DNA of 64,000 bases. Source: an uncultured SAR86 cluster bacterium (GTDB lineage Bacteria > Pseudomonadota > Gammaproteobacteria > Magnimaribacterales > D2472). The notes under the pieces were generated by a model, which saw only the letters and a list, made by a program, of their open reading frames with translations, did no database searches and had not been told where the DNA came from. A program made the translations under genes and the position numbers. The stretch is from positions 9,919-73,918 of the forward strand of contig CACJCN010000006.1 of NCBI GenBank assembly GCA_902591925.1, in the 5' to 3' direction. Positions within the stretch are counted from its first letter, which is position 1. Every line of letters starts with the position of its first letter. This document shows, one piece after another, positions 1 through 64,000 of this stretch.

Positions 1-2
1 AT

Positions 3-653
3 TTTCTTTGTTATTGGGTGCCAATCAAATCCAACACTGTTTCTGACTCCATCTGCAACAGTTATTAGTTCTCCATCTTGATACTTGTGAATAGCTGCAA
101 ATCTTTTATCTTTTGTTTGTGGTTCCAAACAAATGTTACATGGGACACCAACCGGAATATATAAATTACCATCAGGGCCAAAATCTATATATTTAAAGCC
201 ATGCCAGGTTTCTGACGGGAGATTATCCATAAGAATTTTTTTTTCAGGTAATGTCTTAGAATTTTTACTAAGCCATTTATCGATATTTTTTATAATCCAA
301 ATAGTATCGATTTCAGCAAAATATAAATCACCATCATATACACTTACTCCAGTAGGATTTTGCAAACCATCTGCAACTAATATTTTTTTTTCAGCGTAAC
401 CATCTTGATTTTTGTCATAAAGCGCATAAATTTTGTCACCTTTTTTCGAACCAACTAAAATGAAACCTTGATCGGTTTCAGTTATTTGTCTAGGTGAATC
501 TAAGTCGTCAGCAAAGATATTTATTTCAAAGCCATCTGGAAGATTTAAAGTATCAAGTACTTCATTAGCATTTAAGAATAATGAGATAGAATAAGTATTA
601 AATATAATGAAAATAGAAACGAATTTTTTTAGATATGTATTAAATTTAATCAT
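3..653 (-). CDS. PQQ-dependent sugar/sorbosone dehydrogenase family beta-propeller protein (partial, 3' end runs off the window)
   Basis: Not in the ORF track. Manual translation from ATG at 653 is open to the window edge: MIKFNTYLKK...LNLPDGFEINIFADDLDSPRQI...GLQNPTGV...WHGFKYIDFGPDGNLYIPVGVPCNIC...VADGVRNSVGFDWHP, typical of this family. Confidence 0.8.
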   Translation of the reverse strand, partial: MIKFNTYLKKFVSIFIIFNTYSISLFLNANEVLDTLNLPDGFEINIFADDLDSPRQITETDQGFILVGSKKGDKIYALYDKNQDGYAEKKILVADGLQNPTGVSVYDGDLYFAEIDTIWIIKNIDKWLSKNSKTLPEKKILMDNLPSETWHGFKYIDFGPDGNLYIPVGVPCNICLEPQTKDKRFAAIHKYQDGELITVADGVRNSVGFDWHPITKK

Positions 654-674
654 AGTTAGTAATAAAATAAAAAA

Positions 675-1742
675 ATGGACTTAACAATAATATTAGATTA
701 CATAATTATAAGCATAATTGCATCAATGACTATAAATTCTGTTTTAAGAAATTATGCCAAAAGATATAAAATACTTGTCGATCTTCCTGATAGAAATAGA
801 AAATTTCATAGGAGACCAACTCCCATAACTGGAGGGATTGGCATTTTGTTGGCTCTTCTCATATCTGGGAAATTATATATTGATTTAAATGATTTAACAG
901 GTTACGTACCAGAATTTACTTTTCAGTTAGTGCTTATATCAGTTCCATTACTAATTTTATTTATTATTGATGATATAAAAGATTTAAAACCATATTTTAG
1001 AATTTTAATTCAGAGTTCTTTGACGGTTTATATGATCATGAGTACCGGAGTATATCTAGAAACATTAGGAAATTTATTTGGTTTTGGGAATATTAGTCTT
1101 GGAATATTAGGTATTCCTTTTACAATTTTTTGTGTTGTAGGTGTAATGAACGCCTTCAACATGATGGATGGGATCAATGGTTTATGTTCTGGTTGTGCAA
1201 TGCTTGCCTTACTTTTAATTGGTTTTTACTCGGGTTTAATTTATGACTCAATGTTAGTCTTAATTATTGGTTCCATGATAGGATTTTTAATATTTAACTT
1301 AGGTTTTTTTGGTAAAAAAAGGGGAGTATTTCTTGGAGATAGTGGTTCAAATTTAATAGGATTTTGGGTTGCTTGGATTGCAATATACTCCTCTCAGAAT
1401 GAAATTTATAGTATTGAGCCAGTAACTATGCTTTGGTTTATTGCTATTCCGCTTCTTGACTGTATTGGATTGATTGTTGATAGACTAAAAAAAGGAAAAA
1501 ATTGGAGCACTGCCGGAAGAGATCATATTCATCATAAACTAATGGAGAAGTTCTCATCAAGAGGAACTCTTTTTGTCATTTTGATCATAACTCTTATAAC
1601 GGGTTTATTTGGTATGTTAATTGATGAAATTTGGCCATCATATATTTCAATGATATTATTTTTAATATACGGACTTGTGTATTATGTAGTATTAGGTTTC
1701 TTTGGTAAAAATTTTCTAAAAATAAATAAAGAAAATGTTTAG
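675..1742 (+). CDS. wecA: UDP-GlcNAc:undecaprenyl-phosphate GlcNAc-1-phosphate transferase (WecA/MraY family)
   Basis: Polytopic membrane protein with DLPDRNRKFHRRPTP..GG, NAFNMMDGINGL, FLGDSGS and RDHIHHKL motifs. Confidence 0.85.
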   Translation: MDLTIILDYIIISIIASMTINSVLRNYAKRYKILVDLPDRNRKFHRRPTPITGGIGILLALLISGKLYIDLNDLTGYVPEFTFQLVLISVPLLILFIIDDIKDLKPYFRILIQSSLTVYMIMSTGVYLETLGNLFGFGNISLGILGIPFTIFCVVGVMNAFNMMDGINGLCSGCAMLALLLIGFYSGLIYDSMLVLIIGSMIGFLIFNLGFFGKKRGVFLGDSGSNLIGFWVAWIAIYSSQNEIYSIEPVTMLWFIAIPLLDCIGLIVDRLKKGKNWSTAGRDHIHHKLMEKFSSRGTLFVILIITLITGLFGMLIDEIWPSYISMILFLIYGLVYYVVLGFFGKNFLKINKENV

Positions 1743-2181
1743 TTTTTTTAAAAAAAGTAAAAGTGATAAAAAAATAAATGTTAAACCATCATTTGAGATG
1801 GAGCTTACTGCAGCTGTTTTAGCATATGAAATTGCGAGATCTGATGGAGAAATAAGTGATGATGAATTAAATATTCTAATGCAGGAGATTGAAAAAATAT
1901 CTGTAAAAGTTAGTAAAGATAAAAATGAAGTTTTAAAGATAGTAGAGATTTACAGCAAAGATAGTGTATCGTTTCACGAATTTATTGAAGATATAAATTC
2001 AACATATTCAAAAGAAGAGAAGATATCTCTTTTGAAGTTCATGTGGCAAACTGCATATGCTGACGGAAAGTTGGATGTAGATGAAGAAAAACTTGTTCGC
2101 AGAGTAGCAGATCTAATCAGAATCAAAGATATTGAGGTTCTCAAGCTAAAAGATTTAACAAAAAATACAACTCAATCATAA
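1735..2181 (+). CDS. TerB-family (tellurite-resistance / DjlA N-terminal-like) protein
   Basis: IARSDGEISDDE and AYADGKLDVDEE repeated motifs; start overlaps the wecA stop. Confidence 0.75.
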   Translation: MFSFFKKSKSDKKINVKPSFEMELTAAVLAYEIARSDGEISDDELNILMQEIEKISVKVSKDKNEVLKIVEIYSKDSVSFHEFIEDINSTYSKEEKISLLKFMWQTAYADGKLDVDEEKLVRRVADLIRIKDIEVLKLKDLTKNTTQS

Positions 2182-3968
2182 TCGATAGAGCTTGCATTTT
2201 CTATAATAAATCTTTCTGAACTTTTTCGGTCACAATCACCATTATAATTCTTTATATTTTTGTCATATTCATCATTACCTACAAAAGTAAACATTTGAAA
2301 AAGAACAACGCACTTTTCAATTTCACTGAGCCTTTTATCTAAATATAAATCTTCTGTTAAAGTTTGCAGTGACAAATTATCTTTAGCCATTTGGAGATTT
2401 TTTTTATTATCAATGATCATAAATGATCTTTTGCTTTGGTTTTCTTCAAAAAAAGGAAGCCATTGAATTTTATTTGAAGAAAATCCTGGGTCCCCTGTTT
2501 TTGCAAAATTACTCCAAAATAGCATCATATTCCTGGAAGTGAAAAATTTTGAAATGCCTTTTGGATATATAAAGTTTGAGATTGGTGAACCTCCCACTAG
2601 CGTAGCATCTCCAGCAAGTAATGGTATCTCAAGAGCATGAGATGCTCCAATTAATTGGCTAAAATCAGCAATTATGAACTTTCTCTGATCATCCCAGTCA
2701 AACCTATACGAATATAAATTTTTATTTCCAGCAATTCTTAAAGAATTTAATGGTTCATCTACTCCTCTTACTTTCCAAGCAGAACTCCTATAAAAATTAA
2801 AGGCTTCATATGCGTTTTTATCTTTAATTAAAACTTTTGGTATATCGAATAAAGAGGAGCCAACTGAATTATCAAGTTCTACGAAATAATCTGAAAAGGC
2901 TAGCCAGAATTTTACTTCATCTCTATTTGAACCAGCAATTGTTGGAACATTATTTACAAATTCTTTTTTAGATAAAGCTTCTTTAAGCCCAATTTTTGGA
3001 ATAACAATACCATCATTGGTTAATAATGGAATTTCTTCAAAATTTTTTCTGTTAAAGTAATATTTATAGAAATCTTGTCCCGATAAATTTAATAAAATTT
3101 CTTTTAGTTCCGCTTTAGAAAAATCATCCTGTGACTTATTATCATATTTATCTTCAATAATTCTATTAGCAATAGACCAACTTGTATGATTAGAAGAAAA
3201 TGAATCTTGTATCTGTTTATATGCTTGATCGGATGAAATTGACTCAGTATATCCTGACATAGAGATAGCTTTGTGAAACAATCCTTTTGCGTGTTTCGAT
3301 ACAAGTAAAGACAAAACATTATGACCTCCTGCAGATTCTCCAAAAATAGTTACATTATCTTGATTACCACCAAAAAGATTAATGTTTTCCTTTACCCATT
3401 CTAAAGATGCAATTATGTCTAAAGTGCCAAAATTTGAAGTTTTATCTATCCCATCCTGAAGTCCTTGAATTGCTGGATGTGTAAACCAGCCAAATGGTCC
3501 GAGCCTGTAATTAATTCTCACAATAATTACATTATGTCTTTTTACTAATTTGCTAAAATCATATATATCTTTTAGTCCAGATGTATTACCACCTCCATGA
3601 ATCCAAACCATAACTGGAAGTTTTTCTTTATTTTTTTTTGCTGGCTTAAAAATATCAAGATAAAGACAATCTTCACTACCTGAAATCAATTCATCACTAA
3701 AATCAGACGAACCTCCAAAGCCTGAAGTTCTCTGGATACAAAAATTTCCTGTTTTTGGTTGTATAATGCTTGAATTATCAGAAATTTTTCTTGGGGCTCT
3801 CCATCTCAAGTCATTAATAGGAGGCTTTGCATACGGAATATCCTCCCATATTATTACCTTATTATTTTTATATCCTTGAGTTATGCCAGAGGACGTCTTT
3901 ATAAGCAATTCGTCTGAGTTAATAAAACTAATAAATAATAAAGATAAAAGGAAAAAGATCTTTTTCAA
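2172..3968 (-). CDS. Secreted type-B carboxylesterase/lipase
   Basis: Signal peptide; SEDCLYL, WIHGGG oxyanion motif, GESAG nucleophile elbow, GSNRDE acid and GASHALE His; TTG start. Confidence 0.9.
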   Translation of the reverse strand: MKKIFFLLSLLFISFINSDELLIKTSSGITQGYKNNKVIIWEDIPYAKPPINDLRWRAPRKISDNSSIIQPKTGNFCIQRTSGFGGSSDFSDELISGSEDCLYLDIFKPAKKNKEKLPVMVWIHGGGNTSGLKDIYDFSKLVKRHNVIIVRINYRLGPFGWFTHPAIQGLQDGIDKTSNFGTLDIIASLEWVKENINLFGGNQDNVTIFGESAGGHNVLSLLVSKHAKGLFHKAISMSGYTESISSDQAYKQIQDSFSSNHTSWSIANRIIEDKYDNKSQDDFSKAELKEILLNLSGQDFYKYYFNRKNFEEIPLLTNDGIVIPKIGLKEALSKKEFVNNVPTIAGSNRDEVKFWLAFSDYFVELDNSVGSSLFDIPKVLIKDKNAYEAFNFYRSSAWKVRGVDEPLNSLRIAGNKNLYSYRFDWDDQRKFIIADFSQLIGASHALEIPLLAGDATLVGGSPISNFIYPKGISKFFTSRNMMLFWSNFAKTGDPGFSSNKIQWLPFFEENQSKRSFMIIDNKKNLQMAKDNLSLQTLTEDLYLDKRLSEIEKCVVLFQMFTFVGNDEYDKNIKNYNGDCDRKSSERFIIENASSIDYD

Positions 3969-4022
3969 TTTGAATTAGAATAAATGAATTTAAAAATTAA
4001 TGCATAATATTATATATAATTT

Positions 4023-4099
4023 CGGGATGTAGCGCAGCCTGGTAGCGCACTACACTGGGGGTGTAGTGGTCGTCGGTTCAAATCCGGCCATCCCGACCA
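4023..4099 (+). tRNA. tRNA-Pro(GGG)
   Basis: 77-nt cloverleaf CGGGATG...CATCCCG-ACCA; anticodon stem CTACA/TGTAG with loop CT-GGG-GG; GGTTCAAATCC T-arm; encoded CCA. Confidence 0.95.
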
Positions 4100-4103
4100 A
4101 AGC

Positions 4104-4379
4104 TTAATTTAATGAATTTTTTATATTATGTGAGGGTCGTAGAGTTAATTTTTTCCTTTCATTAATCATATATTCCACTTTTGTAAGTGGGTTTCTCCCA
4201 ATTCTTTTTGGTGAGAGATGATAGTAAAAAGTACCAAAATTGGATATCTTAACTTTACTTTTAAATGAATTCTCAACGACCAGTTTTATAAAGGTGTTTA
4301 GAAAAGAATTTGAATCTGAAGAAGAAATAAGAGTCTTGGAAGAGATATTTTTTGCAATATCCTTTTTTCCAAGACTCAT
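4104..4379 (-). CDS. ihfA: HU/IHF-family DNA-binding protein, IHF-alpha-like
   Basis: VKISNFGTF and GRNPLT motifs; lies downstream of the pheST region as ihfA usually does. Confidence 0.65.
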
Positions 4380-4392
4380 TAATTAGTTTCTT

Positions 4393-5907
4393 CTAAGTTC
4401 CTGTACCTGTTCCAGTGCCTGTACTTGTTCCAGTACCTGTACCTGTTCCAGTTCCTGTGGAGGTTCCAGTTCCTGTGGAGGTTCCAGTTCCTGTACTTGT
4501 TCCAGTACCTGTTGAAGTTCCAGTTCCTGTTGATGTATCAGTGTTAGTATTTGTTGCGGTACCAGTATCATTATTATCATCAAGACCACCAACATCTCTA
4601 ATACTAACAGTGATTTCTTGTGTAGCTGCATTTGAGCTTGCATCAGTTGCTGTTACGGTAGCAGTAATATCATATGTACTGCCATCGTAAGGAAGATCAA
4701 CAGGATTATCAGACTGAGCCTCATAATCCGCAGGTGTTACAAAAGTTAAAACACCATCAGCTGTAATAGTTAAATCATCATTTCCAGATAGAGTGAAAGT
4801 AATACTTTGAATATCTGTTGCTGTCACAGTTCCAACAGCTGTAGCACCTTCGTCTACCACAAAAGTTGATGATGAAGTGAATACTGGAGCAGTCGTATCA
4901 ACAACATTAACAGTTCTTGTTGCAGTACCTGCATTACCGGAAGCATCTGTAGAGGTATAAGTAATTGTATATGTTCCCAAAGTGTCAGGATCTACAGTAT
5001 CACCACTAGTGACAACAGTAACATCACCTGAAGCATCTGTTGCAGTTGCGCCAGCATCTGTGTATGTTGATCCTAATTCTACAGTTACTGAGGCATCACC
5101 GGTTAAAGTTATTACAGGCGCTGTAGTGTCTTCAACATAAACTGGTCTTGTTGCAACACTTCTGTTTCCAGATGCATCTGTAGCGTCATAATTTACCGAG
5201 TATCCACCAACTGTATTTTCGTCAACATTATTATCAACTGTAACTACGATAGGACCAGAAGCATCAGTTGCAGTCGCACCAGCATCGGTATAGGTTTCTC
5301 CTAATTCTGTATAAGCTGGAACATCGCCAAGAATAGTAATTACAGGAGCAGTAGTATCAACAACATTAACGGTTCTAGTTGCTGTTGCAGTATTACCATC
5401 TAAATCAGTAGCAGAATATGTAATAGTGTAAGTGCCAACAGTAGACGTATCCACTGTACCTGAGGAAGTAACTTGTGTTACGCCATGAAATTCATCAAAA
5501 GCTGACGCACCTTGGTCAGTATAAGTATCTCCTAGTTCAACAGTAGCAGGATTGTCACCTATTACTGTGATGACTGGAGGTACATTGTCATCGTAACCAT
5601 CATCGGTCACTGATGCAATTGCTCCAGCACCAACTAGTGCAAGAAGAACTTTTTGTATAGCACTTAGTTCTGCTCTAACTGCAGCAAGTCTTTCCGACAT
5701 CGCTTTGTTAGTTGATGGATTTTGTGTAACGTTGAGTTCATTCATTAAAGAATCTTCTTCATTAATTAAGAATGATCTCCTGTCTTGAAGTTCTTTTATC
5801 CCCATAGAACTAACTTTCTGCTCTATTTCAGCTAATTGAGCTGAACTTAAATCTGCATAAAGCCCCACAGAAAAAATTGTAAAACTTAAAAATAAAAATT
5901 TTTTCAT
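4393..5907 (-). CDS. Exported surface protein: signal peptide, coiled coil, hydrophobic segment, 3 Ig-like (DUF5011/HYR-type) repeats, cadherin-like domain, Thr/Gly tail
   Basis: GAGGT SD 7 nt before ATG; three ~77-aa PVIT..G...VELG.TYTD.GA.A.D...GN....R.V.V.DTT repeats; DEG...TATD...DYE cadherin-like domain; (STGTGT)n C-terminus. Confidence 0.85.
   Translation of the reverse strand: MKKFLFLSFTIFSVGLYADLSSAQLAEIEQKVSSMGIKELQDRRSFLINEEDSLMNELNVTQNPSTNKAMSERLAAVRAELSAIQKVLLALVGAGAIASVTDDGYDDNVPPVITVIGDNPATVELGDTYTDQGASAFDEFHGVTQVTSSGTVDTSTVGTYTITYSATDLDGNTATATRTVNVVDTTAPVITILGDVPAYTELGETYTDAGATATDASGPIVVTVDNNVDENTVGGYSVNYDATDASGNRSVATRPVYVEDTTAPVITLTGDASVTVELGSTYTDAGATATDASGDVTVVTSGDTVDPDTLGTYTITYTSTDASGNAGTATRTVNVVDTTAPVFTSSSTFVVDEGATAVGTVTATDIQSITFTLSGNDDLTITADGVLTFVTPADYEAQSDNPVDLPYDGSTYDITATVTATDASSNAATQEITVSIRDVGGLDDNNDTGTATNTNTDTSTGTGTSTGTGTSTGTGTSTGTGTSTGTGTGTGTGTSTGTGTGTGT
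4409..4534 (-). repeat. Seven tandem 18-bp units encoding (STGTGT)n
   Basis: Plus-strand units gttccagtNcctgtNNNN; two identical copies (4445-4462, 4463-4480), the others differ by a few bases. Confidence 0.9.
4891..5580 (-). repeat. Three intragenic Ig-like domain repeats (aa 110-339)
   Basis: Repeats of 77, 76 and 77 aa are visible in the translation. Confidence 0.85.
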
Positions 5908-6116
5908 AGCTATTACCTCAAATATTTGCTATTCAGAGTCATATTCACATAAATAATTAACTTACACAACTCTGGAAGAGAATAATACGTCATTTTTAAT
6001 CAAATTGACATACATTTAATATGTTTTTTTTATAATCATTATTTAAAAACAGCTTTTCATGTTTAATTTGGAATATTAAGCAGCAATATCAGTGCCAATT
6101 AAATTTTATCTAGCTC

Positions 6117-8072
6117 TTAATCAATTGGTCTGAATCGAACTAATAAATCATGTAATGTATTTCTTCTAACAAGCTTTGCACCAGGATCCTTGGTCAATGG
6201 CCTCCATGTATATGCTATTGAATTGCCAAAAATTGGTATGTTAAAGAAAATACCTTTATCAAAACTGCCCTCCCCAAATTGTTCAGATGAAACATCTGTA
6301 AATGTTGCAAAAGCACCGAAACTTACTCCACTTTCTAACCTTCTAGAAAATTCAACAGTTGTGCCTATATCACCTGCCAAATACTCACCCATAGATATTT
6401 TTAAATCAAAGGGTATTATTCCATAATTTCTATAGTAAAAATTTGCTGTCAAAAAAGTGTTTTCGTAATCTAAGTGACCAAAACTCCACTCATAATCCCT
6501 CTTTTTTACTTTAAAAAGTTCAGCACCAAAAGAATAATTTGTATTTGGTTTAAAAAATAAATATTCAGCTCCTACACCAGAGAACATATCCTCAAGAATG
6601 CCTCCTGTTATCATCATATGATGATTATCTTTTGGAGTCATATGATAATCAAATTGCGCTCTACCAATTAAAATACCCTCATCCATATTTTTAAGATATT
6701 GCTTCACATCAGATCTTACTTGGGCTGGAAAAGTATCTATTGGTGGAAACCTTAAATCATCAAAATTATTTGCAAGACTATATTTTAAATTAACATTAAA
6801 AAATAAATTTTCTCTCAAAATAATCTCAGTATTATTCTCAATAAGGAAGGCGCCTTTAAAAAATTCTTCCCTTGATGCAATAAAAGGTTTAAATCTAAAT
6901 CCTGTGGACGTATTAAAAAGACTAGTGGTTGGTCTTTCATAAATAACTGTAGCATTTCTTTTAAAAGCTTCGTCAATTTCAGAAACGCCTCTCAAATCTG
7001 CAATTTTGATGTCTTTTTTAATATTTTTATCAATACCAGCCTTTAATGATGCCTCTGAAATAATTCTTTCAACAACATTTAAATCAGGATGTATAAATTG
7101 AGTTAACTCTAAGCCAATTGATTTCGAACTTTCTGAAATTTTTTTTACACCAATTCCATTTTCTTCCAAATTTCTAATAAGCTTTGTATATTTATCATCA
7201 TCTTCATTAGTATCAGGATTTTGATATTCGTATTTTTTATAAGATGACTTTGGACTATTTTTGTAAACTATTTTCAACGAGGCATAATTGCCTCTTTCGT
7301 ATGAGAGACCAACATTAAAATTTTCATTTATTGAATAAGATATTCCAAATGAATATTCACTTTTCTTTTTTTCATATGCGATAATTTGAGAATCTACATT
7401 TGTAGTATCTTTTTCAATCATAAATAACAAGTTCCTATTTAAAGCATAAGAGACTCCATAAAAAGGAGAAGCTGTTTTACCTGAAAAATATTTTTTTAAA
7501 TTAAGTTGTCCGCCTTTATCTTCGAAATTTATAGGTCTATTTTTAAAATCTTCTCTAATGTACCCGAATGGATTAGATATTTTTGAATTAGATCCGTTTA
7601 ATTGTCCCCATCCAAGTCCAAGATGAAAATCTAATTTATTTTTTCCATAACTTGCAACAATATATTCAGAATTATGTAGCCCCGTTCCAGCAAAATCATT
7701 TAATCCGACAGCTATTGCAGGAAAAATACCTTCTTCTTTTAGTCTGATTTTTACATTAAATCCTTTATCTTTATAATCTTGATACGAATATCCTGGATAG
7801 GGTCTTCCTTGAATATTGCTGTAAAAAAAAGATGCCTCAAACCAGTCATATGGATTTGATGAAAGAGTTATTTTTTGATCTGGTGTTCCGTCATAAAGTG
7901 TTACTCCATGAGCACCTTCATCATAAAATCTGGCTGTAGGTAAATTTATAAGACCCACAACACCATGATTGTTATATATGTTATAAGTGAAATTATCCGC
8001 ATAAATAACGGATGATAAAAAAAGAAATATAAAAATAAAATCTTTTTTTATAAAATTAGAATTTTCTAACAT
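6117..8072 (-). CDS. YjbH/GfcD-family outer-membrane beta-barrel protein
   Basis: Signal peptide; GVVGLINLPTARF, YQDYKDKGFNVK, FAGTGL..SEY, QVRSDVKQY, GDIGTTVEFSRR, FDKGIFFNIP and WRPLTKDPG motifs characteristic of YjbH. Confidence 0.85.
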   Translation of the reverse strand: MLENSNFIKKDFIFIFLFLSSVIYADNFTYNIYNNHGVVGLINLPTARFYDEGAHGVTLYDGTPDQKITLSSNPYDWFEASFFYSNIQGRPYPGYSYQDYKDKGFNVKIRLKEEGIFPAIAVGLNDFAGTGLHNSEYIVASYGKNKLDFHLGLGWGQLNGSNSKISNPFGYIREDFKNRPINFEDKGGQLNLKKYFSGKTASPFYGVSYALNRNLLFMIEKDTTNVDSQIIAYEKKKSEYSFGISYSINENFNVGLSYERGNYASLKIVYKNSPKSSYKKYEYQNPDTNEDDDKYTKLIRNLEENGIGVKKISESSKSIGLELTQFIHPDLNVVERIISEASLKAGIDKNIKKDIKIADLRGVSEIDEAFKRNATVIYERPTTSLFNTSTGFRFKPFIASREEFFKGAFLIENNTEIILRENLFFNVNLKYSLANNFDDLRFPPIDTFPAQVRSDVKQYLKNMDEGILIGRAQFDYHMTPKDNHHMMITGGILEDMFSGVGAEYLFFKPNTNYSFGAELFKVKKRDYEWSFGHLDYENTFLTANFYYRNYGIIPFDLKISMGEYLAGDIGTTVEFSRRLESGVSFGAFATFTDVSSEQFGEGSFDKGIFFNIPIFGNSIAYTWRPLTKDPGAKLVRRNTLHDLLVRFRPID

Positions 8073-8085
8073 TCATAATCTCTAT

Positions 8086-9933
8086 CTAATTGTTATCAAT
8101 TGCAGATAAAGACGCTAATGCAACTCCAAGATTACCTAAAATAGATACATATGCTTGAGTTGCAAGCCTTCTTGATGCAGAGTTATCAATTTTTCTAGGT
8201 ACAAAAATTACTGATCCTGGATACATTTTGAGATCTCGAGGCTGATTTGCAAATAAGTTTCTTTGTTTTGAATATCTCTGTGTTTCACCGTTTGGATGAA
8301 GTATATAAATAGATTCCTTGTCAGCTAATCTCTTATAACCACCAGATTTTTCTACAAAATAATCAACACCTCTATTTGATGAAAAAGATACCGCACCCTC
8401 TGAAGAAACTTCTCCGTATACAAAAACACTATTTGTTTTTTCTGGAACAATTAAGGAATCTCCTTCACGTATATTTATAAAATTCTCACTTTCTTCACTC
8501 AATAAATCTATAACAATTCTGCCACTAGGAGAAGAATTTTTTATTTCCTCAGTTAATCTTACAATCGGCATTAAATCAGCATTCTGTCCAATGTTTAATT
8601 GACTAATAAGAATAATGTTATCGAGGAACTCCTCGTATAATAATTCTTGAGCTTTTTCATTAATTAATTTTGCATCATTATTTTCATAAACAGCCCCAAA
8701 AGGATAGGCATTTTCAGTAAATCCTCCAGCTTTTTTAACTAAATCTTCAATTGTTTCTCCTGCAGCCATTATATATTTACCTGGTTTATAAACAGCACCT
8801 GTAATTGAAGCAGTTCTGTATGAAAATTCTCTAATATAAATTAAATCTCCATCAATGGGTTTGATAGATTCAAACTGAGAAACATTTGTTATAGGTATTG
8901 ATCTAAGACTACCATCTAATATCCTTTCTAATGAAATGTTTTGAAGATCTGCTGTTTGTTTGATTCCATTTGAATATTTTACAATACTATCTAAAAATTG
9001 ATCTTCAGAAATTTCGTACTTTGCTGGTCTTTTAACTGCGCCATTGATTGTGATAACTCCTTTTCTGGCTTCAACAAAGACAACATCACCGGAACGAAGG
9101 CGTTTTTTTAATGAGTAATTTCCATCAATAAGTATGTCATACACATCCAAGGTATCAACTATCTTACCATTTCTTAGTAAATTTATTTCTCTGTAAGATC
9201 CAAATTCATTTACACCTCCAGCAGCATTCAAAGCATGTAATATGTTTGAGTTTCCAGTGAGAGTATAAACACCAGGATTTTCTGCATTACCGGATACTAA
9301 GATATTAACATCTCTTATTTTATCTAAGCTGATGTATGAATCAGTTTGAATGTATACAGAGTCAACAAAAGATTTCACAAGCGTGGAAGCTTCATCTAGA
9401 GTTAATCCAGCTAATGTTATTTTTCCAATATCTGGGATATTTATAGATCCATCTCCTTTGATAGTAAAAGTATCAAATAAATCTGATTCACCAATGAGTT
9501 GTATTCTTAAAATATCTCCGATATCCAGTGTGTAAGATGAATCAGGATTAGGCTCGTTTATTGGCATAAATGAAGTTTGAAATGTTTTGAAGAAGTCAGA
9601 TCCAAACAATTTAAGATCCTCAGAAATTTCGAGATTTTCGCTAGAATTAAGTCTTCTTTCAAGCTCCCTTAGATCATTCTCAAGTCTTGTCTTTAACTTA
9701 ATGAGTTCCTCTTGTTGCTCAAATTTGCTTGAGTAAAGTGTAGACCGATAATTGTTTTTAAGATCATCTATATTTTCATCTGCTCTATCCATTAGGTCAT
9801 CCTTTATATCCTCTGGAAGGCTATCTAGATATGATTCATCTAATTCTTGAGCATAAACAAAACTCAATGAAAACAAGAATATAAATGGTAAAAATTTTAA
9901 ACTATTCATAAATTTCTCTGGATTGAATAACAA
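8086..9933 (-). CDS. Polysaccharide export protein with multiple SLBB domains (KpsD/OtnA-like OPX)
   Basis: LFGSDFF, YTLDIGD Poly_export domain, repeated V.G.V..PG.Y SLBB units and a C-terminal amphipathic helix; no lipobox seen; true start may be MNSLKF (9909). Confidence 0.85.
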   Translation of the reverse strand: MLFNPEKFMNSLKFLPFIFLFSLSFVYAQELDESYLDSLPEDIKDDLMDRADENIDDLKNNYRSTLYSSKFEQQEELIKLKTRLENDLRELERRLNSSENLEISEDLKLFGSDFFKTFQTSFMPINEPNPDSSYTLDIGDILRIQLIGESDLFDTFTIKGDGSINIPDIGKITLAGLTLDEASTLVKSFVDSVYIQTDSYISLDKIRDVNILVSGNAENPGVYTLTGNSNILHALNAAGGVNEFGSYREINLLRNGKIVDTLDVYDILIDGNYSLKKRLRSGDVVFVEARKGVITINGAVKRPAKYEISEDQFLDSIVKYSNGIKQTADLQNISLERILDGSLRSIPITNVSQFESIKPIDGDLIYIREFSYRTASITGAVYKPGKYIMAAGETIEDLVKKAGGFTENAYPFGAVYENNDAKLINEKAQELLYEEFLDNIILISQLNIGQNADLMPIVRLTEEIKNSSPSGRIVIDLLSEESENFINIREGDSLIVPEKTNSVFVYGEVSSEGAVSFSSNRGVDYFVEKSGGYKRLADKESIYILHPNGETQRYSKQRNLFANQPRDLKMYPGSVIFVPRKIDNSASRRLATQAYVSILGNLGVALASLSAIDNN

Positions 9934-10001
9934 TTATATATAAACTAGCTGGATTATATATAATTTTGTAAATCATTACATTTTTTAAAATAAAGAGTAT
10001 T

Positions 10002-11909
10002 TTAAATTTCTAGGCCGGGAATAGTTACAGAGTCAATTGATAAAGCTTTCTTAATAATCTCATCCATTACTTCATTTACGTCTTCATCTTTTATAGTATT
10101 GAATTTGGATTGAAAAATAAATCTTATTCCAACTTTGATTTCTTTTGCAATATCATTTTTGTAATAATCAAATATAAATACTTCTTTAAGCAAATCATTT
10201 TCAAAAGATAAAATTGCCTTTTCTAATATTTTGCAATTTGAAAATTTTTTTATTGAAAAAGATAAATCTCTTGTGGAACAAGGGAAATCTGATATTTGAA
10301 TATACTTCTTACTATTAATATCAAAACAAACAGGATAGTCATCAGCATATTTAGTTTTTAAGGATGAGTCTAATTCTATTTCAAGATAAAATATTTTATT
10401 TTTTGATTTTGAGTTAATTTTTTCCCTAGATATTTCAACTATTTCAACATCTTTGCCAAGATTTTCATAATTTAAAAAATTACTAAGATACTCTAGATCA
10501 ATTTTTTTATTAAATTCTTTGTAATTCTTTCCAATTCTCCCGCTTGCAATTATTCCAATAACTCTTTTTTGTAAATCAGAATTTTTAACGTAAATGTCTG
10601 CTATCTCAAATAGCTTGATTATATCTTTTTGCCTATTTTCATTATAGATAAGATCATCTATGAGAGAGTCAAGAAGATCAGTTCTTAAGAAGTTTTTATT
10701 TTTATCCAGAGGATTATCAATGACAAATGAATTCTTGTTTTTTTTTGATGAAAAGGGATTATTTATGACTTCATAAAAACCCTTATCTATTAGTAATTTT
10801 TTTAATTTATTTTCATTGTTATGATTATGTCCTTTTGTATCAATACTAATCTTAAAGTTTTTTGTATTTATGTTGTCATAGCCTATAGCTCTAGCAATTT
10901 CCTCAGATAGATCATTTATATTTGATATATCATTTCTATAAGAAGGAACTAAAACAGAATTATCTTTAAATATGAAACCTAGTTTTCTGAGATATTCTTT
11001 ACATTTGATATCATCTAAATTCACTCCAAGGATACTTTTGATTTTTTCTATGTCGAAAAAAATCTTTTTAGAATTATGAGTTTTTGATTCTGAAAATAAC
11101 TCAACATTAATTATTTTTGTATGATTTTCAACAATATTTAAAAATCTTCTTAAAACATAATCGTGATTATTTTTGTCGGTATTTCTCTCAAATTTATAGG
11201 CAGCATCTGAAGTAATATTGTATTTTATTGGCCTTCCGAGTATTGCTTCAGGTTCAAAATATGCGCATTCTAAGAGAACATGTTTTGTTTTTTTGTTACA
11301 AGATGTATTCTTTCCACCAACAATTCCAGCAAAATTAATAACCTCCATATTATTATCTAAAAATACTAATTCATTTTCATCAATACAAATTTTACTACCC
11401 AACAAGGTTTCAAATTCTACTTTCTTGCTTAAAAAGTCTAGTGTTATAGGATCTTTTATTTTTAGAAAATCATAACAATGAGTTGGTTGACCTGTTTCAT
11501 AAGAAATAAAATTTGAAATATCTGTAAAAAAATTGATTTTTTTAAGATTTAAATCAATGAAGTAACTTTTTAAATCACCTTTATAATTTGAAGGGATATC
11601 TTCAATCTCTAATTTTAAAAAAGAAATATTACTACAAACTTTTTTTGCATTGTTATTGAAGGATAAAGAATAAGTCCTGATTTCCGGTTCATATATATCT
11701 TTATTGATATCAATTTCGTAAAACAATCTTAAATCTCTTAACAATCCATCAAGAGAGATACAATCTCCTCTGTTAGGCGTAAGTTCAAAGTTAAAAATTT
11801 CATCAGATATTTCATGTTCATGACCAAGTTGGAAAAATCTTTCTGACAATTCATTTATACTTGGTTTTGATTGAATATTTTCAACAAAATGTTTATGTGG
11901 AATCTTCAT
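10002..11909 (-). CDS. pheT: Phenylalanine-tRNA ligase beta subunit (short, 635 aa)
   Basis: TPNRGDC, GQPTH, LECAYF, VPSYRND..DL.EEIAR and C-terminal RDLSF anticodon-binding domain; follows pheS. Confidence 0.93.
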   Translation of the reverse strand: MKIPHKHFVENIQSKPSINELSERFFQLGHEHEISDEIFNFELTPNRGDCISLDGLLRDLRLFYEIDINKDIYEPEIRTYSLSFNNNAKKVCSNISFLKLEIEDIPSNYKGDLKSYFIDLNLKKINFFTDISNFISYETGQPTHCYDFLKIKDPITLDFLSKKVEFETLLGSKICIDENELVFLDNNMEVINFAGIVGGKNTSCNKKTKHVLLECAYFEPEAILGRPIKYNITSDAAYKFERNTDKNNHDYVLRRFLNIVENHTKIINVELFSESKTHNSKKIFFDIEKIKSILGVNLDDIKCKEYLRKLGFIFKDNSVLVPSYRNDISNINDLSEEIARAIGYDNINTKNFKISIDTKGHNHNNENKLKKLLIDKGFYEVINNPFSSKKNKNSFVIDNPLDKNKNFLRTDLLDSLIDDLIYNENRQKDIIKLFEIADIYVKNSDLQKRVIGIIASGRIGKNYKEFNKKIDLEYLSNFLNYENLGKDVEIVEISREKINSKSKNKIFYLEIELDSSLKTKYADDYPVCFDINSKKYIQISDFPCSTRDLSFSIKKFSNCKILEKAILSFENDLLKEVFIFDYYKNDIAKEIKVGIRFIFQSKFNTIKDEDVNEVMDEIIKKALSIDSVTIPGLEI

Positions 11910-12631
11910 TTAAATTGATTCAAAAAGTCTAGATTAGATTTGTAAAAATCTCGGATATCATTTACTCCATATTTAAGCATCGCAATTCTCTCAATTCCTA
12001 ATCCAAATGCAAGCCCAGAAAAATTATTTGAATCAATATTGCAATTCTCTAAAACAGTTGGATTTACGATTCCGCATCCCAATATTTCAAGCCACTTACC
12101 CTCTTTAGACATAATATCAACCTCAGCAGAAGGCTCTGTAAACGGAAAATAAGATGGCCTAAATCTAATCTTAGTTTCTGAACCAAATAAAGCCTGAATA
12201 ATGTCAAAAATTAAGTGTTTAAGATTTGAAAAACTAACATTTTCATCTACATAAATACCTTCAACTTGATGAAACATAGGAAGATGAGTCGCATCATCAT
12301 CTTTTCTATAGACTTTTCCACCAGAAATAAATGCTAAAGGAGGTTTTCTTTTTAACATACCTCTTATTTGAACAGGTGAAGTATGAGTTCTTAGAACATT
12401 GGTCTTATTACTGATATAAAATGTATCATGCATTTGTCGAGCAGGATGAGATTTTTTAATATTTAACATATCAAAATTATATTCTTCTGTTTCAATCTCA
12501 GGCCCACTAATTATTTCAAAGCCAAATGATTGCAAAAGATCCATAATAGAATCTTTAACTTGATTAATTGGATGATATGAACCTTTTTCTTCTATAAGTC
12601 TTGGAGCACTATGATCTATGGAATCTGGCAT
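11906..12631 (-). CDS. pheS: Phenylalanine-tRNA ligase alpha subunit (short, 241 aa)
   Basis: HPARQMHDTF, LRTHTSPVQ, FRPSYFPFTEPS, EILGCG and FGLGIERIAML motifs. Confidence 0.95.
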   Translation of the reverse strand: MPDSIDHSAPRLIEEKGSYHPINQVKDSIMDLLQSFGFEIISGPEIETEEYNFDMLNIKKSHPARQMHDTFYISNKTNVLRTHTSPVQIRGMLKRKPPLAFISGGKVYRKDDDATHLPMFHQVEGIYVDENVSFSNLKHLIFDIIQALFGSETKIRFRPSYFPFTEPSAEVDIMSKEGKWLEILGCGIVNPTVLENCNIDSNNFSGLAFGLGIERIAMLKYGVNDIRDFYKSNLDFLNQFK

Positions 12632-12642
12632 AATACCAGCGG

Positions 12643-12990
12643 CTAACTTGTTGCTATTTTAACAACCTTTCTAAAAGTTGAGTTGTCTGAAATAGCTAGG
12701 TCAGAGAGAATTTTTCTATCAATAATAATATTCTTTTTATTCATTGAGTCAACAAGTTTTGAATATGATACGCCGGCTTCCCTAGAGCCAGCATTAATTC
12801 TAGATATCCATAATGATCTAAAAGACCTTTTTCTATTTTTTCTATCTCTGAATGCGTACTGAAGTGATTTAATTTGAGATTGTTTTGCAGTTTTAAAAAG
12901 TCTGCTTCTGGCTCCATAATGACCTTTTGTAGATTTTAAAACCTTTTGATGTTTCGCTTTAGCTGTGACAGATTTTGTTACTCTAGGCAT
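12643..12990 (-). CDS. rplT: 50S ribosomal protein L20
   Basis: MPRV..., RSFRSLWISRINA, IDRKILSDLA. Confidence 0.97.
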   Translation of the reverse strand: MPRVTKSVTAKAKHQKVLKSTKGHYGARSRLFKTAKQSQIKSLQYAFRDRKNRKRSFRSLWISRINAGSREAGVSYSKLVDSMNKKNIIIDRKILSDLAISDNSTFRKVVKIATS

Positions 12991-12995
12991 ATGCG

Positions 12996-13190
12996 TTACT
13001 CATTGATTAATTTGGAAGCCATTTTCAAAACTGTTCCTGATAATTTGTTCAGGCCTCTATTATGACGCTTACGTTTAGTGGACTGTTTAGTAAGAATATG
13101 ATTTCTATTTGCGCTTTTGCTTTTTATAGATTTGCCAGTTTTTTTAAAACGCTTAGCAGCCCCAGAATGTGTTTTTAATTTATATCCCAT
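12996..13190 (-). CDS. rpmI: 50S ribosomal protein L35
   Basis: [21 protein letters not shown]. Confidence 0.97.
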
Positions 13191-13204
13191 AACAATATTT
13201 AAAT

Positions 13205-13741
13205 CTACTTCTTTTTTAAAGGAGATAAAACCATTAACAGTTGCCTGCCTTCAAGAGATGGTTCCTGATCAACTTGAGCGATATCTGCAACCTCATCTCT
13301 TAACTTCTGTAACAATCCTAATCCCATATCACTATTTAAAATTTCTCTTCCTCTAAAACGGACGCTTATTTTAGTCTTATCTCCATCAAGAATAAAGCTT
13401 TTAATCTTCTTTAATTTAATATTGTAATCTCCAACATCTGTTGAAGGTCTAAATTTTATTTCTTTTGTATTACTTCTCTTAGATTTTACTCTTGATGAAC
13501 TATTACTTTTTTTCTTATTAAATAAGTGCTTGCCATAATCTAAAATCTTACAAACAACTACCTCAGAATCACTTGATGAAACTTGAACCAAATCAAGAGA
13601 GGCTTTGTTAGCAGTACTAATTGCTTCATTTAAAGGAACCATTCCTTGTTTCTCACCATTTTCATTAATTAGCATAACCACATCAGCTTTTATCTTTTCA
13701 TTAATGGGAGAGGATTTAGTCTTACGAGTAGCTATTTTGAT
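13205..13741 (-). CDS. infC: Translation initiation factor IF-3 (probable non-canonical ATC start at 13741, or ATA at 13735)
   Basis: [26 protein letters not shown]. The frame extends upstream of the called GTG (13681) through PINEKI to an in-frame TAA at 13750, with no ATG/GTG/TTG in between. Confidence 0.9.
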
Positions 13742-13858
13742 TACCTTTTACAAGAGAAAATGTTGAATAAGTGATTTCAATATTAAATAAGTGAGGATAA
13801 ATTACTAATCATAAGAATCAATTTTAAACCATTAATATAATTTCGTAAATAAATCCAA

Positions 13859-14455
13859 CTAAGGCTGCAAAAAATGACTTGTCCATTTTGAATCAGTTAA
13901 GTTAAAAACTTCTCTCTTATTAACTCTAGACTCATGACCCTCCCAAAATTCAAAAAAATATGGCTTAAAGCTGAATCCACCCCAATATTTTGGTCTATTA
14001 AGATGTTCATCTCGGTTTAGAGTCGTCAAAAAATTTTCATAAACTTTTTCATAGGAATCAATTTTTTCAGACTGCATTGAGGATATTGCTAGAGCATTTT
14101 TTTCTCTTTTTCTTAAATTAAAATGGTAATCATTAAACGCATCATCTTTCTTTGAAATTATTGCTCTCATTCTTATCTGAATATTGATTGAAGACCAAAA
14201 AATAACAGCTGTTATTTTATTATTCTTTTGAAATTGTTTTGATTTAGGAGAATTATAATTTGAGAAAAAAATAAACTCATCATTGTCAACATACTTAAGA
14301 TTTACAAATCTTGAATCGGGAATTTCTAAATCTGAACAATATGAACTGATCATTATTGCTTCAATATATTCTTGTTTATTCTTTTCAGCTTCTTTATAAA
14401 ATTTTAAGAATTTTAAGAATGGGGGTTCGTCATTATTGTTTATAAAATTTACCAA
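13859..14455 (-). CDS. pdxH: Pyridoxine/pyridoxamine 5'-phosphate oxidase-like FMN-binding protein
   Basis: SRFVNLK, FFSNYNSPKSKQ, IQIRM, RPKYWGGF and FEFWEG motifs. Confidence 0.75.
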   Translation of the reverse strand: MVNFINNNDEPPFLKFLKFYKEAEKNKQEYIEAIMISSYCSDLEIPDSRFVNLKYVDNDEFIFFSNYNSPKSKQFQKNNKITAVIFWSSINIQIRMRAIISKKDDAFNDYHFNLRKREKNALAISSMQSEKIDSYEKVYENFLTTLNRDEHLNRPKYWGGFSFKPYFFEFWEGHESRVNKREVFNLTDSKWTSHFLQP

Positions 14456-14457
14456 AT

Positions 14458-15243
14458 TTATTCTTCCTGATAATATCTAATTCTTTCAATGTCATCCTCA
14501 ATAGTTTGTTCACCATATTGGATCTCAATAATATGGCATGGTTCATCATATGGATTAATAATTTGATGCCATGACTTTTTTTTTATAAATAAACTATCTT
14601 CGATTTTTAAATTAATTTCTTTAAAATTTTCTGGTTCTTTTTCACTGTAATTAACAATACATTTACCTTTACTTACAAACCATATTTCACTTCTTTGAAA
14701 ATGCCTTTGAAAGCTTAGTCCCTTTTTTGGATATACAATTAATTCTTTAACTTTGACATTAATATCGCCTGTATCTTCGAAAAGGTTGAAAAACTTTCCC
14801 CATATTCTGTCTTCATTCGAATATTGCCAATCTTTTAGGATCCAGCTTGAAGAATTGATCTTATCTTTCCCTCCAACTCCGAAGGCAAAGTTAATTCCTT
14901 TTACTTTCATTTCTGGTATGTTTTCTTTATTTCTGTCTCCGCCATTACAAAAAATAATCTCTTCTCTAGGGTTGAGTTTTTTTATTTTTTCTAAAGCATT
15001 TATGCAGCTTCCAATTTCATCATCCTCAAAATCTATGACACTATCAATCATGTATAAATTCTCTAGAATGCTCTTTCTCTCATTAAAAGGCAGTAAAAAT
15101 TTTCCTTTCTTCTTTTTGAGCCAATCGTCACTATTCAAAGCAACATAAAGCTTATCTCCTAATTTATAAGCTTCTTTGAAATAAGAAATATGGCCGGAAT
15201 GAACAGGATCAAATCCTCCACTTACAACAACTATTTTCTTCAT
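14458..15243 (-). CDS. HIGH-class cytidylyl/adenylyltransferase fused to a cupin (mannose-6-phosphate isomerase-like) domain
   Basis: True start MKKIVVVSGGFDPVHSGH (15243); C-terminal RIWGKF, LSFQRHFQRSEIW, IEIQYG..EDDIER cupin. Confidence 0.8.
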   Translation of the reverse strand: MKKIVVVSGGFDPVHSGHISYFKEAYKLGDKLYVALNSDDWLKKKKGKFLLPFNERKSILENLYMIDSVIDFEDDEIGSCINALEKIKKLNPREEIIFCNGGDRNKENIPEMKVKGINFAFGVGGKDKINSSSWILKDWQYSNEDRIWGKFFNLFEDTGDINVKVKELIVYPKKGLSFQRHFQRSEIWFVSKGKCIVNYSEKEPENFKEINLKIEDSLFIKKKSWHQIINPYDEPCHIIEIQYGEQTIEDDIERIRYYQEE

Positions 15244-15329
15244 AATAATTTTTGGTTTGATTATATCATCAAGAAATAATAAAAAAATCAGATATATGGT
15301 AACCAAAAAAATTTTAATTAACTTATAAT

Positions 15330-16133
15330 TTGAGACCCTTGATAGAAAAAAACAAACAGTTAGTTTCAATTGTGATGCCTGCTTATAATTGCGAGGAGAA
15401 AATACATCACGCAATTGAATCAGTAAAATCACAAACATATTGTAATTGGGAGTTAATAATTGTTGATGATTGCTCTAAAGATGAAACATTAAGAGTAATA
15501 GAGAACTATGCTAACTCTGATAAGAGAATATTATCCCTTAAGAATATACGAAATAAGGGTGCTGCAGAGTCAAGAAATATTGCAACAGATAAAGCATTGG
15601 GACACTATATAGCTTTTTTAGATTCTGATGATTTATGGTCAAAAGATAAACTTTTGAATCAAATTACATTTATGGAGTCAAATAGTTACGATTTCACTTA
15701 TACATATTATGAGGTCAAAAAGGAAGACCAAAGAAAAAGGATAATTTATAAAGCTCCAAAAATTCTTAACAAAATTAAAATGTCTTTCATGTGTCCAATT
15801 GGTTGTCTTACAGTTATGTATAATGTAAAAAAAATTGGAAAAATATATGCTCCAAAACTCCAAAGAAGGAATGATTATATCTTATGGATTGAAATACTTA
15901 GAAAATCAAAATTGGCGTTTTGCTTAAATCAGAATTTAGCAACTTACAAAGTTAATAATGCTGGTTTATCATCAAGCAAACTACTTAATATCTATTATTA
16001 TTTCAAAGTTATAAAATTATCTTACAAATATTGGTATTTAATACTCCCATTAACTACACCAATATATTTATTGCTAATACTTATAAAAAAAACAACACCA
16101 GAATTTTATAATATCATTATAAAAAATTTATAA
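15330..16133 (+). CDS. Glycosyltransferase family 2
   Basis: VSIVMPAYN, IIVDDCSKD, AFLDSDD, RRNDYILW. Confidence 0.9.
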   Translation: MRPLIEKNKQLVSIVMPAYNCEEKIHHAIESVKSQTYCNWELIIVDDCSKDETLRVIENYANSDKRILSLKNIRNKGAAESRNIATDKALGHYIAFLDSDDLWSKDKLLNQITFMESNSYDFTYTYYEVKKEDQRKRIIYKAPKILNKIKMSFMCPIGCLTVMYNVKKIGKIYAPKLQRRNDYILWIEILRKSKLAFCLNQNLATYKVNNAGLSSSKLLNIYYYFKVIKLSYKYWYLILPLTTPIYLLLILIKKTTPEFYNIIIKNL

Positions 16134-16149
16134 ATATTGATTCTTGCAA

Positions 16150-17142
16150 TTATAAATACCATTTGATTGTTTCTATAATACCTTCTTCAAAATTTATTGA
16201 TGGGGACCATCCTAAATCATTTTGGATATTATTAATGTCAACTGCGTATCTAAAATCATGGCCCTGACGATCTTCGATGTGTTCAACTAGGTCAAGGTGA
16301 TTAAAATTAGTATCGAAATTTTCATTAAAAAATTTACATATCAAAGTTGCAACGTCAATATTTCTTAATTCGCAATTACCTCCAACATTGTAGGTTTGTC
16401 CAACTTCAGAACTTCTTATAATTAAATCTATTGCTTTACAATGATCATAAACATGCAACCAATCTCTTATATTGTTACCCTCCCCATATATAGGAATGAC
16501 TTTTTTATTTTTACAGGCATCAATAATTGTAGGTATAAATTTTTCTGAATGTTGATATGGTCCATAGTTGTTTGAGCAATTTGATATAGTTATTGGAAGT
16601 CCGTATGTCTCGTGCCATGCCCTAACAAGATGGTCTGATCCAGCTTTTGAGGCAGAGTATGGTGAATTGGGAAAATACTTATTAGTTTCTTTAAATTTGA
16701 AATCTTTTATCTTTAGGGATCCATAAACTTCATCGGTAGATATATGATGAAATCTATATTTTTTTTTAGAAGATGAGGACTGCAAATCCCAGCACGATTT
16801 TGCACATTCTAAAAGAGAATAGGTACCTAAAACATTTGTTTCAATAAATGTTCTTGGGTTATTTATAGATTTATCTACATGACTTTCAGCTGCAAAATTT
16901 ATAATCGTATCAATTTTATTATTTTTTATAATTAAATTTACTAAATTTTTGTCACAAATATCTCCTTTTATAAATTCATAATTTATCTTGTTATTTACTA
17001 ATTTTTTATTAGCAGCATATGTTTGGTTATCAATATTTATGATTGAGACATCATTATACTTTTCTAGAAAAAACTCGATAAAATTTGTTCCTATAAAGCC
17101 AAGTCCACCTGTAACAAGTATATTTAATGGTTTATATTTCAT
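16150..17142 (-). CDS. rmlB: dTDP-glucose 4,6-dehydratase
   Basis: GGLGFIG, NFAAESHVDKSI, HISTDEVYG, PYSASK, SNNYGPYQ. Confidence 0.95.
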   Translation of the reverse strand: MKYKPLNILVTGGLGFIGTNFIEFFLEKYNDVSIINIDNQTYAANKKLVNNKINYEFIKGDICDKNLVNLIIKNNKIDTIINFAAESHVDKSINNPRTFIETNVLGTYSLLECAKSCWDLQSSSSKKKYRFHHISTDEVYGSLKIKDFKFKETNKYFPNSPYSASKAGSDHLVRAWHETYGLPITISNCSNNYGPYQHSEKFIPTIIDACKNKKVIPIYGEGNNIRDWLHVYDHCKAIDLIIRSSEVGQTYNVGGNCELRNIDVATLICKFFNENFDTNFNHLDLVEHIEDRQGHDFRYAVDINNIQNDLGWSPSINFEEGIIETIKWYL

Positions 17143-18010
17143 TTTTGTTTTTTGAAAAAATATTAATCAGCGATGACTCCCAAGAATCAATACTAATGTT
17201 GAATGTCTTGCAAATTTTTATAGTAGACATTCTTGAATTCATTGGTCTTTTTGCTTTTGTTTTGTACTGAGAAGAATGCACCTTCTTAATAATTGTTTTA
17301 TCTTTCAAAAAACCTTTTTCGAAAGAGATATTTATGATTTTTTCTGCAAATTCTGCCCATGAAACAGAAGGATTTTGAACCAGATTATACACACCCCAAT
17401 TATCATTAATTTTTGGAAGTATTTCTATTATTTTTTTTGAAACTTCATCTGTAGATGTCGGATTACCTATTTGATCAGATACAACATCAATTTTTGTATT
17501 TAATTTTGATAGTTCTAAAATTTTTGACAAAAAATTTCCCTCAAAGTCAGAAAATACCCAACTTATTCTAATAATGAGATATTTTTCAATCGTTTTAAAA
17601 ATTTGTTCTTCGCCTTGTAATTTTGATAATCCGTATTTGTTAATTGGATTGGGTTTGTCATCCTCTGAGTACAAGTCTTTTTTTAGCCCGTCAAAAATAT
17701 AATCTGTTGAGAAATGTATTAGTGGTATATCAAATTCTTTACAAATCTTAGATAAATTGAATACGCCATCTCTATTTATTTGAAAGACTTTTTCTTCATT
17801 GTCCTCTGCATCGTCAACTTGAGTGTAGGCCGCAGTATTAATAATAATATCAGGTCTAAAATTTTTGATGACACTGAAAGAATTCTCAAAATTACAAATA
17901 TCCATTTCTCTTTTGTTAAGTGCAGAAAACACATGAATACTGCTTTTTTTTAAATTTTTTAAAAATGATTTACCGAGCTGACCGTCGGCACCGGTAATTA
18001 AAATTCTCAA
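17132..18010 (-). CDS. rmlD: dTDP-4-dehydrorhamnose reductase
   Basis: GADGQLG, HFSTDYIFDG, YGLSKLQGE, DQIGNPT, AKRP.NS. Confidence 0.95.
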   Translation of the reverse strand: MRILITGADGQLGKSFLKNLKKSSIHVFSALNKREMDICNFENSFSVIKNFRPDIIINTAAYTQVDDAEDNEEKVFQINRDGVFNLSKICKEFDIPLIHFSTDYIFDGLKKDLYSEDDKPNPINKYGLSKLQGEEQIFKTIEKYLIIRISWVFSDFEGNFLSKILELSKLNTKIDVVSDQIGNPTSTDEVSKKIIEILPKINDNWGVYNLVQNPSVSWAEFAEKIINISFEKGFLKDKTIIKKVHSSQYKTKAKRPMNSRMSTIKICKTFNISIDSWESSLINIFSKNKNEI

Positions 18011-18537
18011 AATAACTCACAAAACTTTAACCCTTTTGAATCTTTTTCAGAGATTTTAGGGTTTTCAATTTTCCAGTCTATATTTAATTTTGGATCATTC
18101 CATATAAGGGTACATTCATCATCAGGATCATAATAATCAGTGCATTTATAAATAATATTGGCATCTTCGAAGGTCACAAACCCATGGGCCAATCCAGGTG
18201 GTATCCATAACTGATGTCCATTAGACATACTTAAGTCTACCCCAATCCATTTCATAAATGTTGCAGAATTTTTTCTAATATCTACAACCACGTCATAGAT
18301 TCTTCCTTTAACAACATAAATAAGTTTTCCTTGAGGTTTGTTTTTTTGAAAATGTAAACCCCTGAGAACTCCCTTTGATGACGAAGAAAAATTATCTTGA
18401 ACAAAATTAAGACTTATTTTGGCATCATTTAAATATCTTTCTTTTTGGAAAGTTTCTAGAAAAAAACCTCTATTATCTTTATATATTTTAGGTTTAATTA
18501 ATAAACAATCTTGAATATCTGTTTTCTCAATTTTCAT
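18007..18537 (-). CDS. rmlC: dTDP-4-dehydrorhamnose 3,5-epimerase
   Basis: DNRGFF, FVQDN, GVLRGLHFQ, LWIPPGLAHGF. Confidence 0.95.
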   Translation of the reverse strand: MKIEKTDIQDCLLIKPKIYKDNRGFFLETFQKERYLNDAKISLNFVQDNFSSSSKGVLRGLHFQKNKPQGKLIYVVKGRIYDVVVDIRKNSATFMKWIGVDLSMSNGHQLWIPPGLAHGFVTFEDANIIYKCTDYYDPDDECTLIWNDPKLNIDWKIENPKISEKDSKGLKFCELF

Positions 18538-18547
18538 AATTAATCCG

Positions 18548-19438
18548 TCATATTTTATTTAAAACATTCTTAAGATGTAAGCCATAATTATTTGAAGGAT
18601 ATATATCAATAATTTTTGCAAATTGTTCTCTAGTAATCCAATTATTTTTAAATGCTATTTCCTCAATACAACCAACTTTGAATCCATGTCTTTTTTCAAC
18701 AGCCATAATAAAATTCGATGCCTCTAGTAGGGCATTAGGAGTTCCAGTATCAAGCCATACGAAGCCTTCACCAAGATTATTTAATCTCAATAGATCTTTT
18801 TTTAGATAGGACAAATTTATATCAGTAATTTCCAACTCTCCTCTTCTTGAGGGCTTTAGGCCTTTTGAAATTTTAATCACATTATTATCATAAAAATATA
18901 AACCAGTTATAACTTGATTAGATTTTGGTGAACTTGGTTTTTCTTCAATTGATAGAATTCTATCGTTATTGTCTAACTCAACAACTCCAAAGTCTTGAGG
19001 ATTATCTACAACACATGAAAAAATTGTGCCACCAGAATTAAAACTTGTAGCTTTAATTAATTTTTCTTGAAAATTATCACCATAAAAAAGATTATCACCA
19101 AGTATTAAGGCTACATTTTTATTTGAAATAAATTCTTCACCGATAATAAATGCTTGAGCTATTCCTTCTGGTTTTTCTTGAACTTTATATGATATTTTTA
19201 TTCCTAAATTGCTTCCATTGCCAAGCAGTTTTTTATAAATAGGCATGTGATCAGGAGTAGAAATAATTAAAATATCTCTTATCTTGGCCATCATTAATGT
19301 TGACAAAGAGTAATAAATCATAGGCTTATCGTAGATAGGAATTAATTGTTTGGATATTGCAAAAGTTGAAGGAAACAGTCTAGATCCGCTTCCACCAGCC
19401 AAAATAATACCTTTAAACAAATCATTACTATTCATCAT
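18548..19438 (-). CDS. rmlA: Glucose-1-phosphate thymidylyltransferase
   Basis: GIILAGGSGSRL, SKQLIPIYDKPM, LGDN, EKP, RGELEITD, WLDTGT. Confidence 0.96.
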   Translation of the reverse strand: MMNSNDLFKGIILAGGSGSRLFPSTFAISKQLIPIYDKPMIYYSLSTLMMAKIRDILIISTPDHMPIYKKLLGNGSNLGIKISYKVQEKPEGIAQAFIIGEEFISNKNVALILGDNLFYGDNFQEKLIKATSFNSGGTIFSCVVDNPQDFGVVELDNNDRILSIEEKPSSPKSNQVITGLYFYDNNVIKISKGLKPSRRGELEITDINLSYLKKDLLRLNNLGEGFVWLDTGTPNALLEASNFIMAVEKRHGFKVGCIEEIAFKNNWITREQFAKIIDIYPSNNYGLHLKNVLNKI

Positions 19439-20577
19439 TTTTTTAAAGAAGAATATATTTCTAATATTTTATTTGCTGTGACATCCCAATCGTCAATCTT
19501 GCGAGCTAAATCAGAAATTTTTTGACTCATATTTACTAAATAAAATTTATTCTCAATCATTTTTTCTATAGTTAAAGACAGAGCCTTTTCGTTTGCTGAA
19601 TCGAACAAATATCCCATTTCATTTTCAATAATTAATTCACTAAAACTTCCAATATCTGAAGCTATTACAGGAAGATTATACTCAAATGCATCTGCTAACA
19701 CACCACTTCCATCAATATGCAAATATGGCAAAACAACCAAATGTGCATTTTCAAATAAATCTTCTTTGGTGTTTTCGTCGATCCAACCAAAATTAAAATT
19801 AACATACTTGCCTAAATTATACTTTTTGGAAATTTCTAAGATGGAGTTCCTTTTAACTAATAACTTACCAGCAATATTTATATTTAATTGACTTAGAATA
19901 TTCTCATCTAAAAATCTTAATGATCTTAAAAAAATATCTACCCCTTTATACTTATTAATAATTCCAAAATATAAAATATTAATTTTTTTTCTATCTAAAT
20001 CACAATATTTTTTAGAATTAATCTTGCGGACTTTATTAAATAAAGGGTGATGAATTATAAAAATATTATCACTTCGTATATCATAATCATCCTCAAGTAC
20101 TTTTTTACTGTATGACGAGTGCACGATGCATAAATCATAATTTCTTATTAAAGATTTGAATCCAATTCTTTGTAAAAAATTGGCGCCTCCATGAAATGAC
20201 AATGTATTATGAATTGTGCAGATCACTTTACATTTTCTTTTATAAAGTTTTAAGAAAATATTATCAATCCACGGAAGTGGAGATATTTGAAAATGAAGAA
20301 TATCTACCTTATAAAAATTTACATGAAATAAAAGTCTTATAAGTCCAATAAAATGATTAATACCCTTAAGAAATTTCATTAAAGATCTCAAGTGCATTGA
20401 ATCGAATTTAGGTAACGGTAATGTTCCAAAAAAATTTAGATAGTATTTTTGTATATCCTGATCATCCTTTTTAGAGCATACAAGCTTAATTACGCAATCT
20501 TTTTTTATCAGAGAATCGCAAAGTAATTTCGTATACTGCCATGTTAGGCAGGCGCTATCAATAATTAATATTTTCAC
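19435..20577 (-). CDS. Glycosyltransferase family 4 (GT-B)
   Basis: FGIINKYKGVD, VVLPY...SGVLADAF...PVIASDIG. Confidence 0.85.
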   Translation of the reverse strand: MKILIIDSACLTWQYTKLLCDSLIKKDCVIKLVCSKKDDQDIQKYYLNFFGTLPLPKFDSMHLRSLMKFLKGINHFIGLIRLLFHVNFYKVDILHFQISPLPWIDNIFLKLYKRKCKVICTIHNTLSFHGGANFLQRIGFKSLIRNYDLCIVHSSYSKKVLEDDYDIRSDNIFIIHHPLFNKVRKINSKKYCDLDRKKINILYFGIINKYKGVDIFLRSLRFLDENILSQLNINIAGKLLVKRNSILEISKKYNLGKYVNFNFGWIDENTKEDLFENAHLVVLPYLHIDGSGVLADAFEYNLPVIASDIGSFSELIIENEMGYLFDSANEKALSLTIEKMIENKFYLVNMSQKISDLARKIDDWDVTANKILEIYSSLKK

Positions 20578-21512
20578 TTTAGAGTTGATATTTTATCAAG
20601 CCATATTTTTGAAGAACTCCTAAATATACTTGCTTTAGACGAAAAGTTTCTGTTGAAAAATATAAAAGATAACGATCTGAGAATTAAATACATTTTAATA
20701 TTATGTGTCCATTCAAGGATAGCAAAAAACTTTAAATTTGTATTTGGACAATTTAACTTTACAAAGAGTAATTTGCTTTTTACTAATAGGTTCTGAAAGT
20801 AATCTCTTTTATCAGAAATTTTAGAAGAGCTGCCTCCTCTAGTATGAAAAATTTTTGCGCCAGGTTCGAATACTAATTTCCAATTTTTTTGCTTTAATCT
20901 AAAAGCAAAATCTGCCTCTTCAGCATAAAAAAAATAATCCTCATTAAATCCATCCACATCTCTAAAAGCAGAATTTCGGACTAAAATTGCCCCTCCATCA
21001 AGATAATTTACAAATTTTATTTTTTTATTGTCAAAATACTTTAACTTAATGCGTTCAAATAAATTAATTAAAGAAGTTATAAAAAACAAATTATATAAAG
21101 CATCTCTAATGCCAGGAAAATTTCCATAACTTCTTTGCCAAGAATCATCATCATTAATTTGTTGGCCTCCTGCAGCTGCTATAGTGTCATCAGATTCAAT
21201 TATTTGTCTAAGAATATTAAGAGAGTCTAATTTAAAAATTGTATCTGGATTTGCAATCAAGCAATATTTCTCAATAATTTCATTCATGCCAATATTAACT
21301 GCTTTTGCATATCCAAGATTACTTGAGTTTTTAATAACTTTAATCATGGGAAAATTTTTTTCCACTATTTCGACAGTATCATCCTCAGAATCATTATCAA
21401 CAACAATTACATTGCCTATATTTTCTGAATTATTGATTATTAATGATTTAAGACAATCGAGAATATAACTATTGCAATTGTAGGTTACAAGCACAATACC
21501 AATATCTTTCAT
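20574..21512 (-). CDS. Glycosyltransferase family 2 (WbbL-like, possible rhamnosyltransferase)
   Basis: VLVTYN, VVDNDS.D, NLGYA.A.N.G, NPD, FFYAEEAD, H..GGSS. Confidence 0.85.
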   Translation of the reverse strand: MKDIGIVLVTYNCNSYILDCLKSLIINNSENIGNVIVVDNDSEDDTVEIVEKNFPMIKVIKNSSNLGYAKAVNIGMNEIIEKYCLIANPDTIFKLDSLNILRQIIESDDTIAAAGGQQINDDDSWQRSYGNFPGIRDALYNLFFITSLINLFERIKLKYFDNKKIKFVNYLDGGAILVRNSAFRDVDGFNEDYFFYAEEADFAFRLKQKNWKLVFEPGAKIFHTRGGSSSKISDKRDYFQNLLVKSKLLFVKLNCPNTNLKFFAILEWTHNIKMYLILRSLSFIFFNRNFSSKASIFRSSSKIWLDKISTLK

Positions 21513-21521
21513 AAAATAATT

Positions 21522-22358
21522 TTATACCTTTATTTTTCTTATAAATGGAAAAATTTTAAGGATAAAAGGAGCTACTTTTTTGAATAGCCTGTATTTTTTT
21601 AATTTATTACTAATATTGAATAATATTGAATTTAACGAGGATCTTTTCCTAAAAATCATTAAGTCATTTTCAAAAAATTTCATTTGATTTATAAAATAGT
21701 TATTATCTTTACAAAAATTTTCAAAATCATTTTTTACTAACATCTCTTTATAGTTATTAACTTCAGTTTTTTTTATGATTATTAACTTATTAAAACAATA
21801 TATCCATGGCACAAAATCTTCATTTTCAATTAAAAATCTACACACTCCTTCTGAAACTCCTGGAAAACCGGCATTAAAATAATCATCGACTGCGATAATA
21901 CCTTCATTAAGTAACGCATTCTTAGCTGTTAACAAGTCGTTATATGTCTCATCGGCGCTATGGCCACCATCAATACTAAAAAAAATACAAGAATTTGAAG
22001 TGTCACCAACAGAAAGTTCTCGACTAGGTTTTTCAATAATTTGTAATCCGCCATCCGAATTAAAAAATTTTAAATAATTTTTTTTGAAAATTTCTTTTGA
22101 GCCAAGACCAGAATTTGAAATATTTAATTCTTGTTGATCAAAAATATCATTGACTATAAGCTTATGTTTTTTTGGATCGATAAAAATTCCTAGCAACAAT
22201 GCAGATTTTCCATGATGGACTCCAATTTCAAAGATATTTCCAAATAGACCTTCTTCCCTTTGTAAGTTATTTAAGAAGTAGAAAATCCTAGCAGCATCTT
22301 GGTCAAACCAACCATTAATTGCCTTTGATATATTTAAATATTCTTCAAAACTTTTCAT
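21522..22358 (-). CDS. Class I SAM-dependent methyltransferase (Methyltransf_24-like)
   Basis: FEIGVHHGKS, IDGGHS..ETYNDL, GIIAVDDY. Confidence 0.8.
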   Translation of the reverse strand: MKSFEEYLNISKAINGWFDQDAARIFYFLNNLQREEGLFGNIFEIGVHHGKSALLLGIFIDPKKHKLIVNDIFDQQELNISNSGLGSKEIFKKNYLKFFNSDGGLQIIEKPSRELSVGDTSNSCIFFSIDGGHSADETYNDLLTAKNALLNEGIIAVDDYFNAGFPGVSEGVCRFLIENEDFVPWIYCFNKLIIIKKTEVNNYKEMLVKNDFENFCKDNNYFINQMKFFENDLMIFRKRSSLNSILFNISNKLKKYRLFKKVAPFILKIFPFIRKIKV

Positions 22359-22385
22359 AATTTATATTAAAACCCCGCTATCATA

Positions 22386-23249
22386 TTACACACAATTATC
22401 TTTAAGTTTTTGTTTTTTATGTAATTTTTTTATATTTAAAAGACTTAAACAGCTTCTGAAAGCAATTTTAAATATTTCATCATTTTGATTTGATGTATTT
22501 ATAATATTTTCAATAGCCGTATTAATTAAGTTATACATAGGTTTTGAAGAGAATATTTTCTCATCCTCTTTAAAAAAATATTTTGAGTTATCATTGTTAT
22601 AAAAAATTATTTCTCTTTTCTTTTTATCAAAACCATTACCAGTTAATATCTTGATATCGATGGATGATTTATCTTTTAAATGAATGAACCACTTCTCTCC
22701 GATATTATTAACTTCTTTTAATATCTTTTCATAATGAATATCATTTAAAAAATAGTTTGCTATTCCAAGTGAATGAGGACCCCAGTCAAAAATAGGTTCA
22801 ATAAATTCTCTATACGGTCCTTTGCCGTAATCATAAATATGTATTTTTTTAATAGTCTTCTTATTAAGGTTATTAAGTATTTTTAAAAAATCATTTGAGA
22901 AAAAATGAAAATGATTAATAAGCATTCTCTTTGACTTTAATGAGTTTAGACTTTTATAAAAAGATTTCTCAGCCGAAGAGGTAAATAATGGTTTTTCTAA
23001 TATTAATTGTCCTTTAAATTCTTTTAGAGCTCTAACTATTTCGATTTGAACACTTGGAAGTGTTGATATGATTATTACTTGAATTTTGTTATTTTTTATA
23101 ATTTCATCTAAATAAAAAGACGGATTAATAGTTTTTTCGAGTATGTGTCTTGCACTTATATGGGAAGCTAAATTAGCTTTTGGATGAGATTTGATTGTAT
23201 TTAAATAATTCTTAGACCAGTGTCCTTTTCCAATAACAAGGAAGTTCAC
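22386..23249 (-). CDS. Gfo/Idh/MocA-family oxidoreductase
   Basis: N-terminal IGKGHWS Rossmann motif, LILEKPL, DWGPH; GTG start. Confidence 0.7.
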   Translation of the reverse strand: MNFLVIGKGHWSKNYLNTIKSHPKANLASHISARHILEKTINPSFYLDEIIKNNKIQVIIISTLPSVQIEIVRALKEFKGQLILEKPLFTSSAEKSFYKSLNSLKSKRMLINHFHFFSNDFLKILNNLNKKTIKKIHIYDYGKGPYREFIEPIFDWGPHSLGIANYFLNDIHYEKILKEVNNIGEKWFIHLKDKSSIDIKILTGNGFDKKKREIIFYNNDNSKYFFKEDEKIFSSKPMYNLINTAIENIINTSNQNDEIFKIAFRSCLSLLNIKKLHKKQKLKDNCV

Positions 23250-23254
23250 TATTT

Positions 23255-24310
23255 TTAAAATTCCTCCACCCAGTTTATTAAGCGTGAAACACCATCTTTC
23301 AATTTTACTATTGGTTTGTAGTTTAAATCATCAATTGCTTTTTGAATAGATGGGCATCTTCTGCTTGGCTCATCTTCTGGATAATTATCAGGATATTCTT
23401 TAATCTGAACATTGACCTCTCTAGGATGCACATCAACAAAAATATTTGCAAGTTCTAATGCAGATACTTCTGGCTCAGGATTACCTATATTGTATGCCTC
23501 TCCAGATATGCCATGTAAAAAAACTTTTATAAATCCAGTAATTGCATCAGTTATATAGCAATATGTTCTTGTTTGTTTTCCAGAACCATAAACTTCCAAA
23601 GATCTACCCTCTTTTGCATTAAAGGCAAAATTAGGCATTACACGATAGTCAGTTTTTTGCATACCAGGCCCAAAAACATTAAATGGCCTAATAACATTTG
23701 TATGCACATCCTCATAATTATTATAGACATATGCCAAAGTTTCTCCTGCGCGTTTACTTTCATCATAGCAGGACCTTGGCCCCATTGAACTCACATATCC
23801 TTTATATGATTCTTTTACTGGAATATTTTGTAAGTCAGGATCACCATAAATCTCACTTGAGCTAAAAAAAATATATCTAGAATTTTTAAGTTTAGCTAGT
23901 TCAAGAAGTGATTTTGAACCATTTATGGCAACATCAAAGGTCTGCATAGGTCTCAATTTATACTGAGCAGGACTAGCAATTCCAGCTGCATGAACAACAA
24001 AATCAATATTATCTTTAATATCAAATGATTGTAACTTTGACAGATCTAATTTTTTAAATGAGAACCATTTCTCATCATAACTCTCAATATATTCTCCAAG
24101 TAAGCCTGATGATACAAAATTGTCTACTCCAATTATTTTTATATTTGAACCATTTACAAGATTGGTTTGATTGAGAGTCTCTAAAAAATATCTTCCAAGA
24201 AACCCAGCAACGCCAGCAATAAAAATAGTTTTGTTCTCAAGAAATTTAATATCATCTTGAAGATTTTCACAAATTTCTTTTATGTCCTGATCCAAAAAAA
24301 ATGATTTCAT
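23255..24310 (-). CDS. NAD-dependent epimerase/dehydratase, UDP-glucuronate decarboxylase-like
   Basis: GVAGFLG, SSSEIYGDP, GPRSCYDESKRAGE, GKQTRTYCY. Confidence 0.8.
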   Translation of the reverse strand: MKSFFLDQDIKEICENLQDDIKFLENKTIFIAGVAGFLGRYFLETLNQTNLVNGSNIKIIGVDNFVSSGLLGEYIESYDEKWFSFKKLDLSKLQSFDIKDNIDFVVHAAGIASPAQYKLRPMQTFDVAINGSKSLLELAKLKNSRYIFFSSSEIYGDPDLQNIPVKESYKGYVSSMGPRSCYDESKRAGETLAYVYNNYEDVHTNVIRPFNVFGPGMQKTDYRVMPNFAFNAKEGRSLEVYGSGKQTRTYCYITDAITGFIKVFLHGISGEAYNIGNPEPEVSALELANIFVDVHPREVNVQIKEYPDNYPEDEPSRRCPSIQKAIDDLNYKPIVKLKDGVSRLINWVEEF

Positions 24311-25518
24311 TATTTAATTTGTTTTGGTGGAATTGGTTGATAGTGAGGAATCCCAAGTTGCTTTGTATACTCAAAAATTGATTCAATGTACTCATAAGCA
24401 AAAACTACTAATAAATCTGGCTTTTCTTTTAAAAGGTGGTCCTTGTTAACAATTGGAATATGCATGCCAGGACTATACCTACCAGCTTTTAAAGGACTAT
24501 CATCCACAACATATTTAATTTTATTAATATCAATGTTTGCAAAATTTGTAATTGTGGCTAGCCTTGCGGGGGCTCCATAACCGGCAATTGTGAGGTTATC
24601 TTTATTCAGTAAATCAACTAAATCTTTTGCATTTTTTTCAATTTCTTTTTGAAAATCATTTACATTGCTACTTTTAAAGAAATTTCTTTCAAGTTCAAGG
24701 AAATTTTTAACTGAATCATCAATTTTTAAATTATGATCTCTTTTCATGAATGATAGTCTTAATGATCCTCCATGAGGTGATATTTCTTTTACATTTGTAA
24801 GCACTAAATTATTTTCTTCAAAAATATTCTTCATTGAAGTTACGGAATAATAGAATGGCCTATCAAAATAAAATCTTTCAAACTGACATTTCTTGACGAG
24901 ATTGAGTAAATACTCAATTTCAATAAAAATTTCTCCATTATTAGAAATGAGATACTCCAAAGATTCTATGAAATCTTTTGGTTTTTCTAAATGAGTAAAG
25001 ATGCTTGAAGCTACAATTGCATCAGGCTTTCCATAGTTTTCTTTAATATATTTTGCTGAATCCATATTAAAAAAATCTACAATAGTCTCCAATCCTTCAT
25101 TATTAGCAATTTCTCCAACATTTATAGAGGGATCAATGCCAAGGCATTTAACATTATTATTCTTCAGAGGCCTAAGCAAGATACCATCATTAGAACCAAC
25201 ATCTAGAACAAAGTTAAAATCTAATAGATCTTTTGCAAAATCATCAAAATGTTTATTAAGCTCAGCATTTACAGAAGAAAGATAGTAGTAGTCCTCAAAC
25301 ATTTCAGATCGATCTATCATCTCATTTAGCTGTCCACAAAAACAATTTGAACAAATGAGTGCTTTTAAATGCCAAAATTTTTCTTTTTTAAAAGCATCTT
25401 TATTTGCAGGATATTTATTTGCAAGAGGTTGATTACCAAGATCTGCTAACACATTACAATCTGATCCGCATAGTTCACATTTTTTTTCAGTAGATTTTTT
25501 TTCTGGAATTACTTTCAT
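24310..25518 (-). CDS. NDP-hexose C-methyltransferase (Zn-binding N-terminus, class I SAM)
   Basis: CELCG..DLG.QPLAN, C..CFCGQL, DVGSNDG, FERFYFDR, HGGSLR, GYGAPAR, VDDSPLK.GRY.PG.HIPI. Confidence 0.85.
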   Translation of the reverse strand: MKVIPEKKSTEKKCELCGSDCNVLADLGNQPLANKYPANKDAFKKEKFWHLKALICSNCFCGQLNEMIDRSEMFEDYYYLSSVNAELNKHFDDFAKDLLDFNFVLDVGSNDGILLRPLKNNNVKCLGIDPSINVGEIANNEGLETIVDFFNMDSAKYIKENYGKPDAIVASSIFTHLEKPKDFIESLEYLISNNGEIFIEIEYLLNLVKKCQFERFYFDRPFYYSVTSMKNIFEENNLVLTNVKEISPHGGSLRLSFMKRDHNLKIDDSVKNFLELERNFFKSSNVNDFQKEIEKNAKDLVDLLNKDNLTIAGYGAPARLATITNFANIDINKIKYVVDDSPLKAGRYSPGMHIPIVNKDHLLKEKPDLLVVFAYEYIESIFEYTKQLGIPHYQPIPPKQIK

Positions 25519-25574
25519 TTGTGTATGCGATTTTTTAATGACTATATGCGAATTCTTTAATAAAGTCGACTAAA

Positions 25575-26537
25575 TTATAATTTAGATCTATCAAAATAAC
25601 CTTTCACAATTTTAAATACATCAATTGCATCAATTGAACAATAACATGGATATTCAACTAGTTTTTCGTAATACTTTTCTGCAATTGGATCATGCATTTT
25701 ATTTATTTCTTTAAAACATTTTTTTGGTGAGTAGTCTCCTCCATGCACATAAACAAACTCTTCAGTTAGATAACTTTTAGCATAATATCCACAAAACTTT
25801 TTAGGATTTATTTTTACAGTAATGTGCTTTTTAGATTTATCTTTTATAAATTCATTTTGTGAAAACTCCGGCATGTCCCACTTAGGATTAAAAGCACAAC
25901 TTATTCCTATAGTAGGAATGCCAACAGCAACAGCCCCATGAAGATTTGCAGAAATACCACCCAAATATAGGTCACATTTAGAAATAACCGCTGCAGCCTG
26001 TCTTATATTAAGTTGTTTATTATTAATTTTCATACTGTGACCTATTTCGATTAAATTAAAATCTTTGATAAGCATCTTCTTTAATTTTATAACTTCAGTT
26101 TCATTCCATTTTCTTTCAAAGTCTTCTTGGATTGCTATATTCTTTTTTTCTTTGTTGTAGCTTTGGCATTGATCTAAATAGTTATCTGCTAGAGACAAAT
26201 CTTTTTCAGTCAAATATAGTTTTGTTTTGAAGTTTTTTCTTTCTAATCCAACATCCGCCATAAAACTTTGTAACATGTTTGCTTGTGGAAGCCAGTGCTT
26301 AAGATGAAATGATTTATCATAAAATTTTTTTACTATTTGAAAATATATTTTTTCAAACCTTTTTGGTAAATGTCTTTCATAAGATACATCGATATATGGA
26401 TTTGTTTCAGTTAGTGCTTTATGAGATGTTATATATGTTATTTGTGAATCTGGATAAGTTTTTTTGAGTTGCTTCGCAGCAGTTGTTCCTAGGATAATAT
26501 CTCCAAACATTCTTGGTTGGAAAATCAATATTCTCAT
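25575..26537 (-). CDS. Glycosyltransferase family 9 (heptosyltransferase-like)
   Basis: RMFGDIIL, AAVISKCDLYLGG.SA.LH.AVAVGIPTI, Cys-rich C-terminus. Confidence 0.7.
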   Translation of the reverse strand: MRILIFQPRMFGDIILGTTAAKQLKKTYPDSQITYITSHKALTETNPYIDVSYERHLPKRFEKIYFQIVKKFYDKSFHLKHWLPQANMLQSFMADVGLERKNFKTKLYLTEKDLSLADNYLDQCQSYNKEKKNIAIQEDFERKWNETEVIKLKKMLIKDFNLIEIGHSMKINNKQLNIRQAAAVISKCDLYLGGISANLHGAVAVGIPTIGISCAFNPKWDMPEFSQNEFIKDKSKKHITVKINPKKFCGYYAKSYLTEEFVYVHGGDYSPKKCFKEINKMHDPIAEKYYEKLVEYPCYCSIDAIDVFKIVKGYFDRSKL

Positions 26538-26541
26538 TTAA

Positions 26542-27102
26542 TTAATATTTTGAGTCTATGTAACTACATATAATGTGGCCAATTGTAATATGCATTTCTT
26601 GTATATGAGCAGTTACATTTGAAGGAACAACTATTGAATGACCGGCAAGACTTTTTGCAACTCCGCCATCTTTTCCAAGAAGACCTACAGTAATGCATCC
26701 TAGTTGATTGCTAGTTTTTATAGCATTAATGATATTTTTACTATTTCCGCTTGTGGAGATAGCAATTAATATATCTTTTTCATTTGCAAGAGACTCTATT
26801 TGTCTAGAAAATATATTTTCATATCCATAATCATTTGAAATAGCAGTCATAGCTGAGGTATCAGTATTAAGAGCTATTGCCGGTAATCCTTTCCTTTCTT
26901 TTAAAAATCTTCCAACAAATTCTGCAGCTATGTGCTGAGCATCTGAGGCACTACCTCCATTACCACAAATTAATAATTTTCCACTTTGATCTAAGCATTG
27001 ATATATTTCCAAGCATACTTCTTCAATGATTGTTGATTGATCAAGTAATTCTATAGCTACCTTAGAATGTTGATCAATGTGATTAGAGATAAGTTTATTC
27101 AT
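26542..27102 (-). CDS. gmhA: D-sedoheptulose 7-phosphate isomerase
   Basis: CGNGGSASDAQH, TAISNDYGY, ISTSGNS.N, HIQEMH. Confidence 0.95.
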   Translation of the reverse strand: MNKLISNHIDQHSKVAIELLDQSTIIEEVCLEIYQCLDQSGKLLICGNGGSASDAQHIAAEFVGRFLKERKGLPAIALNTDTSAMTAISNDYGYENIFSRQIESLANEKDILIAISTSGNSKNIINAIKTSNQLGCITVGLLGKDGGVAKSLAGHSIVVPSNVTAHIQEMHITIGHIICSYIDSKY

Positions 27103-27121
27103 AATACTAATTATAGAGATT

Positions 27122-28414
27122 TTATTTATTTAATCTAAAATTTGATGAAAACAATAAGTATAAAACCCAAAAACTTGCTTCTAGAAGAGTTCCTGTAGCT
27201 GCTAGACTCGCTAAAAAAGGTAAAGCACCAATGAAAGTTGAAGCGCGAATAACAAATAAGAGACTGCCTAAAAAAAGAAAAAAACCAATATAACCAAGTG
27301 ATGCTAGATAATATAAAGGAATATTGTGAATAACAGCTTCTTGCAAATCTATTTGCTCATCCCTGCCAGTAATATAAGATAATTGACCTCCTGACTTATC
27401 AAAAAATATATCAACATTGCCAAGTGAGCTTCCGTAGATAGGAGACCTTTCAATAACATAAGATGCTGTATCTAATGAACCATATAATCTCTTAACACTT
27501 GATCTATCAGTTCCCCCTATTACCTCTGAAGTTCTATTCAATATTAGCTGATTGAATATTTTTGAAGGTGCGACTGGTGATAGTTCTGCCAATATTAAAA
27601 AAATCATTATTGAAAAAACGCCAATTCTTATATTTTTTAATGTTAAAAAAAATTTTCTATCTTTTATAAAAATACAAACTATTAAAAGAAAGATTAAGAA
27701 ATATGCTGTTAATGATACTGTTAAAAATAATGTAAAAATAACAAAAGAAATTTTATAAAGTGATTCTTTAAACAACTTCTCATCTTTCAAATAAATAAAA
27801 GTTAGCATTAATACTTGAGATATTGCATATAATGATGGTTCACCAAATTGTCCTCTTAATTTCACTAACATTATATTTCCAATAGTCCATCTATCTAAAT
27901 CCTCACCAATTGAAAGAGGACCATCATGCCCTAGCCAAAAAAAGTTATATGGAATTTGTATTCCAGTAATATCTTTTAATAATTGGGAAAATAAGATGTA
28001 AACGCCAATAATAGAGTTAATAAATACAACATTTAACATTATTTTTGATATTATTTTTATATCAATTTTTTTAAGAAAAATTGATATGATTGATACGCTT
28101 AAAAAATAAAACGAATATTTAAAAAAGGATTTGAAAAATTCGTCTGAAGCAAAAAATATGGAATATTGGTATGCAAAGAATGCAGTTATGAGTATCCACA
28201 AATAAATAAAAAATCCATAAAATACCCATGTTGGAATTATAAAAAAATCTTTTGATCTTAAAAAAAGAAATGCCAATGACACAGATGTCAATAATGTAAT
28301 ATCGCTTAGTGCAATCCCAGGAGCAATTAAGCCTTTAGTCAGAGAAGGAGTAAAAAATAAAAGGTATAAAATAATTTTTAAATATTTTATATTTTTTAAT
28401 TCATCAGTAGACAT
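27122..28414 (-). CDS. O-antigen polymerase/ligase-family membrane protein (Wzy or WaaL-like)
   Basis: About ten hydrophobic segments, GQFGEPS loop, large loop ending DRSSVKR...IHNIPLYYLASLGYIG. Confidence 0.7.
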   Translation of the reverse strand: MSTDELKNIKYLKIILYLLFFTPSLTKGLIAPGIALSDITLLTSVSLAFLFLRSKDFFIIPTWVFYGFFIYLWILITAFFAYQYSIFFASDEFFKSFFKYSFYFLSVSIISIFLKKIDIKIISKIMLNVVFINSIIGVYILFSQLLKDITGIQIPYNFFWLGHDGPLSIGEDLDRWTIGNIMLVKLRGQFGEPSLYAISQVLMLTFIYLKDEKLFKESLYKISFVIFTLFLTVSLTAYFLIFLLIVCIFIKDRKFFLTLKNIRIGVFSIMIFLILAELSPVAPSKIFNQLILNRTSEVIGGTDRSSVKRLYGSLDTASYVIERSPIYGSSLGNVDIFFDKSGGQLSYITGRDEQIDLQEAVIHNIPLYYLASLGYIGFFLFLGSLLFVIRASTFIGALPFLASLAATGTLLEASFWVLYLLFSSNFRLNK

Positions 28415-28432
28415 GACAATTAAATAAGCAAC

Positions 28433-29269
28433 TCAATTATATTTTTCATAAACATCTTTCCAGTTAATGGTAGGCGATATTCCATCTTTATCTAAGTGAG
28501 TTCCTAAACTTGGTAACGGCGCCCATAGTTTATATTTTTTTCCAAAAAGTATTTGTCTCCAACAAAACAACCAAGATTTGATAATCCTTATTAAATCTCT
28601 ATCCTGAGATTTAAGGAATCTATAAAGGGAAGATAACTGCAAAATATTCTTTTTAGTTAGGCTCATCCATAAACTTGAATCAAAATTATTATTTTTTGAT
28701 AAGGTCTCAAAAATCCATCTATTTTTCTTAAGTAATGTTTTTGAGGTCATAAAGGATCCAGTTGTACAAGATACTGTTCTCCAGATTGTTTTTGAATGAA
28801 ATCTAATAACACTTTGATAACTGTGAAGTTGTTTTTTGTAGTAATCCAAGTTGTCATATATCGTTATAAAATCAACATCATTTGATGAATTGAAGTACTT
28901 ATATGCTTCTTCAAGAGCGTTGGGTAAAAATAAATAATCATCTTCAGCCAAGTAAACCGTTTCTGCAATATTTTGATTAATTAAAATTTCGATTTGTTTT
29001 TCATATGTACCATAATTACCTACGCCGTTTAAATGAAGGAACTCAACATCATAATTAAATAGAATTTCTTTAAATAGGTTTTCATAAATATCTGGGCAAT
29101 TGTCTAAAATGATCCAAAATTTAACATTTAGTTTTCCTAAAGCATCTTTTAAAGATTTAACAGCTACTTTTGATAATTCAAATTTATCTTCTGGGTGGAT
29201 TAGAGGAATTTTTGAAACTCCAGGATAAATCCTGTATACAATTACAAGATCTTTTTTATTAGTCATCAT
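28433..29269 (-). CDS. GT-A fold glycosyltransferase-like protein
   Basis: ILDNC, VYLAEDDYLF, TTGSF motifs; start likely MMTNKK (29269 or 29266). Confidence 0.65.
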   Translation of the reverse strand: MMTNKKDLVIVYRIYPGVSKIPLIHPEDKFELSKVAVKSLKDALGKLNVKFWIILDNCPDIYENLFKEILFNYDVEFLHLNGVGNYGTYEKQIEILINQNIAETVYLAEDDYLFLPNALEEAYKYFNSSNDVDFITIYDNLDYYKKQLHSYQSVIRFHSKTIWRTVSCTTGSFMTSKTLLKKNRWIFETLSKNNNFDSSLWMSLTKKNILQLSSLYRFLKSQDRDLIRIIKSWLFCWRQILFGKKYKLWAPLPSLGTHLDKDGISPTINWKDVYEKYN

Positions 29270-31001
29270 AATATTTATTAGATTCACCCAAAAGCAAGTT
29301 TGTTACAATATCAAGTCCCTTATTCTTTCCTTTTTTTAAATCATCTAAATTATTTATATTGAGGTATGCATCTCTAGAAGTATTTTTCCCACTTACAGCA
29401 GTAGAGACATAAGGAAAGTCAAACACTTTTCTAAAATTAAAGTGATATGCATACTTTTTTGCACGTTCAACTTGTTGAGGAGTATTAGCTTTTACTAAAG
29501 AAGGTTCTTTTAGAATTTTAAAATAATGGTCTTTTGAATCGGGTTCTTTTGAAAATCCTTTATTTCTTGAGAAAGCCTCTCCAACAATTAGCAAAGGATT
29601 GGCTCTTAAAGCTATTTCAAGAGAAATATTTGATCCATAAACAACAGATAAATCTGAAATATCAGATAATATGTATGAGCTTATGTCACTATCGGGCTCA
29701 ATGATTTTGATATTTGATGGGATATTATCAAACATTTTTTTTATTTCTTCTGCAATTGGCTGATCTGTAGTAAAGCCTCCTTTAGACTCAGCAGGATGAA
29801 TTCTTACTGCAAGTTGTAAGTTATTTTCAATACTGAATTTTATAGTTTGATTTAACCAATCCAAAAGATCATTAAATATTGATGAAGGATAGAATATTTG
29901 GGCATCCCATAGAACATTTGTAAAAAGTGAAATCAGAGGTTTGGATTGATCGATATCTAATTTATCAATAATTTTTTGTTTATCAAGAATTGGATTTGGG
30001 TGATAATTAACATTATCTCTTCCTCCAGCAAGTTTTGATTGCATATATTTTTCAATTTTGATCTTTTTCTCATCTGTTAGAATTAAATTTTCCCAAATTT
30101 CATCGCTCTCTGTCAGATATGTTCTGTGATAAGTGTCATTGACTGATAATATAATAGTTTTTTGCCTATATGGCGTTCCCCAGATATAAATCGGTATTCC
30201 CTCTTTTCTAGCAAAGTCTGTAAGAATACCGTGTTCTAAATAAATTCCATGAACTGCGAAAATGCTACTAGGCTTAAAGTCTTTAAGCGATCTTTCAAGA
30301 AGGTCTATGTATTTAATTGATGATAATAAATATCTGTAATAAATTGCTTTATGGTAATGATTTGATTCTTCGAGACTGCCTCTAGCCAAAACTCGAAGTG
30401 CTGTAGATTTGGAATGTTCAGATATATTAATATTTTTATAGTAAATATCCTCTGAAAAAGATGTATTTTGTTGTTTTAAAAATGATTCAGCGTCTATTAT
30501 GTCTGAGTGTCTCTCAAAATGTTCTAGTTTAAGTTGATCAAGGCTTAGCTTAGTACAGAGCGCATTAATATTTTCATCACTTAACTTACACAAATCTAAT
30601 TCATTATATGCAAACTTTTTAAATTTATTTTCAAAAAAATATGGGTTATTATTTCCTGCAGGATCATGTGCGTATGCAGGCAAAGCAAAGCTGCATGACA
30701 TTATCCTGACATCAGCGCCCCTCATTTGTAGGGCTTTAGCTATTAAAGTTTCAGTAGCCAAAGGAGCCTCATAAAAACCGGTTACAGGGGCAATCAGAAT
30801 CTTTTTGTTAATAGCTTTATTTGGAATACATTCTGCACTGTTAATAAGCACTCTATCCCATTGATATAAAATAGGAAGGTGCAAAAAATACTTTAAAGGG
30901 CTCCCAATAAATCTTGAGAACCCAATTTTTTTTATTCTAGATAAAGTCTTTTTTATAACTGATTTTAAGAACCAATATAATTTCGGAATGATATCTTTCA
31001 T
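29259..31001 (-). CDS. Capsule-synthesis (KpsS/KpsC-like) GT-B protein
   Basis: HGIY.E.GIL, VRIHPAE, GSNISLE motifs in the C-terminal half; start likely MKDII (31001). Confidence 0.6.
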   Translation of the reverse strand: MKDIIPKLYWFLKSVIKKTLSRIKKIGFSRFIGSPLKYFLHLPILYQWDRVLINSAECIPNKAINKKILIAPVTGFYEAPLATETLIAKALQMRGADVRIMSCSFALPAYAHDPAGNNNPYFFENKFKKFAYNELDLCKLSDENINALCTKLSLDQLKLEHFERHSDIIDAESFLKQQNTSFSEDIYYKNINISEHSKSTALRVLARGSLEESNHYHKAIYYRYLLSSIKYIDLLERSLKDFKPSSIFAVHGIYLEHGILTDFARKEGIPIYIWGTPYRQKTIILSVNDTYHRTYLTESDEIWENLILTDEKKIKIEKYMQSKLAGGRDNVNYHPNPILDKQKIIDKLDIDQSKPLISLFTNVLWDAQIFYPSSIFNDLLDWLNQTIKFSIENNLQLAVRIHPAESKGGFTTDQPIAEEIKKMFDNIPSNIKIIEPDSDISSYILSDISDLSVVYGSNISLEIALRANPLLIVGEAFSRNKGFSKEPDSKDHYFKILKEPSLVKANTPQQVERAKKYAYHFNFRKVFDFPYVSTAVSGKNTSRDAYLNINNLDDLKKGKNKGLDIVTNLLLGESNKYYDD

Positions 31002-31008
31002 GAGAGTT

Positions 31009-32319
31009 CTAGGAGAATATTTTTTTGAGCTCCACAAGGTAATGCTTAATTTTTTTTAAATCACTTAATTTAATTATTGAGATATCTGCTAGCTTTTTAT
31101 TGGAGGTGTTAATGAATTTATACATATATGTAAACCAAACTAGTATTCTTGATATCAAAATTATAACAGGCATACCTAATATTCCTAATGATTTTATGGC
31201 CGGCACACATAAAATAAAAATTAAACATGAACCAAGAAAATTAACGAATGTAACAAAGCCTGGTCTATTTATTGACAAGAAGAAAGATTCAAATGAAGTT
31301 ATTGATGAAACAAAAATTGCCGAAGACATTAATACAATTGTAGGTGCAATTGCTTCACTAAAATCTTGTCCAAAGATTAAGGGGATAAAAAATATTGATA
31401 GTGTAGATAATAATAGAAATAAACATGAAACAATTGCCATCATCACTCTTGACGATTTTGCAGTCAGTTCAGCAGCTGACTCAAAATCTTTTCCTGAGAT
31501 TTCACCAAATAAATATGTACTAATTGATCTTGGAAGAGAATTAAGCCCATTGAAGGCTGTCAACGCAACAGAGTATATTCCTAAAGATCTCAATCCCAAT
31601 ATTCCTACCAAGAAAATATTTGGTAAGTTATTTATGAATATGGGGAAGATTGAAGATGGATATCTTTTTAGTGAATACCAATATAATTGCCTTATTCTAT
31701 GAAACTTAATACTAGATATGCTAGAAAATAAAATTTCTCTAAAAAAAAATATCCCAATCGAAGAGGATATAACATTTGATATTAAAAGAGATAGAGTTGC
31801 CGAGAAGCTATTTAAGCTTTCTTCCAAAGAAAATATAATTACTAATAAAAAATACGATATTACATTAGTTAAAATAATAATAGAATACTCTTTTGCCATG
31901 CCCTTTCCTAAAAACATGGTATGGAGAAACGTTAAAATAACAGTTATAAATATTAAGCAAATTATTGTAACTAAATAATAATTTGAGATCTTACTTATAT
32001 TTAATACTTGGAAGAGGTATTCATTAAAAAAAATACTAAATATAGACAAGATAGATATGAAACTTAATAAATTAAATATATTTATTAGAGCTATTTGGTT
32101 AAATTTTAAAAAATTTTTTTTATAAAAAAATAGTGAGCCAGTTGGTAAGGATAATGAGGTTAATGCAGCAGCCATTGTTGCAATTGTTACCATAAGTACA
32201 TATAGACCTCTATCTTCTGGTCCTAGGAGTCTGATAACTATAATGTTTGTAACTATCCCAATCGGAATTTGCAATGAATTAGCTAAGAAAACTTTAAAAA
32301 ATTTATCTAATAGTTTCAT
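31009..32319 (-). CDS. wzx: Oligosaccharide flippase (Wzx, MOP family)
   Basis: About 12 TM segments; RLLGPEDRG.Y and LGIYSVA motifs; located in the glycan cluster. Confidence 0.85.
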   Translation of the reverse strand: MKLLDKFFKVFLANSLQIPIGIVTNIIVIRLLGPEDRGLYVLMVTIATMAAALTSLSLPTGSLFFYKKNFLKFNQIALINIFNLLSFISILSIFSIFFNEYLFQVLNISKISNYYLVTIICLIFITVILTFLHTMFLGKGMAKEYSIIILTNVISYFLLVIIFSLEESLNSFSATLSLLISNVISSSIGIFFFREILFSSISSIKFHRIRQLYWYSLKRYPSSIFPIFINNLPNIFLVGILGLRSLGIYSVALTAFNGLNSLPRSISTYLFGEISGKDFESAAELTAKSSRVMMAIVSCLFLLLSTLSIFFIPLIFGQDFSEAIAPTIVLMSSAIFVSSITSFESFFLSINRPGFVTFVNFLGSCLIFILCVPAIKSLGILGMPVIILISRILVWFTYMYKFINTSNKKLADISIIKLSDLKKIKHYLVELKKIFS

Positions 32320-32339
32320 ATTTTATTATTTTTATCTTT

Positions 32340-32858
32340 TTATTTGATTTGATCCCACTTTGATGCTATTTCATTTAAACCTTTAAAAATTTCATATGGT
32401 TCATCATTATTTAAATGCGAATTAATTAAGAAACACTTCTTGAGCTTGCTTTTTTTAGAAGCCTGCATATCTGAATGCTTATCTCCAACAAAATATGACA
32501 ATTTTCTATTGATTTTATATTCCTTAATAGCCTTTTCTATTAAATAATTTTTTGGTTTTCTGCACTTACAATTATCATTTGGATGATGAGGACAGTAATA
32601 TACGCCATTAATATTAATAGAATCATTTTTCAAAATTCTTAACATATGTGAATTGATTTCTTGAAATTCTTGTTCAGTAAAATATCCTCTACCAATGCCA
32701 GATTGATTAGTTACAATAATAAGCAAATATTTTTTAAGTTGAAAAAACTTTAGTGCGTCAACAACTCCTTCAATTAATCTAAAATCTGAAATTTTATAGA
32801 CATAACCATGATCATAATTTATGACTCCATCTCTATCCAAAAATATTGCTTTATTCAT
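32340..32858 (-). CDS. gmhB: D,D-heptose 1,7-bisphosphate phosphatase
   Basis: FLDRDGVIN, TNQSGIGRG, CPHHP..CKCRKP, VGDKHSD. Confidence 0.92.
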   Translation of the reverse strand: MNKAIFLDRDGVINYDHGYVYKISDFRLIEGVVDALKFFQLKKYLLIIVTNQSGIGRGYFTEQEFQEINSHMLRILKNDSININGVYYCPHHPNDNCKCRKPKNYLIEKAIKEYKINRKLSYFVGDKHSDMQASKKSKLKKCFLINSHLNNDEPYEIFKGLNEIASKWDQIK

Positions 32859-33278
32859 TTAGCTATCAATAGTTTCATTAATTATTCTAGTTGAAGATTG
32901 ATTAGGGATAAGATCAACCAGAACTACTCTGCCTCCATACGAATTTACAAAATCATTGCCAATCACCTTGTCGATTGGATAATCTGATCCTTTTACAAGA
33001 ACATCTGGTTTAATTTTTATAATTAAATTAAGTGGGTCGGTTTCTTCAAAAATGATAACCTCATCAACAAATTTTATAGCCTTGAGAACTGTCAATCTAT
33101 TTTCTTGAGAATTTATAGGCCTATCAGGACCCTTAATTTTTTTTACAGAAGTGTCTGAGTTAAGTCCAACAATTAGCTTATCCCCCATTTTTTTTGCTTG
33201 TTTTAAAAGATGTATATGACCTGAATGAATAATGTCAAAACATCCATTAGTGAAAACAATTTTTTCTGTTTTTTTCAA
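32859..33278 (-). CDS. rfaE2: D-glycero-beta-D-manno-heptose 1-phosphate adenylyltransferase (stand-alone HldE domain II)
   Basis: VFTNGCFDIIHSGH, GLNSD.SV..IKG..RPIN, LVKGSDY. Confidence 0.92.
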   Translation of the reverse strand: MKKTEKIVFTNGCFDIIHSGHIHLLKQAKKMGDKLIVGLNSDTSVKKIKGPDRPINSQENRLTVLKAIKFVDEVIIFEETDPLNLIIKIKPDVLVKGSDYPIDKVIGNDFVNSYGGRVVLVDLIPNQSSTRIINETIDS

Positions 33279-33284
33279 AATATT

Positions 33285-34208
33285 TTAAGGTTTGATTTCA
33301 TCTTGGCAAACAGTAGAAGTTCCAAATTTTGAAACTACTATTGATGCGCACTTATTGGCAAAATTCATTGAATCTTCATAACTCATTCCGATCGCTAAAC
33401 AAGCAGAAAAGGCTGCAACTACTGTGTCTCCAGCACCAGTTACATCATAAACTTCTTTTGAAGTTGTAGCTTCATGAAACATTTCTTTATTTTTATATAA
33501 AGTCATTCCCTCACTACCCCTAGTAATTAATAATGCGTCCAAATTTATATCATCTACTAACTTAAATGCTTTTTTATTAAAATCATCTTGATCTTTAAAT
33601 TCTCCAGTCATTTTTTTAAATTCCAGAACATTTGGAGTTAATACAGATGCTCCAAAATATGAAGACAAATCGTATTTTTTGGGATCAACAATAACTTTTT
33701 TGTTAGCTTTTTTTATGATTTTTATCAAAGCTTGTGGATCATAGATGAATCCTTTGGCGTAATCTGATACAACAATGATATCTGCTTGAGTGATTAAATG
33801 TTTATAAGAATCATACTTTCCTGGGTTATGAACTTCTGGTTTTGACTCAAAATCTACTCTCATTAATTGTTGAGAGTTTGAAATTAATCTTAATTTTTTT
33901 GTTGAAATTGCTTTATTTACTTTATTGAAAATTGATTTGATATTAGCTTCATCTAATAAATTTTCTATCACTATAGAATCTTGATCGTCCCCGACAGAAG
34001 AAACAAGAGTTACTTGCGCTCCTAAAGATTTTAAATTGATTGCAACATTTGCGGCACCACCTAGACGGAACTCTTTAGATTCCATATTTATTACTGGAAC
34101 TGGTGCTTCGGGTGAAATTCTATGACTTTCACCATGCCAATATTCATCTAACATCACATCACCAAATACAAGCACTTTTGCCAAAGAGAAGTCCAGTTTA
34201 TTAGTCAT
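33285..34208 (-). CDS. rfaE1: D-glycero-beta-D-manno-heptose 7-phosphate kinase (stand-alone HldE domain I)
   Basis: GDVMLDEY, RISPEAPVPV, GGAANVA, SDYAKG, DVTGAGDTV. Confidence 0.93.
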   Translation of the reverse strand: MTNKLDFSLAKVLVFGDVMLDEYWHGESHRISPEAPVPVINMESKEFRLGGAANVAINLKSLGAQVTLVSSVGDDQDSIVIENLLDEANIKSIFNKVNKAISTKKLRLISNSQQLMRVDFESKPEVHNPGKYDSYKHLITQADIIVVSDYAKGFIYDPQALIKIIKKANKKVIVDPKKYDLSSYFGASVLTPNVLEFKKMTGEFKDQDDFNKKAFKLVDDINLDALLITRGSEGMTLYKNKEMFHEATTSKEVYDVTGAGDTVVAAFSACLAIGMSYEDSMNFANKCASIVVSKFGTSTVCQDEIKP

Positions 34209-35112
34209 TTTTTAATGGCCTTGATATCAAATTTAAATATGGATAAAAGTATTGTTTCGGGATTCCAAAATTAATAAATACATTTGGAAAAAGACTGATA
34301 CCAAAGAAAAAATTTTTTCCAAAAAAATTAAAATTTTTACCTATTCTATGAACTGGAGGACATTTTTCTAAACTTGGATAAATGTACTCATCGGGAAGAT
34401 AGTCCAGTTGGAAGTTATGCTTATTGAAAACTTTTTTTATACCGTTTAGATATCTGTAATAGACATCCCATTCACCTGATCTGGATATGGAATATCTGTA
34501 TTTCTCACCTCTTAAATTAATATATCTTGTTGCGAGCCATCTTGGCATATGTCCCAGAAATGCAAGTCCTGTATGATCATCAATTGGTTTAATGGGATTA
34601 GGTACTAAGGTGAAAACACAGCCACGACATATTCTAAAAATTTCTGGAAGCATCCATTCTAAAACTTCATTTTCAAGATGTTCAAAGACAGAAAACGAAG
34701 TTATCAAATCAAATGAATTATCTTCAAATGGAAGAGACTTTTTATCATTATAAATAAAGGTCGATTCGTCCATATTATTTTCTTTTGCTAATATATTTGC
34801 TAGCTCAAGATGCTCAGTATGGAGATCAATGCCCCTTGCATCATGACCAAGAGCATTCATTAAAACAACAAATTCTCCAGTTCCTGTACCAATATCTAAA
34901 ATTTTTAGCTTTTCATTGTTTGTTTGTGTATTACATTCTTTTAACGATATATAATCAAGAATACTCTTCATCCAATCAGCATAACCAAGCTCGTTGGTGT
35001 AATTAAGTTTCTCATAATGTTCTTTTAGATGCGCATTCACTCTAGACTTATTAATTCCCTCTTTAGAATAATATTTATCCAAAGCTATCATAAAATTCTT
35101 ACATTCAATCAT
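34201..35112 (-). CDS. Class I SAM-dependent methyltransferase
   Basis: ILDIGTGTGE, LPFEDNSFDLI..FSVFEHL. Confidence 0.85.
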   Translation of the reverse strand: MIECKNFMIALDKYYSKEGINKSRVNAHLKEHYEKLNYTNELGYADWMKSILDYISLKECNTQTNNEKLKILDIGTGTGEFVVLMNALGHDARGIDLHTEHLELANILAKENNMDESTFIYNDKKSLPFEDNSFDLITSFSVFEHLENEVLEWMLPEIFRICRGCVFTLVPNPIKPIDDHTGLAFLGHMPRWLATRYINLRGEKYRYSISRSGEWDVYYRYLNGIKKVFNKHNFQLDYLPDEYIYPSLEKCPPVHRIGKNFNFFGKNFFFGISLFPNVFINFGIPKQYFYPYLNLISRPLKND

Positions 35113-35861
35113 TTGGACACCTCTGCTGCAACAATAAAAGTGTCATCTCTGCCAGGCATCTTATCAATGACTAAAAAAATTTTACAACTTAAATATTTAA
35201 GAAGGCTAACAATTTGATCTTGAGTCCAAACATGAAAGTGGAAGCATCCATTATCAATTATCCATTTTTTATTCCAAGTCCCATCACCATTTTTTGCATC
35301 TTTTTCCCATGGATGGTTGTATGGGTCACATGTAATTTTCAAAAACTCATCCATTAAATGAGAATATCTACCTTCTCTCTTAATATAATCGTTTTCATTG
35401 ACATCATTTTCAAAATCATAAATATGCTTATCAAGTTTTGATATCTCTCTGCCCTTATCAAAGGTTCTCTCACAATGAGGCAACATAATAAAAATTATTC
35501 CACCATTTTTAGTCACTCTAATAAATTCATTTATAGTTTTTATTGGATTGATACAATGTTCAAGGCAATGAGCTGTAACTAAAAAATCAAATTCACTATC
35601 ATTTACGGGAATATCATCAGCATCACCAGATAAATATTTGAACTGATTTTTTCTTGATTCTGTATACTTGTCTAACAAAATGGTATTTTTTGAAGAAGAG
35701 AAGGGAAAGTCTCCTGGGCCAATTTCTAGTCCGTTGCCAGTAAAGTATTTTTTATTAATATAGTGTTTGAATAATTTAAGTTTAGGATGATTATGTTCAT
35801 TCAGAACTTTAAGAATAATTTGCTTTAACTTATTAGGTAATATCTTTTTTAGAAAATTCAT
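35109..35861 (-). CDS. Class I SAM-dependent methyltransferase (Methyltransf_11-like)
   Basis: GLEIGPG, IPVNDSEFDFL..HCLEH..NP, HFHVWT. Confidence 0.8.
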   Translation of the reverse strand: MNFLKKILPNKLKQIILKVLNEHNHPKLKLFKHYINKKYFTGNGLEIGPGDFPFSSSKNTILLDKYTESRKNQFKYLSGDADDIPVNDSEFDFLVTAHCLEHCINPIKTINEFIRVTKNGGIIFIMLPHCERTFDKGREISKLDKHIYDFENDVNENDYIKREGRYSHLMDEFLKITCDPYNHPWEKDAKNGDGTWNKKWIIDNGCFHFHVWTQDQIVSLLKYLSCKIFLVIDKMPGRDDTFIVAAEVSK

Positions 35862-35867
35862 ATATTT

Positions 35868-36206
35868 TTAATTATTTGCTTCTAAAACATCCATTAATGT
35901 AATAATTGAAATTATTTTTTTTGAGGAATCTACAACAGGAACAGCATGAATCTTATTTGATAACAAAACCCGTTTGGCTTCTTCAAGGCATCTATCACTG
36001 TCTTCAACAAATGTCGGGTTAAGTTCAGCAATATCCTTGGATTGAACTTTCAAAGATGCTCCGTCAATTAAGGCTCTAATAATATCACCTTGGCTAATAC
36101 ATCCAGTTAGTTGTCCCTTCTCATTAGTTAAAAATGTTATTCTAGTATTGCTTGTGTCTATAACTTCGAGCATTTCTTTAATACTAATGTTTTCATCAAC
36201 TATCAT
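35868..36206 (-). CDS. Stand-alone CBS-pair protein
   Basis: LTGCISQGDIIRAL and HAVPVVD..KIISIIT CBS motifs; start MIVDE overlaps the neuC stop. Confidence 0.8.
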   Translation of the reverse strand: MIVDENISIKEMLEVIDTSNTRITFLTNEKGQLTGCISQGDIIRALIDGASLKVQSKDIAELNPTFVEDSDRCLEEAKRVLLSNKIHAVPVVDSSKKIISIITLMDVLEANN

Positions 36207-37356
36207 TATCTTCCTCCGAAACAAACTTATTTCTTAGATTCATATTTAATTTAGTTTTTTTCAAAATATCAATAATTCTTTTTGAACTCTTACCATCTCC
36301 ATATGGATTTTTCACAATTTTTAATTTATTTTGAAATGAATCTGACTCAATCTCTTTTAAAGCTTTTTTTAATTTTTCAAATCCAGGTTTTTCTACGTCT
36401 AACACTGATTCAGCAGCAATCCTTGCCCTTTGTCTTAAACCAAGATTAATAGTTGGTATTTTGAAACTTGGTGCCTCCAGAATGCCAGAACTACTATTAC
36501 CAATTATAAATTTACAATGCTTTAAAAGAGAAAGATATTTTTTTCTATTTAAGCTTCTGAAACCTAAATCTCTTTCAGAAATAGAAGATTCAATAGAGTT
36601 TATTATTTTTAAGCTTCCAGAATCATTATTTGGATATATCCATATTTGCTGAATTTTTTTTGCTATACATACTTTATTTATCAAATCTACATAATCTTTG
36701 CATTCATCTGGATTTTCTGAAGTTGGATGAACAATACATAAAGCGAATTCTTTTTCAATTTTAGAATTAAGATTCTTCTTAAGTTGATTTAGTGAAAAAA
36801 GCTTTTGATTTACAATATCATCTAGTTGAGGAGCTCCAACATTATGTATCCTAAATTCTTGTTCACCGAATCTTTTTAATCTGTTGCTGGCATCTTCATT
36901 GCTGGCAAAATGAATGTGGGCCAGTTTGCCTATAGCATGCCTAACCATTCCATCTTTATGTCCGGACAATTCACCTGCTTGAATATGAGCTATGGGTATA
37001 TCAGAATAATAGGCTGCATTAGCAGCAATAAATGTTTCAGCCCTATCTCCCGCAAGAAGCAAAATATCTATATCCAATTTATTTATAATATCAGGAAGTT
37101 GCATCAGAAGAAGACCAAGAGATTTTGACCAAGATATTTCATCGGGTCCGCTTATATTCATATAAATTTTTTCATCTATTTTAAAACCATCTTTCTCAAT
37201 TTCTCTATAAGTAAATCCTTTTTCTGGTAAGAGATGCATGTTAGCAATTATCGTTTTGAAGTCTACTTTATTAATTTTCATCTGTTCCATTACAGGCCTT
37301 AAATATCCCCACTCACCTCTTGAACCTGTAAATATTCCAATTCTATTCTTCATCAA
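36196..37356 (-). CDS. neuC: Hydrolysing UDP-GlcNAc 2-epimerase (NeuC/LegG-like)
   Basis: TGSRGEW, GDRAE, HIQAGELSG, RHAIGKLAHIHF, GNSSSG, NLG.RQ..R. Confidence 0.88.
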   Translation of the reverse strand: MMKNRIGIFTGSRGEWGYLRPVMEQMKINKVDFKTIIANMHLLPEKGFTYREIEKDGFKIDEKIYMNISGPDEISWSKSLGLLLMQLPDIINKLDIDILLLAGDRAETFIAANAAYYSDIPIAHIQAGELSGHKDGMVRHAIGKLAHIHFASNEDASNRLKRFGEQEFRIHNVGAPQLDDIVNQKLFSLNQLKKNLNSKIEKEFALCIVHPTSENPDECKDYVDLINKVCIAKKIQQIWIYPNNDSGSLKIINSIESSISERDLGFRSLNRKKYLSLLKHCKFIIGNSSSGILEAPSFKIPTINLGLRQRARIAAESVLDVEKPGFEKLKKALKEIESDSFQNKLKIVKNPYGDGKSSKRIIDILKKTKLNMNLRNKFVSEEDNDS

Positions 37357-38359
37357 GATCTTTCCAAGATATTAGGGTATTTTCTTTGATTAAATTTAAG
37401 GCTTTTTTTCCAATAACTTTTTTATATTGATTGCTAGGGATGCCAAGACCAGGTCTTTTGGTTTGAATATCATTTGATGAAATTATTTCACCGGGATTTA
37501 TATTTCTTTTAGCGACTATACTTCTATATGCCCAGGTTCTAATATCTACTTCCTTGTCCTGTATTTTTTTTTCAAACCCGGATGTTTTATCAATATATTG
37601 AACTGCACTGATTAATTTTTTAAATTCATCGGATTCAATTGATACAGACTGATCTGGTCCAGGTACAAAGCTAGAAATAGTGATATGTTTTTCAAGGATT
37701 CTAGCGCCCAAGAAAGCAGATACAATTGTGGTATAAATCTCTGGGGAATGATCTGAGTGGCCGATTATTATATTTGGAAATTCTTCAATCATTTTCTCAA
37801 TCAAATTCAAATTCATATCGGCATATTTAGGAGGATACTCACTTAGACAATTCATCAATGCAAAATCCAAATTAGTTTTTTTAATATACTCAACATTTGA
37901 TTTAAGTTCGTCCCATGAACACATTCCAGTCGAAAATAAAACAGGCTTACCAATAGTTTTTAAATTATCAATAAACCAATGGTCTTGGAATTCTCCAGAT
38001 CCAATCTTAAAAAAAGGAACCAATGACTGAATTTCTTCAGCAGCTTTGAAAGAAAAAGGTGTACACAAATATGTTATTTTTTTTGAATCACAATATTCCT
38101 TTAATTTATAGTGCTGTTCAAGACTTAGAGAGTTTCTCTGAAGAAAATCAAATAATGGTTCCTCAAAATTATCTGACATTGGAGATTCTTCAAGCATTTC
38201 TTCATAAGCTAAATGATGTTGGAATTTCACCGCATCTGCTCCTGCATCAATTGCAGCATCTACAAGCGCAATAGCCATATCAAAACTGCCCATATGATTG
38301 TCACATGCCTCTGCAATGACATAAATTTTGTTTTTTGTTAATGTATTAAAAAATGACAT
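37343..38359 (-). CDS. neuB: Nonulosonate (N-acetylneuraminate-like) synthase with C-terminal SAF domain
   Basis: GADAVKFQ, KIGSGE, STGM, GHSDH, LEKHIT, GPDQ..S, KRPG.GI. Confidence 0.9.
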   Translation of the reverse strand: MSFFNTLTKNKIYVIAEACDNHMGSFDMAIALVDAAIDAGADAVKFQHHLAYEEMLEESPMSDNFEEPLFDFLQRNSLSLEQHYKLKEYCDSKKITYLCTPFSFKAAEEIQSLVPFFKIGSGEFQDHWFIDNLKTIGKPVLFSTGMCSWDELKSNVEYIKKTNLDFALMNCLSEYPPKYADMNLNLIEKMIEEFPNIIIGHSDHSPEIYTTIVSAFLGARILEKHITISSFVPGPDQSVSIESDEFKKLISAVQYIDKTSGFEKKIQDKEVDIRTWAYRSIVAKRNINPGEIISSNDIQTKRPGLGIPSNQYKKVIGKKALNLIKENTLISWKDLDEE

Positions 38360-38385
38360 ATTTTAAATATTTAGGCCATTATACC

Positions 38386-39057
38386 TTACCGAGAAGATAA
38401 AATTGCTTCTGCAATCCTAAAGTCATCTTCATCATTTATATCCATTGCACTAATCTTATCAACAACATAAGGGTAGATTTTCTTGCCTAATACACGTTTA
38501 TTGGAAATTAGATTTTCATATTTGGTAACATAAACATTTCCTGTTTCAAAATACATTTTTTCACGATCTTGTCTTCTTCTGGGTTGATTTTTTATAGTGT
38601 GTTGAAATTTATTATCAACAATATTTCCAAAACAAGAGTCTGTTTCACAAATGCACATTACTGAGTCATATTCATTTTTATTAAGTAATATATCGATACA
38701 ATCATCTATTGTTGATGTCTTTCTCAAGGGAGATGTTGGTTCAAGCGTTACAACTATTTTTGGAACTTGATTTCCCTTTTTTACTAATGTTTCACATACA
38801 TGTATTAATGAAAGTTCTGTTGGTGATTTATCATCAGATATCGAACTAGGTCTTTTTATAACTATTAATTTTTCATATTTTTTACATATATTAATTATGT
38901 CATCATGATCTGTACTAACTATTAATTTATCAATTTTTTTTGATTTAAGTCCAGATTCTATTGTGTATTCAATTAATGGCTTACCGTTAAGCAACTTGAT
39001 ATTCTTAAGTGGTATAGATTTTGATCCGCCCCTTGCAGGAATAATTCCGTATATCAT
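38386..39057 (-). CDS. neuA: CMP-nonulosonate (acylneuraminate) cytidylyltransferase
   Basis: IPARGGSKSIPLKN, VSTD, EPTSPLR, DINDEDDF. Confidence 0.9.
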   Translation of the reverse strand: MIYGIIPARGGSKSIPLKNIKLLNGKPLIEYTIESGLKSKKIDKLIVSTDHDDIINICKKYEKLIVIKRPSSISDDKSPTELSLIHVCETLVKKGNQVPKIVVTLEPTSPLRKTSTIDDCIDILLNKNEYDSVMCICETDSCFGNIVDNKFQHTIKNQPRRRQDREKMYFETGNVYVTKYENLISNKRVLGKKIYPYVVDKISAMDINDEDDFRIAEAILSSR

Positions 39058-39058
39058 A

Positions 39059-40231
39059 TTAATCTCTTTTAAAAATATCTCTCGTGTAAATTATAGATTT
39101 ATCAAAATTTACCAAATCATCTGAAAATCTATTCGCAATTATTAGATCTGATTCAATAAAAAGCTCATTTAAACTATTTATAATCTTTAATGGTAAGTCT
39201 AGTTCATTGTTGTAGTTGGGTTCGTAAAGCAAGAACTCTATTTGAGAATCTTGAATGCTATTTAAAATGTCTATAATTGCAGAAGATCTAAAGTTATCTG
39301 ATCCAGATTTCATAGTCAATCCAAAAATCCCAAGCCTTTTTGGAGATTTTTTAAGAATTTGGCTCTTAATAAAATCTTTTCTAACAGAATTTGAATCAAC
39401 TATTGCAGAAATTAATTTCTGAGGAATATTCTCAAAATTTGACAATAGCTGTTTTGTATCTTTTGGCAAACAATAACCGCCATATCCAAAAGAAGGATTA
39501 TTATAATAATCTCCAATTCTTGGATCTAAGCTAATACCTGTAATAATATCTTTTGAACTTAAATCATTTATCTCTGCATATGTATCCAATTCATTAAAGT
39601 AAGAAATTCTCATAGCCAGGAAAGTATTTGCAAATAATTTTATAGCTTCTGCTTCGGTAGATTCAGTTAATAAAATTTCAATATTTTTCTTCAGAGCTGC
39701 TTTTGACATTAACTCTGAAAATTCTTTACCAACCTTATGCATATCTCCTACAATTATTCTTGAAGGATATAAATTATCGTATAGGGCTTTACCTTCTCTT
39801 AAAAATTCAGGTGAAAAATAAATATTCTCATAATTAAATTTTTCTCTTGCTTTTTTTGTGAAGCCAACAGGAATTGTAGACTTTATTATGATTTTGGCAT
39901 TGGGGTTAAATTTAATAATGTCATCTATAACCATCTCAACTGAACTAGTGTCAAAATAATTAGTATCTGGATTATAATTAGTTGGTGTAGCGATTATAAC
40001 GAATTCCGCATCGACATATGCCTGTTTTTTAGAGGAAGATGCAATAAGATTTAATTTTTTATTTTTAAAATATTCATTAATTTCATCATCAGCAATAGGT
40101 GAAATTCTTTTATTAATCATATCAATTTTTTCTTTGTTGATATCGAATAGGTGAACATTGTTACTTTGTGATAGAAGAATGGCGTTAGATAAACCTACGT
40201 AACCACTTCCAATAATAGATATTTTCTTCAT
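39059..40231 (-). CDS. ugd: UDP-glucose 6-dehydrogenase
   Basis: GSGYVG, IATPT, SPEFLREG, SFGYGGYCLPKD. Confidence 0.93.
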   Translation of the reverse strand: MKKISIIGSGYVGLSNAILLSQSNNVHLFDINKEKIDMINKRISPIADDEINEYFKNKKLNLIASSSKKQAYVDAEFVIIATPTNYNPDTNYFDTSSVEMVIDDIIKFNPNAKIIIKSTIPVGFTKKAREKFNYENIYFSPEFLREGKALYDNLYPSRIIVGDMHKVGKEFSELMSKAALKKNIEILLTESTEAEAIKLFANTFLAMRISYFNELDTYAEINDLSSKDIITGISLDPRIGDYYNNPSFGYGGYCLPKDTKQLLSNFENIPQKLISAIVDSNSVRKDFIKSQILKKSPKRLGIFGLTMKSGSDNFRSSAIIDILNSIQDSQIEFLLYEPNYNNELDLPLKIINSLNELFIESDLIIANRFSDDLVNFDKSIIYTRDIFKRD

Positions 40232-40246
40232 ATAAAAATTATGCCT

Positions 40247-41290
40247 TTACTCTCTTTGATATTTATAAGCATTCCATGCATCTAAAATCATTGACTTAAT
40301 ATCTCTTTTTGCTTCCCATTGAAGAAAATTTTTTGCATATTCAACATTGGCAAAAGATGACCCTATATCTCCAGATCTCCTATCTACAATTTTATATGGT
40401 ATTTCTATTCCGGTATATTTTATAAAGTTTTTTATTAATTCAAGAACTGTATAGCCCTCGCCAGTACCTAAATTAATTGCTTTACAAAAGTTTTCTTTAT
40501 CAGCTGTTAGGAATAAATTATTTAATGCTGCAACATGACCATCAGCTAAGTCCATTACATGAATATAATCTCTAACTCCAGTGCCATCTTTAGTCTCATA
40601 GTCATCACCAAATATAGATAACTTATTCATTTCTCCAGATGCAACTCTAAGAATGAGTGGCATAATATTAGAGGGTACATTTGGTACTTTTTCAGAGATT
40701 AGTCCAGATTCATGTGCGCCAATTGGGTTAAAGTACCTTAACATTATAATTTGCCAGTTTTTACTTGAACTTTCATTATTGCTATTAGATAAACTGGTTA
40801 AAATATTTTCTATAATTAACTTTGAATATGCATAAGGACTTAGAGGTAATAGTTCTGAGTCTTCTTTTAAAGGAACACTTTCGTTATTACCATATACACT
40901 TGCCGAAGATGAAAAAATAAATTTACTGACACCGTATCTGTTACACATATCGAGAACATTAATTGTTCCTTGAATATTATTTCTAAAATATAGCAAAGGA
41001 TAATTAACCGAGTCTCCTACAGATTTAAAACCAGCAAAATGAATAACAGAAGAGAAATCATTATCTTTAAAAACTTTCTCTAGTTCATTAAAATTCAATA
41101 GATTCAATTTGTAAAATTTAATTTCTCTGGAAGTAATTTTTTCAACAGCATGAATTGTCTTTATAGAACTGTTAGATAGGTTGTCAATGATGATCGGATT
41201 ATAGTCATTGTTGATTAAGGATATTAGAGAATGACTGCCTATGAATCCTGCCCCTCCTGTAACCAAAACATGAGAATTGTTTGTGCTCAT
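40247..41290 (-). CDS. galE: UDP-glucose 4-epimerase
   Basis: GGAGFIGSH, HFAGFKSVG, LRYFNPIGAH, DGTGVRDYIHV.DLA. Confidence 0.93.
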   Translation of the reverse strand: MSTNNSHVLVTGGAGFIGSHSLISLINNDYNPIIIDNLSNSSIKTIHAVEKITSREIKFYKLNLLNFNELEKVFKDNDFSSVIHFAGFKSVGDSVNYPLLYFRNNIQGTINVLDMCNRYGVSKFIFSSSASVYGNNESVPLKEDSELLPLSPYAYSKLIIENILTSLSNSNNESSSKNWQIIMLRYFNPIGAHESGLISEKVPNVPSNIMPLILRVASGEMNKLSIFGDDYETKDGTGVRDYIHVMDLADGHVAALNNLFLTADKENFCKAINLGTGEGYTVLELIKNFIKYTGIEIPYKIVDRRSGDIGSSFANVEYAKNFLQWEAKRDIKSMILDAWNAYKYQRE

Positions 41291-41305
41291 TTCTATATTT
41301 GTTTA

Positions 41306-42217
41306 TTAACCTTCAGTTTGTCTTCTTCGATCAATAAAATAAGCAGTCAACATAGAAATCAAGAAGCTCAAAATCGTTCCAATTATGCAAATTATTGATC
41401 TTTGAGGTTTAGATTTTTTTTCAGGTATATATGGCTTATCAATAATTGTTACCGCGTAATCATCTTTTATATTTGTAACCATCTTTGTATTTAATTGGGA
41501 CTCTGTCAATTGAATTAAAGCCTCCTTGAGGGAATTAATTTTTTCATTAACTATTTCTTCTCTTAAATAATTAAGAGCCATATCAGCTTCAGCATATGCT
41601 TTCTCTTTTAAACTTTTGTTTAGTTCTGTAATTATTATTTCTAGAAAATTTTTAGCAAATACGGGAGATTTGTGTTCGACATAAATAGTTATATAGTCAG
41701 TAATTTCGTTATGCTCAACTCTAAAAGTCTCCATATATGTCTCGTAGGCTTCTAATACTGAAGGCTTTGGTTTGAAGGGATAATTTACATCCCTAATCCA
41801 TAATTTTTTTTCCTTATTGTACTGTTTTATATCATGGATTATCTCACCTTTTGTATGATCAAAGTAATCTGTTGCCAACAAATCAGCTAGAACGTCATAG
41901 TTTAAAATAATTCTTCCAAGAAAGTCTCTTGATCTTAATGTTTCAATTATTAATTGAGTTTCGCTACTTGCACCAGACGGGATCCTGATTCCAGTTAGAG
42001 ATGCTAGTCCACCAAATTGAGATAGAGTAGATGAAGATGATTGTGATTCAGTTGGTTTCAATAACGCTGAAGATTGATAATAATTTGACAAAGTCAGAGC
42101 ATATAATACCGATAAGATTGCTCCAAAAAAAGTTATCGTGGAAATTATAAATTTATATTTTAATAAAAAATCTACGAGATCTTTAAGGTTAATCTCGCCT
42201 TGAGTGTATTCTTCCAT
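41306..42217 (-). CDS. wzz: Polysaccharide co-polymerase / chain-length determinant (no kinase domain)
   Basis: EINLKDL N-terminus, two TM segments, IIDKPYIPEKKSKP before TM2. Confidence 0.85.
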   Translation of the reverse strand: MEEYTQGEINLKDLVDFLLKYKFIISTITFFGAILSVLYALTLSNYYQSSALLKPTESQSSSSTLSQFGGLASLTGIRIPSGASSETQLIIETLRSRDFLGRIILNYDVLADLLATDYFDHTKGEIIHDIKQYNKEKKLWIRDVNYPFKPKPSVLEAYETYMETFRVEHNEITDYITIYVEHKSPVFAKNFLEIIITELNKSLKEKAYAEADMALNYLREEIVNEKINSLKEALIQLTESQLNTKMVTNIKDDYAVTIIDKPYIPEKKSKPQRSIICIIGTILSFLISMLTAYFIDRRRQTEG

Positions 42218-42257
42218 TTCTAAAACCCTATTATTATTTTATACAAAATATATAAAA

Positions 42258-42344
42258 TGGTACCCGGAGCCGGACTTGAACCGGCACGCCATTGCTGGCG
42301 AGGGATTTTAAGTCCCTTGTGTCTACCAATTCCACCACCCGGGC
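42258..42344 (-). tRNA. tRNA-Leu(TAA)
   Basis: 87 nt, GCCCGGG...CCGGGT-ACCA; anticodon arm AGGGA-CT TAA AA-TCCCT; long variable arm. Confidence 0.95.
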
Positions 42345-42602
42345 ATACATAATTGTGGATTATATTACATAATTAGGAATAACATTATAATTTTCTGTAT
42401 AGGTATTGTTTTAAACTTCACTTTTAGTTTTAAATTATCCCTTAAAATACAACCAAAGAGATGTCAACAATCGAATCTTTGGAGCAATTGTCGTTGTTTA
42501 TGAATATTTTTAAAGGCAAGTAAGAAAATAAGGAGTTCTAACTGCATAACTCAAAGCTCCAGATTGCATAATTTGAATTTTAAAAATTTTTTTTAAATAC
42601 TC

Positions 42603-42676
42603 TGGAGGCTGAGGCCGGAATCGAACCGGCGTAAACGGCTTTGCAGGCCGCTGCATGACCACTCTGCCACCCAGCC
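42603..42676 (-). tRNA. tRNA-Cys(GCA)
   Basis: 74 nt, GGCTGGG...CTCAGCC-TCCA; anticodon arm GCGGC-CT GCA AA-GCCGT. Confidence 0.95.
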
Positions 42677-42763
42677 TAAATTTTTGTTTATTATATATCA
42701 GGGGCACGAATAAGATGCATGGGTATCTAAAAAAGGACGCAAAAAATCTGTGTATCTTAAATT

Positions 42764-43699
42764 TTAAACTGGTTTTTGTGGAAAATCATTAGTATCAAAT
42801 CTAGGGAGTTCTAAATTATTATGTTGAGTAAGATTTGCTATCTCAGGCTTAACAGTAAGTCCCACAGAACAATTTTTTTTATTTAATAAATCGAGTGTAT
42901 TTTTATTATATCCTCCATAAGGATAGCACATTATCCAATCAGAGAGTTTCACCCCAATATCCTCAAGAAATTCAAGAGATTCGTCAATATCTAGTTCTTG
43001 ATTTTTTTTGTTAAGTTTATCTAACCAATAATGCATAGAGCCATGTGAACCAATAAACATATTATTTTCAATCAGTTCATTTAATTCATCCTTTGTCATA
43101 TATAATTTTTTAGAAAACTCTTGAGGAGATTGCTTAACATGCTTCAAAAATAATTTATTAATAACATTTTTCCTTACTGAAGCAGGTAAAGCATGTTGAA
43201 GCATATTTTTGAAGAATCTTACGTCAGCAGAGTCAAATCTACTTGAAATATAAAAATTTTTTTTAAGATTAATAAATTGTTTTTTTGAAATGCCTCTGTC
43301 ATAGCACTCATTTTCAAGATCTTCATTAAGAGATTTGATGTCATTTTGACAAGCAAGAATAAAATGTATGCAATTGACATCAAGCATCTCATTATTTTTT
43401 ATAGCATGCGCAGGCGGAAAAAATGATCCTTGAATACCTCTTTTTTTGAGTTCGGGAAATACATAATCATAATGATCTTTATATCCGTCATCAAATGTAA
43501 GCCAGCAAGAATTTTCTGATAATTTTTTTTGGTTTTTAATTGAATAAATTACTTCTTCAGCAGTTACAAAGTTATAGTTTTCAGATAAGAAATCCAATTG
43601 AAAACTGAAGTCAGCAAACTCAAGCCCCTTTATGTTTGGATACTTCGATTGCATAATCGGCCTAACATAGTGATACATTATGATAGTAAGATTATTCAT
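42764..43699 (-). CDS. Polysaccharide deacetylase (CE4/NodB family)
   Basis: IMYHYVR, LTFDDGY.DH, GSHGSMH, CYPYG, LPRFDTND. Confidence 0.85.
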   Translation of the reverse strand: MNNLTIIMYHYVRPIMQSKYPNIKGLEFADFSFQLDFLSENYNFVTAEEVIYSIKNQKKLSENSCWLTFDDGYKDHYDYVFPELKKRGIQGSFFPPAHAIKNNEMLDVNCIHFILACQNDIKSLNEDLENECYDRGISKKQFINLKKNFYISSRFDSADVRFFKNMLQHALPASVRKNVINKLFLKHVKQSPQEFSKKLYMTKDELNELIENNMFIGSHGSMHYWLDKLNKKNQELDIDESLEFLEDIGVKLSDWIMCYPYGGYNKNTLDLLNKKNCSVGLTVKPEIANLTQHNNLELPRFDTNDFPQKPV

Positions 43700-44651
43700 T
43701 CAATTTATTTGGTCTTTCTTGATCACAATCACCTGTAATTATGTTTAGGCCATATGAGACTTCAGTTAATTTCTTGTAACAAAAGTTTTTTACTTTATAT
43801 TTATTGATAAGTGGTTCAAAATATAAAGGTAGAAAATTTTGGTTATCACAAATCTCAAAAATTCCTTTCTCAATTTCTGAAATATCTGATAATAGAATAT
43901 CTATATAGTTGACCTCTCTTTCAAAGAGTTCATTGGAAACATTTCTAGCAAAAATTGAAATTCCATTAAAATCACCAGCAAAATCTACAATCCTAAAAAT
44001 GCTATTATTATTTGATTCATCAAATAATAGTCTTCCAACTATGAGAGATATTTCTTTACCTTCTTTTTCTATAGAAAAGCAAATATAGTCATAAAAACTA
44101 GTACTAAGATATTTATTCTTAATATATTTAGCTTTTTTTAATTCTTCAAAAATCTCGTTATTATTTATCCTACTGATTTTATATTCAATGGTCTTATTTT
44201 TTTGTTGAATTAATTTTTCTACCGGCTTTAATAACTGATACATCTTGCCAGTAATGTATCCCATCCTTTCATAAATAGGTATGACATCTGAACCGACACC
44301 CATACTTGCAATATAATCGGTATCTATATTACTTTCTAAATAATTAATTAATTTAATACCGCAAGGCTCACTAAGATTCTTTTTACTCATCCACATTGAT
44401 AGCCATGCAACATCTTGAACAATTTTGGGATCAAACTGAGTATTTGTAATATATCCTAAAATACCAACAATATTTTTATCTTTGTCTTTTGCAAGAAAAA
44501 ATTGGAGTTCATTTCCTCTTAGGAAGTAATGTTCAAAAACTCTATTATTCTTGCAGAGAATATGATCCTTAGACCAATTTTCTTTTATAAAAAGTTGTAT
44601 ATTTTTATAGTCCTTTATTGATGCAATTGAATAATCAAACATTTTCTTCAA
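43692..44651 (-). CDS. GNAT-fold acyltransferase-like protein
   Basis: IVGILGY, WLSMW, G..LINYL, IPIYERMGY resemble GNAT motifs; second half of unclear fold. Confidence 0.5.
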   Translation of the reverse strand: MKKMFDYSIASIKDYKNIQLFIKENWSKDHILCKNNRVFEHYFLRGNELQFFLAKDKDKNIVGILGYITNTQFDPKIVQDVAWLSMWMSKKNLSEPCGIKLINYLESNIDTDYIASMGVGSDVIPIYERMGYITGKMYQLLKPVEKLIQQKNKTIEYKISRINNNEIFEELKKAKYIKNKYLSTSFYDYICFSIEKEGKEISLIVGRLLFDESNNNSIFRIVDFAGDFNGISIFARNVSNELFEREVNYIDILLSDISEIEKGIFEICDNQNFLPLYFEPLINKYKVKNFCYKKLTEVSYGLNIITGDCDQERPNKLNE

Positions 44652-45036
44652 TTAACTCAACAATAAATCCTAATGGAGATAATAGAAAGATAACTCTTTG
44701 TCCATTAAAGGCAATAGCATTAAAAAATTTTGTTAAAAAACCATAGCCTCTTTCTCTAAATAAAATACATTGATCCTCTATCTTGTTGCACTTATAGGCA
44801 AAATGATGAATATTTGATCCCTGATTATCTAGGACCGATGCAATTGGACTTCCTGATGAGAGTGGCTGTATTAGTTCAATATTTGAAGAGTTTTTGTATT
44901 TAAGAAATTGAACCTTTACATTGATTTCGATGTCTTCAAACACTTGAGAAGATATAAAGCCAGGAAAATCTCTTTCAAAAACATCTTTAGCTTTTTCTAT
45001 GTTGTCTACGACAACTCCAATGTGATGAAATCTCAT
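44635..45036 (-). CDS. VOC-family protein, methylmalonyl-CoA epimerase-like
   Basis: FHHIGVVV, IELIQP, IHHFAY, VELIE metal-ligand pattern. Confidence 0.85.
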   Translation of the reverse strand: MRFHHIGVVVDNIEKAKDVFERDFPGFISSQVFEDIEINVKVQFLKYKNSSNIELIQPLSSGSPIASVLDNQGSNIHHFAYKCNKIEDQCILFRERGYGFLTKFFNAIAFNGQRVIFLLSPLGFIVELIEENV

Positions 45037-45263
45037 TTGTTAGAAGTTAGGCTACTTATCTTAAGTTTAATAGCTTTAATTGATAACAATTCAGACATAT
45101 CATCAAAACTGAATCTAATTCCAAGATTTTTTTCTAAAGCCATAAGAAACAACATATTAGAGAGTGAATCCCATTTACTTATGTCCCCTATTTCTAAGTC
45201 TTCAAAGTTCTCTGGTATAGAGTCAATCTGCATTACTTCACAAAATATATCTTCAATTTTCAT
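45033..45263 (-). CDS. Acyl carrier protein
   Basis: 76 aa, acidic, WDSL phosphopantetheine attachment motif. Confidence 0.88.
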   Translation of the reverse strand: MKIEDIFCEVMQIDSIPENFEDLEIGDISKWDSLSNMLFLMALEKNLGIRFSFDDMSELLSIKAIKLKISSLTSNK

Positions 45264-45268
45264 CTGTA

Positions 45269-46885
45269 TTAATTATATAGACTATCTATATTAACAACAG
45301 ATTTAGAAGAGGGATACTTCACCATAATTTCACCATTTTTAGAAGTTTTCATTTCAAGATCTTTGCAAAGATCTAATAGAAATTCTTTTACTAATTTATT
45401 CCTTTCTGTTTCAAGATATTGTATTTGCAAATATGGAATGTCGTTTTCTTTGACGATATTTAAAACGGATTGCATCATCCATAACTCAATATCTCTTCCA
45501 AGAATCCTGCAACTCAGTAAGAATGTATCTAAAAAAGCTGTTTTTTTTGCAAGATCAAGTTTCAAAATAAACATCCCTATTTGACCGTGATCTCCAAAAT
45601 CATCTTTTACAGACAAAATAAATGATTTAAAGTTTCTATTTGCTTGAATTTTGCTTAAATCATTTTCTGAATATCTAATAGTTCTCATGTTAAATTGATT
45701 AGTTTTTTGTGACATTTGAGAAGCTCTTAACAAACTTGATTCAGAAATTTCTGTTAAATTAGGTTTTAAGTTTATTTTTTTTAAAAAACTTTTTTTGTCA
45801 AAATTAATCTCTTTGGACGCTTTATTAAATTTTGCACGAGATTTATATTGTTCAGACTTATTGATATCTTCTTGAGTAACTTGAATTTTTGAAAAATCAA
45901 ATAAATTTTCTAAAATTTTAGGCCATTTTTCTACCTCAGGAGGAGCTTCAACAACCATAACATCCGGGAGTACTTTTTTAACTTTTTCTCTTTCAATTGG
46001 ATTATCATCCCAAAATACAAAACTATCCAGACCAAGGTTTAATTCACTTGCGATTTGAATTATATTCTCTGATTTTTCAATCCAATTTATCCTGCTGCAA
46101 ACAATATCATCTTTTTTTAAAATCATTTCATCGTGACCATCAAATACACTCCATACATCTTTTTCTTCATTCTTTGAAGAAATTGCCAATAAGACTCCAT
46201 TTTTTTTGATGTTTTTAATTATTGCTTGAAAATCTTTAAAGGCATGACCAATGCCGTCACCTCCAAGTCTAATACCTTTGATTTCATCTTCTCCAATAAC
46301 ACCACCCCACAGGGTATTATCACAATCTAAAACAAGAACTTTTTTACATGCTGAAATAGATCTTTCAATTACTTTAGAAATCATTTTATCTATTTCCGAG
46401 AAACCCAATAATGAAACTCGCATATGTGAGAAATACCAATTTCTAGAATCAAATATGTTTTCATGTCCTAGTTCAGCAAATCGTTTATCCATATCAATTA
46501 AAAATAAATTTGGATTATCTTTTGCCAAATCATAAATTTTATCTTTAAAACTTATATATTCATTCAAATCATAATCAGCATATCTTGCTGATGTAATTAA
46601 ATTTTTACAAAAGTTATAGCTTATTGATAGATATATTTTTTTATTTAATTTAAGAGAGTCTTTAAGAGAGTCAACAATAAGATCAGTAGAGTTTTTTGAT
46701 TCTTCAGAATATATGTCTTCAAAAAAAATAATAGATATTAAGGTATCATAATCTTCAACTTTGGAGAAAGCATTTATTAAATTACCATAGTCGGCAAAAT
46801 TGATTTTTGTGAAATGTTTAGAAGTATTTTTCCAATTTGAAATAGATTGAGGCAAATAGGAAGATGCTACTAGAAGGGTTTTCAT
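45269..46885 (-). CDS. FkbH-like HAD-IIIC phosphatase / glyceryl-ACP transferase
   Basis: LVLDCDNTLWGG, ISSKN, INW..KS.N, FWDDNPIER, QKTNQFN, DDFGDHG, FLLSCR.LGR.IE. Confidence 0.92.
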   Translation of the reverse strand: MKTLLVASSYLPQSISNWKNTSKHFTKINFADYGNLINAFSKVEDYDTLISIIFFEDIYSEESKNSTDLIVDSLKDSLKLNKKIYLSISYNFCKNLITSARYADYDLNEYISFKDKIYDLAKDNPNLFLIDMDKRFAELGHENIFDSRNWYFSHMRVSLLGFSEIDKMISKVIERSISACKKVLVLDCDNTLWGGVIGEDEIKGIRLGGDGIGHAFKDFQAIIKNIKKNGVLLAISSKNEEKDVWSVFDGHDEMILKKDDIVCSRINWIEKSENIIQIASELNLGLDSFVFWDDNPIEREKVKKVLPDVMVVEAPPEVEKWPKILENLFDFSKIQVTQEDINKSEQYKSRAKFNKASKEINFDKKSFLKKINLKPNLTEISESSLLRASQMSQKTNQFNMRTIRYSENDLSKIQANRNFKSFILSVKDDFGDHGQIGMFILKLDLAKKTAFLDTFLLSCRILGRDIELWMMQSVLNIVKENDIPYLQIQYLETERNKLVKEFLLDLCKDLEMKTSKNGEIMVKYPSSKSVVNIDSLYN

Positions 46886-46910
46886 ACTTATAAATAATTA
46901 TTAATCGATT

Positions 46911-46940
46911 TTAACATTAAAATTAAGCATCAGTTATAAT
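46911..46940 (+). promoter_or_regulatory. Putative sigma70 promoter for the TylF-like gene
   Basis: TTAACA (46911-46916), 18-nt spacer, TATAAT (46935-46940), 35 nt upstream of the ATG; weak evidence in AT-rich DNA. Confidence 0.35.
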
Positions 46941-46975
46941 ACATATGTAGTAATTTTTATGAGCTTAATTAAATA

Positions 46976-47749
46976 ATGCCTACTAAAAAGTCCAAATTTA
47001 AAGATAGCAAAACTGGTGAGATTTTTAATAGTTCAGATGAAGAGACCAAAGATTTAAATAAATTAAGGAATCATCATATGAACTTGATTCCTAAACTTGG
47101 CTTGGGTTGGAATCAACACTCCATAGTTACACTCAGAAGGCAATCCATATCAAGAATTCTTTATTATGACTGGGTATACAAAAAACTATTAGGTAAGCCG
47201 GGTGTTATTTGTGAGTTTGGTGTTCAATGGGGAGCAACAATGAGCCTTCTTACTGCGCTAAGAGGTATCTATGAACCATATAACTATACCAGAAAAATTT
47301 TTGGTTTTGATACCTTTGAAGGCTTTGTAGATACTTCTGAAAAAGATACTAAAACCTCAAAAAAAGGCGATTATGTTGTCACTAAAAATTATGAAGAAAC
47401 ATTAGAAGAAATTCTATCTATTCAAGATGAGCAAAATCCTGTTAGTCACATTCAAAAAAATCATCTTATAAAAGGTGACGCGAGCAAAACAATTAAAAAA
47501 TGGCTTAAAGATTATCCTGGAAATGTAATTGGAATGGCAATTTTTGATATGGATGTATACGACTCAACATATGATGTTTTAAAGTTAATTAAGCCAAGAT
47601 TATTTAAGGGATCTATCCTTGTATTTGATGAGTTTAATGACGACAACTGGCCTGGTGAAACCCAGGCTGTATTCGATGCACTCGAGATGAACGATTTAGA
47701 AATGAAGCATTTTCCAAACCAACCAAACTGCGCTATTTGTATTTTATAG
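46976..47749 (+). CDS. TylF/MycF/NovP-like sugar O-methyltransferase
   Basis: ICEFGVQWG, GFDTFEGF, IKGD, FDMDVY, GSILVFDE, WPGE. Confidence 0.8.
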   Translation: MPTKKSKFKDSKTGEIFNSSDEETKDLNKLRNHHMNLIPKLGLGWNQHSIVTLRRQSISRILYYDWVYKKLLGKPGVICEFGVQWGATMSLLTALRGIYEPYNYTRKIFGFDTFEGFVDTSEKDTKTSKKGDYVVTKNYEETLEEILSIQDEQNPVSHIQKNHLIKGDASKTIKKWLKDYPGNVIGMAIFDMDVYDSTYDVLKLIKPRLFKGSILVFDEFNDDNWPGETQAVFDALEMNDLEMKHFPNQPNCAICIL

Positions 47750-48295
47750 AAATTTTTTATTTCTAAACGATTCAAAAGTATAGATATATCCAGTATAGAC
47801 GGTAATAAGTACTGAAGTAATTAAAAATAAATCGGCTACCAAGATCAATAACATAATGTTAAATGCAAGTCCTGCAATATAAATTAATATTGTAAACAAC
47901 TGAATAGTGGTTTTTATCTTTGCTAAATTTGTAACCTTAGTTGCACCAGTGTTGTTATTTCTGGAATTGTAGTCTCTTAGTGCACTCACTAAAATCTCTC
48001 TAGAAATTATAATTGCTCCTAAAAATGCTATTAAATAGCTATTCAAGTTTACTGCCAAAGCAAATAAGATAAATATTATTAGTACTTTATCAGCAATAGG
48101 ATCGAGTATCTCTCCTAGTAAAGAAGAGGCATTATATTTTCTGGCAAAGTATCCATCAAGATAATCAGTAACACCAGCAAAACAAAATAATATCAATGCT
48201 AAGAAATAACCATCTTTAATAATAAGAAGCATAAAAATTAAAACGGCTAGAAGAATCCTAAGAATGGTCAATGCATTTATTAATTTAGTTATCAT
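47744..48295 (-). CDS. pgsA: CDP-diacylglycerol-glycerol-3-phosphate 3-phosphatidyltransferase
   Basis: TDYLDGYFAR...G..LDPIADK CDP-alcohol motif, AKIKTTIQ; follows uvrC. Confidence 0.93.
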   Translation of the reverse strand: MITKLINALTILRILLAVLIFMLLIIKDGYFLALILFCFAGVTDYLDGYFARKYNASSLLGEILDPIADKVLIIFILFALAVNLNSYLIAFLGAIIISREILVSALRDYNSRNNNTGATKVTNLAKIKTTIQLFTILIYIAGLAFNIMLLILVADLFLITSVLITVYTGYIYTFESFRNKKFL

Positions 48296-50072
48296 TTAAG
48301 TCCAATTTAATATCTTTGGCTATTTTCTCATTTATGCCTTCTACAGTCATTAATTCTTTAATATCAGCTGATTTAATTTTCTTTATGCTCTTAAATTTCG
48401 TTAAAAGGCGTTTTTTTAAAATTTCCCCAATACCTTTAATAGAGTCTAATTCAGATTGAGAAATTTTCTTTCTTTTTTTATTTCTTTGTGCTCGAATTGC
48501 AAACCTATGCGACTCGTCACGAATCTCTTGAAGTATTAAAAAAGCCTTAGAGTATTTATCTAATTCAATAATGCCATCCTGGCTTATTATGGTTTCAGAA
48601 GCTCGTACTCTTTTAGAACCTTTTACGATAGAAATTACCTTGATGTCATGATGATCTGATTTATTAATAATAGTATTAACAAAGTTGAGTTGATTTTTAC
48701 CACCATCAATTAAAATTACATCAGGCTTTAACTCTGGATCAGCATAGTATTTAATTCTTCTCTCTAAAACATGTTCAAGCGAACCGATATCGTTACCAGA
48801 TAGTTCTGCTGGAATATTAAACAATCTATAGTTCTTTTTTTGTGGTCCTTGCTTAGAGAAAACTACACATGATGCTACAGCGTTATCACCCGAAAAATGA
48901 CTTACATCATAACCCTCAATTTTTTTAATATCTTGTATTACTAAGTAATTGCTGAGCTCCTGCATTGCAAAAGTATACTTATCTTCTTTGCTAATATGAT
49001 TTTTTATGACCTGCTTTGCATTAAGTTTGCATAAATTAAAAATAGGTCTTATGGATTTATTTGGCGAGTGAATAATTTTTACTTTTTTTTGATGTTTTGT
49101 GCAGAACATGTCCTCTAGCAATTTATTATTTTCTAAAGAGTTAGTGCATAAAATCTTCTTAGGAATATCTGTCTGGTAATCATAAAAATTAACAATGGCA
49201 CTTTGATAAACATCCTCGATATTTTCAAAATGAGCCTGTTTTATAAGATGAGTCTTAGTACCTCTAATTTTTCCATTTCTTACAACAATAATTGATACAC
49301 CAAGATAGGTCAATTCTGCATGCACAGAAAAAATATCTACATTTGAAGCAAATGTTACAACTGATTGCTCCTCCTTTAGTAAATTTAATCTCTTTAAACG
49401 ATCTCTTATTTCAGCAGCTTTTTCAAAGTCTAATTTACTAACGGCAGCATCAATATCTTTAGTCAATCTTTGGATAGTTTTATTATCAGAAGAAGAAATA
49501 AATGACTTTGCGCCAGTTACATCTTCAAAGTAATCAACCTTTTTTATATGATTTACACAAGGAGCAGAACACCTTTTCATTTGATATTCAATGCATGGTC
49601 TAGTTCTGTTTGCAAATGTGGTATCACTACAATTTCTCACCTTATATATTTTTTGAATTTCTTTAATTGATTTTTTGACAGCCTCAGAACTAACAAATGG
49701 TCCAAAGTAATTTCTATCGACTGCTTTTTTGGTTCTCTTTAAATAAACTCCTGGGAAATCATGATCTAAAGAGAAGTATATGTATGGATAAGTCTTATCA
49801 TCTCTTAAAAGAATATTAAATTTTGGTTTATTTTCTTTAATAAGCATTTGCTCAAGTAATAATGCTTCAACTTCATTTTTTGTTGTAAAAGTTTCTACTT
49901 TGTCAGTAAGAAATCTGATTTGTGAAGTCTTTCTGTCTTTGTGAGATTTTCCAAAATAAGATGAGACCCTTTTTTTTAAATTTTTTGCTTTACCAATATA
50001 AATAATTTCATGATTACTGAAAAACTTGTAAACTCCAGGCGTATTGGGTACTTTCTTTAAATTAATAGACAT
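48285..50072 (-). CDS. uvrC: Excinuclease ABC subunit C
   Basis: PGVY..IYIGKAKNLKKRVSSYF GIY-YIG, FEKAAEIRD UVR, IEGYDVSH, LIDGG.Q, RDESHRFAI, HhH tail. Confidence 0.96.
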   Translation of the reverse strand: MSINLKKVPNTPGVYKFFSNHEIIYIGKAKNLKKRVSSYFGKSHKDRKTSQIRFLTDKVETFTTKNEVEALLLEQMLIKENKPKFNILLRDDKTYPYIYFSLDHDFPGVYLKRTKKAVDRNYFGPFVSSEAVKKSIKEIQKIYKVRNCSDTTFANRTRPCIEYQMKRCSAPCVNHIKKVDYFEDVTGAKSFISSSDNKTIQRLTKDIDAAVSKLDFEKAAEIRDRLKRLNLLKEEQSVVTFASNVDIFSVHAELTYLGVSIIVVRNGKIRGTKTHLIKQAHFENIEDVYQSAIVNFYDYQTDIPKKILCTNSLENNKLLEDMFCTKHQKKVKIIHSPNKSIRPIFNLCKLNAKQVIKNHISKEDKYTFAMQELSNYLVIQDIKKIEGYDVSHFSGDNAVASCVVFSKQGPQKKNYRLFNIPAELSGNDIGSLEHVLERRIKYYADPELKPDVILIDGGKNQLNFVNTIINKSDHHDIKVISIVKGSKRVRASETIISQDGIIELDKYSKAFLILQEIRDESHRFAIRAQRNKKRKKISQSELDSIKGIGEILKKRLLTKFKSIKKIKSADIKELMTVEGINEKIAKDIKLDLNDN

Positions 50073-50092
50073 GGCGAAAAATATTTTTGCTT

Positions 50093-51469
50093 TTAATCTT
50101 TGTCAGCTAAATATTTCTTAGTATAAATCTTGCCAGCATTTACACCAAACTGATCAAAAGGATTTATTTGCAACATAACCGAGGTTAAAAAAACTCTATG
50201 TTCCCAAGTTGCAATTAAAAATCCTAATTTTTTTGCATCAATACCATCAAAAATGAAAAGATTAACAGGAACATTGCCATTTATAATTTCTTCATCTTTC
50301 AGAAGAGTTGAAGCTCCTTCTGACAGAAGCCTTGCTTGGGTTATGCCTTGAGAATAAGCTAGACTGTCATGTTTATTTTGTGAATTTAAAATTATATCTG
50401 CACAAATATTGTGAGTTCCTTGATGAAATAGTTGAAAATATGAGTGTTGTGCTGTTGGACCATATCCTCCAAAAATAATTTGACCAGTTTTTTTGAATTC
50501 AGAATTTTTATTGGGCTTTTTTCCAAGCGATTCCATTTCAAGTTGTTGAAAATAATTAGACAGAGATCTGAGCTTCCAGTCATAGGATAAAATTGCTCTA
50601 GTATTTTTTTCTTTGACGTTATGAAGCCAAACATCTGAAAAAGCTAACATTTTTACAAACTTTTGATAATCTTCATCATCTGAGAGATAACTATCTGCAA
50701 TTGAGCCGCCTAAACAAAAATTATCAAAAGTATTTTCATGATTGGCTGGCATAGCAAAAAAAGCAGCAGCAAAAGATATTCTAGACCATATCGAATATCT
50801 CCCACCAATTTCTGTATCAAATTCAGTAATATGTTTAAAGTTAAATTTTTGAGCTTCGTTCTTATTTGCTGTTATTGCAATAAATTTATTTATATCTCCT
50901 GACCATTGAATTGCGTCTTTTAGGCTCTCAATTGTTTCATCTGTTGTAAATGATTTAGAAGAAACTATAAAAACAGTCTTTTTTGGATCTAGTTTTTTTA
51001 GTTTTTCATGCAACTCAGTTTTATCTGAACCAGTTATAAAATAATGTTTATAAGTGTTAAGTACCTCACCATGACCAAGGCTTTCAATTAATAGTTTTGG
51101 TCCTTCATACGATCCACCAATCCCCAAAGAAACAATATTTTCAGCATTAGATTTTGCAACTTCATCCGCAAAGTTATTTAATGCTTCATCTTTTAAACAC
51201 TCTCTATCTGGAACAAAATCAGTATTTGATTTTATAAATTCATTAATAAAGCCTTTGTTTTTTCTATATTTAGGATGAAATGCTGATTGATTTTCAGTTA
51301 GGTTAACAACTCTGCCACTTAATAAATCATCTATCTTTGAATTAAGGCCAAGTTTTGTTGCTTTATGATCAAACTCTGTATAAAGGTCATTTGTAAAATC
51401 ATTATTACGAAATTCATATCGGAAGAAGTTATTTTCGTAAGTATAGGTTTTAGGCATTTCTATGCTCAT
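50093..51469 (-). CDS. pgi: Glucose-6-phosphate isomerase (compact, 458 aa)
   Basis: GIGGS, SSKSFTT.ET, GGRYSIWS, QQLEMESLGK, QHSYFQL.HQG, NPFDQFGV.AGK. Confidence 0.9.
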   Translation of the reverse strand: MSIEMPKTYTYENNFFRYEFRNNDFTNDLYTEFDHKATKLGLNSKIDDLLSGRVVNLTENQSAFHPKYRKNKGFINEFIKSNTDFVPDRECLKDEALNNFADEVAKSNAENIVSLGIGGSYEGPKLLIESLGHGEVLNTYKHYFITGSDKTELHEKLKKLDPKKTVFIVSSKSFTTDETIESLKDAIQWSGDINKFIAITANKNEAQKFNFKHITEFDTEIGGRYSIWSRISFAAAFFAMPANHENTFDNFCLGGSIADSYLSDDEDYQKFVKMLAFSDVWLHNVKEKNTRAILSYDWKLRSLSNYFQQLEMESLGKKPNKNSEFKKTGQIIFGGYGPTAQHSYFQLFHQGTHNICADIILNSQNKHDSLAYSQGITQARLLSEGASTLLKDEEIINGNVPVNLFIFDGIDAKKLGFLIATWEHRVFLTSVMLQINPFDQFGVNAGKIYTKKYLADKD

Positions 51470-52128
51470 GATATGTTTTGAAAAATCTTGTCTAAAGCCT
51501 CGCCAACATTTTCAGCCCCTGTAATAGGTCTTCCAATTACAAGAAAATCTGCACCAAGATTTATTGCCTCTTTTGGGGTCATAACTCTTTTTTGATCATC
51601 ATTTGAATCTTGCAGCCTTATTCCAGGAGTAATTGATAAAAGTGTGCCTCTTTTTTTAACAAGCTTGAGTTCGTGTGGTGAACATACAATACCATCAATA
51701 CCTGCTAATTCAGCTAAATCAAGCATTGCATTTACTTGCTCTGAAGAAGTTCTTTGAAATATCTCATTTATTTCATCGTCACTGAGGCTTGTCAAAGCTG
51801 TAACACCAAAGACTTTTATTTGGGTATCTGAGGTTGCCTCCATTGCAGCCATCATCATATCTCTACCACCAGAGGTATGAATCGTAAGCATTCTTATTGG
51901 CAGTGAAGCCAGTCCTTGAATAGATTTTTTAACAGTGTTAGGTATGTCATGAAATTTTAAATCAAGAAAAATATCAAATCCTTTGTCTGCTGCATAATCA
52001 ATTATTTTCTTTCCCATAGAATTAAAAGCAACGCTTCCTATCTTTACCATACATTTTTTTGGGTCAAGATTGTCTACGAGCTTGGAGGCTTTCAAAAATT
52101 TGATTTCATCTATTGCTACTATAATCAT
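51466..52128 (-). CDS. pyrF: Orotidine 5'-phosphate decarboxylase
   Basis: FLDLKFHDIPNTV, TPGIR, DQKRVMTP, VIGRPIT. Confidence 0.96.
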   Translation of the reverse strand: MIIVAIDEIKFLKASKLVDNLDPKKCMVKIGSVAFNSMGKKIIDYAADKGFDIFLDLKFHDIPNTVKKSIQGLASLPIRMLTIHTSGGRDMMMAAMEATSDTQIKVFGVTALTSLSDDEINEIFQRTSSEQVNAMLDLAELAGIDGIVCSPHELKLVKKRGTLLSITPGIRLQDSNDDQKRVMTPKEAINLGADFLVIGRPITGAENVGEALDKIFQNIS

Positions 52129-52418
52129 TTTCTTAACAATGATTTTGACGGTTTAAAATGCATTGTTGCAGTTTCTCCTAAGTACGAAATTTTTTTTGTT
52201 TTAGGATTAACAAATTTTCTAGGTCTTATATATTTTTTTGAAAAAGTTCCAAAACCTCTGATTTCCACTTTTTCATCTAAAGCAACTGCTTCAGTTATTG
52301 ATTCTAATATTATATCAATAGAATCAGCAATATCAGATTTACTTAATTCTGGGAATTCTTTTTTAAGTGATAGCTCTATATCAGATCTTGTGAAAGTGTC
52401 TTTATTTTTTCTATTCAC
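52125..52418 (-). CDS. ihfB: Integration host factor beta-like protein
   Basis: VEIRGFGTF, NPKT, HFKPS; position after rpsA. Confidence 0.85.
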   Translation of the reverse strand: MNRKNKDTFTRSDIELSLKKEFPELSKSDIADSIDIILESITEAVALDEKVEIRGFGTFSKKYIRPRKFVNPKTKKISYLGETATMHFKPSKSLLRK

Positions 52419-53718
52419 TCAGTTTTAATGAAATTCTTTCTCTTTCTGCATCAATTGCAAAAACAATACACTCAAGTTTTTGATCTTTTTTATAATTTTG
52501 AAGAGCGGCTTTTGGATCTTCTTCTTCAGAAATATCTGAAAGATGTATTAATCCATCAATATCGCCTTCAAGACCTATAAATATACCAAAATCAGTTATT
52601 GATTTGATGCTACCTTCAACTTTATCTCCAATTCCATATTTATTATCAAATTCAATCCATGGATTTGATTTTGTCTGCTTTAGTCCTAGGGAGATCCTTC
52701 TTTTATCATGATCAATTTCTAATATCATGACTTTTATTTTTTCACCCATTTCAACAACTTTAGATGGATGGATATTCTTGCTAGTCCAATCTAACTCTGA
52801 TAAATGTATGAGGCCTTCTATACCTTGTTCCAACTCTGCAAAACACCCGTAATCAGTTATGTTTGAAACATCTGCTTCATAGATGCCGCCAACAGTATAA
52901 TTTGATTCAACATTTTCCCAAGGATCATTCTGAATTTGTTTTAGACCAAGTGAAACTCTAAGCTTTTCTTTGTCAAAACTTAAAACTTTTACTTCTATTT
53001 CATCACCAACATTAAGATATTCATTTGGATTTGTTACTCTTGACCATGATATATCCGTTATATGAAGCAATCCATCAAGACCTCCTAAATCAATAAATGC
53101 TCCATAATCAGTTATATTTTTTACAGTTCCAGTTACTATTTGGCCCTCTTCAAGATTCTTAAGAAGCTCAACTTTTACTTCTGAATTATTTTTTTCTAAT
53201 ACAGCCTTCCTCGAAAGAACAACATTATTTCTTTTGTAGTCTAATTTAATTACCTTAAACTCTTGTAATGTATTTTCTATATCAGGAGCTTCTTTTAGTG
53301 GTCGCACATCAACTAATGACCCTGGAAGAAAAGCTTTGACAACATCAACCTCAACTGCAAAACCACCTTTAACGCGATTATGGATCTTTCCTGTTACAAA
53401 TTCTCCAGTTTCAAGTGCTTCTTCAAGCATCTTCCATGTAGAAATTTTTCTAGCTTTTTCTCTTGAGATTCTTGTTTCTCCGTGACCATCTTCTACTGCT
53501 TCAAGGGCCACTTCAACCTCATCACCAACTTCAATTTCTATTTCACCATCATTACTTCTAAATTCATCTAAGGAAATTATTCCCTCAGATTTAAGACCAA
53601 CATGAATCGTAACCCAATCTTTATCAATATCTAAAACTACACCTGATACTATAGATCCAGGTTGCATGTCTAAAGTGCTTAAATTTTTATCTAGTAACGT
53701 CGAAAAAGATTCTGACAT
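52411..53718 (-). CDS. rpsA: 30S ribosomal protein S1 (five S1 domains)
   Basis: GLKSEG, AFLPGSLVD, DYGAFIDLGG.DGLLHITDISW, RISLGLKQ repeats. Confidence 0.96.
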   Translation of the reverse strand: MSESFSTLLDKNLSTLDMQPGSIVSGVVLDIDKDWVTIHVGLKSEGIISLDEFRSNDGEIEIEVGDEVEVALEAVEDGHGETRISREKARKISTWKMLEEALETGEFVTGKIHNRVKGGFAVEVDVVKAFLPGSLVDVRPLKEAPDIENTLQEFKVIKLDYKRNNVVLSRKAVLEKNNSEVKVELLKNLEEGQIVTGTVKNITDYGAFIDLGGLDGLLHITDISWSRVTNPNEYLNVGDEIEVKVLSFDKEKLRVSLGLKQIQNDPWENVESNYTVGGIYEADVSNITDYGCFAELEQGIEGLIHLSELDWTSKNIHPSKVVEMGEKIKVMILEIDHDKRRISLGLKQTKSNPWIEFDNKYGIGDKVEGSIKSITDFGIFIGLEGDIDGLIHLSDISEEEDPKAALQNYKKDQKLECIVFAIDAERERISLKLSE

Positions 53719-54378
53719 TTAATTAAATTCCTTTCTTATCATACTTTCAGTAAAACTGAATACTTCATCTAGCGACATTTCTGAAGAGTCAATTGTTATT
53801 GAATCCTCAGCAGGAATAAGAGGTGATATTTCCCTTGAACTATCTTTAAAGTCTCTTTTCTTAATATCAGCTATTAGTGCGGGCATATTAACTTCTTGAC
53901 CACGATTCTGCAACTCTAAGTAACGTCTTTTTGCCCTTTCTTCAGGAGAAGCTGTAAGAAAAATTTTTAACTTTGCGTCTTTAAAGACCACTGTACCCAT
54001 ATCTCTCCCATCTGCTACCAATATATCTCCGTCATAAAAATTCCTTTGGATATTAAAAAGTGTATCTCTAACTTCTTTTTTTGAACTAAGTTCTGAAGCT
54101 AATTTTGCAATTGATTCTGACCTTAATTCGGATGAGATATCATCTTCTTTATAGATAATTGAAAGTCTATTTTTATGATTATTAAAGATAATATTCATAT
54201 TGATTTGACTTATTATTTCATCTGGTGAAAAATTCATTTTAAAAAAATAAGCATAAAGTCTATATAAAGCTCCGCTATCAAGAATCTTAAAACCGAAAAT
54301 ATTTGCAATTCTCAAAGCAAGAGCTCCTTTGCCTGATGCTGAAGGTCCATCTATTGTTATCACATTAATTTTCATCAT
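53719..54378 (-). CDS. cmk: Cytidylate kinase
   Basis: ITIDGPSASGKG, LDSGALYR, DGRDMGTVVF, LTASPEERAKRR. Confidence 0.96.
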   Translation of the reverse strand: MMKINVITIDGPSASGKGALALRIANIFGFKILDSGALYRLYAYFFKMNFSPDEIISQINMNIIFNNHKNRLSIIYKEDDISSELRSESIAKLASELSSKKEVRDTLFNIQRNFYDGDILVADGRDMGTVVFKDAKLKIFLTASPEERAKRRYLELQNRGQEVNMPALIADIKKRDFKDSSREISPLIPAEDSITIDSSEMSLDEVFSFTESMIRKEFN

Positions 54379-55678
54379 CGATTTTCATACCTATTGAGTT
54401 CATAATATCTTTAAAGTTTGGAAAGGAGGTTTCAATATTTTTGCAGTTTTTAACTCGAACACAATTCTCTGATCTAACCCCAGAAATCAAAAAACTCATA
54501 GCAATTCTGTGATCGTCAAAAGAATTTATGAACTCGTCACACCTTATTTCTTTTGATGTACCAGTAATTGATATTCCATCATCTAAAATATCATGTTTTA
54601 TTTTTAACTTGAGCAGTCCCTCTGAAATCGCATTTAGCCTATCAGACTCTTTGACTCTTAATTCAGATGCATTTCTAATAACTGTCTGACCATCTGCAAA
54701 ACATGAAGCAATACTCAATATAGGAATTTCATCAATAATATTAGGGATGATATCATCAGGCACATCAACTCCATTCAATTCTGAAGATCGAACATATATA
54801 TCTCCAACAATTTCATTTGAAATTTCTTTTTGATTTTTTATAAAAATATCTGCTCCCATTAATGTAAGAATTTCCAACAAGCCTTTCCTAGATTCATTTA
54901 GACCAACGTTTTTAATTAATACCTCAGAATCCTTGGAAATAATTGTTGCAACAATTATGAAAGAAGCTGAAGAAAAATCACCCGGTACATTAAATGTATC
55001 TTTTGGTTCAAGTTCGGAATAATTTAACTCAATTAATCTTGAGTTTTGATTATTTCCATAAGCAATATCTCCTCCAAAAAAATCAATCATTCTCTCTGTG
55101 TGATCTCTTGTAATTTTTGGTTCAGTTATTTTTATATTTTTTTTAGCTGACATTGCGGTTAATAGCAGGCATGACTTTACTTGAGCACTAGCAATTGGCA
55201 TTTCATATTCAAAATTATTCATAATTTTTGAAGCATGTGTACTTATTGGAAGCATACCTTTATCACTACTTAACCTCGCTCCCATCATATTAAGTGGTTC
55301 GATTATCCTATTCATTGGTCTTTTTGAAAGTGACGAGTCTCCAGTTATTGTTGATCTTAAGCCTAGTCCGGAAATGAGACCTAATAACAATCTTGCACCT
55401 GTACCTGAATTACCAAGATTTAATACCTGCTCAGGATCTTTAAACATGACTTCTCTTTTTTTTAAGATTACTTCATTTCCATTTATTGATATTGAAGATC
55501 CAATAGAATTAAGTGCATTTACAGTTGAAAGTGGGTCTTGAGCATTTAAAAATCCACTAACACGCATATCACAATTAAGTAATGATCCAATAATTACAAT
55601 TCTTTGAGATACTGATTTATCACCTGGACAAGTAACTTCTCCATGTAAAGATTTTGTTTTGTAGGAGGCTAAATTCAA
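54365..55678 (-). CDS. aroA: 3-phosphoshikimate 1-carboxyvinyltransferase
   Basis: PGDKS.SQR, GNSGT, SAQVKS, RDHTERM, IDEIP, LRVKESDRL, DDHRIAMSF. Confidence 0.96.
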   Translation of the reverse strand: MNLASYKTKSLHGEVTCPGDKSVSQRIVIIGSLLNCDMRVSGFLNAQDPLSTVNALNSIGSSISINGNEVILKKREVMFKDPEQVLNLGNSGTGARLLLGLISGLGLRSTITGDSSLSKRPMNRIIEPLNMMGARLSSDKGMLPISTHASKIMNNFEYEMPIASAQVKSCLLLTAMSAKKNIKITEPKITRDHTERMIDFFGGDIAYGNNQNSRLIELNYSELEPKDTFNVPGDFSSASFIIVATIISKDSEVLIKNVGLNESRKGLLEILTLMGADIFIKNQKEISNEIVGDIYVRSSELNGVDVPDDIIPNIIDEIPILSIASCFADGQTVIRNASELRVKESDRLNAISEGLLKLKIKHDILDDGISITGTSKEIRCDEFINSFDDHRIAMSFLISGVRSENCVRVKNCKNIETSFPNFKDIMNSIGMKIDDEN

Positions 55679-56547
55679 AACTTGTCTTCTTTAAAAGATT
55701 TAATTTCATCAAGTTCTTTATTCAACATTTCAAGGTGAGAAAAGACATCTGGAATCTGTTTGGTTTCAGTGATTAATTCTAAAAGATTATTTAATGAAAC
55801 TTGCATACCAGCTAGAGCTTTTATCAAGTCAACTCTATTAAGCATAAAAATATCTCGCCACATTTCTGAGTTTGATCCGCTAAGTCTGAGAAACTCTTTC
55901 AATCCTCCTCCAGCATTATCATCTACATTATGATTAGATAGTCTAATTGAATCAATCAATGCATATGAAACTAAGTGAGGAAGATGACTTGTCATTGCGA
56001 ATACTAAATCATGCTCACTAACGGTCATCAATGCTGTTTTCATCTGAAGTGCATTCTTCCAAAAATTATCAACTTTTTCAAAGTGGCCTTTTTTACTTTT
56101 GAAAGGATCACACAAAACATTTTTTTTATTTTTAAAAAGATCTCCATTAGCCGCAGAAATTCCTGATTGATCAGAACCTGCAATTGGGTGAGAAAGGACA
56201 ATATTTGAAACATCAGTCAATTTAATATGATTTTTTACACTTGATGTATCAGTAATGGTTACATCCGTATTCCAAATATTCTTTAAGTTATTTAAAACAT
56301 CTAATGTTTGTTTTGGAGGGACAGCAACAATAATTAGATCAACTTTTTTGACAAAATCTTTTAAATTTATATCTTCAATAGACTCGACTTTTGAGTCAAT
56401 TATTTTTTTTTCTAAAGCCTCATTTGTGCAATCATTTGATTTATCAAATCCATAAACTTTTATACCTTTAGATTTTGAAGCTAAGGCAATTGATGAACCA
56501 ATCATGCCAAGGCCAATTATTAGAATATTATCTACATTTAGATTCAT
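55675..56547 (-). CDS. tyrA: Prephenate/arogenate dehydrogenase
   Basis: GLGMIGSS, TDTSSVK, HPIAGS, EHD...A.TSHLPH, MWRDIF. Confidence 0.9.
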   Translation of the reverse strand: MNLNVDNILIIGLGMIGSSIALASKSKGIKVYGFDKSNDCTNEALEKKIIDSKVESIEDINLKDFVKKVDLIIVAVPPKQTLDVLNNLKNIWNTDVTITDTSSVKNHIKLTDVSNIVLSHPIAGSDQSGISAANGDLFKNKKNVLCDPFKSKKGHFEKVDNFWKNALQMKTALMTVSEHDLVFAMTSHLPHLVSYALIDSIRLSNHNVDDNAGGGLKEFLRLSGSNSEMWRDIFMLNRVDLIKALAGMQVSLNNLLELITETKQIPDVFSHLEMLNKELDEIKSFKEDKF

Positions 56548-57632
56548 ATATATTCAGGATATGAGCCAAAATTTCTTACAATAGCACCAGTATCAATAAC
56601 TTCTTTTATAGCTAGACGTAATTTTTGGTCTTTGATATGTCCTTCACAATCAACAAAGAAATCATGAGAATTTATATTTCCTCTTGATGGACGAGTCTCA
56701 ATCTTGCTTAAGTTGATTTTTCTTTTTTCAAAAGGTTGTAGAACTGACATTAAGGAGCCAGGTCTATTTGGAGTTTGGATTAAAAAAGAGCTCTTATCTT
56801 TGCTTGTCTTTTCAACTTTATTTTTACCTATTACTAGGAATCTAGTTTTATTTTCTGAGTAATCCTGAATATTTTTGTTGATTAACTTCAATTTATACTT
56901 GTTTAATGCCATTGAATTTACGATACATAAAATATTTTTATTCTCTTTTGCATATTGCGCAGCGACTGCTGAGCTCGGCATTTCAAGTCTTTTTATGCTT
57001 CCCAAATTTCTTTCAATCCATTTTGAGCATTGTCCTAATGCCTGAGGATGAGATGCAATAGCGAAAGCTTGTTCAATTTTAAATTTATTTCCTGCTGCTA
57101 ATTGATGATCAATATTTAAATATATCTCTCCAATAATATTTATGTCTTTACTGTCTGCAAGACAATTTAGAGTAGTATTTATGACTCCTTCCGATGAATT
57201 TTCTACTGGAACAACCCCTAAATTTACATCATCGTTTATTACTTGATAAAAGACATCATCAATAGTTGATGTAGGTATTCTTAGAGCCTGAGAGCCAAAT
57301 TGATTATGAACAGCTGCCTCTGAATGAGTTGCCTCAGGTCCAAGATATGCAACTTTTAAAATTTCTTCAAGAGACAGACAGCCAGAAATTAATTCTTTAT
57401 AAATGGCTCTAATCTTAGAATCTGGTAATAGTCCTTTTTTATTTGCATTTAAGATATTTCGTAAAATTTTTGTCTCTCTATCAGGTTTATAAAATGACTC
57501 TTTAGGACTTACTTTTGATTTAATCTTTCCAATTGCCACAGCATGTGAAGCTCTTTTTTGAATAAGAGAATAAATTTCTTTGTCTATTTTATCAATTTTG
57601 ACTCTGTGACTTTTTAATTTCTTATCTGTCAT
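56544..57632 (-). CDS. pheA: Chorismate mutase / prephenate dehydratase (P-protein)
   Basis: N-terminal CM domain, YLGPE.T.SE, PVENSSEG, SHPQAL.QC, NKTRF, ACT domain ETRPS. Confidence 0.95.
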   Translation of the reverse strand: MTDKKLKSHRVKIDKIDKEIYSLIQKRASHAVAIGKIKSKVSPKESFYKPDRETKILRNILNANKKGLLPDSKIRAIYKELISGCLSLEEILKVAYLGPEATHSEAAVHNQFGSQALRIPTSTIDDVFYQVINDDVNLGVVPVENSSEGVINTTLNCLADSKDINIIGEIYLNIDHQLAAGNKFKIEQAFAIASHPQALGQCSKWIERNLGSIKRLEMPSSAVAAQYAKENKNILCIVNSMALNKYKLKLINKNIQDYSENKTRFLVIGKNKVEKTSKDKSSFLIQTPNRPGSLMSVLQPFEKRKINLSKIETRPSRGNINSHDFFVDCEGHIKDQKLRLAIKEVIDTGAIVRNFGSYPEYI

Positions 57633-57637
57633 TTTTG

Positions 57638-58714
57638 TTAACCATATTTTGACTCAAAGTATTTCATATACTTTATAAGTTCCTCAACCCCCTCTAAAGG
57701 CATTGCATTATATATGCTAGCTCTCATTCCTCCAACTGATCTATGTCCTTTTAAATTTAAAAGGCCATTTTCTTCTGCATGTAATAAGAATGGAGAATCT
57801 AATTCATCATTTTCAAGAAAAAATGTAACATTCATAATTGATCTGTTTTCAATATCTATGTTATTTGAATAAAAATCTGAACTATCAATATATTGATATA
57901 ATTTTGATGCTTTTGAATAATTCTGCTGTTTAAAAAATTCAAGCCCTCCTTTCTCTTTTATCCATTTAAAAACCTTTCCAGCCATATACCATGCAAATGT
58001 AGGAGGTGTATTTAACATTGATTCTGCAATTGAATGTTCAGAATATTTCAGAATATTTGGAATTTTTTGATTTCCTAATTCCATGAAGTCTTTATCAATA
58101 ATTACTATTGTTAAGCCAGCAGGACCAATATTCTTTTGAGCACCTGCGTATATTAATGAGAATTTACTAACATCTAGAGGCTCACTCAAAATTACTGAAG
58201 ATGCATCTGAAATAATAGGTTTATTTAAATTAGGTGCTTCATGAATTGCGACTCCCTGAATCGTCTCATTTGGACAATAATGAACATATGCAGAATTTTC
58301 AGATATCTTCCAAGCTTTTGGATCAGGGGCATAACAGTAATTTTTCGCTTCAGATGAAGCAATTGTATTCACTTTTGTTATCTTTGATGCTTCAGAAATT
58401 GCTTTTTTTGACCATGAGCCTGACAAAATATAGTCAGCCCCGCCCGAACTGTTACCAAAATTATATGGAACCATTGAAAATTGATGTGTTGCTCCACCTT
58501 GGAGGAATAAAACATCATAATTTTTAGGTATATTCAAAATATCAATTAAGTCTTGTTTTGCCTCTACAGCGACGGAAGAATATAACTTTGACCTGTGACT
58601 TACCTCCATTATGGAGGCTCCAGAATTGTTATATTCTAATAACTCAGATTTAACCTCTTCTAAAACCTCTTCAGAAATTACTGCAGGACCAGCACAGAAA
58701 TTCCATTTTCTCAT
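57638..58714 (-). CDS. serC: Phosphoserine aminotransferase
   Basis: True start MRKWNFCAGP (58714); EVSHRS, GAQKNIGPAG, NTPP, GHRSVGGMRASIYNA. Confidence 0.96.
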   Translation of the reverse strand: MRKWNFCAGPAVISEEVLEEVKSELLEYNNSGASIMEVSHRSKLYSSVAVEAKQDLIDILNIPKNYDVLFLQGGATHQFSMVPYNFGNSSGGADYILSGSWSKKAISEASKITKVNTIASSEAKNYCYAPDPKAWKISENSAYVHYCPNETIQGVAIHEAPNLNKPIISDASSVILSEPLDVSKFSLIYAGAQKNIGPAGLTIVIIDKDFMELGNQKIPNILKYSEHSIAESMLNTPPTFAWYMAGKVFKWIKEKGGLEFFKQQNYSKASKLYQYIDSSDFYSNNIDIENRSIMNVTFFLENDELDSPFLLHAEENGLLNLKGHRSVGGMRASIYNAMPLEGVEELIKYMKYFESKYG

Positions 58715-58719
58715 TACTA

Positions 58720-61257
58720 TTAATCTTGATCTTCTTCTTGAGGTATAGTTACACACTCAATAAGTTTTTCTTCTTCTTTTGGAGTAATGATTTTTACTCC
58801 TTGGGTGTTTCTGCTTAATGTTGGAACTTGGGAAACATTCGTTCTTATCATAGTACCTTTATCACTTATCAACATTATTCCATCTTCTTCCTCAACTAAT
58901 GCTGCCGCAACCATCATTCCGTTTCTCTCACTTGTTTTTATAGAAATTACACCTTGTCCACCTCTGTTATGTGTTGGGAAATCTTCTAGTTCAGTCTTTT
59001 TACCATAACCATTTTCTGACACACACAGAATAGTCTTTGTTGGATCAGCAACATTTAACGAAATTAGTCTTTGGTCTTTTTTTAATTTCATGCCTTTCAC
59101 ACCTCTTGCGGTTCTACCCATAGGCCTAACTTTAGACTCATTAAATCTGATCAATTTTCCTGCAGATGAGGCCAATAAAATTTCTTTTTTACCATCAGTT
59201 ATTGCGGTCCCTATTAATCTATCATCATCATCAAGATTTATAGCCTTAATTCCTGATTTCCACTTTCTTGCAAAAAGGCTTAGGCTAGTTTTCTTTGTTA
59301 TACCTTTTCTTGTTGCCATAAAAATAAATTTATCTTCAGAAAATTCTTCAACTGGCAAGATATCGCTCACCCTTTCATCATCATCTAATTTAAGCATGTT
59401 TACTAAAGGTCTTCCTTTTGACGTTCTAGATGCAACAGGTATCTCATAAACTTTAAGCCAGAATACCTTTCCCTTTGTTGTGAAGCATAAAATTTGAACA
59501 TGACTACTCAAAACATAAAGATTTTGAATTAAATCTTCTTCTTTTACAGATGCAGCCGCCTTGCCTTGTCCTCCTCTTCTTTGTTCTCTATATTCATCGA
59601 GAGGTTGGGTTTTAGCATAACCACTTCTTGAAACTGTAAGCACCCTTGTTTCTTCTGGAATAAGATCCTCATTTGTAATACCTCTTCTAGTGTCATTAAT
59701 TAATGTCCTTCTATCATCACCAAAATTTTCTTTAATTTCTTCAAGCTCTCCTATCATCAAATCGATCAGTGTTTGCTTATCATCGAGAATTTTTTGAAGA
59801 CCAAGAATCTTTTCAACGATATCTGAAAATTCTTTGCTTAAATTATCTTGCTCCAAACCAGTCAGTCTTCCAAGCCTTAGCTCGAGAATTGCTTTTGCCT
59901 GGTCTTCAGAAAGTTTATATTTTTTACCTTTGAGTCCAAGATCCTTACTTAATCCTTTTGGTTTACATGCGTCACTTCCAACTTTTTTAAGAATTGCTTC
60001 AACTGGACCAGATTTCCATACCTTTTTACAAAGTTCTTTGGCTGCTATCTTTGGATCTTTTGATTTTTTGATTATTGAAATAATTTGATCGATATTTGCA
60101 ATTGCAACCATCAAGCCCTCAACAACATGGCCCCTATCCTTGGCTTTTCGAAGATCATACTTAGTCCTTTTTGTAATAATATCTTTTCTATGCTTAACAA
60201 ATGCTTTAAGCATTTCTTTTAAATTAACTTCTTTTGGCTGGCCTTCTGATAGAACAGTGAAGTTAATTCCAAAAGATTGTTCAAGTTGAGTTTGAGCAAA
60301 AAGGTTATTCTCTAAAACATCAACCGAATCACCTTTTCTAACTTCAATTACTACTCTTAATCCATCCTTATCTGACTCATCCCTAATTTCAGTTATCCCC
60401 TCTATTTTCTTTTCTTTAACTAACTCAGCAATTTTTTCTAACATCTTTGCTTTATTAACCATAAAAGGTATCTCATTTATGATTAAACTTTGTTTGCCAG
60501 ATTTGTCCTCTTCAATAGAGGTATTAGACCTAATATGAATTATTCCTCTGCCTGTTTTATAAGCCTCATATATTCCAGCTTTTCCGTCTATAGTTCCACC
60601 TGTTGGAAAGTCTGGACCAGAGATATCCTTGATCAATTCATCAATTGAGATTTTTGGATTATTGATTAAATTGATACATCCATTTAAAACTTCGTTTAAA
60701 TTATGTGGAGGAATATTTGTTGCCATGCCAACTGCAATTCCAGAAGAGCCGTTTACAAGTAAATTTGGAATTTTTGTTGGCAGGACGTCTGGAATATCTT
60801 CACTACCATCATAGTTTGGTGAAAAAGAAACAGTCTCCTTTTCTATATCACCTAACATTTGATCTGTAATTTTAGACATTCTTACTTCTGTATAACGCAT
60901 TGCGGCAGGAGGATCGCCATCAATTGATCCAAAATTTCCTTGACCCTCGACTATCGGATATCTCATTGAAAAATCTTGAGCCATTCTGACCATTGCATCG
61001 TAAACAGCAGAGTCTCCATGTGGATGATATTTTCCAATGACATCTCCAACAACTCTTGCAGATTTTTTATAAGGTCTATTATAGAAATTTTTAAGATCAT
61101 ACATTGCGAATAAAATTCTTCTATGGACCGGTTTTAAGCCATCTCTTATGTCGGGAAGAGCCCTTCCATGAATAACGCTTAATGCATAACTTAAGTAAGA
61201 TTGCTTAAGTTCATCTTCAATATTTACAGATATAATTTCTTTAGCGAAATCATTCAT
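58720..61257 (-). CDS. gyrA: DNA gyrase subunit A
   Basis: [20 protein letters not shown], GyrA-box QRRGGQG, beta-pinwheel repeats. Confidence 0.97.
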
Positions 61258-61339
61258 TTTATAGCTCGGAAAACCCTTGTTTTATGCACAAATTTTATAA
61301 CCCTAATAGGGTAATATTTTAACATATTTATAAGTGAAA

Positions 61340-62719
61340 TTACTCTTTAAATTCAGTAACTAAGCCGCCAATTGACTCCTTTGCGTCACCAAATAACATT
61401 CTGGTATTTTCTTTGAAAAACAAAGGATTTTGCACACCTGCAAAACCAGATGACATTGATCTTTTTAGAACAAAAACTGTCCTTGCATTATGAACTTCGA
61501 TTATAGGCATTCCGTAAATTGGACTTCCTGGTTCTTCTGTTGCAGATGGATTTACTACGTCATTTGCTCCAATTACTACAGCAACATCAACAGTGTCCAT
61601 AGATGGATTTACATCTTCTGGTTCAACTAAAACATCATAGGGTACGTTTGCTTCTGCAAGCAAGACATTCATATGACCTGGCATTCTTCCAGCAACTGGA
61701 TGAATTCCATATCTTACTTCAGTACCGTTTGCTTCAAGAAGCTCTCCTAGTTCTCTTACAACATGCTGAGCTTGCGCAACTGCCATACCATATCCTGGAA
61801 TTACTAGAACAGAACTCGCATTCTCTAAAATTAAATATGCATCCGATACATTTATTGGTTTGACCTCACCAGTTTCTTCAGATTTTGAAGCAGAAGTTGA
61901 TGAAGCGTAGCCAACAAATAAAATGTTGCCAATTGAGCGATTCATAGCCTTAGCCATGATGATAGTTAAAATTAAACCACTAGCTCCAACTAAAGATCCA
62001 GCAACAATAAGAACATTATTTAATAGTAACAATCCTGCAAATGCTGCAGCAATACCTGAGAATGAGTTTAATAATGAAATAACTACTGGCATATCACCAC
62101 CACCAATTGGAATTACGAATCCCACACCGCCTAGCAATGTTAAAATCAATAAAATTGTGTAGAAATCAAAGCCTGGACTGAAAACCTTTGTTATAAGAAT
62201 TGAGTACAACAAATATATAATTGAAATGTAGAAAAAAGTTGTGAAGAATTTTGTAATTATCGAGGACTTTTCGACCTTTAGTGTCTCTGATAATTTGCCA
62301 TAGGCAATAACACTTCCAGAGAATGTGACGCCTCCAATGTAAGTTGTAATCATTACCAATATATATTGAAAATTATTTGATGGTATTGAATTAAATTCAG
62401 ACCAAGCAATAAAGAATGTTGCCAAACCTCCAAATCCATTAAAAAGTGCTACCATCTCAGGGATAGAAGTCATTTTTACTTTTAGTGCAATAAGTGAACC
62501 TATAATTGCACCAATTCCGATCCCAACTAAAACTAAAATAGGATTTATTACATTAATAAATGTGACAGAAACAGCGATGAACATTGCTAATGCCGATAAG
62601 AAATTACCTCTTACGGCAGTATCTTCTTTCCCAAGCATCTTGATGCCTGAAATAAATAATATAGACGAAAATATATAAATAATATTTTGAATAGAAGATA
62701 TGTTTTCAAAAAAGCTCAT
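61340..62719 (-). CDS. pntB: NAD(P) transhydrogenase subunit beta
   Basis: PEMVALFNGFGG, GGDMPVVISLLNS, PGYGMAVAQAQ, HPVAGRMPGHMNV. Confidence 0.96.
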   Translation of the reverse strand: MSFFENISSIQNIIYIFSSILFISGIKMLGKEDTAVRGNFLSALAMFIAVSVTFINVINPILVLVGIGIGAIIGSLIALKVKMTSIPEMVALFNGFGGLATFFIAWSEFNSIPSNNFQYILVMITTYIGGVTFSGSVIAYGKLSETLKVEKSSIITKFFTTFFYISIIYLLYSILITKVFSPGFDFYTILLILTLLGGVGFVIPIGGGDMPVVISLLNSFSGIAAAFAGLLLLNNVLIVAGSLVGASGLILTIIMAKAMNRSIGNILFVGYASSTSASKSEETGEVKPINVSDAYLILENASSVLVIPGYGMAVAQAQHVVRELGELLEANGTEVRYGIHPVAGRMPGHMNVLLAEANVPYDVLVEPEDVNPSMDTVDVAVVIGANDVVNPSATEEPGSPIYGMPIIEVHNARTVFVLKRSMSSGFAGVQNPLFFKENTRMLFGDAKESIGGLVTEFKE

Positions 62720-62721
62720 TG

Positions 62722-62994
62722 TTATTTCTTCTTAAACATTTTTAACATTCTGTTTGTAACAAGATAGCCACCAAAAACGTTAATTGATGCAAACATTACT
62801 GCAAGGAAAGCTAAGGCTTGTTGAAGTTGAGTATCGGAACCAAGAACTAAAGCTCCAACTAAAGCAATTCCTGAAATTGCATTAGCACCTGACATAAGAG
62901 GTGTATGCAAGGTACTTGGAACTTTAGATATAAGCTCTAATCCAAGATAAATTGAAAGAATAAGGACAAATCCTAAGAGAATATATATTTCCAT
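62722..62994 (-). CDS. pntA: NAD(P) transhydrogenase alpha subunit, membrane part (alpha2)
   Basis: LHTPLMSGANAISG, GGYLVTNRML.MF. Confidence 0.93.
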   Translation of the reverse strand: MEIYILLGFVLILSIYLGLELISKVPSTLHTPLMSGANAISGIALVGALVLGSDTQLQQALAFLAVMFASINVFGGYLVTNRMLKMFKKK

Positions 62995-63998
62995 TATTGC
63001 TTAAACCTCTCATTTTTAATTTCGCCATTGTGAACTAAAACACTACTTGAAATAATTTCATCATCAAAGTCAAAGCTAATGCTTAGATTTTCTTTATCAA
63101 AAAAATCTGAAATCCAATTATTGTAATTATTTGAAAGTGCTAAAGAAGCATGATTAGATACTTTTGAAGCTAAATTTGATATGCCAATAATCTTAACTCC
63201 ATTTCTTTCAACAACTTTATCTACTTCAGACCCTTCAACATTGCCACCTGATTCTACTGCCATATCAAAAATAACACTTCCAGGCATCATTCTATCAATT
63301 GTTTTATTATCAACTAATAAAGGTGCTGGCCTCCCAAATAACTGTGCTGTGGTTATAACAATATCAGATCTCTCACACACTTTTGACTGAAGTTCTTTTT
63401 GTTTTGTTATTTGTTCTTCTGTAAGTTCTTTTGCATATCCTTGATCAGTTTCTCCTGTTTCTCCTAAATCAATTTTTACAAACTTCGCTCCAAGAGAATT
63501 TACTTGTTCCTCAACAACATCTCTTGTATCAAATGCTTCAACTCTAGCTCCCAATCTTTTTGCAGTTGCGATAGCTTGAAGACCGGCAACTCCGACACCT
63601 ATAACAAATACCTTTGCAGGTTTTAGAGTACCTGCTGCTGTCATCATCATTGGTAATGCTGTTGATAAATGTTTTGCGGATTCAATAACAGCAACATAAC
63701 CAGCGAGGTTTGCTTGTGAGCTTAAAACATCCATCTTTTGAGCTCTAGTTATTCTGGGAATAAATTCCATACTAACTAAATTAATTTTTAAGTGAGAGCA
63801 TGATTCGATTAATGCTTGATTACTGAATGGATTTATCATGCCGAGTATAGTTGAATTTGGTCTAATTAATTTTAGTTCATCATCTCCTAATGGTTGATTA
63901 GTAATTATTAAATCGCCCTTTTTGAGACACTCTTCTCGTGAAAATTTCTTTAATCCACTTTGTTCAAAGATTTTATCGCTAACATTAATACCTATTCC
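62994..63998 (-). CDS. pntA: NAD(P) transhydrogenase alpha subunit, NAD(H)-binding part (alpha1; 5' end outside the window)
   Basis: Frame stays open upstream of the called ATG to the window edge (GIGINVSD...RPNSTILG); RITRAQKMDVLSSQ, GVGVAGL, FGRPAP, GGNVE. Confidence 0.93.
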   Translation of the reverse strand, partial: GIGINVSDKIFEQSGLKKFSREECLKKGDLIITNQPLGDDELKLIRPNSTILGMINPFSNQALIESCSHLKINLVSMEFIPRITRAQKMDVLSSQANLAGYVAVIESAKHLSTALPMMMTAAGTLKPAKVFVIGVGVAGLQAIATAKRLGARVEAFDTRDVVEEQVNSLGAKFVKIDLGETGETDQGYAKELTEEQITKQKELQSKVCERSDIVITTAQLFGRPAPLLVDNKTIDRMMPGSVIFDMAVESGGNVEGSEVDKVVERNGVKIIGISNLASKVSNHASLALSNNYNNWISDFFDKENLSISFDFDDEIISSSVLVHNGEIKNERFKQ

Positions 63999-64000
63999 AA

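What the first reader, a model, noticed from the sequence alone, without database searches (positions are those of the whole stretch)
4393..9933. Candidate surface-display system: SLBB exporter + YjbH barrel + giant GfcA/YjbE-like adhesin
Seen: three co-oriented genes encoding a multi-SLBB OPX protein, a YjbH/GfcD barrel, and an exported protein with a short G/A/V hydrophobic segment (VLLALVGAGAIASV), a DDG/DDN acidic linker and a Thr-rich C-terminus. Known (from memory): enteric yjbEFGH/gfcABCD operons pair this barrel with a tiny signal-peptide protein (YjbE/GfcA) built from such a hydrophobic segment and a Thr-rich tail; its role is unresolved. Inference: this is an equivalent protein with three Ig-like domains and a cadherin domain inserted between the two hallmarks, while the YjbF/GfcB lipoprotein is absent. 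That suggests YjbH barrels export or anchor a (glyco)protein rather than only polysaccharide.
Basis: partly seen in the sequence, partly recalled or inferred. Interest (0 to 1): 0.8.

Follow-up and report, generated by a model that had tools for sequence, protein, structure and literature searches.

The report
SAR86 capsule exporter with Ig-repeat surface protein
In a marine SAR86 bacterium, the outer-membrane exporter genes for a surface sugar coat are followed by a variable Ig-repeat surface protein; it sits where related bacteria encode a tiny threonine-rich protein of unknown role, hinting (unproven) that this exporter also displays a protein.

Summary
Window 4393-9933 (minus strand) encodes three proteins.
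- An OPX protein with Poly_export, three SLBB domains and a GfcC/YjbG-like C-terminal part.
- A full-length YjbH/GfcD barrel protein.
- A 504-aa exported protein. It has a signal peptide, a helical hairpin, a non-amphipathic hydrophobic helix (VLLALVGAGAIASVT), an acidic collar (DDGYDDN), four beta-sandwich domains and a disordered (TG)n tail.

The organism is a SAR86 gammaproteobacterium. The module sits between pheT and ihfA, beside a large Wzx/Wzy polysaccharide cluster.

- YjbH is followed by this protein in all 22 genome loci with sequence downstream, and lies directly upstream of it in 60 of 60 metagenome loci with room. All of these share one inherited synteny.
- There is no profile homology to YjbE/GfcA.
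- Across about seven lineages, an ORF with the same order of hallmarks (80 to 313 aa) lies beside yjbH. By my rule, 42 of 43 such ORFs are within 1.5 kb.
- A second SAR86 locus type has YjbF plus a 123-313 aa Thr/Ala-rich version instead.

So the Ig protein plausibly fills the YjbE/GfcA slot. Dependence on YjbH is inferred, not shown. The idea that GfcD exports a protein is already speculated in the literature. "Giant" overstates its 504 aa.

The parts
8086..9933 (-). OPX protein, 615 aa (probable start ATG at 9909). Class-2, KpsD-like: SPI signal without lipobox, about 100 aa of helical N-terminal extension, Poly_export, three SLBB domains, a GfcC/YjbG-like region (about residues 460-580) and a C-terminal hydrophobic segment (...AYVSILGNLGVALASLSAIDNN).
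   Evidence: Pfam and NCBIfam. Solved relatives are Wza proteins. BLASTP to E. coli GfcC gives E 3e-5 and to YjbG 1e-6 over residues 462-578. It ends 13 bp before yjbH starts.
6117..8072 (-). YjbH/GfcD-family outer-membrane protein, 651 aa, with an SPI signal and no Cys. Compared with E. coli GfcD it lacks residues 291-302 and 373-405, which lie in the central periplasmic domain.
   Evidence: PF06082 at E 2.5e-123. Full-length alignment to E. coli YjbH and GfcD at 30% and 28% identity. Deletion mapping.
5908..6116 (.). 209-bp AT-rich gap between yjbH and the Ig gene. A Shine-Dalgarno-like GAGG lies before the ATG. There is no terminator-like hairpin, and the promoter-like matches are not above chance.
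5851..5907 (-). Ig protein residues 1-19: Sec (SPI-type) signal peptide MKKFLFLSFTIFSVGLYA|D. There is no lipobox.
   Evidence: Sequence. A low-pLDDT helix at 3-15 in the model.
5650..5850 (-). Ig protein residues 20-86: amphipathic helical hairpin, the first part of the family-specific N-module. AELSAIQK is nearly invariant.
   Evidence: AlphaFold2 with 72 sequences, pLDDT 83-92. Hydrophobic moments 0.8-1.1. Alignments.
5605..5649 (-). Ig protein residues 87-101: uniformly hydrophobic helix VLLALVGAGAIASVT. It continues helix 64-100 beyond the end of its hairpin partner, helix 37-60.
   Evidence: Mean Kyte-Doolittle hydropathy 2.23 and hydrophobic moment 0.10. pLDDT 59-68.
5584..5604 (-). Ig protein residues 102-108: acidic collar DDGYDDN. 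The 12 residues after the hydrophobic segment carry net charge -4 and have no K/R. D103, Y105 and D107 are nearly invariant.
4597..5580 (-). Ig protein residues 110-437: three PF16403 Ig-like domains plus one cadherin-like beta-sandwich domain, forming a rod of tandem domains.
   Evidence: Pfam. AlphaFold2 pLDDT mostly above 90. Foldseek matches cadherin ectodomains and an RTX-adhesin extender, and Big_3/Ig domains.
4396..4572 (-). Ig protein residues 446-504: disordered Thr/Gly-rich tail (DTGTATNTNTDTS(TG)n), preceded by the conserved DVGG[LIV]DD. It is encoded by a degenerate tandem repeat.
10002..11909 (-). pheT, the upstream border of the three-gene module. The infC-rpmI-rplT-pheS-pheT genes lie further upstream.
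   Evidence: synteny
4104..4379 (-). IHF-alpha/HU-family gene, the downstream border. It starts 13 bp after the Ig gene ends.
14458..42217 (-). Wzx/Wzy-type polysaccharide biosynthesis cluster. It contains a ManC-like gene, rmlBDCA, glycosyltransferases, methyltransferases, a Wzy_C-family gene (27122-28414), a Wzx-like gene (31009-32319), NeuB/NeuA/epimerase genes, UDP-glucose dehydrogenase and a Wzz-type chain-length protein without a kinase (41306-42217). This is the likely source of the polymer exported by OPX and YjbH. One glycosyltransferase (15330-16133) is on the plus strand.
675..1742 (+). Glycos_transf_4 (WecA/MraY-like) initiating transferase on the other side of the module.

Best explanation
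This is the outer-membrane end of a SAR86 surface-polysaccharide pathway that resembles the group-4 (O-antigen) capsule system.

Export pair. A class-2 OPX protein, which has the GfcC/YjbG module built in, works with a YjbH/GfcD two-barrel protein. Together they export the polymer made by the neighbouring Wzx/Wzy cluster.

The third gene. It fills the slot that YjbE/GfcA fills in other bacteria. It encodes a Sec-exported protein whose conserved N-module (helical hairpin, then a 15-residue uniformly hydrophobic helix, then an acidic collar) acts as the anchor. A strain-variable rod of Ig-like domains and a Thr/Gly-rich tail project outward.

Proposed mechanism (inferred):
1. After signal-peptide cleavage, the hairpin stays in the periplasm.
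2. The hydrophobic helix sits in or beside a YjbH barrel, or is released from it into the outer membrane.
3. The acidic collar faces outward.
4. The rod and tail are displayed within the polysaccharide layer, possibly O-glycosylated or tethering the polymer.

Shown: gene content, domain architecture, strict linkage, and recurrence of the hallmark architecture beside yjbH.
Inferred: dependence on YjbH, topology, and glycosylation.
For: - Domain calls and the operonic OPX-yjbH pair with a 13-bp gap.
- The OPX C-terminal part resembles GfcC/YjbG.
- A Wzx/Wzy/Wzz cluster and a WecA-like gene flank the module.
- yjbH is followed by the N-module protein in all 22 genome loci with downstream sequence, including L023 and L024 where OPX has moved, and in 60 of 60 metagenome loci with room.
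- ORFs with the same hallmark order lie beside yjbH in enterics, Pseudomonas, Rheinheimera/Alteromonadales, Rhodocyclus/Azoarcus, Limnobacter, L065 and the second SAR86 locus type. They occur in three different positions and orientations.
- 42 of 43 rule-based hits lie within 1.5 kb of the yjb/gfc genes, against 47% expected (p 5e-13), with one hit per locus.
- In the window, only the Ig ORF passes the rule.
- In every example the hydrophobic run is followed by an acidic flank without K/R. This argues against a stop-transfer inner-membrane anchor that would leave the C-terminal part in the cytoplasm.
- The hydrophobic helix is non-amphipathic and extends past the hairpin.
- The protein has no lipobox, no beta-barrel domain and no C-terminal sorting signal, so the N-module is the only candidate anchor.
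- Class-1 YjbH, which has no YjbF partner, has lost parts of the periplasmic domain that class-2 YjbH, which has YjbF, keeps.
- Literature: GfcA and the FapF-like N-barrel of GfcD have no assigned function, and protein export by GfcD has been proposed (PMC8592465, PMC9603273, PMC8346858).
Against: - No sequence or profile homology to YjbE/GfcA or to the SAR86 Thr-rich family was detected.
- The resemblance involves low-complexity features, and my detection rule was written after I had seen examples.
- All SAR86 class-1 linkage is a single conserved synteny in which every neighbour is conserved, so it is one evolutionary event.
- The 209-bp gap may hold a separate promoter, and the Ig gene abuts ihfA rather than yjbH.
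- Mirror-tree partial correlation of the N-module with YjbH (0.32) is lower than with OPX (0.60) or ihfA (0.52).
- Some yjbH loci have no hallmark ORF that I could detect: the Pseudomonas nitroreducens group and the orphan yjbH genes in L029 and L030.
- The (TG)n stretch also serves as an internal linker in longer relatives such as P0037, so it is not strictly a terminal hallmark.
- There are no experimental data for any step.
Confidence: 0.45

Rival explanations
1. Neighbours only. OPX and YjbH export polysaccharide. The Ig-repeat protein is an independent, strain-variable surface or envelope protein, for example a decoy for phage or grazers, or an adhesin. It happens to lie in the same conserved pheT-ihfA interval, has its own promoter, and reaches its place by another route.
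For: - A 209-bp gap with promoter-like hexamers precedes the Ig gene, which lies 13 bp from ihfA.
- No homology to YjbE/GfcA was found.
- There is no specific co-evolution with YjbH.
- PF16403 arrays with other N-termini are common in marine bacteria: 3398 hits, many covering only the Ig part.
- The whole neighbourhood is syntenic, so linkage alone is weak evidence.
Against: - The hallmark ORF recurs beside yjbH in unrelated lineages and in different orientations.
- Class-1 loci contain no other YjbE-like ORF, while class-2 SAR86 loci have one.
- YjbH and the Ig gene stay adjacent when OPX moves.
- The protein has no recognisable alternative anchor or secretion signal.
Confidence: 0.35
2. Polysaccharide tether. 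The Ig protein depends on the OPX/YjbH machine, but mainly as the anchor or primer that holds the exported polymer at the surface. The polymer would be covalently O-linked to the Thr-rich tail by a Wzy_C/PglL-type enzyme, or bound non-covalently by the Ig domains. This is a more specific form of the best explanation.
For: - The disordered tail is about 45% Thr.
- A Wzy_C-family gene lies in the adjacent cluster.
- Larson et al. suggest that GfcA is modified by O-antigen and sent to GfcD (PMC8592465).
- Fruet et al. model GfcD as the exporter of anchored polysaccharide through a lateral gate (PMC11494523).
Against: - The single Wzy_C gene is most simply the repeat-unit polymerase.
- No second ligase or O-oligosaccharyltransferase was identified.
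- There is no evidence of glycosylation.
Confidence: 0.15
3. Inner-membrane protein. The internal hydrophobic segment is an ordinary transmembrane helix in the cytoplasmic membrane, as GfcA is annotated.
For: - Kyte-Doolittle hydropathy over 19 residues is 1.7.
- E. coli GfcA is annotated as an inner-membrane protein.
Against: - With a cleaved N-terminal signal, this topology would put the four Ig-like domains and the Thr-rich tail in the cytoplasm.
- The C-side flank has net charge -4 with no K/R, which goes against the positive-inside rule.
- The uninterrupted hydrophobic core is only about 15 residues.
Confidence: 0.05

Closest known systems
E. coli yjbEFGH and gfcABCDE-etp-etk (group 4 capsule) loci
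   Same: - It has a YjbH/GfcD-family protein (28-30% identity along the full length), a GfcC/YjbG-like module and a Wza-type OPX function.
- It lies next to a Wzx/Wzy polysaccharide cluster.
- An adjacent exported protein has a signal, an A/G/V hydrophobic run, an acidic or polar flank and a Thr-rich end.
   Different: - There is no YjbF/GfcB lipoprotein.
- GfcC and GfcE functions are fused in one class-2 OPX.
- There is no Etk/Etp; only a Wzz-type protein without a kinase is present.
- The YjbE/GfcA slot lies downstream of yjbH and holds a 504-aa folded protein with no detectable homology to YjbE/GfcA.
- YjbH lacks two stretches of the periplasmic domain.
OPX / beta-barrel pairings described by Saidi et al. 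2022 (PMC9603273): class 2 OPX (Poly_export-SLBB-GfcC, with or without a C-terminal helix) near GfcD/YjbH-type barrels
   Same: A Poly_export-SLBB-GfcC-like OPX is encoded directly upstream of a YjbH barrel. That paper counts GfcD/YjbH homologues near class 1, 2A and 2B OPX genes.
   Different: That work does not describe an associated Ig-repeat protein or the variation in YjbE-like proteins. Whether the C-terminal segment here spans the outer membrane was not tested.
Second SAR86 locus type found here (for example L040, L059, L050): OPX-YjbH-YjbF plus a convergent Thr/Ala-rich protein of 123-313 aa
   Same: - Same clade and same OPX-YjbH core.
- The adjacent protein has a signal, a very conserved SLSAGAIAAAVAAAAAIAA-type hydrophobic run, an acidic patch (DDDD or DAQDG), then a passenger and a Thr-rich end.
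   Different: - It has YjbF and a full-length YjbH periplasmic domain.
- It has no helical hairpin and no Ig domains, but a (PAPT)n linker.
- It has the opposite orientation.
- Only a 19-column, 15%-probability profile match links it to the N-module.
Large repetitive adhesins retained in an outer-membrane channel by an N-terminal module (LapA/LapE-type RTX adhesins; from my own knowledge, not tested here)
   Same: It has a rod of tandem Ig/cadherin-like domains. Foldseek matches an RTX-adhesin extender. The proposed logic is also alike: a periplasmic N-terminal module too bulky to pass holds the protein in an outer-membrane pore.
   Different: Those adhesins use type 1 secretion with a C-terminal signal and no Sec signal peptide. 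Here there is a Sec signal, no RTX repeats, and the candidate pore is a YjbH barrel.
FapF/FapC amyloid export (the N-terminal barrel of GfcD/YjbH matches FapF according to PMC8346858 and PMC9603273)
   Same: It offers a precedent for a barrel of this type passing an unfolded polypeptide from the periplasm.
   Different: The FapF likeness was not tested for the window protein, and the Ig protein is not amyloid-like by any test done here.

Membership tests
YjbH/GfcD family (PF06082) | Full-length match to the family profile | tested here: met
   E 2.5e-123; the best stretch reaches position 656 of the 658-position model. 30% and 28% identity to E. coli YjbH and GfcD over the whole length.
YjbH/GfcD family (PF06082) | Two beta-barrels flanking a periplasmic domain (literature: PMC8346858, PMC11494523) | not tested
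   No structure model was made for the window protein. The alignment is colinear, with deletions only at GfcD 291-302 and 373-405 in the central domain.
OPX proteins (Wza/KpsD) | Poly_export domain followed by SLBB domains | tested here: met
   PF02563 at 7.7e-14; PF10531 and PF22461 with three stretches each. Wza structures are matched at about 1e-10.
Class 2 OPX (KpsD-like; Saidi 2022) | GfcC-like module after the SLBB domains | tested here: met
   BLASTP of residues 462-578 to E. coli GfcC (3e-5) and YjbG (1e-6). Several orthologues hit YjbG/GfcC by phmmer. Pfam itself reports no GfcC domain.
Class 2B / class 1 OPX | C-terminal outer-membrane-spanning helix (Wza_C) | tested here: inconclusive
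   There is no Pfam Wza_C hit. A conserved hydrophobic C-terminal segment is present in the window protein and in relatives.
YjbE/GfcA (PF11106) | Match to the family profile, or detectable homology | tested here: not met
   No hit at E <= 10 for the N-terminal piece, the C-terminal piece or a spliced mini-version. phmmer with E. coli YjbE and GfcA finds nothing in the window.
YjbE/GfcA (PF11106) | Small (about 80-100 aa), largely unstructured protein | tested here: not met
   The protein is 504 aa with four confidently folded domains and a helical hairpin.
YjbE/GfcA (PF11106) | Signal peptide, internal A/G/V-rich hydrophobic run with an acidic or polar C-side flank, Thr-rich C-terminus | tested here: met
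   The same rule picks out E. coli-type YjbE, other lineages' versions and the Ig protein. Flank charges are -1 to -4.
YjbE/GfcA (PF11106) | Encoded next to yjbH/gfcD, as first gene before yjbF/gfcB | tested here: inconclusive
   It is adjacent to yjbH in every locus seen. However, it lies downstream of yjbH after a 209-bp gap, and there is no yjbF.
Group 4 capsule operon (gfcABCDE-etp-etk) | GfcB lipoprotein and the Etk/Etp kinase-phosphatase pair | tested here: not met
   There is no GfcB/YjbF homologue in 64 kb. The only PCP is Wzz-like, 303 aa, without a kinase.
Bacterial surface Ig-like domain proteins (PF16403/DUF5011) | PF16403 repeats | tested here: met
   Three stretches, E 2.2e-54. 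Fold matches to Big_3/Ig domains.
Cadherin-domain proteins | Significant PF00028 match | tested here: inconclusive
   21 bits against a cut-off of 28.8. The Foldseek likeness to cadherin ectodomain arrays is generic for tandem beta-sandwiches.

The most novel reading that the evidence does not exclude
YjbH/GfcD two-barrel proteins are not only polysaccharide porins. They may also insert or export a class of Sec-delivered surface proteins, the YjbE/GfcA kind. These would be recognised by an uncharged A/G/V-rich helix followed by an acidic collar. The class would range from 80-aa Thr-rich peptides to Ig-repeat proteins of 300 to more than 1000 aa. That would make this a previously unrecognised outer-membrane display route in which an alpha-helical segment, rather than a lipid or a beta-barrel, anchors the protein.
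Probability: 0.3. Interest if true: 0.85.

Novelty: new variant of a known kind. Interest (0 to 1): 0.6.

Why it matters
GfcA/YjbE and the extra FapF-like barrel of GfcD/YjbH have had no assigned function since the gfc and yjb operons were described. The searchable literature offers only speculation that GfcD exports a modified protein.

The SAR86 locus is a natural version in which the enigmatic small protein is replaced by a large folded one that is easy to tag. The survey here also shows graded intermediates of 80, 125, 220-313 and 300 to over 1000 aa beside yjbH. That makes the question directly testable: does surface display of the passenger require YjbH?

Ecologically, SAR86 is one of the most abundant marine bacterial groups. 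A hypervariable Ig-repeat protein embedded in its polysaccharide coat is a plausible target or decoy for phages and grazers.

If the linkage is only positional, the finding reduces to an ordinary capsule exporter next to an ordinary variable surface protein.

Tried and rejected
- Pfam scan of the N-terminal piece, the C-terminal piece and a spliced 'mini-YjbE' at E <= 10. There was no YjbE family hit.
- hhalign of the N-module profile against the N-termini of the SAR86 Thr-rich proteins. Only the hydrophobic-plus-acidic stretch aligned, at 15% probability, so homology is not claimed.
- Exhaustive profile search of the N-module. It found 203 relatives, always with the module at the N-terminus, and no bridge to YjbE-like proteins.
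- Mirror-tree and partial Mantel test on 34 loci. The N-module correlates no better with YjbH (0.32) than with OPX (0.60) or ihfA (0.52), so there is no specific signal.
- Foldseek on the N-module model. Only the Ig domain matched, and the hairpin had no informative analogue.
- Promoter and terminator scan of the yjbH-Ig gap. Nothing exceeded chance, so the operon structure is unresolved.
- An attempt to reach SAR86 genomes of the second locus type through ihfA homologues, to see whether pheT-ihfA is empty there. Every look-up returned the same class-1 synteny, so the co-absence test could not be done.
- The short N-module hits of 95-220 aa looked like stand-alone small proteins. Their ends read like frame-shifted or truncated sequence, so I rejected them as evidence for a small form.
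- A 'self-chaperoning hairpin replaces YjbF' idea. The model shows the hydrophobic helix extending past the hairpin rather than packed on it, so this idea is not favoured.

Full report
**What is there**

The window has low G+C (about 29%). All genes of interest lie on the minus strand. Running downstream, the order is:
- infC-rpmI-rplT-pheS-pheT (pheT at 10002-11909)
- OPX (8086-9933)
- yjbH (6117-8072)
- a 209-bp gap
- the Ig-repeat gene (4393-5907)
- an IHF-alpha/HU-family gene only 13 bp further on (4104-4379)
- tRNA-Pro on the plus strand
- a carboxylesterase

- Poly_export plus three SLBB stretches in the OPX
- PF06082 YjbH at E 2.5e-123
- three PF16403 Ig-like stretches at 2.2e-54
- a cadherin match below Pfam's threshold

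The quoted hydrophobic segment, the DDGYDDN linker and the Thr/Gly tail are all present. The tail is encoded by a degenerate tandem repeat.

**Organism and surroundings**

A scan of species-representative genomes with a YjbH alignment places the window in the SAR86 cluster of Gammaproteobacteria.

Upstream of the translation-gene block lies a 28-kb Wzx/Wzy-type polysaccharide cluster. It includes rmlBDCA, glycosyltransferases, a Wzy_C-family protein, a Wzx-like flippase, NeuB/NeuA-type genes and a Wzz-type chain-length protein without a kinase. A WecA-like initiating transferase lies on the other side.

The OPX/YjbH pair is therefore most simply the outer-membrane exit for this polymer.

**The exporter pair**

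- The OPX has an SPI-type signal and no lipobox.
- Residues 462-578 of the OPX resemble E. coli GfcC and YjbG (BLASTP 3e-5 and 1e-6).
- It ends in a conserved hydrophobic segment.
- In the scheme of Saidi et al. 2022 (PMC9603273) this is a class-2, KpsD-like OPX. That paper found this class near GfcD/YjbH barrels.
- YjbH aligns along its whole length with E. coli YjbH and GfcD at 30% and 28% identity.
- YjbH lacks GfcD residues 291-302 and 373-405. These lie in the central periplasmic domain to which Larson et al. 2021 (PMC8592465) suggest GfcB-GfcC binds.
- No YjbF/GfcB homologue exists in the 64-kb window.

**The Ig protein**

AlphaFold2 was run with 15 sequences and then with 72. It gives:
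- a signal-peptide helix
- an amphipathic hairpin (helices 22-33 and 37-60, then 64-100; pLDDT 83-92 for residues 21-90)
- four confident beta-sandwich domains
- a disordered tail from residue 446

The last 15 residues of the long helix (87-101) are uniformly hydrophobic, with mean hydropathy 2.23 and hydrophobic moment 0.10. They are followed by a flank of net charge -4 with no K/R.

Foldseek matches cadherin ectodomains, an RTX-adhesin extender and Big_3/Ig domains. Nothing informative matched the hairpin.

The protein has no lipobox, no barrel and no C-terminal sorting signal. The N-module is therefore the only candidate anchor.

With a cleaved signal, an inner-membrane stop-transfer topology would put the Ig domains in the cytoplasm and would go against the positive-inside rule. 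I consider that unlikely.

**Family and linkage**

- The approximately 110-aa N-module defines a narrow family. There are 129 hits in the 5.8-billion-protein set and 203 cluster representatives among 1.84 billion proteins. The module is always N-terminal and nearly always followed by PF16403 domains.
- Apparent stand-alone short forms are truncated or frame-shifted gene calls.
- Complete proteins range from 296 to 756 aa in the fetched loci and up to 1012 aa elsewhere, through changes in Ig-domain number.
- In all 22 SAR86 genome loci with sequence downstream of an orthologous yjbH (52-75% identity), the N-module gene follows directly. This includes L023 and L024, where OPX has moved upstream of pheT.
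- In the reverse direction, 60 of 60 metagenome loci fetched through the N-module and having room upstream carry yjbH directly upstream.
- All of these share the pheT...ihfA synteny, so they count as one inherited arrangement.

**Relation to YjbE/GfcA**

Homology tests fail:
- PF11106 is not hit at E <= 10.
- phmmer with E. coli YjbE and GfcA finds nothing.
- hhalign gives only a 19-column, 15%-probability match, located exactly at the hydrophobic-plus-acidic stretch.

Architecture and position do agree. Beside yjbH homologues in many lineages there is an exported ORF with the same order of features, in sizes from 80 to 313 aa. The lineages are enterics, Lonsdalea, Pseudomonas jinjuensis and Metapseudomonas, Rheinheimera, Glaciecola, Alteromonas, Rhodocyclus, Azoarcus, Limnobacter, an uncultured gammaproteobacterium (L065) and a second type of SAR86 locus.

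In the second SAR86 locus type:
- The order is OPX-YjbH-YjbF, followed by a convergent Thr/Ala-rich protein of 123-313 aa.
- That protein carries a strikingly conserved SLSAGAIAAAVAAAAAIAA segment, an acidic patch and often a (PAPT)n linker. It was detected in 17 loci.
- These loci keep the full YjbH periplasmic domain.

A rule encoding the hallmarks returns 43 ORFs among 3339 tested. Of these, 42 lie within 1.5 kb of the yjb/gfc genes (47% expected; binomial p 5e-13), with one per locus. The single distant hit (L064) is itself a similar protein 3 kb from a long ORF matching both YjbG and YjbH. In the window, only the Ig ORF passes.

Caveats:
- The rule was written after I had seen examples.
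- The loci are not independent.
- Some yjbH loci have no detectable hallmark ORF: the Pseudomonas nitroreducens group and the orphan yjbH genes in L029 and L030.

**Mechanism**

The best-supported reading is that the Ig protein is the positional and architectural counterpart of YjbE/GfcA, carrying a folded passenger. In this reading its N-module engages the YjbH/OPX machine and the rod and tail are displayed in the polysaccharide layer.

This step is inferred. A mirror-tree test found no specific co-evolution with YjbH. The operon structure across the 209-bp gap is unresolved.

The main rival is that the gene is merely a neighbour.

The general idea that GfcD might export a modified GfcA or an amyloid-type protein already appears as speculation in PMC8592465 and PMC9603273. 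Fruet et al. (PMC11494523) model GfcD instead as the exporter of lipid-anchored polysaccharide through a lateral gate. I found no paper linking YjbH/GfcD to Ig-repeat proteins or describing the size series.

**Verdict**

- It is a new variant of a known kind of locus.
- It has moderate-to-high interest because it offers a tractable handle on the unresolved role of GfcA/YjbE and of the GfcD/YjbH barrels.

Noticed in passing
L040:10837-11778(-), L059:10759-11583(-), L050:10798-11187(-) and 14 further loci: A second type of SAR86 yjbH locus (OPX-YjbH-YjbF) is followed by a convergent gene for a Thr/Ala-rich exported protein of 123-313 aa. It has an almost invariant SLSAGAIAAAVAAAAAIAA (or SSGVIAAIAAAVLAVAAIV) segment, an acidic patch and (PAPT)n or (ST)n runs. 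This looks like an uncharacterised family and the best SAR86 analogue of YjbE/GfcA.
   Followed up: partly
window 6117-8072; alignment: YjbH proteins from loci without YjbF (SAR86 class 1, and the orphan L030) lack GfcD residues 291-302 and about 373-409 in the periplasmic domain. Those from loci with YjbF keep them. This fits the idea that the domain is the YjbF/GfcB docking site.
   Followed up: partly
L023:1754-3562 and L024:1693-3528: In two SAR86 lineages the OPX gene lies upstream of the pdxH-like gene and the infC...pheT block, while yjbH and the Ig gene stay together between pheT and ihfA.
   Followed up: no
L087, L097, L108, L110, L112 and about 15 other metagenome contigs: Twenty short metagenome contigs begin 30-115 bp before the Ig gene start, and most end within about 100 bp after its stop codon. 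This suggests assembly breaks at the borders of a strain-hypervariable gene. The number of Ig domains also varies widely between relatives.
   Followed up: no
P0302: One distant N-module protein (292 aa) continues into a sequence with a DxSGS motif that looks vWA-like instead of Ig domains. It may be a different passenger on the same anchor, or a chimeric assembly. Its genomic context could not be looked up.
   Followed up: no
L056:7119-9995, L058:576-4784, L064:392-4669: In Limnobacter and Burkholderiales MAGs, long ORFs of 958 to about 1425 aa match both YjbG/GfcC and YjbH. These may be natural fusions, or artefacts of long-ORF calling in high-GC DNA. L064 also has a 258-aa protein (7655-8431, minus strand) with a folded N-terminal part followed by the hydrophobic run and a Thr-rich end.
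   Followed up: no
L029:7920-9887, L030:7944-9920: Orphan yjbH homologues (36-40% identity) sit next to a putative lipoprotein with a peptidase-like C-terminal region, with no OPX, YjbF or hallmark ORF nearby. YjbH is therefore not always part of such a module.
   Followed up: no
window 4001-6000: The Ig gene region has 38% G+C against about 29% around it. The Thr/Gly/Ala/Asp/Val-rich composition probably explains this, rather than foreign origin. This was not tested formally.
   Followed up: no
window 8086-9933, residues about 30-125: The OPX has a roughly 100-aa acidic, coiled-coil-like N-terminal extension before the Poly_export domain, which E. coli Wza lacks. OPX distances correlate best with N-module distances in the mirror-tree test (partial r 0.60).
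   Followed up: no
window 4023-4099 (+): A tRNA-Pro(GGG) gene lies between the ihfA-like gene and the carboxylesterase, on the strand opposite to all its neighbours.
   Followed up: no

Follow-up and report, generated by a model that had tools for sequence, protein, structure and literature searches.

A domain-reduced bacterial-type phenylalanyl-tRNA synthetase, predicted to be functional, in a marine SAR86 cluster bacterium

In solved complexes of phenylalanyl-tRNA synthetase (PheRS), the N-terminal coiled coil of the alpha subunit holds the elbow of the tRNA formed by the D and T loops (G19, U20 and C56). T. thermophilus PheRS lacking the coiled coil reportedly lost aminoacylation, in work by Lechler and Kreutzer from 1997. 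The beta subunit domain B2 is described in the title of Roy & Ibba 2006 (Biochemistry 45:9156; cited in PMC5370408) as dispensable and as contributing to the editing of non-cognate aminoacyl-tRNA. Many CPR bacteria have a PheRS beta subunit without B2 (PMC5370408). The window analyzed here, a 64,000-nucleotide stretch of SAR86 DNA, contains adjacent pheS and pheT genes that very likely encode the only PheRS of the cell, a domain-reduced bacterial-type alpha/beta enzyme that is predicted to be functional. The domain content of this enzyme, its distribution and the conflict among gene trees were established in this study, and a mechanism and history are proposed.

The pheT gene occupies positions 10002-11909 of the window, on the reverse strand like all features described below, and encodes 635 amino acids plus a stop codon. 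A preliminary description had counted about 40 residues ahead of the motif FELTPNRGDC and concluded that this bacterial-type PheT lacks B2; exactly 40 residues precede F41, the first residue of the motif, and the absence of B2 was confirmed by several approaches. A Pfam search of PheT returned B3_4, B5, the catalytic-like module (CLM) and FDX-ACB, with no match to PF01588 (tRNA_bind). When aligned with full-length gammaproteobacterial PheTs, the protein has 0 amino acids in the B2 columns compared with 110, and one half of B1 continues directly into the other. Residue 34 pairs with residue 153 of E. coli PheT (3pco_B). Sequence match, alignment and domain lengths place the junction, where approximately 110 amino acids of the B2 OB-fold are absent, between residues 33 and 34 (11808-11813), inside a B1 domain that is continuous (approximately residues 1-75; 11685-11909) in both the alignment and the AlphaFold2 model. 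In this model a β-hairpin at residues 32-41 (strands 32-35 and 38-41) occupies the usual B2 insertion point, and pLDDT is about 95 over residues 1-40.

The remaining domains were all recognized. As the preliminary description had stated, the editing motifs, B5 and B8 are retained. The B3/B4 editing domain covers approximately residues 80-278 (11076-11672; PF03483), B5 covers residues 283-344 (10878-11063; PF03484) and B8, the ferredoxin-fold anticodon-binding domain, covers residues 540-635 (10005-10292; PF03147, FDX-ACB). Between B5 and B8 lies the catalytic-like module B6/B7 (approximately residues 355-535; 10305-10847). The B7 region had been suspected to be shortened and is: the CLM plus linker comprises 195 amino acids, compared with 226-227 in full-length forms and 217-226 in other B2-less forms. 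The PF17759 match covers only positions 15-150 of 214. The C-terminal third of the module is divergent as well as shortened, about 30 amino acids being missing, and pLDDT is low at residues 520-535.

The alignment and structure prediction against E. coli and T. thermophilus PheRS that had been suggested as a check were carried out, and both agree with the domain assignments. In the fold comparison, 607 residues of the whole-subunit model (mean pLDDT 88.7) aligned with T. thermophilus PheRS beta (1pys_B, 785 aa; Z score 39.2), and the matches to bacterial PheRS beta chains have Z scores of 38-39 over about 600 residues. PheT scored 358.1 bits against the NCBIfam equivalog TIGR00472, which is below the cut-off of 402.65 because domains are missing and shortened. 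The architecture is not peculiar to this genome. All of the listed database relatives (120/120) have a PheT of 632-644 amino acids with the same four Pfam domains, a form of 633-645 amino acids is common to hundreds of marine relatives, and a matching pheT gene was found in 37/41 related genomes.

The B3/B4 domain was examined for its editing site. It is full length (174 aa) and matches PF03483 with an E value of 2.6e-36. The motifs GQPTH (140-144) and LLECA (211-216), together with TSDAA, align to E. coli H265, E334 and T354/A356. Using the list of pocket residues in PMC8136816, we found P142, H144, L169, G195, E214 and A236 to be conserved. Across a 41-sequence alignment the aligned motif positions and the interface residues are invariant, and P142, H144, L169, G195, E214 and A216 are invariant or nearly so.

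The pheS gene (11906-12631) lies directly upstream of pheT in an rplT-pheS-pheT operon. The pheS stop codon and the pheT start codon share an ATGA overlap (11906-11909), as expected for translational coupling. PheS has 241 amino acids and, by Pfam, alignment and AlphaFold2 model, comprises the class II catalytic core only. PF01409 spans residues 5-240 (E 4e-99), the TIGR00468 score of 315.3 is above the cut-off of 237.45, and class II motifs 1-3 are present and invariant in an alignment of PheS sequences. The N-terminal coiled coil of about 85 amino acids (PF02912) was found in PheS neither by Pfam nor by alignment, and a search of the whole genome (93% complete) gave no PF02912 match at E ≤ 10. 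Residues 1-17 are disordered in the model. The rplT stop codon (TAG) and an 11-nt spacer (12632-12645) immediately precede the pheS ATG, and there is therefore no space for a longer PheS or a pheM-type leader; in relatives the open frame upstream of pheS extends 0-13 codons only.

The draft genome comprises 14 contigs and has a size of 1.2 Mb and 32% GC; these values, the division of the order into four families and the Tara surface-water origin of relatives fit the SAR86 assignment. It contains one match each for pheT and pheS and one tRNA-Phe(GAA), whose D-loop, variable loop and A73 are canonical. If the reported inactivity of coiled-coil-less T. thermophilus PheRS holds, activity of the trimmed enzyme would need compensation. 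Neither the net charge nor the Lys+Arg content of PheT showed a consistent rise or trend that would point to it.

[quoted passage not shown] B2 is absent from PheT in all four. Outside the order, B2-less PheT occurs in about 10 of the further gammaproteobacterial families sampled and in one MAG each of Omnitrophota and Planctomycetia. In a PheT FastTree of 95 sequences, in which deep nodes are poorly resolved, B2 loss required 9 changes by parsimony, and no fewer than 3 when only well-supported branches were counted. B2 loss by itself is thus ordinary and recurs across bacteria. The preliminary description had allowed that the loss might prove to be general in the wider group and already described. 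This is largely the case, given the whole order, the other families and phyla and the CPR report (PMC5370408), while the absence of B2 itself stands. One apparent further case, a 671-aa frame in genome G187, was rejected as a cut B2-containing gene.

The description had also proposed domain-level streamlining. Loss of B2, shortening of the CLM and the 1.2-Mb genome fit this idea. A small genome is nevertheless neither necessary nor sufficient, since B2-less PheT occurs in genomes as large as 2.8 Mb while an endosymbiont of 0.3 Mb retains a 784-aa PheT.

The coiled-coil-less PheS is the rarer feature of the two trimmed subunits. With 15 genomes examined per family, PF02912 was present in PheS of 15/15 f2, 15/15 f3, 0/15 f4 and 4/15 f1 genomes. 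Within f1 it was found only in genera g275 and g277. Among the four families the short form is confined to f4 and to 5/7 sampled f1 genera. A full-text search with partial literature coverage returned no paper on a natural coiled-coil-less bacterial PheRS or on this feature in SAR86. Among other PheS representatives P0290 (249 aa) and P0156 (269 aa) are also short and may be either complete genes of other lineages or partial ones.

Gene trees were compared to trace the short form. In the PheT tree the short-PheS f1 genera group with f4 (support 100) on a stem of 1.7-2.3 changes/site, and the grouping expected from taxonomy is rejected by the AU test (p 2.6e-63). The PheS-core tree recovered the same clade (support 99; AU test p 0.011). 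RpoB, in contrast, recovers f1 as a whole (support 100) and rejects the short-PheS f1 plus f4 grouping (p 1e-7). MetRS, a second control marker, leans the same way as RpoB (p 0.053 for the grouping). Sequence identities show the same conflict. RpoB of the window is 79-80% identical to that of long-PheS f1 members and 63-65% identical to that of f4, whereas for PheT the values are 29-32% and 41-45%, respectively. In both PheT and PheS, raw identity between short-PheS f1 members and f4 exceeds that between short- and long-PheS f1 members by 13 to 17 points. The two short groups also have a derived PheT sequence in common, QLGHEHE, which replaces GLEV(D/E)S. Since the PheT and PheS trees unite these groups and RpoB rejects the union, a single origin of the trimmed pheST pair, followed by horizontal exchange between related families, is probable. 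The trees come from a quick search and involve long branches, and this reading depends on RpoB, the one strong control gene, together with the taxonomy.

Alternatives that dispense with transfer were weighed against this reading. The short pheST could have descended vertically, with f4 a fast-evolving offshoot inside f1, or the coiled coil could have been lost twice independently and the two lineages drawn together by long-branch attraction. MetRS does not clearly reject the grouping of short-PheS f1 with f4, f4 genomes are the smallest and have long branches, and one SAR86 family has a rapid clock (PMC11582366). RpoB speaks against vertical descent, and attraction alone would give neither the gain in identity in both subunits nor the shared QLGHEHE sequence. 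We therefore consider descent without transfer unlikely. A mis-assembled, truncated or decaying gene pair might also be suspected in a metagenome-assembled genome of 14 contigs, particularly as NCBI calls some of the relatives hypothetical proteins. Such an artefact has virtually no likelihood and was rejected, as the same architecture recurs in independent assemblies, including closed single-contig genomes; in addition, the frames are intact, the two genes overlap by ATGA and the catalytic motifs are invariant.

Two further alternatives accept the trimmed genes and concern how the cell copes with them. The missing functions could come from a separate OB-fold or helical tRNA-binding protein docked onto the enzyme, or the actual work could be done by an additional PheRS of a different type. 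Stand-alone tRNA_bind ORFs of about 111-120 amino acids do adjoin metG in f2, f3 and most f4 genomes, and with 93% completeness a detached domain or second enzyme could sit on unassembled DNA. These ORFs, however, correspond to a detached MetRS C-terminus, and in the genome studied here the sole PF01588 match is that C-terminus, fused to MetRS; with no PF02912 match and single matches for PheS and PheT, supply in trans is very unlikely. Fidelity could instead have been relaxed, proofreading being crippled without B2 and the coiled coil and the cell tolerating Tyr-for-Phe mistranslation. The title of Roy & Ibba 2006, as cited in PMC5370408, gives B2 a part in editing non-cognate aminoacyl-tRNA, and the PheT stem branch is unusually long. 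From that title an effect of B2 loss on editing, which the preliminary description had raised, is plausible. Lax editing would, however, be expected to erode the pocket residues, and the full-length B3/B4 domain with its nearly invariant pocket makes outright relaxation improbable. Under the preferred reading of a functional trimmed enzyme, hydrolysis of Tyr-tRNA(Phe) is expected to be kept, although perhaps with less efficiency.

The activity, quaternary structure and kinetic consequences of the trimmed PheRS are what we infer from these sequences. The predicted enzyme would keep the class II core of alpha and, in beta, B1, the B3/B4 pocket, B5, the CLM at the alpha/beta interface and B8. It would have lost the accessory RNA-binding B2 OB-fold of beta and the alpha coiled coil that contacts the tRNA elbow. 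The main contacts with tRNA-Phe would then be B8, which binds the anticodon, and the catalytic and editing sites, which take the acceptor end, with the elbow clamp absent. Charging is expected to work with a weaker affinity for tRNA. In the proposed history, the loss of B2 would date from the origin of the order Magnimaribacterales or earlier. The coiled coil would have been lost later and once, at a time when alpha and beta both underwent a burst of change, and the co-adapted pheST pair would then have been exchanged horizontally between f4 and the larger part of f1. A bolder version is possible, though we regard it as doubtful. The pair may recognize tRNA-Phe unlike every solved bacterial PheRS, through the anticodon and acceptor end only and possibly with an altered stoichiometry. 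The burst of change would then represent compensatory co-adaptation, and the pair may have been good enough or cheap enough to replace the resident enzyme on transfer between two families of a group that ranks among the most abundant bacteria of the ocean.

While B2 loss alone adds little, the additional absence of the alpha coiled coil makes the case more informative. The combined loss serves as a natural experiment on the portion of this large bacterial enzyme that tRNA binding and proofreading require. It has become fixed in abundant free-living marine bacteria, has probably spread between families as a unit, and yields a compact enzyme that is directly comparable with sister lineages still bearing the coiled coil. 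There is also a practical consequence for annotation. With a PheT score under the NCBIfam cut-off and the label "hypothetical protein" in some public records, an essential gene can be mis-scored as missing from such genomes.

Canonical (alpha-beta)2 PheRS, represented by E. coli (3PCO), T. thermophilus (1PYS/2IY5) and M. tuberculosis (7K98), is like the window enzyme in having adjacent genes with an ATGA overlap, the alpha class II core, B1, the B3/B4 pocket, B5, the CLM and B8. It differs in having B2 (110 aa), the alpha coiled coil (~85 aa) and a CLM about 30 amino acids longer. In the engineered E. coli PheRS of Roy & Ibba 2006, according to its citation in PMC5370408, the same domain was removed and the enzyme was still usable; in the window enzyme the absence of B2 is natural and fixed throughout an order, and the coiled coil has been lost as well. 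B2 is likewise naturally absent from the PheRS beta of CPR/Patescibacteria (PMC5370408). These are also small-genome bacteria, but of another phylum, whereas the window host is an abundant free-living marine gammaproteobacterium.

Archaeal and eukaryotic cytosolic PheRS beta subunits (3L4G_B, 2CXI) also lack B2, but they are without B8 and are paired with a different alpha N-terminus. The window PheT model matches them with Z scores of only 14-15, compared with 39 for bacterial chains, and a search with the archaeal/eukaryotic-type TIGR00471 gave no match to PheT. Mitochondrial PheRS (human FARS2, 3CMQ/3TUP) likewise works without the coiled coil and without B2, by means of FDX-ACB and a catalytic core. 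It consists of one polypeptide and has no editing domain, whereas the window enzyme is encoded by two genes (TIGR00469 score 135.1, below the cut-off of 258.35) and has two subunits and a B3/B4 domain.

The pheT gene (10002-11909, minus strand) encodes a 635 aa PheRS beta subunit. A Pfam search of the protein identified B3_4 (aa 118-263), B5 (aa 283-344), the PheRS-beta catalytic-like module (CLM; aa 359-479, a partial match to model positions 15-150 of 214) and, at aa 540-622, the FDX-ACB anticodon-binding domain, but tRNA_bind (PF01588), the OB-fold inserted in B1 as domain B2, was not found. PheT was aligned with three full-length gammaproteobacterial PheTs (791-794 aa). The B2 columns contain 0 residues in the window PheT versus 110 in the full-length proteins, which leaves the two B1 halves directly joined. 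Matching to solved structures pairs residue 34 with E. coli PheT residue 153. These results uphold the preliminary description, which had claimed that B2 is missing and that 40 aa precede FELTPNRGDC; the shortened B7 it described is also real, the CLM plus linker comprising 195 aa versus 226-227 aa in the full-length forms. An AlphaFold2 model built from 41 sequences (mean pLDDT 88.7) predicts a confident, continuous B1 region with a strand (2-4), helices (5-9 and 18-27), a hairpin (32-41) and a further helix (53-60).

The alpha subunit is also reduced. The pheS gene (11906-12631, minus strand) encodes 241 aa, of which PF01409 spans aa 5-240. PF02912, the N-terminal coiled coil that binds the tRNA elbow, was not found in the protein by Pfam, and a search of the whole genome for it at E ≤10 gave no match. 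Alignment with relatives places the PheS start ∼16 residues ahead of the conserved G..HP motif, with ∼85–100 residues missing and class II motifs 1-3 invariant. PheS passed TIGR00468 (315 versus a cut-off of 237), matching the model from position 65 onward, and its AlphaFold2 model has a pLDDT of 77.5 with aa 1-17 disordered. Only 11 nt separate the rplT stop from the pheS start (12632-12645), which makes a longer PheS frame or a leader impossible. A pheM-type leader peptide or attenuator does not fit there, so pheST presumably lacks Phe-dependent attenuation.

The genome contains a single tRNA-Phe(GAA). It is canonical, with a D-loop, variable loop and A73 close to those of E. coli tRNA-Phe. 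Lechler and Kreutzer reportedly found in 1997 that coiled-coil deletion abolished aminoacylation by T. thermophilus PheRS. In the solved complex the PheS coiled coil contacts tRNA G19, U20, C56 and G57, and tRNA is bound "mostly" via this element and the beta C-terminal domain (PMC8136816). The window enzyme has therefore lost one of two principal tRNA-binding elements.

pheT has a single match in the genome (1.2 Mb, 14 contigs, 93% complete, 32.0% GC), and an ATGA overlap (11906-11909) joins it to pheS. The B3/B4 domain is full length. Of the pocket residues listed in PMC8136816, P142, H144, L169, G195, E214, S234 and A236 were invariant or nearly so in 41 sequences; H144, E214 and S234/A236 are equivalent to E. 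coli H265, E334 and T354/A356. At the sequence level nothing indicates a loss of editing, on which the preliminary description had raised possible effects. A replacement for B2 in trans was not found, the sole PF01588 match in the genome being the MetRS C-terminus. All listed cluster representatives from marine metagenomes (120/120) share the four Pfam domains of the window PheT and have lengths of 632-644 aa, and several come from Tara surface water. The window PheT scored 358 bits with TIGR00472, below the cut-off of 402.65, which is probably why some NCBI records name its relatives "hypothetical protein" (e.g. protein representatives P0003 and P0033). PheT is essential, and in this lineage annotation or marker-based completeness pipelines may overlook the gene.

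The pheT of one genome in the same genus has an in-frame TAG (G002 C1 714421-716325). In one f3 genome (G029 C1) pheS has an in-frame TGA (577762-578478) and the pheT match is in two pieces (575789-577768). Sequencing error, decay or recoding might explain each of these cases. Past the window pheT lies a very AT-rich 68 nt gap (9934-10001), then a polysaccharide-export gene (8086-9933).

B2-less PheT occurs in every family of the window's order. The order has four families, the window's own (f1) plus f2, f3 and f4, with genomes of 0.9–1.8 Mb; for SAR86, four families, 1.05–1.66 Mb and 31–40% GC are published (PMC11582366). The B2-less proteins measure 633-647 aa for the window's type and 644-645 aa in f4; those of f2 and f3 have 664-678 aa, and two more f1 genera have forms of 666-671 aa. 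In a class sample of 300 genomes almost all listed PheT frames were 784-854 aa; ∼10 further genomes from ∼9 families had clean, Pfam-confirmed B2-less PheTs (656-683 aa). Four genomes in the sample are unpublished (G077, G154, G298 and G308), and no specific claim rests on them alone. Five more came from 80 named records (an uncultured gammaproteobacterium, a proteobacterium, an uncultured bacterium, an Omnitrophota MAG and a Planctomycetia MAG). Natural B2-less PheRS beta is mentioned for many CPR bacteria in PMC5370408, which cites Roy & Ibba 2006, whose title calls B2 "dispensable"; natural B2 loss is partly covered in existing literature. The preliminary description had made a correct observation and a reasonable reading of it but overstated the rarity of the loss, which extends through the whole order and to other lineages. 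B2-less PheT occurs in genomes up to 2.8 Mb while a 0.3 Mb endosymbiont in the class sample retains a 784 aa PheT, so genome size alone is an insufficient explanation.

In a 95-sequence PheT tree, from which B2 had been masked, parsimony requires 9 changes for the B2-less state, and well-supported branches force at least 3. The order's PheTs were monophyletic (support 99) in a smaller tree with a site-heterogeneous model, a topology that fits one B2 loss no later than the origin of the order. Three B2-less loci from Omnitrophota, Planctomycetia and unclassified MAGs (L058, L068 and L115) form one clade (support 97), which suggests loss in a common ancestor or a further transfer.

The 150 PheS matches listed in the class sample were all at least 326 aa except in the window's genome and one f4 genome. 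Full-length PheS accompanies B2-less PheT in listed genomes G151, G186, G198, G291 and G306. The best 150 matches among 1.84 billion representatives were almost all 320-360 aa, with the match beginning near residue 85-110, and included a few possible short forms (P0290 and P0156). PF02912 was identified in 15/15 f2, 15/15 f3, 4/15 f1 and 0/15 f4 genomes. Within the 15 f1 genomes only genera g275 and g277 have it; it was not found in the window's genus (g1) or in g272, g273, g274 and g276. Coiled-coil loss in f1 is not family-wide. These distributions agree with B2 loss and coiled-coil loss being two steps.

f1 genera that lack the coiled coil were termed f1-short, and g275 plus g277 f1-long, a split made from the PF02912 distribution with PheT identities already known. 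PheT identity to the window was 44–52% in other f1-short genera (45–58% within g1), 41–45% in f4, 29–32% in f1-long and 29–33% in f2/f3. PheS core identities were 73–84%, 72–74%, 56–57% and 52–59%, respectively, with outgroups at 55–58%. For RpoB they were 81–95%, 63–65%, 79–80% and 64–66%, and for MetRS 62–83%, 44–50% (full-length matches), 50–54% and 48–52%.

Trees of the four proteins were built by IQ-TREE quick search. RpoB placed all f1 together (support 100), paired f2 with f3, with f1 and f4 placed opposite, and rejected f1-short plus f4 (delta lnL 69, AU p 1e-7). The Suzuki/D2472 family of SAR86 pairs with CHAB-I-7/TMED112 (PMC11582366). Together with the number of families, their genome sizes, the 32% GC and the Tara surface-water relatives, this topology points to SAR86 (Magnimaribacterales) as the order, and the best hits that carry names are Gammaproteobacteria. 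MetRS also united f1 (support 92), rejecting f1-short plus f4 only marginally (p 0.053). The PheT tree was (f1-long,(f1-short + f4)), the inner clade having support 100 and a stem of 1.7–2.3 changes per site, and f1-short plus f1-long was rejected (delta lnL 148, p 2.6e-63). With three f4 sequences, f4 (98) and f1-short (88) were each monophyletic. The PheS core also grouped f1-short with f4 (support 99, stem 0.87) and rejected the taxonomic grouping (p 0.011). f1-short and f4 PheTs have derived sequence in common, e.g. QLGHEHE versus GLEV(D/E)S in other PheTs. The comparison is limited by quick searches, long branches and its dependence on one decisive control gene, RpoB.

These results are most simply read as a single origin of the PheS without a coiled coil and of its fast-diverged PheT partner. 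The trimmed pair would then have been transferred between the f4 and f1-short stems, in either direction, displacing the resident pheST. The trimmed pair was probably exchanged between families.

MetRS also varies within the order. In f1 its C-terminal tRNA_bind OB-fold is fused, in open frames of ∼650-680 aa (e.g. locus L001, G000 contig C2 48013-49776). For f2, f3 and the majority of f4 genomes it is a separate ORF of ∼111-120 aa immediately downstream of metG, and in several f4 genomes one in-frame stop alone parts it from the core. The pattern resembles a fission or fusion polymorphism inside one order.

All top structure-sequence matches of the window PheT were bacterial PheRS beta chains. 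In fold comparison the PheT model matched 1pys_B with Z 39.2 (607 residues aligned of the 785-residue chain) and the E. coli, P. aeruginosa, A. baumannii and M. tuberculosis beta chains with Z 38-39, whereas eukaryotic and archaeal PheRS beta chains gave just Z 14-15. What stands out is the doubly reduced, apparently co-evolving alpha/beta pair, a putatively active variant of a known enzyme rather than a new kind.

What the first reader, a model, noticed from the sequence alone, without database searches (positions are those of the whole stretch)
11906..12642. PheS lacks the N-terminal coiled-coil tRNA-binding arm
Seen: PheS is 241 aa and starts at the IDHSAP...GSYHP motif; only 11 nt separate it from the rplT stop, so no upstream extension or attenuator leader fits. 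Known: bacterial PheS (~330-350 aa) begins with a ~85-90-aa helical arm that clamps the tRNA elbow. Inference: with the B2 loss this is a minimal PheRS heterotetramer in a free-living-type genome; it must recognise tRNA differently or use a separately encoded arm.
Basis: partly seen in the sequence, partly recalled or inferred. Interest (0 to 1): 0.7.

Follow-up and report, generated by a model that had tools for sequence, protein, structure and literature searches.

The report
SAR86 PheRS lacks its tRNA arm
In many streamlined members of SAR86, an abundant free-living ocean bacterium, the essential enzyme that loads phenylalanine onto its tRNA has cleanly lost the helical arm that normally clamps the tRNA elbow, while larger-genome SAR86 relatives reportedly keep it, which gives a natural test of how dispensable that arm is.

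Summary
pheS (11906-12631, minus strand) encodes 241 aa, and residue 3 aligns with E. coli PheS residue 90. The whole ~88-aa N-terminal coiled-coil (Pfam PF02912) is absent. rplT ends 11 nt upstream, and pheT (635 aa, B2 domain missing) overlaps the pheS stop.

It is not an artefact. Independent metagenome contigs span the junction without indels. About 70 SAR86 species genomes carry the same 239-242-aa gene with the same N-terminal boundary, under purifying selection (dN/dS about 0.11).

The catalytic core, the B3/4 editing domain and the B8 anticodon-binding domain are retained. The most likely mechanism is an (alpha-beta)2 PheRS that binds tRNA-Phe through the anticodon and acceptor end only, without the elbow clamp.

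A separately encoded arm is unlikely. An arm HMM finds nothing in the window, and a published CheckM marker table shows PF02912 = 0 in near-complete arm-less SAR86 genomes.

That table also shows the arm present in the cultured isolate HIMB1674 and in genera Su-G2/Su-G3, so the loss lies inside the order. Buchnera-class endosymbionts keep the arm; one 11%-GC symbiont contig lost it independently.

I found no paper describing this. I could not obtain tRNA-Phe or any arm-bearing SAR86 PheS sequence.

The parts
11906..12631 (-). pheS, 241 aa: class II catalytic core only (PF01409 residues 5-240). No N-terminal coiled-coil arm.
   Evidence: AF2 model pLDDT 88.1 with the first helix at residues 21-35. 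Foldseek TMq 0.83-0.86 to bacterial PheS alpha chains.
12632..12642 (-). 11-nt rplT-pheS spacer. No room for a leader peptide, attenuator or arm-coding sequence.
   Evidence: The spacer is -4 to +16 nt in all intact SAR86 loci. It is spanned by independent DNA contigs and by one metatranscriptome contig covering 12603-12828.
12643..12990 (-). rplT (ribosomal protein L20, 115 aa), immediately upstream.
   Evidence: Pfam PF00453, E 5.9e-40.
12996..13190 (-). rpmI (ribosomal protein L35, 64 aa).
   Evidence: ORF. The homologous position is called PF01632 in related loci.
13205..13741 (-). infC (IF3). The true start is probably AUC at 13741 or AUA at 13735, upstream of the GTG that the ORF lister used.
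   Evidence: Pfam IF3_N and IF3_C. The in-frame upstream translation [22 protein letters not shown] continues the IF3 N-terminus.
10002..11909 (-). pheT, 635 aa, with an ATGA overlap with the pheS stop. B1 N-terminus, B3/4, B5, CLM and B8 are present; B2 is missing.
   Evidence: The TIGR00472 score is 358 bits, below its 402.65 cut-off.
11805..11815 (-). Approximate site in pheT (codons 32-35) where the B2 / tRNA_bind domain has been excised.
   Evidence: Residue 34 aligns with E. coli PheT residue 153. No PF01588 hit in this or three other SAR86 PheT proteins.
11121..11558 (-). B3/4 editing domain of PheT (residues 118-263), with the editing-site residues kept.
   Evidence: PF03483, E 2.6e-36. 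The equivalents of E. coli beta-H265, E334, T354 (here Ser) and A356 are conserved in the alignment. The residue roles are from memory.
10044..10292 (-). B8 / FDX-ACB anticodon-binding domain of PheT (residues 540-622).
   Evidence: PF03147, E 4.5e-14.

Best explanation
This is the housekeeping PheRS of a streamlined SAR86 (Magnimaribacterales) bacterium. It is a genuine, expressed and selectively maintained (alpha-beta)2 enzyme. Its alpha subunit has lost the N-terminal coiled-coil arm by a clean deletion at the domain boundary, and its beta subunit has lost B2. Shown: the deletion, its conservation, purifying selection, and retention of the catalytic core, the B3/4 editing domain and the B8 anticodon-binding domain. 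Inferred: the enzyme binds tRNA-Phe through B8-anticodon contacts (G34, A35, A36) and through the acceptor end in the alpha active site, without the clamp that normally contacts the D-loop, T-loop and variable-loop elbow (G19, U20, C56, G57, G45 in the M. tuberculosis complex). Also inferred: the lost binding energy and the lost discrimination at position 20 are tolerated in a slow-growing cell with a small tRNA set. Expression is coupled to rplT, with a spacer of 16 nt or less or overlapping codons, rather than controlled by a pheM-type attenuator.
For: 1) Architecture. 2) Not an artefact: independent contigs cross the junction without indels. 3) Conservation: 70 SAR86 species loci have PheS of 239-242 aa, an rplT-pheS gap of -4 to +16 nt, and PheT of 632-646 aa wherever the whole gene lies within the locus. 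All share the same N-terminal boundary. 4) Purifying selection: 96 of 244 alignment columns are invariant, the median dN/dS is 0.11 over 737 pairs, and 39% of pairs are saturated at synonymous sites. 5) Core intact: about 55% identity to the E. coli core at E 7e-84; class II motif residues are invariant across 56 sequences; the AF2 model has pLDDT 88 and matches PheS alpha chains at TMq 0.83-0.86. 6) No arm elsewhere: the arm HMM is negative on the window and the loci, with positive controls; PF02912 = 0 while PF01409 = 1 in near-complete Su-G9 and CH-G1 genomes. 7) Precedent: monomeric mitochondrial PheRS, built only of the catalytic module plus B8, is fully active (PMC3275996). 8) The arm's normal contacts with the tRNA elbow are documented (PMC8136816). 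9) One metatranscriptome contig spans rplT-pheS.
Against: No biochemical data exist for this enzyme. From memory and not verified here (Lechler & Kreutzer 1997, FEBS Lett), deleting the arm from T. thermophilus PheRS abolishes aminoacylation, so some compensation may be needed, and I found none: there are no insertions in PheS or PheT relative to E. coli. The native tRNA-Phe could not be retrieved. I could not scan whole genomes myself; the genome-wide absence of the arm rests on a published CheckM table for incomplete SAGs and MAGs. The RNA evidence is a single short contig from a library that may contain DNA.
Confidence: 0.78

Rival explanations
1. The arm function is supplied in trans. Either a stand-alone Phe_tRNA-synt_N protein or a second, full-length PheRS encoded elsewhere in the genome does the tRNA charging.
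For: I could not search a whole arm-less genome myself. In T. thermophilus the arm is reported to be needed for aminoacylation (from memory). One symbiont contig (L092) has a separate 45-aa arm ORF next to a 272-aa core, which shows that split forms can occur.
Against: The published CheckM table gives PF02912 = 0 genome-wide in Su-G9 genomes (one 94-98.6% complete) and in TMED112, while PF01409 = 1, a single copy. The arm HMM finds nothing in the window or in 71 loci although it detects all 9 outgroup arms. Strong purifying selection on the arm-less gene in the canonical operon fits a sole essential copy.
Confidence: 0.06
2. Another protein that is not homologous to the arm compensates. Examples would be a general tRNA-binding protein, or altered surfaces of PheT, taking over elbow binding. 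Alternatively the tRNA-Phe itself has changed so that the elbow clamp is unnecessary.
For: PheT evolves fast in these lineages (38-59% identity, against 71-82% for PheS), which would be compatible with remodelled RNA-binding surfaces. I could not examine tRNA-Phe.
Against: PheT is shorter than E. coli PheT in every aligned segment and has no insertion. No candidate partner gene is conserved next to the operon. This is partly a refinement of the best explanation rather than an exclusive alternative.
Confidence: 0.13
3. It is an artefact or a decaying gene: an assembly deletion, a miscalled start codon, or a pseudogene.
For: Dupont et al. 2012 failed to find either PheRS subunit in four SAR86 assemblies, which shows this locus is hard to assemble. 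One related 200-aa fragment (P0132) looks damaged.
Against: Four independent metagenome assemblies cross the junction. Seventy species genomes, including a closed chromosome, show the same gene. rplT occupies the upstream DNA, so no earlier start is possible. The median dN/dS is 0.11.
Confidence: 0.02

Closest known systems
Canonical bacterial (alpha-beta)2 PheRS (E. coli 3PCO, T. thermophilus 2IY5, M. tuberculosis 7K98)
   Same: The alpha catalytic core is the same (about 55% identity to E. coli, TMq about 0.85). The beta subunit has B1, B3/4 editing, B5, CLM and B8 domains. The operon context is infC-rpmI-rplT-pheS-pheT.
   Different: It lacks the 1-88 coiled-coil of alpha (PF02912) that orders on tRNA binding and contacts G19, U20, C56, G57 and G45. 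It lacks the beta B2 domain. It has no pheM-type leader.
Human mitochondrial PheRS (3CMQ), monomeric
   Same: It works without the coiled-coil arm and without B2, using only the catalytic module plus a B8-type anticodon-binding domain (PMC3275996). This is the best functional precedent.
   Different: The mitochondrial enzyme is a single chain without any beta-subunit scaffold or editing domain. The SAR86 enzyme keeps two subunits, the CLM interface domains and B3/4 editing. The sequence match to the mitochondrial enzyme is much weaker (E about 1e-33).
Engineered arm-truncated alpha subunits used for crystallography (T. thermophilus 2AKW, 266 aa; S. haemolyticus 2RHQ, 294 aa)
   Same: The truncation point is nearly the same as in the natural SAR86 protein: query residues 4-6 align with chain residue 3 in 2AKW and residue 37 in 2RHQ.
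   Different: Those are laboratory constructs. From memory, the T. thermophilus truncation activates Phe but does not charge tRNA. The SAR86 form is the natural, selected enzyme of a living lineage.
Arm-less PheS on an ultra-reduced insect-symbiont contig (L081: 11% GC, UGA=Trp)
   Same: An independent clean loss of the arm, giving a 249-aa PheS that starts at the rplT stop.
   Different: It is a host-restricted symbiont under extreme genome decay. Its PheT is still 792 aa. It is a singleton contig, and its relatives (Buchnera, Blochmannia, Wigglesworthia, Arsenophonus) all keep 326-337-aa PheS.
Arm-bearing SAR86 relatives (HIMB1674 / Magnimaribacteraceae, Su-G2, Su-G3)
   Same: They belong to the same order, Magnimaribacterales, and score for the PF01409 core in the same marker table. 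I did not see their gene order.
   Different: PF02912 is scored present in them. They have larger genomes (1.5-1.66 Mb) and higher GC (36-40%). I could not retrieve their sequences.

Membership tests
Bacterial PheS (phenylalanine--tRNA ligase alpha subunit, TIGR00468) | Class II catalytic core (PF01409) with motifs 1-3 and the Phe-specific pocket | tested here: met
   PF01409, E 4e-99. About 55% identity to E. coli PheS residues 90-327. FPFTEPS and LAFGLGIER are conserved. The AF2/Foldseek match has TMq 0.83-0.86.
Bacterial PheS (phenylalanine--tRNA ligase alpha subunit, TIGR00468) | Score above the curated equivalog cut-off | tested here: met
   315.3 bits against a cut-off of 237.45, although the match covers only profile positions 65-323.
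Bacterial PheS (phenylalanine--tRNA ligase alpha subunit, TIGR00468) | N-terminal coiled-coil tRNA-binding arm (PF02912, about 85-90 aa) | tested here: not met
   No PF02912 hit. The protein begins at the position of E. coli residue 88-90. The upstream DNA is rplT. The arm HMM is negative.
Bacterial PheS (phenylalanine--tRNA ligase alpha subunit, TIGR00468) | Encoded next to pheT, downstream of rplT | tested here: met
Bacterial PheS (phenylalanine--tRNA ligase alpha subunit, TIGR00468) | Charges tRNA-Phe as part of an (alpha-beta)2 tetramer | not testable with these tools
   Needs purified protein. It is inferred from purifying selection and from retention of the CLM interface domains.
Bacterial PheT (TIGR00472) | Full domain set B1-B8, including B2 (tRNA_bind, PF01588) | tested here: not met
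   No PF01588 hit. Residue 34 aligns with E. coli residue 153. The score of 358 bits is below the 402.65 cut-off.
Bacterial PheT (TIGR00472) | B3/4 editing, B5, CLM and B8 anticodon-binding domains | tested here: met
   PF03483, PF03484, PF17759 and PF03147 are all above their cut-offs.
Mitochondrial-type monomeric PheRS (TIGR00469) | Single chain fusing the catalytic module to a B8-like domain | tested here: not met
   135 bits against a cut-off of 258. PheS ends at residue 241 and a separate pheT gene follows.

The most novel reading that the evidence does not exclude
The arm-less pheS is a single derived allele: it has the same N-terminal boundary in 70 species and the KVYRKDDD signature in 65 of 70. 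It is present both in the CHAB-I-7 (TMED112) family and in derived Suzuki (D2472) genera, yet reportedly absent from Suzuki genera Su-G2 and Su-G3. It therefore either arose more than once or moved horizontally within SAR86. In that case the tRNA-Phe identity rules in these cells would have contracted to anticodon plus discriminator base, making SAR86 a natural with/without series, with a cultured arm-bearing relative, for testing what the PheRS elbow clamp is for.
Probability: 0.3. Interest if true: 0.72.

Novelty: new variant of a known kind. Interest (0 to 1): 0.58.

Why it matters
The PheRS coiled-coil arm is treated as a standard part of the bacterial enzyme. It is a CheckM single-copy marker for Gammaproteobacteria, it is kept even by the Buchnera-class endosymbionts seen here, and it is the element that makes one tRNA contact all four subunits. 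A globally abundant free-living lineage that has lived without it for a long time shows the arm is dispensable in vivo under some conditions. Because arm-bearing relatives, one of them cultured, sit in the same order, the cost in affinity, tRNA discrimination or growth rate becomes directly measurable. There are practical consequences as well. PF02912 is missing and PheT falls below its TIGR00472 cut-off, so these genomes are scored as less complete than they are. Together with the operon's position beside a hypervariable polysaccharide island, this may help explain why the first SAR86 genomes were reported as lacking PheRS altogether (PMC3358033).

Tried and rejected
1) A first AF2 run with a shallow SAR86-only alignment gave pLDDT 52.7 and was discarded. 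A deeper alignment fixed it.

2) I looked for tRNA-Phe in the window (only Pro, Leu and Cys) and in 58 SAR86 loci (none). The sequencing runs that hold the locus are all mixed metagenomes, so the native tRNA could not be isolated.

3) The short PheS hits in the 1.84-billion-protein representative search looked like further arm-less lineages. Nearly all are fragments on contigs of about 1 kb whose clusters contain full-length members. Only P0278/L081 is genuine.

4) I tried to retrieve an arm-bearing SAR86 PheS by screening AT-rich full-length representatives and their genomic contexts. L082 (337-aa PheS, B2-less 653-aa PheT, 28.7% GC) and L093 (348-aa PheS, 795-aa PheT) are other marine gammaproteobacteria, with PheT only about 27% identical to the window's.

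5) Literature searches for the T. thermophilus arm-deletion biochemistry, and for any paper on SAR86 aminoacyl-tRNA synthetases, found nothing in the held library. The deletion result is cited from memory only.

6) Horizontal origin of the core from Aquificae or Firmicutes, suggested by the ranking, was rejected. That ranking reflects which peptide patterns happened to match. The best structural and sequence matches are gammaproteobacterial.
Full report
**What is there**

The window has about 29% GC. By protein and locus matches it comes from the SAR86 cluster, order Magnimaribacterales, in the Gammaproteobacteria.

The minus strand carries a compact operon:
- infC (13205-13741)
- rpmI (12996-13190)
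- rplT (12643-12990)
- pheS (11906-12631)
- pheT (10002-11909)

pheS starts 11 nt after the rplT stop codon. Its own stop overlaps the pheT start as ATGA.

**PheS has no arm**

- PheS is 241 aa and contains only the class II core PF01409.
- The NCBIfam equivalog TIGR00468 matches from profile position 65 onward and still passes its cut-off.
- Against solved structures, residue 3 aligns with E. coli PheS residue 90, A. baumannii residue 93 and T. thermophilus residue 86. Identity to E. coli over the whole core is about 55%.
- Residues 1-88 form the coiled-coil that becomes ordered only when tRNA binds (PMC8599791). That domain is therefore missing in full, and the deletion falls at the domain boundary.
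- With a deeper alignment the AF2 model is confident (pLDDT 88.1). Residues 1-19 are poorly defined and the first helix spans residues 21-35.
- Foldseek matches bacterial PheS alpha chains at TMq 0.83-0.86. The target-normalised score is about 0.85 against apo chains, where only the core is ordered, and about 0.60 against tRNA-bound chains, where the arm is visible.

**PheT has no B2**

- PheT is 635 aa. Its residue 34 aligns with E. coli PheT residue 153, so B2 (the EMAP/tRNA_bind domain) is excised.
- B3/4, B5, CLM and the B8 anticodon-binding domain remain.
- The equivalents of the E. coli editing residues H265, E334, T354 (here Ser) and A356 are kept in the alignment. The roles of those residues are from memory.
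- PheT scores 358 bits, below the TIGR00472 cut-off of 402.65.

**It is real and maintained**

- Contigs from four independent marine metagenome runs cross the rplT-pheS junction with only substitutions and no indels.
- A metatranscriptome contig covers 12603-12828 across the junction. This is weak evidence of co-transcription.
- A scan of one genome per GTDB species returned 71 SAR86 loci. In 70 of them PheS is 239-242 aa and the rplT-pheS gap is -4 to +16 nt wherever rplT lies within the locus. PheT is 632-646 aa wherever the whole gene lies within the locus, usually with the ATGA overlap. The set includes the closed chromosome CP097968.1.
- All 70 share the same N-terminal boundary, and 65 carry the motif KVYRKDDD.
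- Purifying selection is strong. The median dN/dS is 0.11 over 737 pairs, and 39% of pairs are already saturated at synonymous sites, so the state is old.
- Thousands of 241-aa homologues at about 80% identity exist in Tara and other ocean data.

**Is the arm encoded elsewhere?**

I built an HMM from 102 arms. It finds the arm in all nine outgroup loci (E 1e-18 to 5e-23). It finds nothing in six-frame translations of the window or of the 71 SAR86 loci; the best E-value there is 1.4.

I could not scan whole genomes. Ramfelt et al. 2024 (PMC11582366, Table S1) scored the CheckM gammaproteobacterial markers across SAR86 genomes:
- PF02912, the arm itself, is 0 while PF01409 and L20 are 1 in genus Su-G9 (GCA_000384935.1, and GCA_000385055.1 at 94-98.6% completeness).
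- The same holds in GCA_000384955.1 and in TMED112 / CH-G1 (GCA_002170245.2).

This argues against both a stand-alone arm and a second full-length pheS.

**Distribution**

The same table shows the loss is not order-wide.
- PF02912 belongs to the HIMB1674 marker set. HIMB1674 is the closed isolate, with 1.62 Mb and 36.4% GC.
- PF02912 is scored present in Su-G3 (SAR86E and Baltic MAGs), Su-G2 and Ma-G1.
- A few fragmentary Su-G3 MAGs show core-only or arm-only patterns, which look like contig breaks.
- The arm-less state therefore belongs to the more streamlined, lower-GC lineages.
- The authors place Suzuki and CHAB-I-7 as sister families, and both contain arm-less genomes, while Su-G2 and Su-G3 lie within Suzuki. 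The pattern needs either at least two losses or a transfer of the allele.
- The uniform boundary favours a single origin.
- I could not retrieve an arm-bearing SAR86 sequence to test this.

**Rarity outside SAR86**

- In the best 150 cluster representatives from 1.84 billion proteins, almost every full-length hit places the match from its residue 86-110 onward. The short hits are fragments.
- Insect endosymbionts with 0.4-0.8-Mb genomes (Buchnera, Blochmannia, Wigglesworthia, Arsenophonus) all keep PheS of 326-337 aa.
- The one independent clean loss I found is a contig with 11% GC and UGA=Trp. It has a 249-aa PheS abutting rplT and a 792-aa PheT.
- B2 loss occurs separately. Syntrophomonas has a 690-aa PheT with arm-bearing PheS. 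An AT-rich marine gammaproteobacterium has a 653-aa PheT with a 337-aa PheS.
- SAR86 combines both losses.

**Mechanism**

Shown: the deletion; the intact core, editing domain and anticodon-binding domain; and the lack of any compensating insertion relative to E. coli.

Established knowledge:
- The arm of one alpha subunit contacts the elbow of the tRNA (G19, U20, C56, G57, G45) (PMC8136816).
- One tRNA touches all four subunits, yet monomeric mitochondrial PheRS, made of the catalytic module plus B8 only, is fully active (PMC3275996).

Inferred:
- SAR86 PheRS charges tRNA-Phe through anticodon and acceptor-end contacts alone.
- It accepts lower affinity and loses elbow and position-20 discrimination.
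- Its synthesis is coupled to L20 rather than governed by a pheM-type attenuator.

From memory only: deleting the arm from the T. thermophilus enzyme abolishes charging. This is what makes the natural form notable.

**Link to earlier literature**

Dupont et al. 2012 reported IF3, L20, L35 and both PheRS subunits as "not found" in four SAR86 assemblies, and wondered whether they had been dispensed with (PMC3358033).

In this window the operon sits between exopolysaccharide export genes (yjbH and a wza-like gene, 6117-9933) and a long surface-polysaccharide cluster that starts at 14458. This kind of hypervariable island breaks metagenome assemblies. Together with the reduced HMM scores, it offers a plausible explanation for that report.

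I found no paper that describes the arm loss itself.

**Verdict**

This is a new variant of a known enzyme and is moderately interesting. The open points are the native tRNA-Phe, the number of loss events, and biochemistry.

Noticed in passing
window 13682-13750 (-): infC does not start at the GTG the ORF lister used. The IF3 N-terminus continues in frame upstream to an AUC (13741) or AUA (13735) codon just after a stop. This fits the unusual AUU-class start codon used for IF3 autoregulation in E. coli (from memory).
   Followed up: partly
window 6117-9933 and 14458 to about 42000: The translation operon is wedged between exopolysaccharide export genes (yjbH and a wza-like gene with SLBB and Poly_export domains) and a long surface-polysaccharide cluster (GT2, rmlB and rmlD-like genes, a Wzy-like ligase, a Wzx-like flippase). 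This is probably a hypervariable island. It may explain why Dupont et al. 2012 could not find IF3, L20, L35, PheS or PheT in SAR86 assemblies.
   Followed up: partly
window 10002-11909 (-): PheT scores 358 bits, below the NCBIfam TIGR00472 cut-off of 402.65. Automated annotation or marker-based completeness estimates may therefore miss it or mislabel it.
   Followed up: no
window 52411-53718 (-): Ribosomal protein S1 is only 435 aa with five S1 stretches. E. coli S1 is 557 aa with six (from memory). This may be another domain-level reduction of a translation protein in this genome.
   Followed up: no
window 45269-46885 (-) and 29259-31037 (-): Two long ORFs (538 aa and 592 aa) have no Pfam match at E <= 1e-5.
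   Followed up: no
L081:798-1547 (Logan contig from SRR27871537): This 4.2-kb contig has 11% GC and reads UGA as Trp. It carries rpmI-rplT-pheS(249 aa, arm-less)-pheT(792 aa). It is an independent loss of the arm in what looks like an ultra-reduced insect symbiont related to the Enterobacterales endosymbionts.
   Followed up: partly
L092:2343-3319 (GCA_054403715.1): In this symbiont genome, whose core closely resembles a Palibaumannia PheS fragment, pheS is split into a 45-aa ORF with a weak PF02912 hit and a 272-aa core ORF. This is either arm erosion in progress or a frameshift error.
   Followed up: no
L082:6001-8979 (GCA_038141665.1), and L083-L091: An abundant AT-rich (28.7% GC) marine gammaproteobacterium, also found in Saanich Inlet at 120 m, keeps the PheS arm (337 aa) but has a B2-less 653-aa PheT. 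Its identity was not resolved.
   Followed up: partly
L073, L075, L077, L078, L080 (Syntrophomonas): PheT is 684-690 aa, and L073, the one scanned, has no tRNA_bind (B2) domain. About 1.2-1.35 kb separates rplT from an arm-bearing pheS. B2 loss is therefore not confined to marine streamlined bacteria.
   Followed up: partly
P0132 (ENA contig of 35 kb): This SAR86-like PheS of 200 aa begins at the equivalent of residue 55 and ends in an unrelated tail. It could be a frameshifted or decaying copy in one population.
   Followed up: no
L070 (CALSPZ010000001.1, 1.26-Mb contig): In this MAG the pheS ORF is only 150 aa, with a 320-nt gap after a shortened rplT, and pheT is broken. This looks like long-read indel errors rather than biology.
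   Followed up: no

Follow-up and report, generated by a model that had tools for sequence, protein, structure and literature searches.

Three adjacent genes of a SAR86 cluster bacterium, lying in a 64,000-nucleotide stretch of DNA (the window), on balance probably form a complete, cupin-less copy of a widespread cassette for a C-methyl-branched pentose nucleotide sugar, judging from sequence comparison and gene context. A first-pass annotation had named these genes as a C-methyltransferase, a UDP-glucuronate decarboxylase-like SDR and a Gfo/Idh/MocA reductase, and all three are present, on the reverse strand. The first encodes a TylC3/TcaB9-type sugar C-methyltransferase (CMT) of 402 aa (24310..25518), recognised from Pfam domains and solved relatives and placed in what is termed here class A. 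The second (23255..24310) encodes a UXS-like extended SDR of 351 aa, a predicted NDP-glucuronate oxidative decarboxylase that would supply a 4-keto-pentose. The third (22386..23249) has a GTG start and encodes a short Gfo/Idh/MocA oxidoreductase of 287 aa, the predicted keto-reductase of the methylated intermediate. The stop codon of the CMT gene overlaps the start codon of the SDR gene (TAATG), and these two genes are thus translationally coupled. The SDR and Gfo genes are separated by 5 nt, and a further 27 nt separate the Gfo gene from the gene that follows.

The proposed route would begin with NDP-glucuronate made by Ugd, with UDP assumed as the nucleotide. The SDR would oxidise C4 with NAD+ and decarboxylate the product to an NDP-4-keto-pentose, and the coupled CMT would use SAM to add a methyl group to the carbon beside the keto group, most likely C3 given the homology with TylC3, TcaB9, KijD1 and MtmC. 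The keto group would then be reduced, either by the Gfo/Idh/MocA enzyme acting with NAD(P)H as a 4-ketoreductase, or by the SDR with its own retained NADH. The resulting NDP-3-C-methyl-pentose would be passed to a neighbouring cytoplasmic glycosyltransferase and into a Wzx/Wzy-made surface glycan. Each of these chemical steps is a prediction, as are the nucleotide and both the regio- and the stereochemistry. A methyl-branched pentose had also been suggested in the first-pass annotation. The coupling of the CMT to a decarboxylase-like SDR, on which that suggestion depended, is supported by the conserved gene pair, fusions, UXS residues and Arn-like relatives described below, while the product itself is still predicted.

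The CMT has the three-domain architecture of TylC3, TcaB9, KijD1 and MtmC, enzymes of the mycarose, tetronitrose and kijanose pathways, in which methylation beside a keto group is followed by reduction or transamination. Its Pfam matches are the Methyltransf_13 Zn ribbon (PF08421, 50.1 bits), Methyltransf_23 (PF13489, 50.7 bits) and, as the C-terminal domain, Methyltransf_14 (PF08484, 108.5 bits). KijD1, MtmC and TcaB9 are the best solved relatives (PDB 5t6b, 4rv9 and 3ndi; E ~1e-49), with full-length alignments to KijD1 and MtmC. The SAM domain carries the motif VLDVGSNDG, and the Zn ribbon cysteines C14, C17, C56 and C59 are invariant across the class A alignment. TcaB9 residues Tyr76, His181 and Tyr222 are conserved as Y77, H176 and Y217, but the active-site set of the family is incomplete: in the motif FERFYFDR, Glu224-His225 of TcaB9 are replaced by Asp219-Arg220, both invariant in 12/12 aligned class A sequences. 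The roles of Tyr76, His181, Tyr222, Glu224 and His225 in TcaB9 are said to have been worked out by Bruender and Holden in 2012. The lack of the canonical Glu-His pair had been overlooked in the first-pass annotation.

On the basis of this replacement, the window CMT is assigned to a distinct class, described here for the first time as class A (broad placement only was taken from a quick IQ-TREE tree and from a FastTree tree without support values). A cupin partner is found in 0/52 class A loci, compared with 38/59 loci of the canonical class; the cupin has a Pfam match to Cupin_2 only, with no match in PDB sequence and NCBIfam searches. Since a His that is important in TcaB9 is missing, the chemistry of class A may differ from C3 methylation, and the enzyme, with no proton abstraction of its own, might use the enolate that decarboxylation leaves behind. 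It is a tentative proposal, possible and yet rather doubtful, that the cassette yields, in abundant lineages, marine and uncultured ones among them, a sugar class unreported from any organism and that the Asp-Arg pair is a second catalytic solution which dispenses with the cupin. Literature searches, with thin coverage of subscription journals, found no account of the cassette, no CMT acting on a 4-keto-pentose and no C-methyl pentose in a glycan, the last of which counts against the pentose route.

The same replacement could be read as a sign of methylation at C5, where a methyl group would take the place of the lost carboxylate in a NovU-like reaction, giving a 4-keto-6-deoxyhexose without a 4,6-dehydratase. 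The CMT family includes the C5-methyltransferases NovU, CloU and CouU, and in class A an Arg has taken the place of the His base. In addition, decarboxylation leaves a C4-C5 enolate (PMC3438964). Such a reaction would, however, be an expensive way to reach a common intermediate for which a single dehydratase suffices, in a genome that already has RmlB, and we regard it as very improbable.

In the pentose route, the SDR would be the decarboxylase. It has the extended-SDR GxxGxxG signature (GVAGFLG), the motif GPRSCYDESKR, and a triad, Ser151/Tyr182/Lys186, which aligns to T118, Y147 and K151 of human UXS1 (hUXS1). S152, E153 and R318, present without exception in 15 subfamily members, correspond to Ser119, Glu120 and Arg277 of hUXS1, residues distinctive of the UXS group (PMC3438964). 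Decarboxylation is predicted because these catalytic residues are conserved. Human UXS1 is also the best solved relative (E 6e-52, 180 bits; runner-up 90 bits), and among solved structures the SDR is nearer to it than to ArnA (71 bits) or HldD (47.5 bits). Counting against the pentose route, the protein falls under every NCBIfam equivalog cut-off (e.g. PRK11908, 93.5 vs 294; ArnA, 81.4 vs 777); its subfamily is separate, with a specific N-terminal extension of ~25 aa. Sequence does not predict whether an enzyme of this group releases the 4-keto sugar or completes the UXS cycle, nor the ratio of products (PMC10338323).

There are precedents for UXS-group SDRs whose 4-keto-pentose is taken by a second enzyme, namely the ArnA C-terminal domain, CalS9, AtmS9, RsU4kpxs and EvdS6 (PMC10338323). 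The likeness to the Arn pathway extends to gene context, as genes for a formyltransferase and a DegT aminotransferase accompany members of the SDR's own clade: unfused SDR-formyltransferase-DegT sets (L050, L060) nest within the clade, as do DegT-FMT-CMT-SDR sets (L043, L063). These sets need a released 4-keto sugar, which supports 4-keto use in the clade. The window differs from the Arn pathway in having no aminotransferase, formyltransferase, ArnC or ArnT (Pfam and NCBIfam scans of window ORFs gave no sugar aminotransferase of the DegT type and no formyltransferase), and the capturing enzyme would be the CMT. Apiose synthesis by UAXS and eurekanate synthesis by EvdS6 with a TPP enzyme likewise start from UXS-group oxidative decarboxylation of NDP-glucuronate. 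However, a single enzyme creates the apiose branch by contracting the ring, and the eurekanate branch is a two-carbon unit from the TPP enzyme, whereas the branch proposed here would be a SAM-derived methyl group added by a separate enzyme.

The Gfo/Idh/MocA protein has the Rossmann domain, EKP motif, conserved His and fold of its family, although its Pfam match is weak (GFO_IDH_MocA, PF01408, 27.7 bits against a cut-off of 24). It matches PDB 3c1a by sequence (E 7e-8), and its AF2 model (pLDDT 85.5) was matched by Foldseek to biliverdin reductase, 3c1a and KijD10 (TM 0.72-0.75) and to GnnA (TM 0.66). The entry 3c1a is an unannotated crystal structure of one family member. The protein retains GxGxW, EKP (E85-K86-P87) and DWGPH (H159); across 22 cassette-linked homologues, G7, G9, E85-K86-P87 and H159 do not vary, and the window copy has all the family-invariant residues.

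The known NDP-sugar enzymes of this family, KijD10 and GnnA, act at C3 and not C4, which counts against the pentose route as drawn above and leads to a different order of events. The SDR would then be an ordinary UDP-xylose synthase and the Gfo enzyme would oxidise the pentose at C3, in the manner of GnnA and WlbA with hexoses, after which the CMT would alkylate C2 or C4 and the keto group would be reduced back, giving a C-methyl pentose branched elsewhere. Both C3-acting enzymes are among the fold matches, the top NCBIfam match of a related Gfo family is UDP-GlcNAc 3-dehydrogenase, and the SDR retains the equivalents of Glu120 and Arg277, residues with which human UXS1 holds on to the intermediate up to its reduction. 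A Gfo gene is also almost always present in class A, lying within 2.5 kb of the CMT gene in 24/29 evaluable loci. Many cassettes and fusions nevertheless lack one, including 21/47 evaluable class B loci; a free 4-keto sugar is required by those variants of the SDR clade that are Arn-like or include DegT, and the known relatives of the CMT all use 4-keto substrates. We consider this order of events unlikely.

Gene context was examined by collecting related loci, seeded separately on the SDR and on the CMT, with ORF calling, clustering and tblastn. The CMT gene adjoins the SDR gene, usually directly upstream, in most of 80 SDR-seeded genome loci, whose hosts include Alphaproteobacteria, Prochlorococcus, Pelagibacteraceae, CPR phyla, DPANN archaea, Actinomycetota and Myxococcota, among others. 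Cultured carriers of the cassette are Mycobacterium sp. E796, Rhizobiales AFS095166 and AFS079129, and Sorangium sp. So ce1078. The recurrent gene order is [GT2]-[cupin]-CMT-SDR-Gfo. Recurrence of this adjacency across phyla puts it far beyond chance. Among metagenome loci seeded on class A CMTs, the SDR gene is adjacent in 28 and near in 2, while in 9 (8 distinct) there is none for at least 1.3 kb on either side.

The two proteins are also found as one. CMT-SDR single polypeptides occur in two loci (L058, L062), and there are four class A fusions in both orders, three CMT-SDR (P0124-P0126) and one SDR-CMT (P0123). However, in 51/81 long forms the CMT is joined to an SDR of another type, probably a reductase. 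Fusion alone does not mark the SDR as a producer of keto sugar. In several cassettes a UGD gene belongs to the gene run, for example as CMT-SDR-Gfo-UGD (L098) or CMT-SDR-UGD (L038, L077, L085). Carriage of an NDP-sugar dehydrogenase is not discriminating (7/10 other class A genomes vs 11/14 controls, the genomes being incomplete).

In the window itself, rmlA, rmlC, rmlD and rmlB lie 3-6 kb downstream of the trio in the same co-directional island. With rmlABCD as little as 3 kb away, which weighs against the pentose route, the CMT could instead take dTDP-4-keto-6-deoxyglucose or its 3,5-epimer from RmlB/RmlC and give a 3-C-methyl-6-deoxyhexose, with the SDR and/or Gfo protein as ketoreductases only. 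To our knowledge, all characterised relatives of the CMT do use 4-keto-6-deoxyhexoses. Some class A CMTs without a UXS-like SDR sit near other SDRs of dehydratase type, one of them of the GDP-mannose-dehydratase type, and the many fusions to non-UXS SDRs point the same way. A glycan-directed parallel is the CDP-cereose operon of Bacillus cereus, reportedly described by Li and co-workers in 2017 in J Biol Chem, which also joins a keto-sugar generator to a TylC3-type CMT and a ketoreductase. It is said to comprise a nucleotidyltransferase, a 4,6-dehydratase, the C-methyltransferase and a 4-reductase, and reportedly differs from the trio in proceeding from CDP-glucose through the 4,6-dehydratase to a 3-C-methyl-6-deoxyhexose, with a reductase that is not of the Gfo/Idh/MocA family.

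Against this, conserved as well as fused CMT-SDR pairs occur in places that lack a neighbouring 4,6-dehydratase. A true 4,6-dehydratase is found in the flanks of 0/40 class A SDR-linked loci, and a single class B locus (L056) is the exception among all SDR-adjacent cassette loci. Furthermore, the SDR has the Ser/Glu/Arg of the decarboxylase group, reading SSE and not the dehydratase-type Asp-Glu; the rml set is self-sufficient for dTDP-L-rhamnose; and the CMT is translationally coupled to the SDR, not to rml. The Rml-derived 6-deoxyhexose, which the first-pass annotation had offered as its alternative, is hence disfavoured by the flanks of the cassette loci, and we regard it as improbable. The C-methyl pentose is the best reading of the sequence data. 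Its synthesis would depart from the TylC3-type pathways, since a uronate decarboxylase, not a 4,6-dehydratase, would provide the keto sugar, and the class A clade has Asp-Arg for Glu224-His225 and a surface glycan setting in place of an antibiotic one.

The uronate for this pentose is probably supplied by ugd (39059..40231, reverse strand), whose place in the same island, as previously annotated, is confirmed by sequence (NDP-sugar dehydrogenase subfamily, 310.6 bits against a cut-off of 189.8; E. coli-type Ugd, E 4e-147). It is the sole NDP-sugar dehydrogenase gene found in the genome, which is 93% complete and has one C-methyltransferase. Two points count against the proposed route: ugd, 13.5 kb upstream of the trio, could instead provide for a TuaG-like transferase, and no galU was found that would account for the glucose donor and its nucleotide. 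In a sister SDR clade elsewhere, the SDR gene sits between a glucose-1-phosphate cytidylyltransferase gene and UGD; for a CDP-linked route, this cytidylyltransferase was searched for in the present genome and none was found.

Directly upstream of the CMT gene are gmhA and a GT9-like gene, and the island also has a kinase, an adenylyltransferase and gmhB. The trio might on this account modify the island's ADP-heptose, and the SDR does weakly resemble heptose 6-epimerase (73.8 bits). It is, however, far nearer to UXS (180 bits) than to the solved HldD, and elsewhere heptose genes do not accompany the cassette, a gmhA match being present in only 1/80 loci. We reject a heptose substrate as scarcely credible.

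Downstream, the genes that would use the methylated pentose are co-directional with the trio. A GT2 (20574-21512) and a GT4 glycosyltransferase (19435-20577), both on the reverse strand, are candidate transferases for the product. The polyprenyl-phosphate GT2 (ArnC/DPM1-like) that accompanies the cassette elsewhere was not found in the window, where a TuaG-like GT2 came closest and no branch leading to a lipid carrier was found. The gene 27 nt beyond the trio encodes a Methyltransf_24 methyltransferase (21522..22358, reverse strand), possibly an additional tailoring enzyme, perhaps for O-methylation. Its membership of the cassette is doubtful, because none of the 80 genome loci showed such a gene beside the cassette; the protein has no PDB relative.

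The existence of cultured carriers and of a crystal structure for one family member (PDB 3c1a) makes the proposal open to direct testing. The two CMT classes, one with Glu-His and a cupin and the other with Asp-Arg and no cupin, would offer a natural experiment on enolate formation and methylation. If correct, the pairing of a uronate decarboxylase with a C-methyltransferase and a reductase would be a new route to branched sugars. It would also place a new type of monosaccharide on very abundant microbes, including streamlined marine bacteria, Prochlorococcus, Pelagibacteraceae, CPR and DPANN. C-methyl pentoses would escape standard composition analyses, and such sugars could affect recognition by phages and grazers and the degradability of marine polysaccharides.

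The trio lies on the minus strand and comprises a C-methyltransferase (CMT; 402 aa, 24310-25518), a short-chain dehydrogenase/reductase (SDR; 351 aa, 23255-24310) and a Gfo/Idh/MocA protein (287 aa, 22386-23249). The CMT stop codon overlaps the SDR start (TAATG), and 5 nt separate the SDR and Gfo genes. The first-pass annotation had read these genes as a CMT, a decarboxylase-like SDR and a Gfo/Idh/MocA reductase, together predicting a C-methyl-branched sugar; coordinates, domain matches and homologues bear out every member of the trio, and the gene list of the 14-42 kb island confirms that ugd is in the same island. The best-supported route, as predicted chemistry, runs from ugd through the SDR and the CMT to a reduction. 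NDP-glucuronate would be made by ugd, of which one copy was found in the genome, and oxidatively decarboxylated by the SDR to a 4-keto-pentose. SAM-dependent methylation would follow at a carbon adjoining the keto group, taken as C3 by homology, after which the Gfo protein, or else the NADH of the SDR itself, would reduce the keto group. A heptose as substrate is unlikely, and methylation at C5 or with decarboxylation is chemically conceivable, without support. Neither a CMT acting on a 4-keto-pentose nor a C-methyl pentose in a glycan was found described in the literature searched; known 4-keto-releasing decarboxylases are listed in PMC10338323.

Among solved proteins the SDR matches human UDP-xylose synthase (UXS) best (180 bits), ahead of a second match at 90 bits and ArnA at 71 bits. 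Ser119, Glu120 and Arg277 (human UXS1 numbering) distinguish UXS-group decarboxylases from epimerases (Eixelsberger et al., PMC3438964). These align to S152, E153 and R318 of the window SDR, which are invariant, with the triad S151/Y182/K186, in 15/15 subfamily members. The motif preceding the Tyr is SSE, at the place where 4,6-dehydratases carry Asp-Glu. The SDR scores under every curated equivalog cut-off, and its subfamily is large and unnamed (~350 aa, with an N-terminal extension).

The CMT has the full TylC3/TcaB9 architecture and can be aligned over its whole length with KijD1, MtmC and TcaB9 (E ~1e-49). Cassette-linked CMTs split into two classes. Class B, the majority, carries the canonical Y-H/D-E-H motif, corresponding to Tyr222, Glu224 and His225 of TcaB9. 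Class A, which includes the window CMT, forms a clade with strong support (SH-aLRT 100). Its motif is FERFY(F/L)DR, in which Asp replaces Glu and Arg replaces His; both residues are invariant in 12/12 aligned sequences, and all class A loci from the metagenome scan have the motif. His225 is reportedly important for methyl transfer in TcaB9. Among evaluable loci, a cupin gene is nearby in 38 of 59 of class B and in none of 52 of class A, and a Gfo gene is nearby in 24/29 of class A and 26/47 of class B. In the SDR tree (FastTree, without support values) partners of the two classes are interleaved, roughly by taxonomy, so the two CMT classes seem interchangeable in one slot.

The Pfam match of the Gfo protein is weak (27.7 bits). 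GxGxW, EKP and DWGPH, the sole invariant positions among 22 cassette-linked homologues, are all present, and KijD10 and GnnA are among the Gfo/Idh/MocA structures that the protein's AF2 model (pLDDT 85.5) matches. PDB 3c1a, a structural-genomics "putative oxidoreductase" from Magnetospirillum magnetotacticum, matches a cassette Gfo copy at 166 bits (next PDB match, 58) and by sequence is a true member of this family, which gives the third cassette enzyme a solved structure with no function assigned. The Gfo/Idh/MocA enzymes known to act on NDP-sugars do so at C3, and a 3-keto route, with the steps in another order, is therefore possible.

A scan of species-representative genomes seeded with the SDR subfamily gave 80 loci from very diverse phyla, and all their flanking ORFs were analysed by tblastn and clustering. 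The recurrent block is [small polyprenyl-phosphate-transferase-type GT2]-[~146-aa cupin]-CMT-SDR-[~309-aa Gfo/Idh/MocA], and a UGD gene lies in the same run as several cassettes (e.g. L098, L038, L077, L085). In a CMT-seeded metagenome scan, free of bias from the SDR, class A CMTs directly adjoined the SDR in 28 loci and lay near it in 2; in 9 (8 distinct) it was not found. Most of these 9 loci retain a Gfo gene, and SDRs of other kinds, including one of GDP-mannose-dehydratase type, occur in some of them. No true 4,6-dehydratase was found in the 40 class A SDR-linked loci, so that within the conserved block only the SDR is a candidate for generating the keto sugar. The 3-C-methyl-6-deoxyhexose that the first-pass annotation offered as an alternative, made from the Rml intermediate, is a possibility, given that rmlABCD lies nearby and that a UXS-like SDR is missing beside some class A CMTs; against it stand the conserved residues of the SDR, the CMT-SDR coupling and the cassettes without a dehydratase.

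The CMT-linked SDR clade also holds DegT-formyltransferase-(cupin)-CMT-SDR loci and Pelagibacteraceae SDR-formyltransferase-DegT loci. The latter, L050 and L060, carry at 10001-13000 an unfused counterpart of the Arn set (UXS-like SDR, formyltransferase and DegT aminotransferase), without a CMT; the formyltransferase resembles the ArnA N-domain (130 bits). Each of these two arrangements requires that the 4-keto sugar be released. In a sister clade (L066, L072, L075, L078, L079, L083, L086; ~10001-12300 of the 21-kb loci, elsewhere in the shorter L066, L072 and L075) the SDR is flanked on one side by a glucose-1-phosphate cytidylyltransferase (TIGR02623, 458 bits) and on the other by a UGD-like dehydrogenase, a setting that hints at a route from CDP-glucose via CDP-glucuronate to a CDP-pentose, of which we know no description.

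In two archaeal loci a single polypeptide comprises both CMT and SDR. Of 81 CMT fusions obtained by searching for long forms, 29 bear UXS-like signatures; beyond these, the UXS-like SDR of the class A fusion P0123 has a Tyr motif that does not fit the search pattern. Class A CMTs are fused with UXS-like SDRs in both orders (P0124-P0126 and P0123), indicating independent fusion events. However, the fusion evidence for CMT-SDR coupling is weaker than it looks, since most of the 81 bear other SDR types, probably reductases. In many fusions (P0132 and ~20 others, 845-854 aa) an RmlD-like SDR precedes the CMT, P0171 (805 aa) is fused to a DegT-type aminotransferase, and the source name of the fusion P0156 also mentions a cupin.

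The surface-glycan island (14-42 kb of the AT-rich window, G+C ~29%) is on the minus strand almost throughout. Besides the trio it encodes rmlB, rmlD, rmlC and rmlA, GT4, GT2 and GT9-like genes, gmhA, gmhB, a heptose adenylyltransferase, a kinase, a Wzy_C protein, wzx, wzz, two methyltransferases, neuC/B/A, ugd and galE. A Methyltransf_24 protein (21522-22358, minus strand) directly follows the trio; no solved relative was found, and across the 80 genome loci, the set compared, it was not seen beside the cassette. A TuaG-like GT2 (15330-16133, plus strand, 215 bits) is the sole plus-strand gene noticed within the island. It shares ~100 nt at its start with the 5' end of ORF 14458-15438 on the minus strand, so one start was probably set too early. 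A TuaG-like transferase such as this may be what ugd serves, instead of the trio. In the source genome (1.2 Mb, 93% complete) no galU over cut-off was found, despite ugd and galE, nor any glucose-1-phosphate cytidylyltransferase; the one gene of glucose-1-phosphate nucleotidyltransferase type detected there is rmlA. The window yielded no lipid-carrier GT2 of the type accompanying the cassette elsewhere, and what the trio makes is probably incorporated straight into the Wzx/Wzy repeat unit.

No class A CMT was found in the rest of the genus, the source genome alone having one, and the best relative of the SDR within the genus is just 38% identical; the trio is thus specific to the strain or species, within an island that varies. 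The pathway module itself is real, conserved and uncharacterised; it is built from familiar enzyme families and is open to direct testing.
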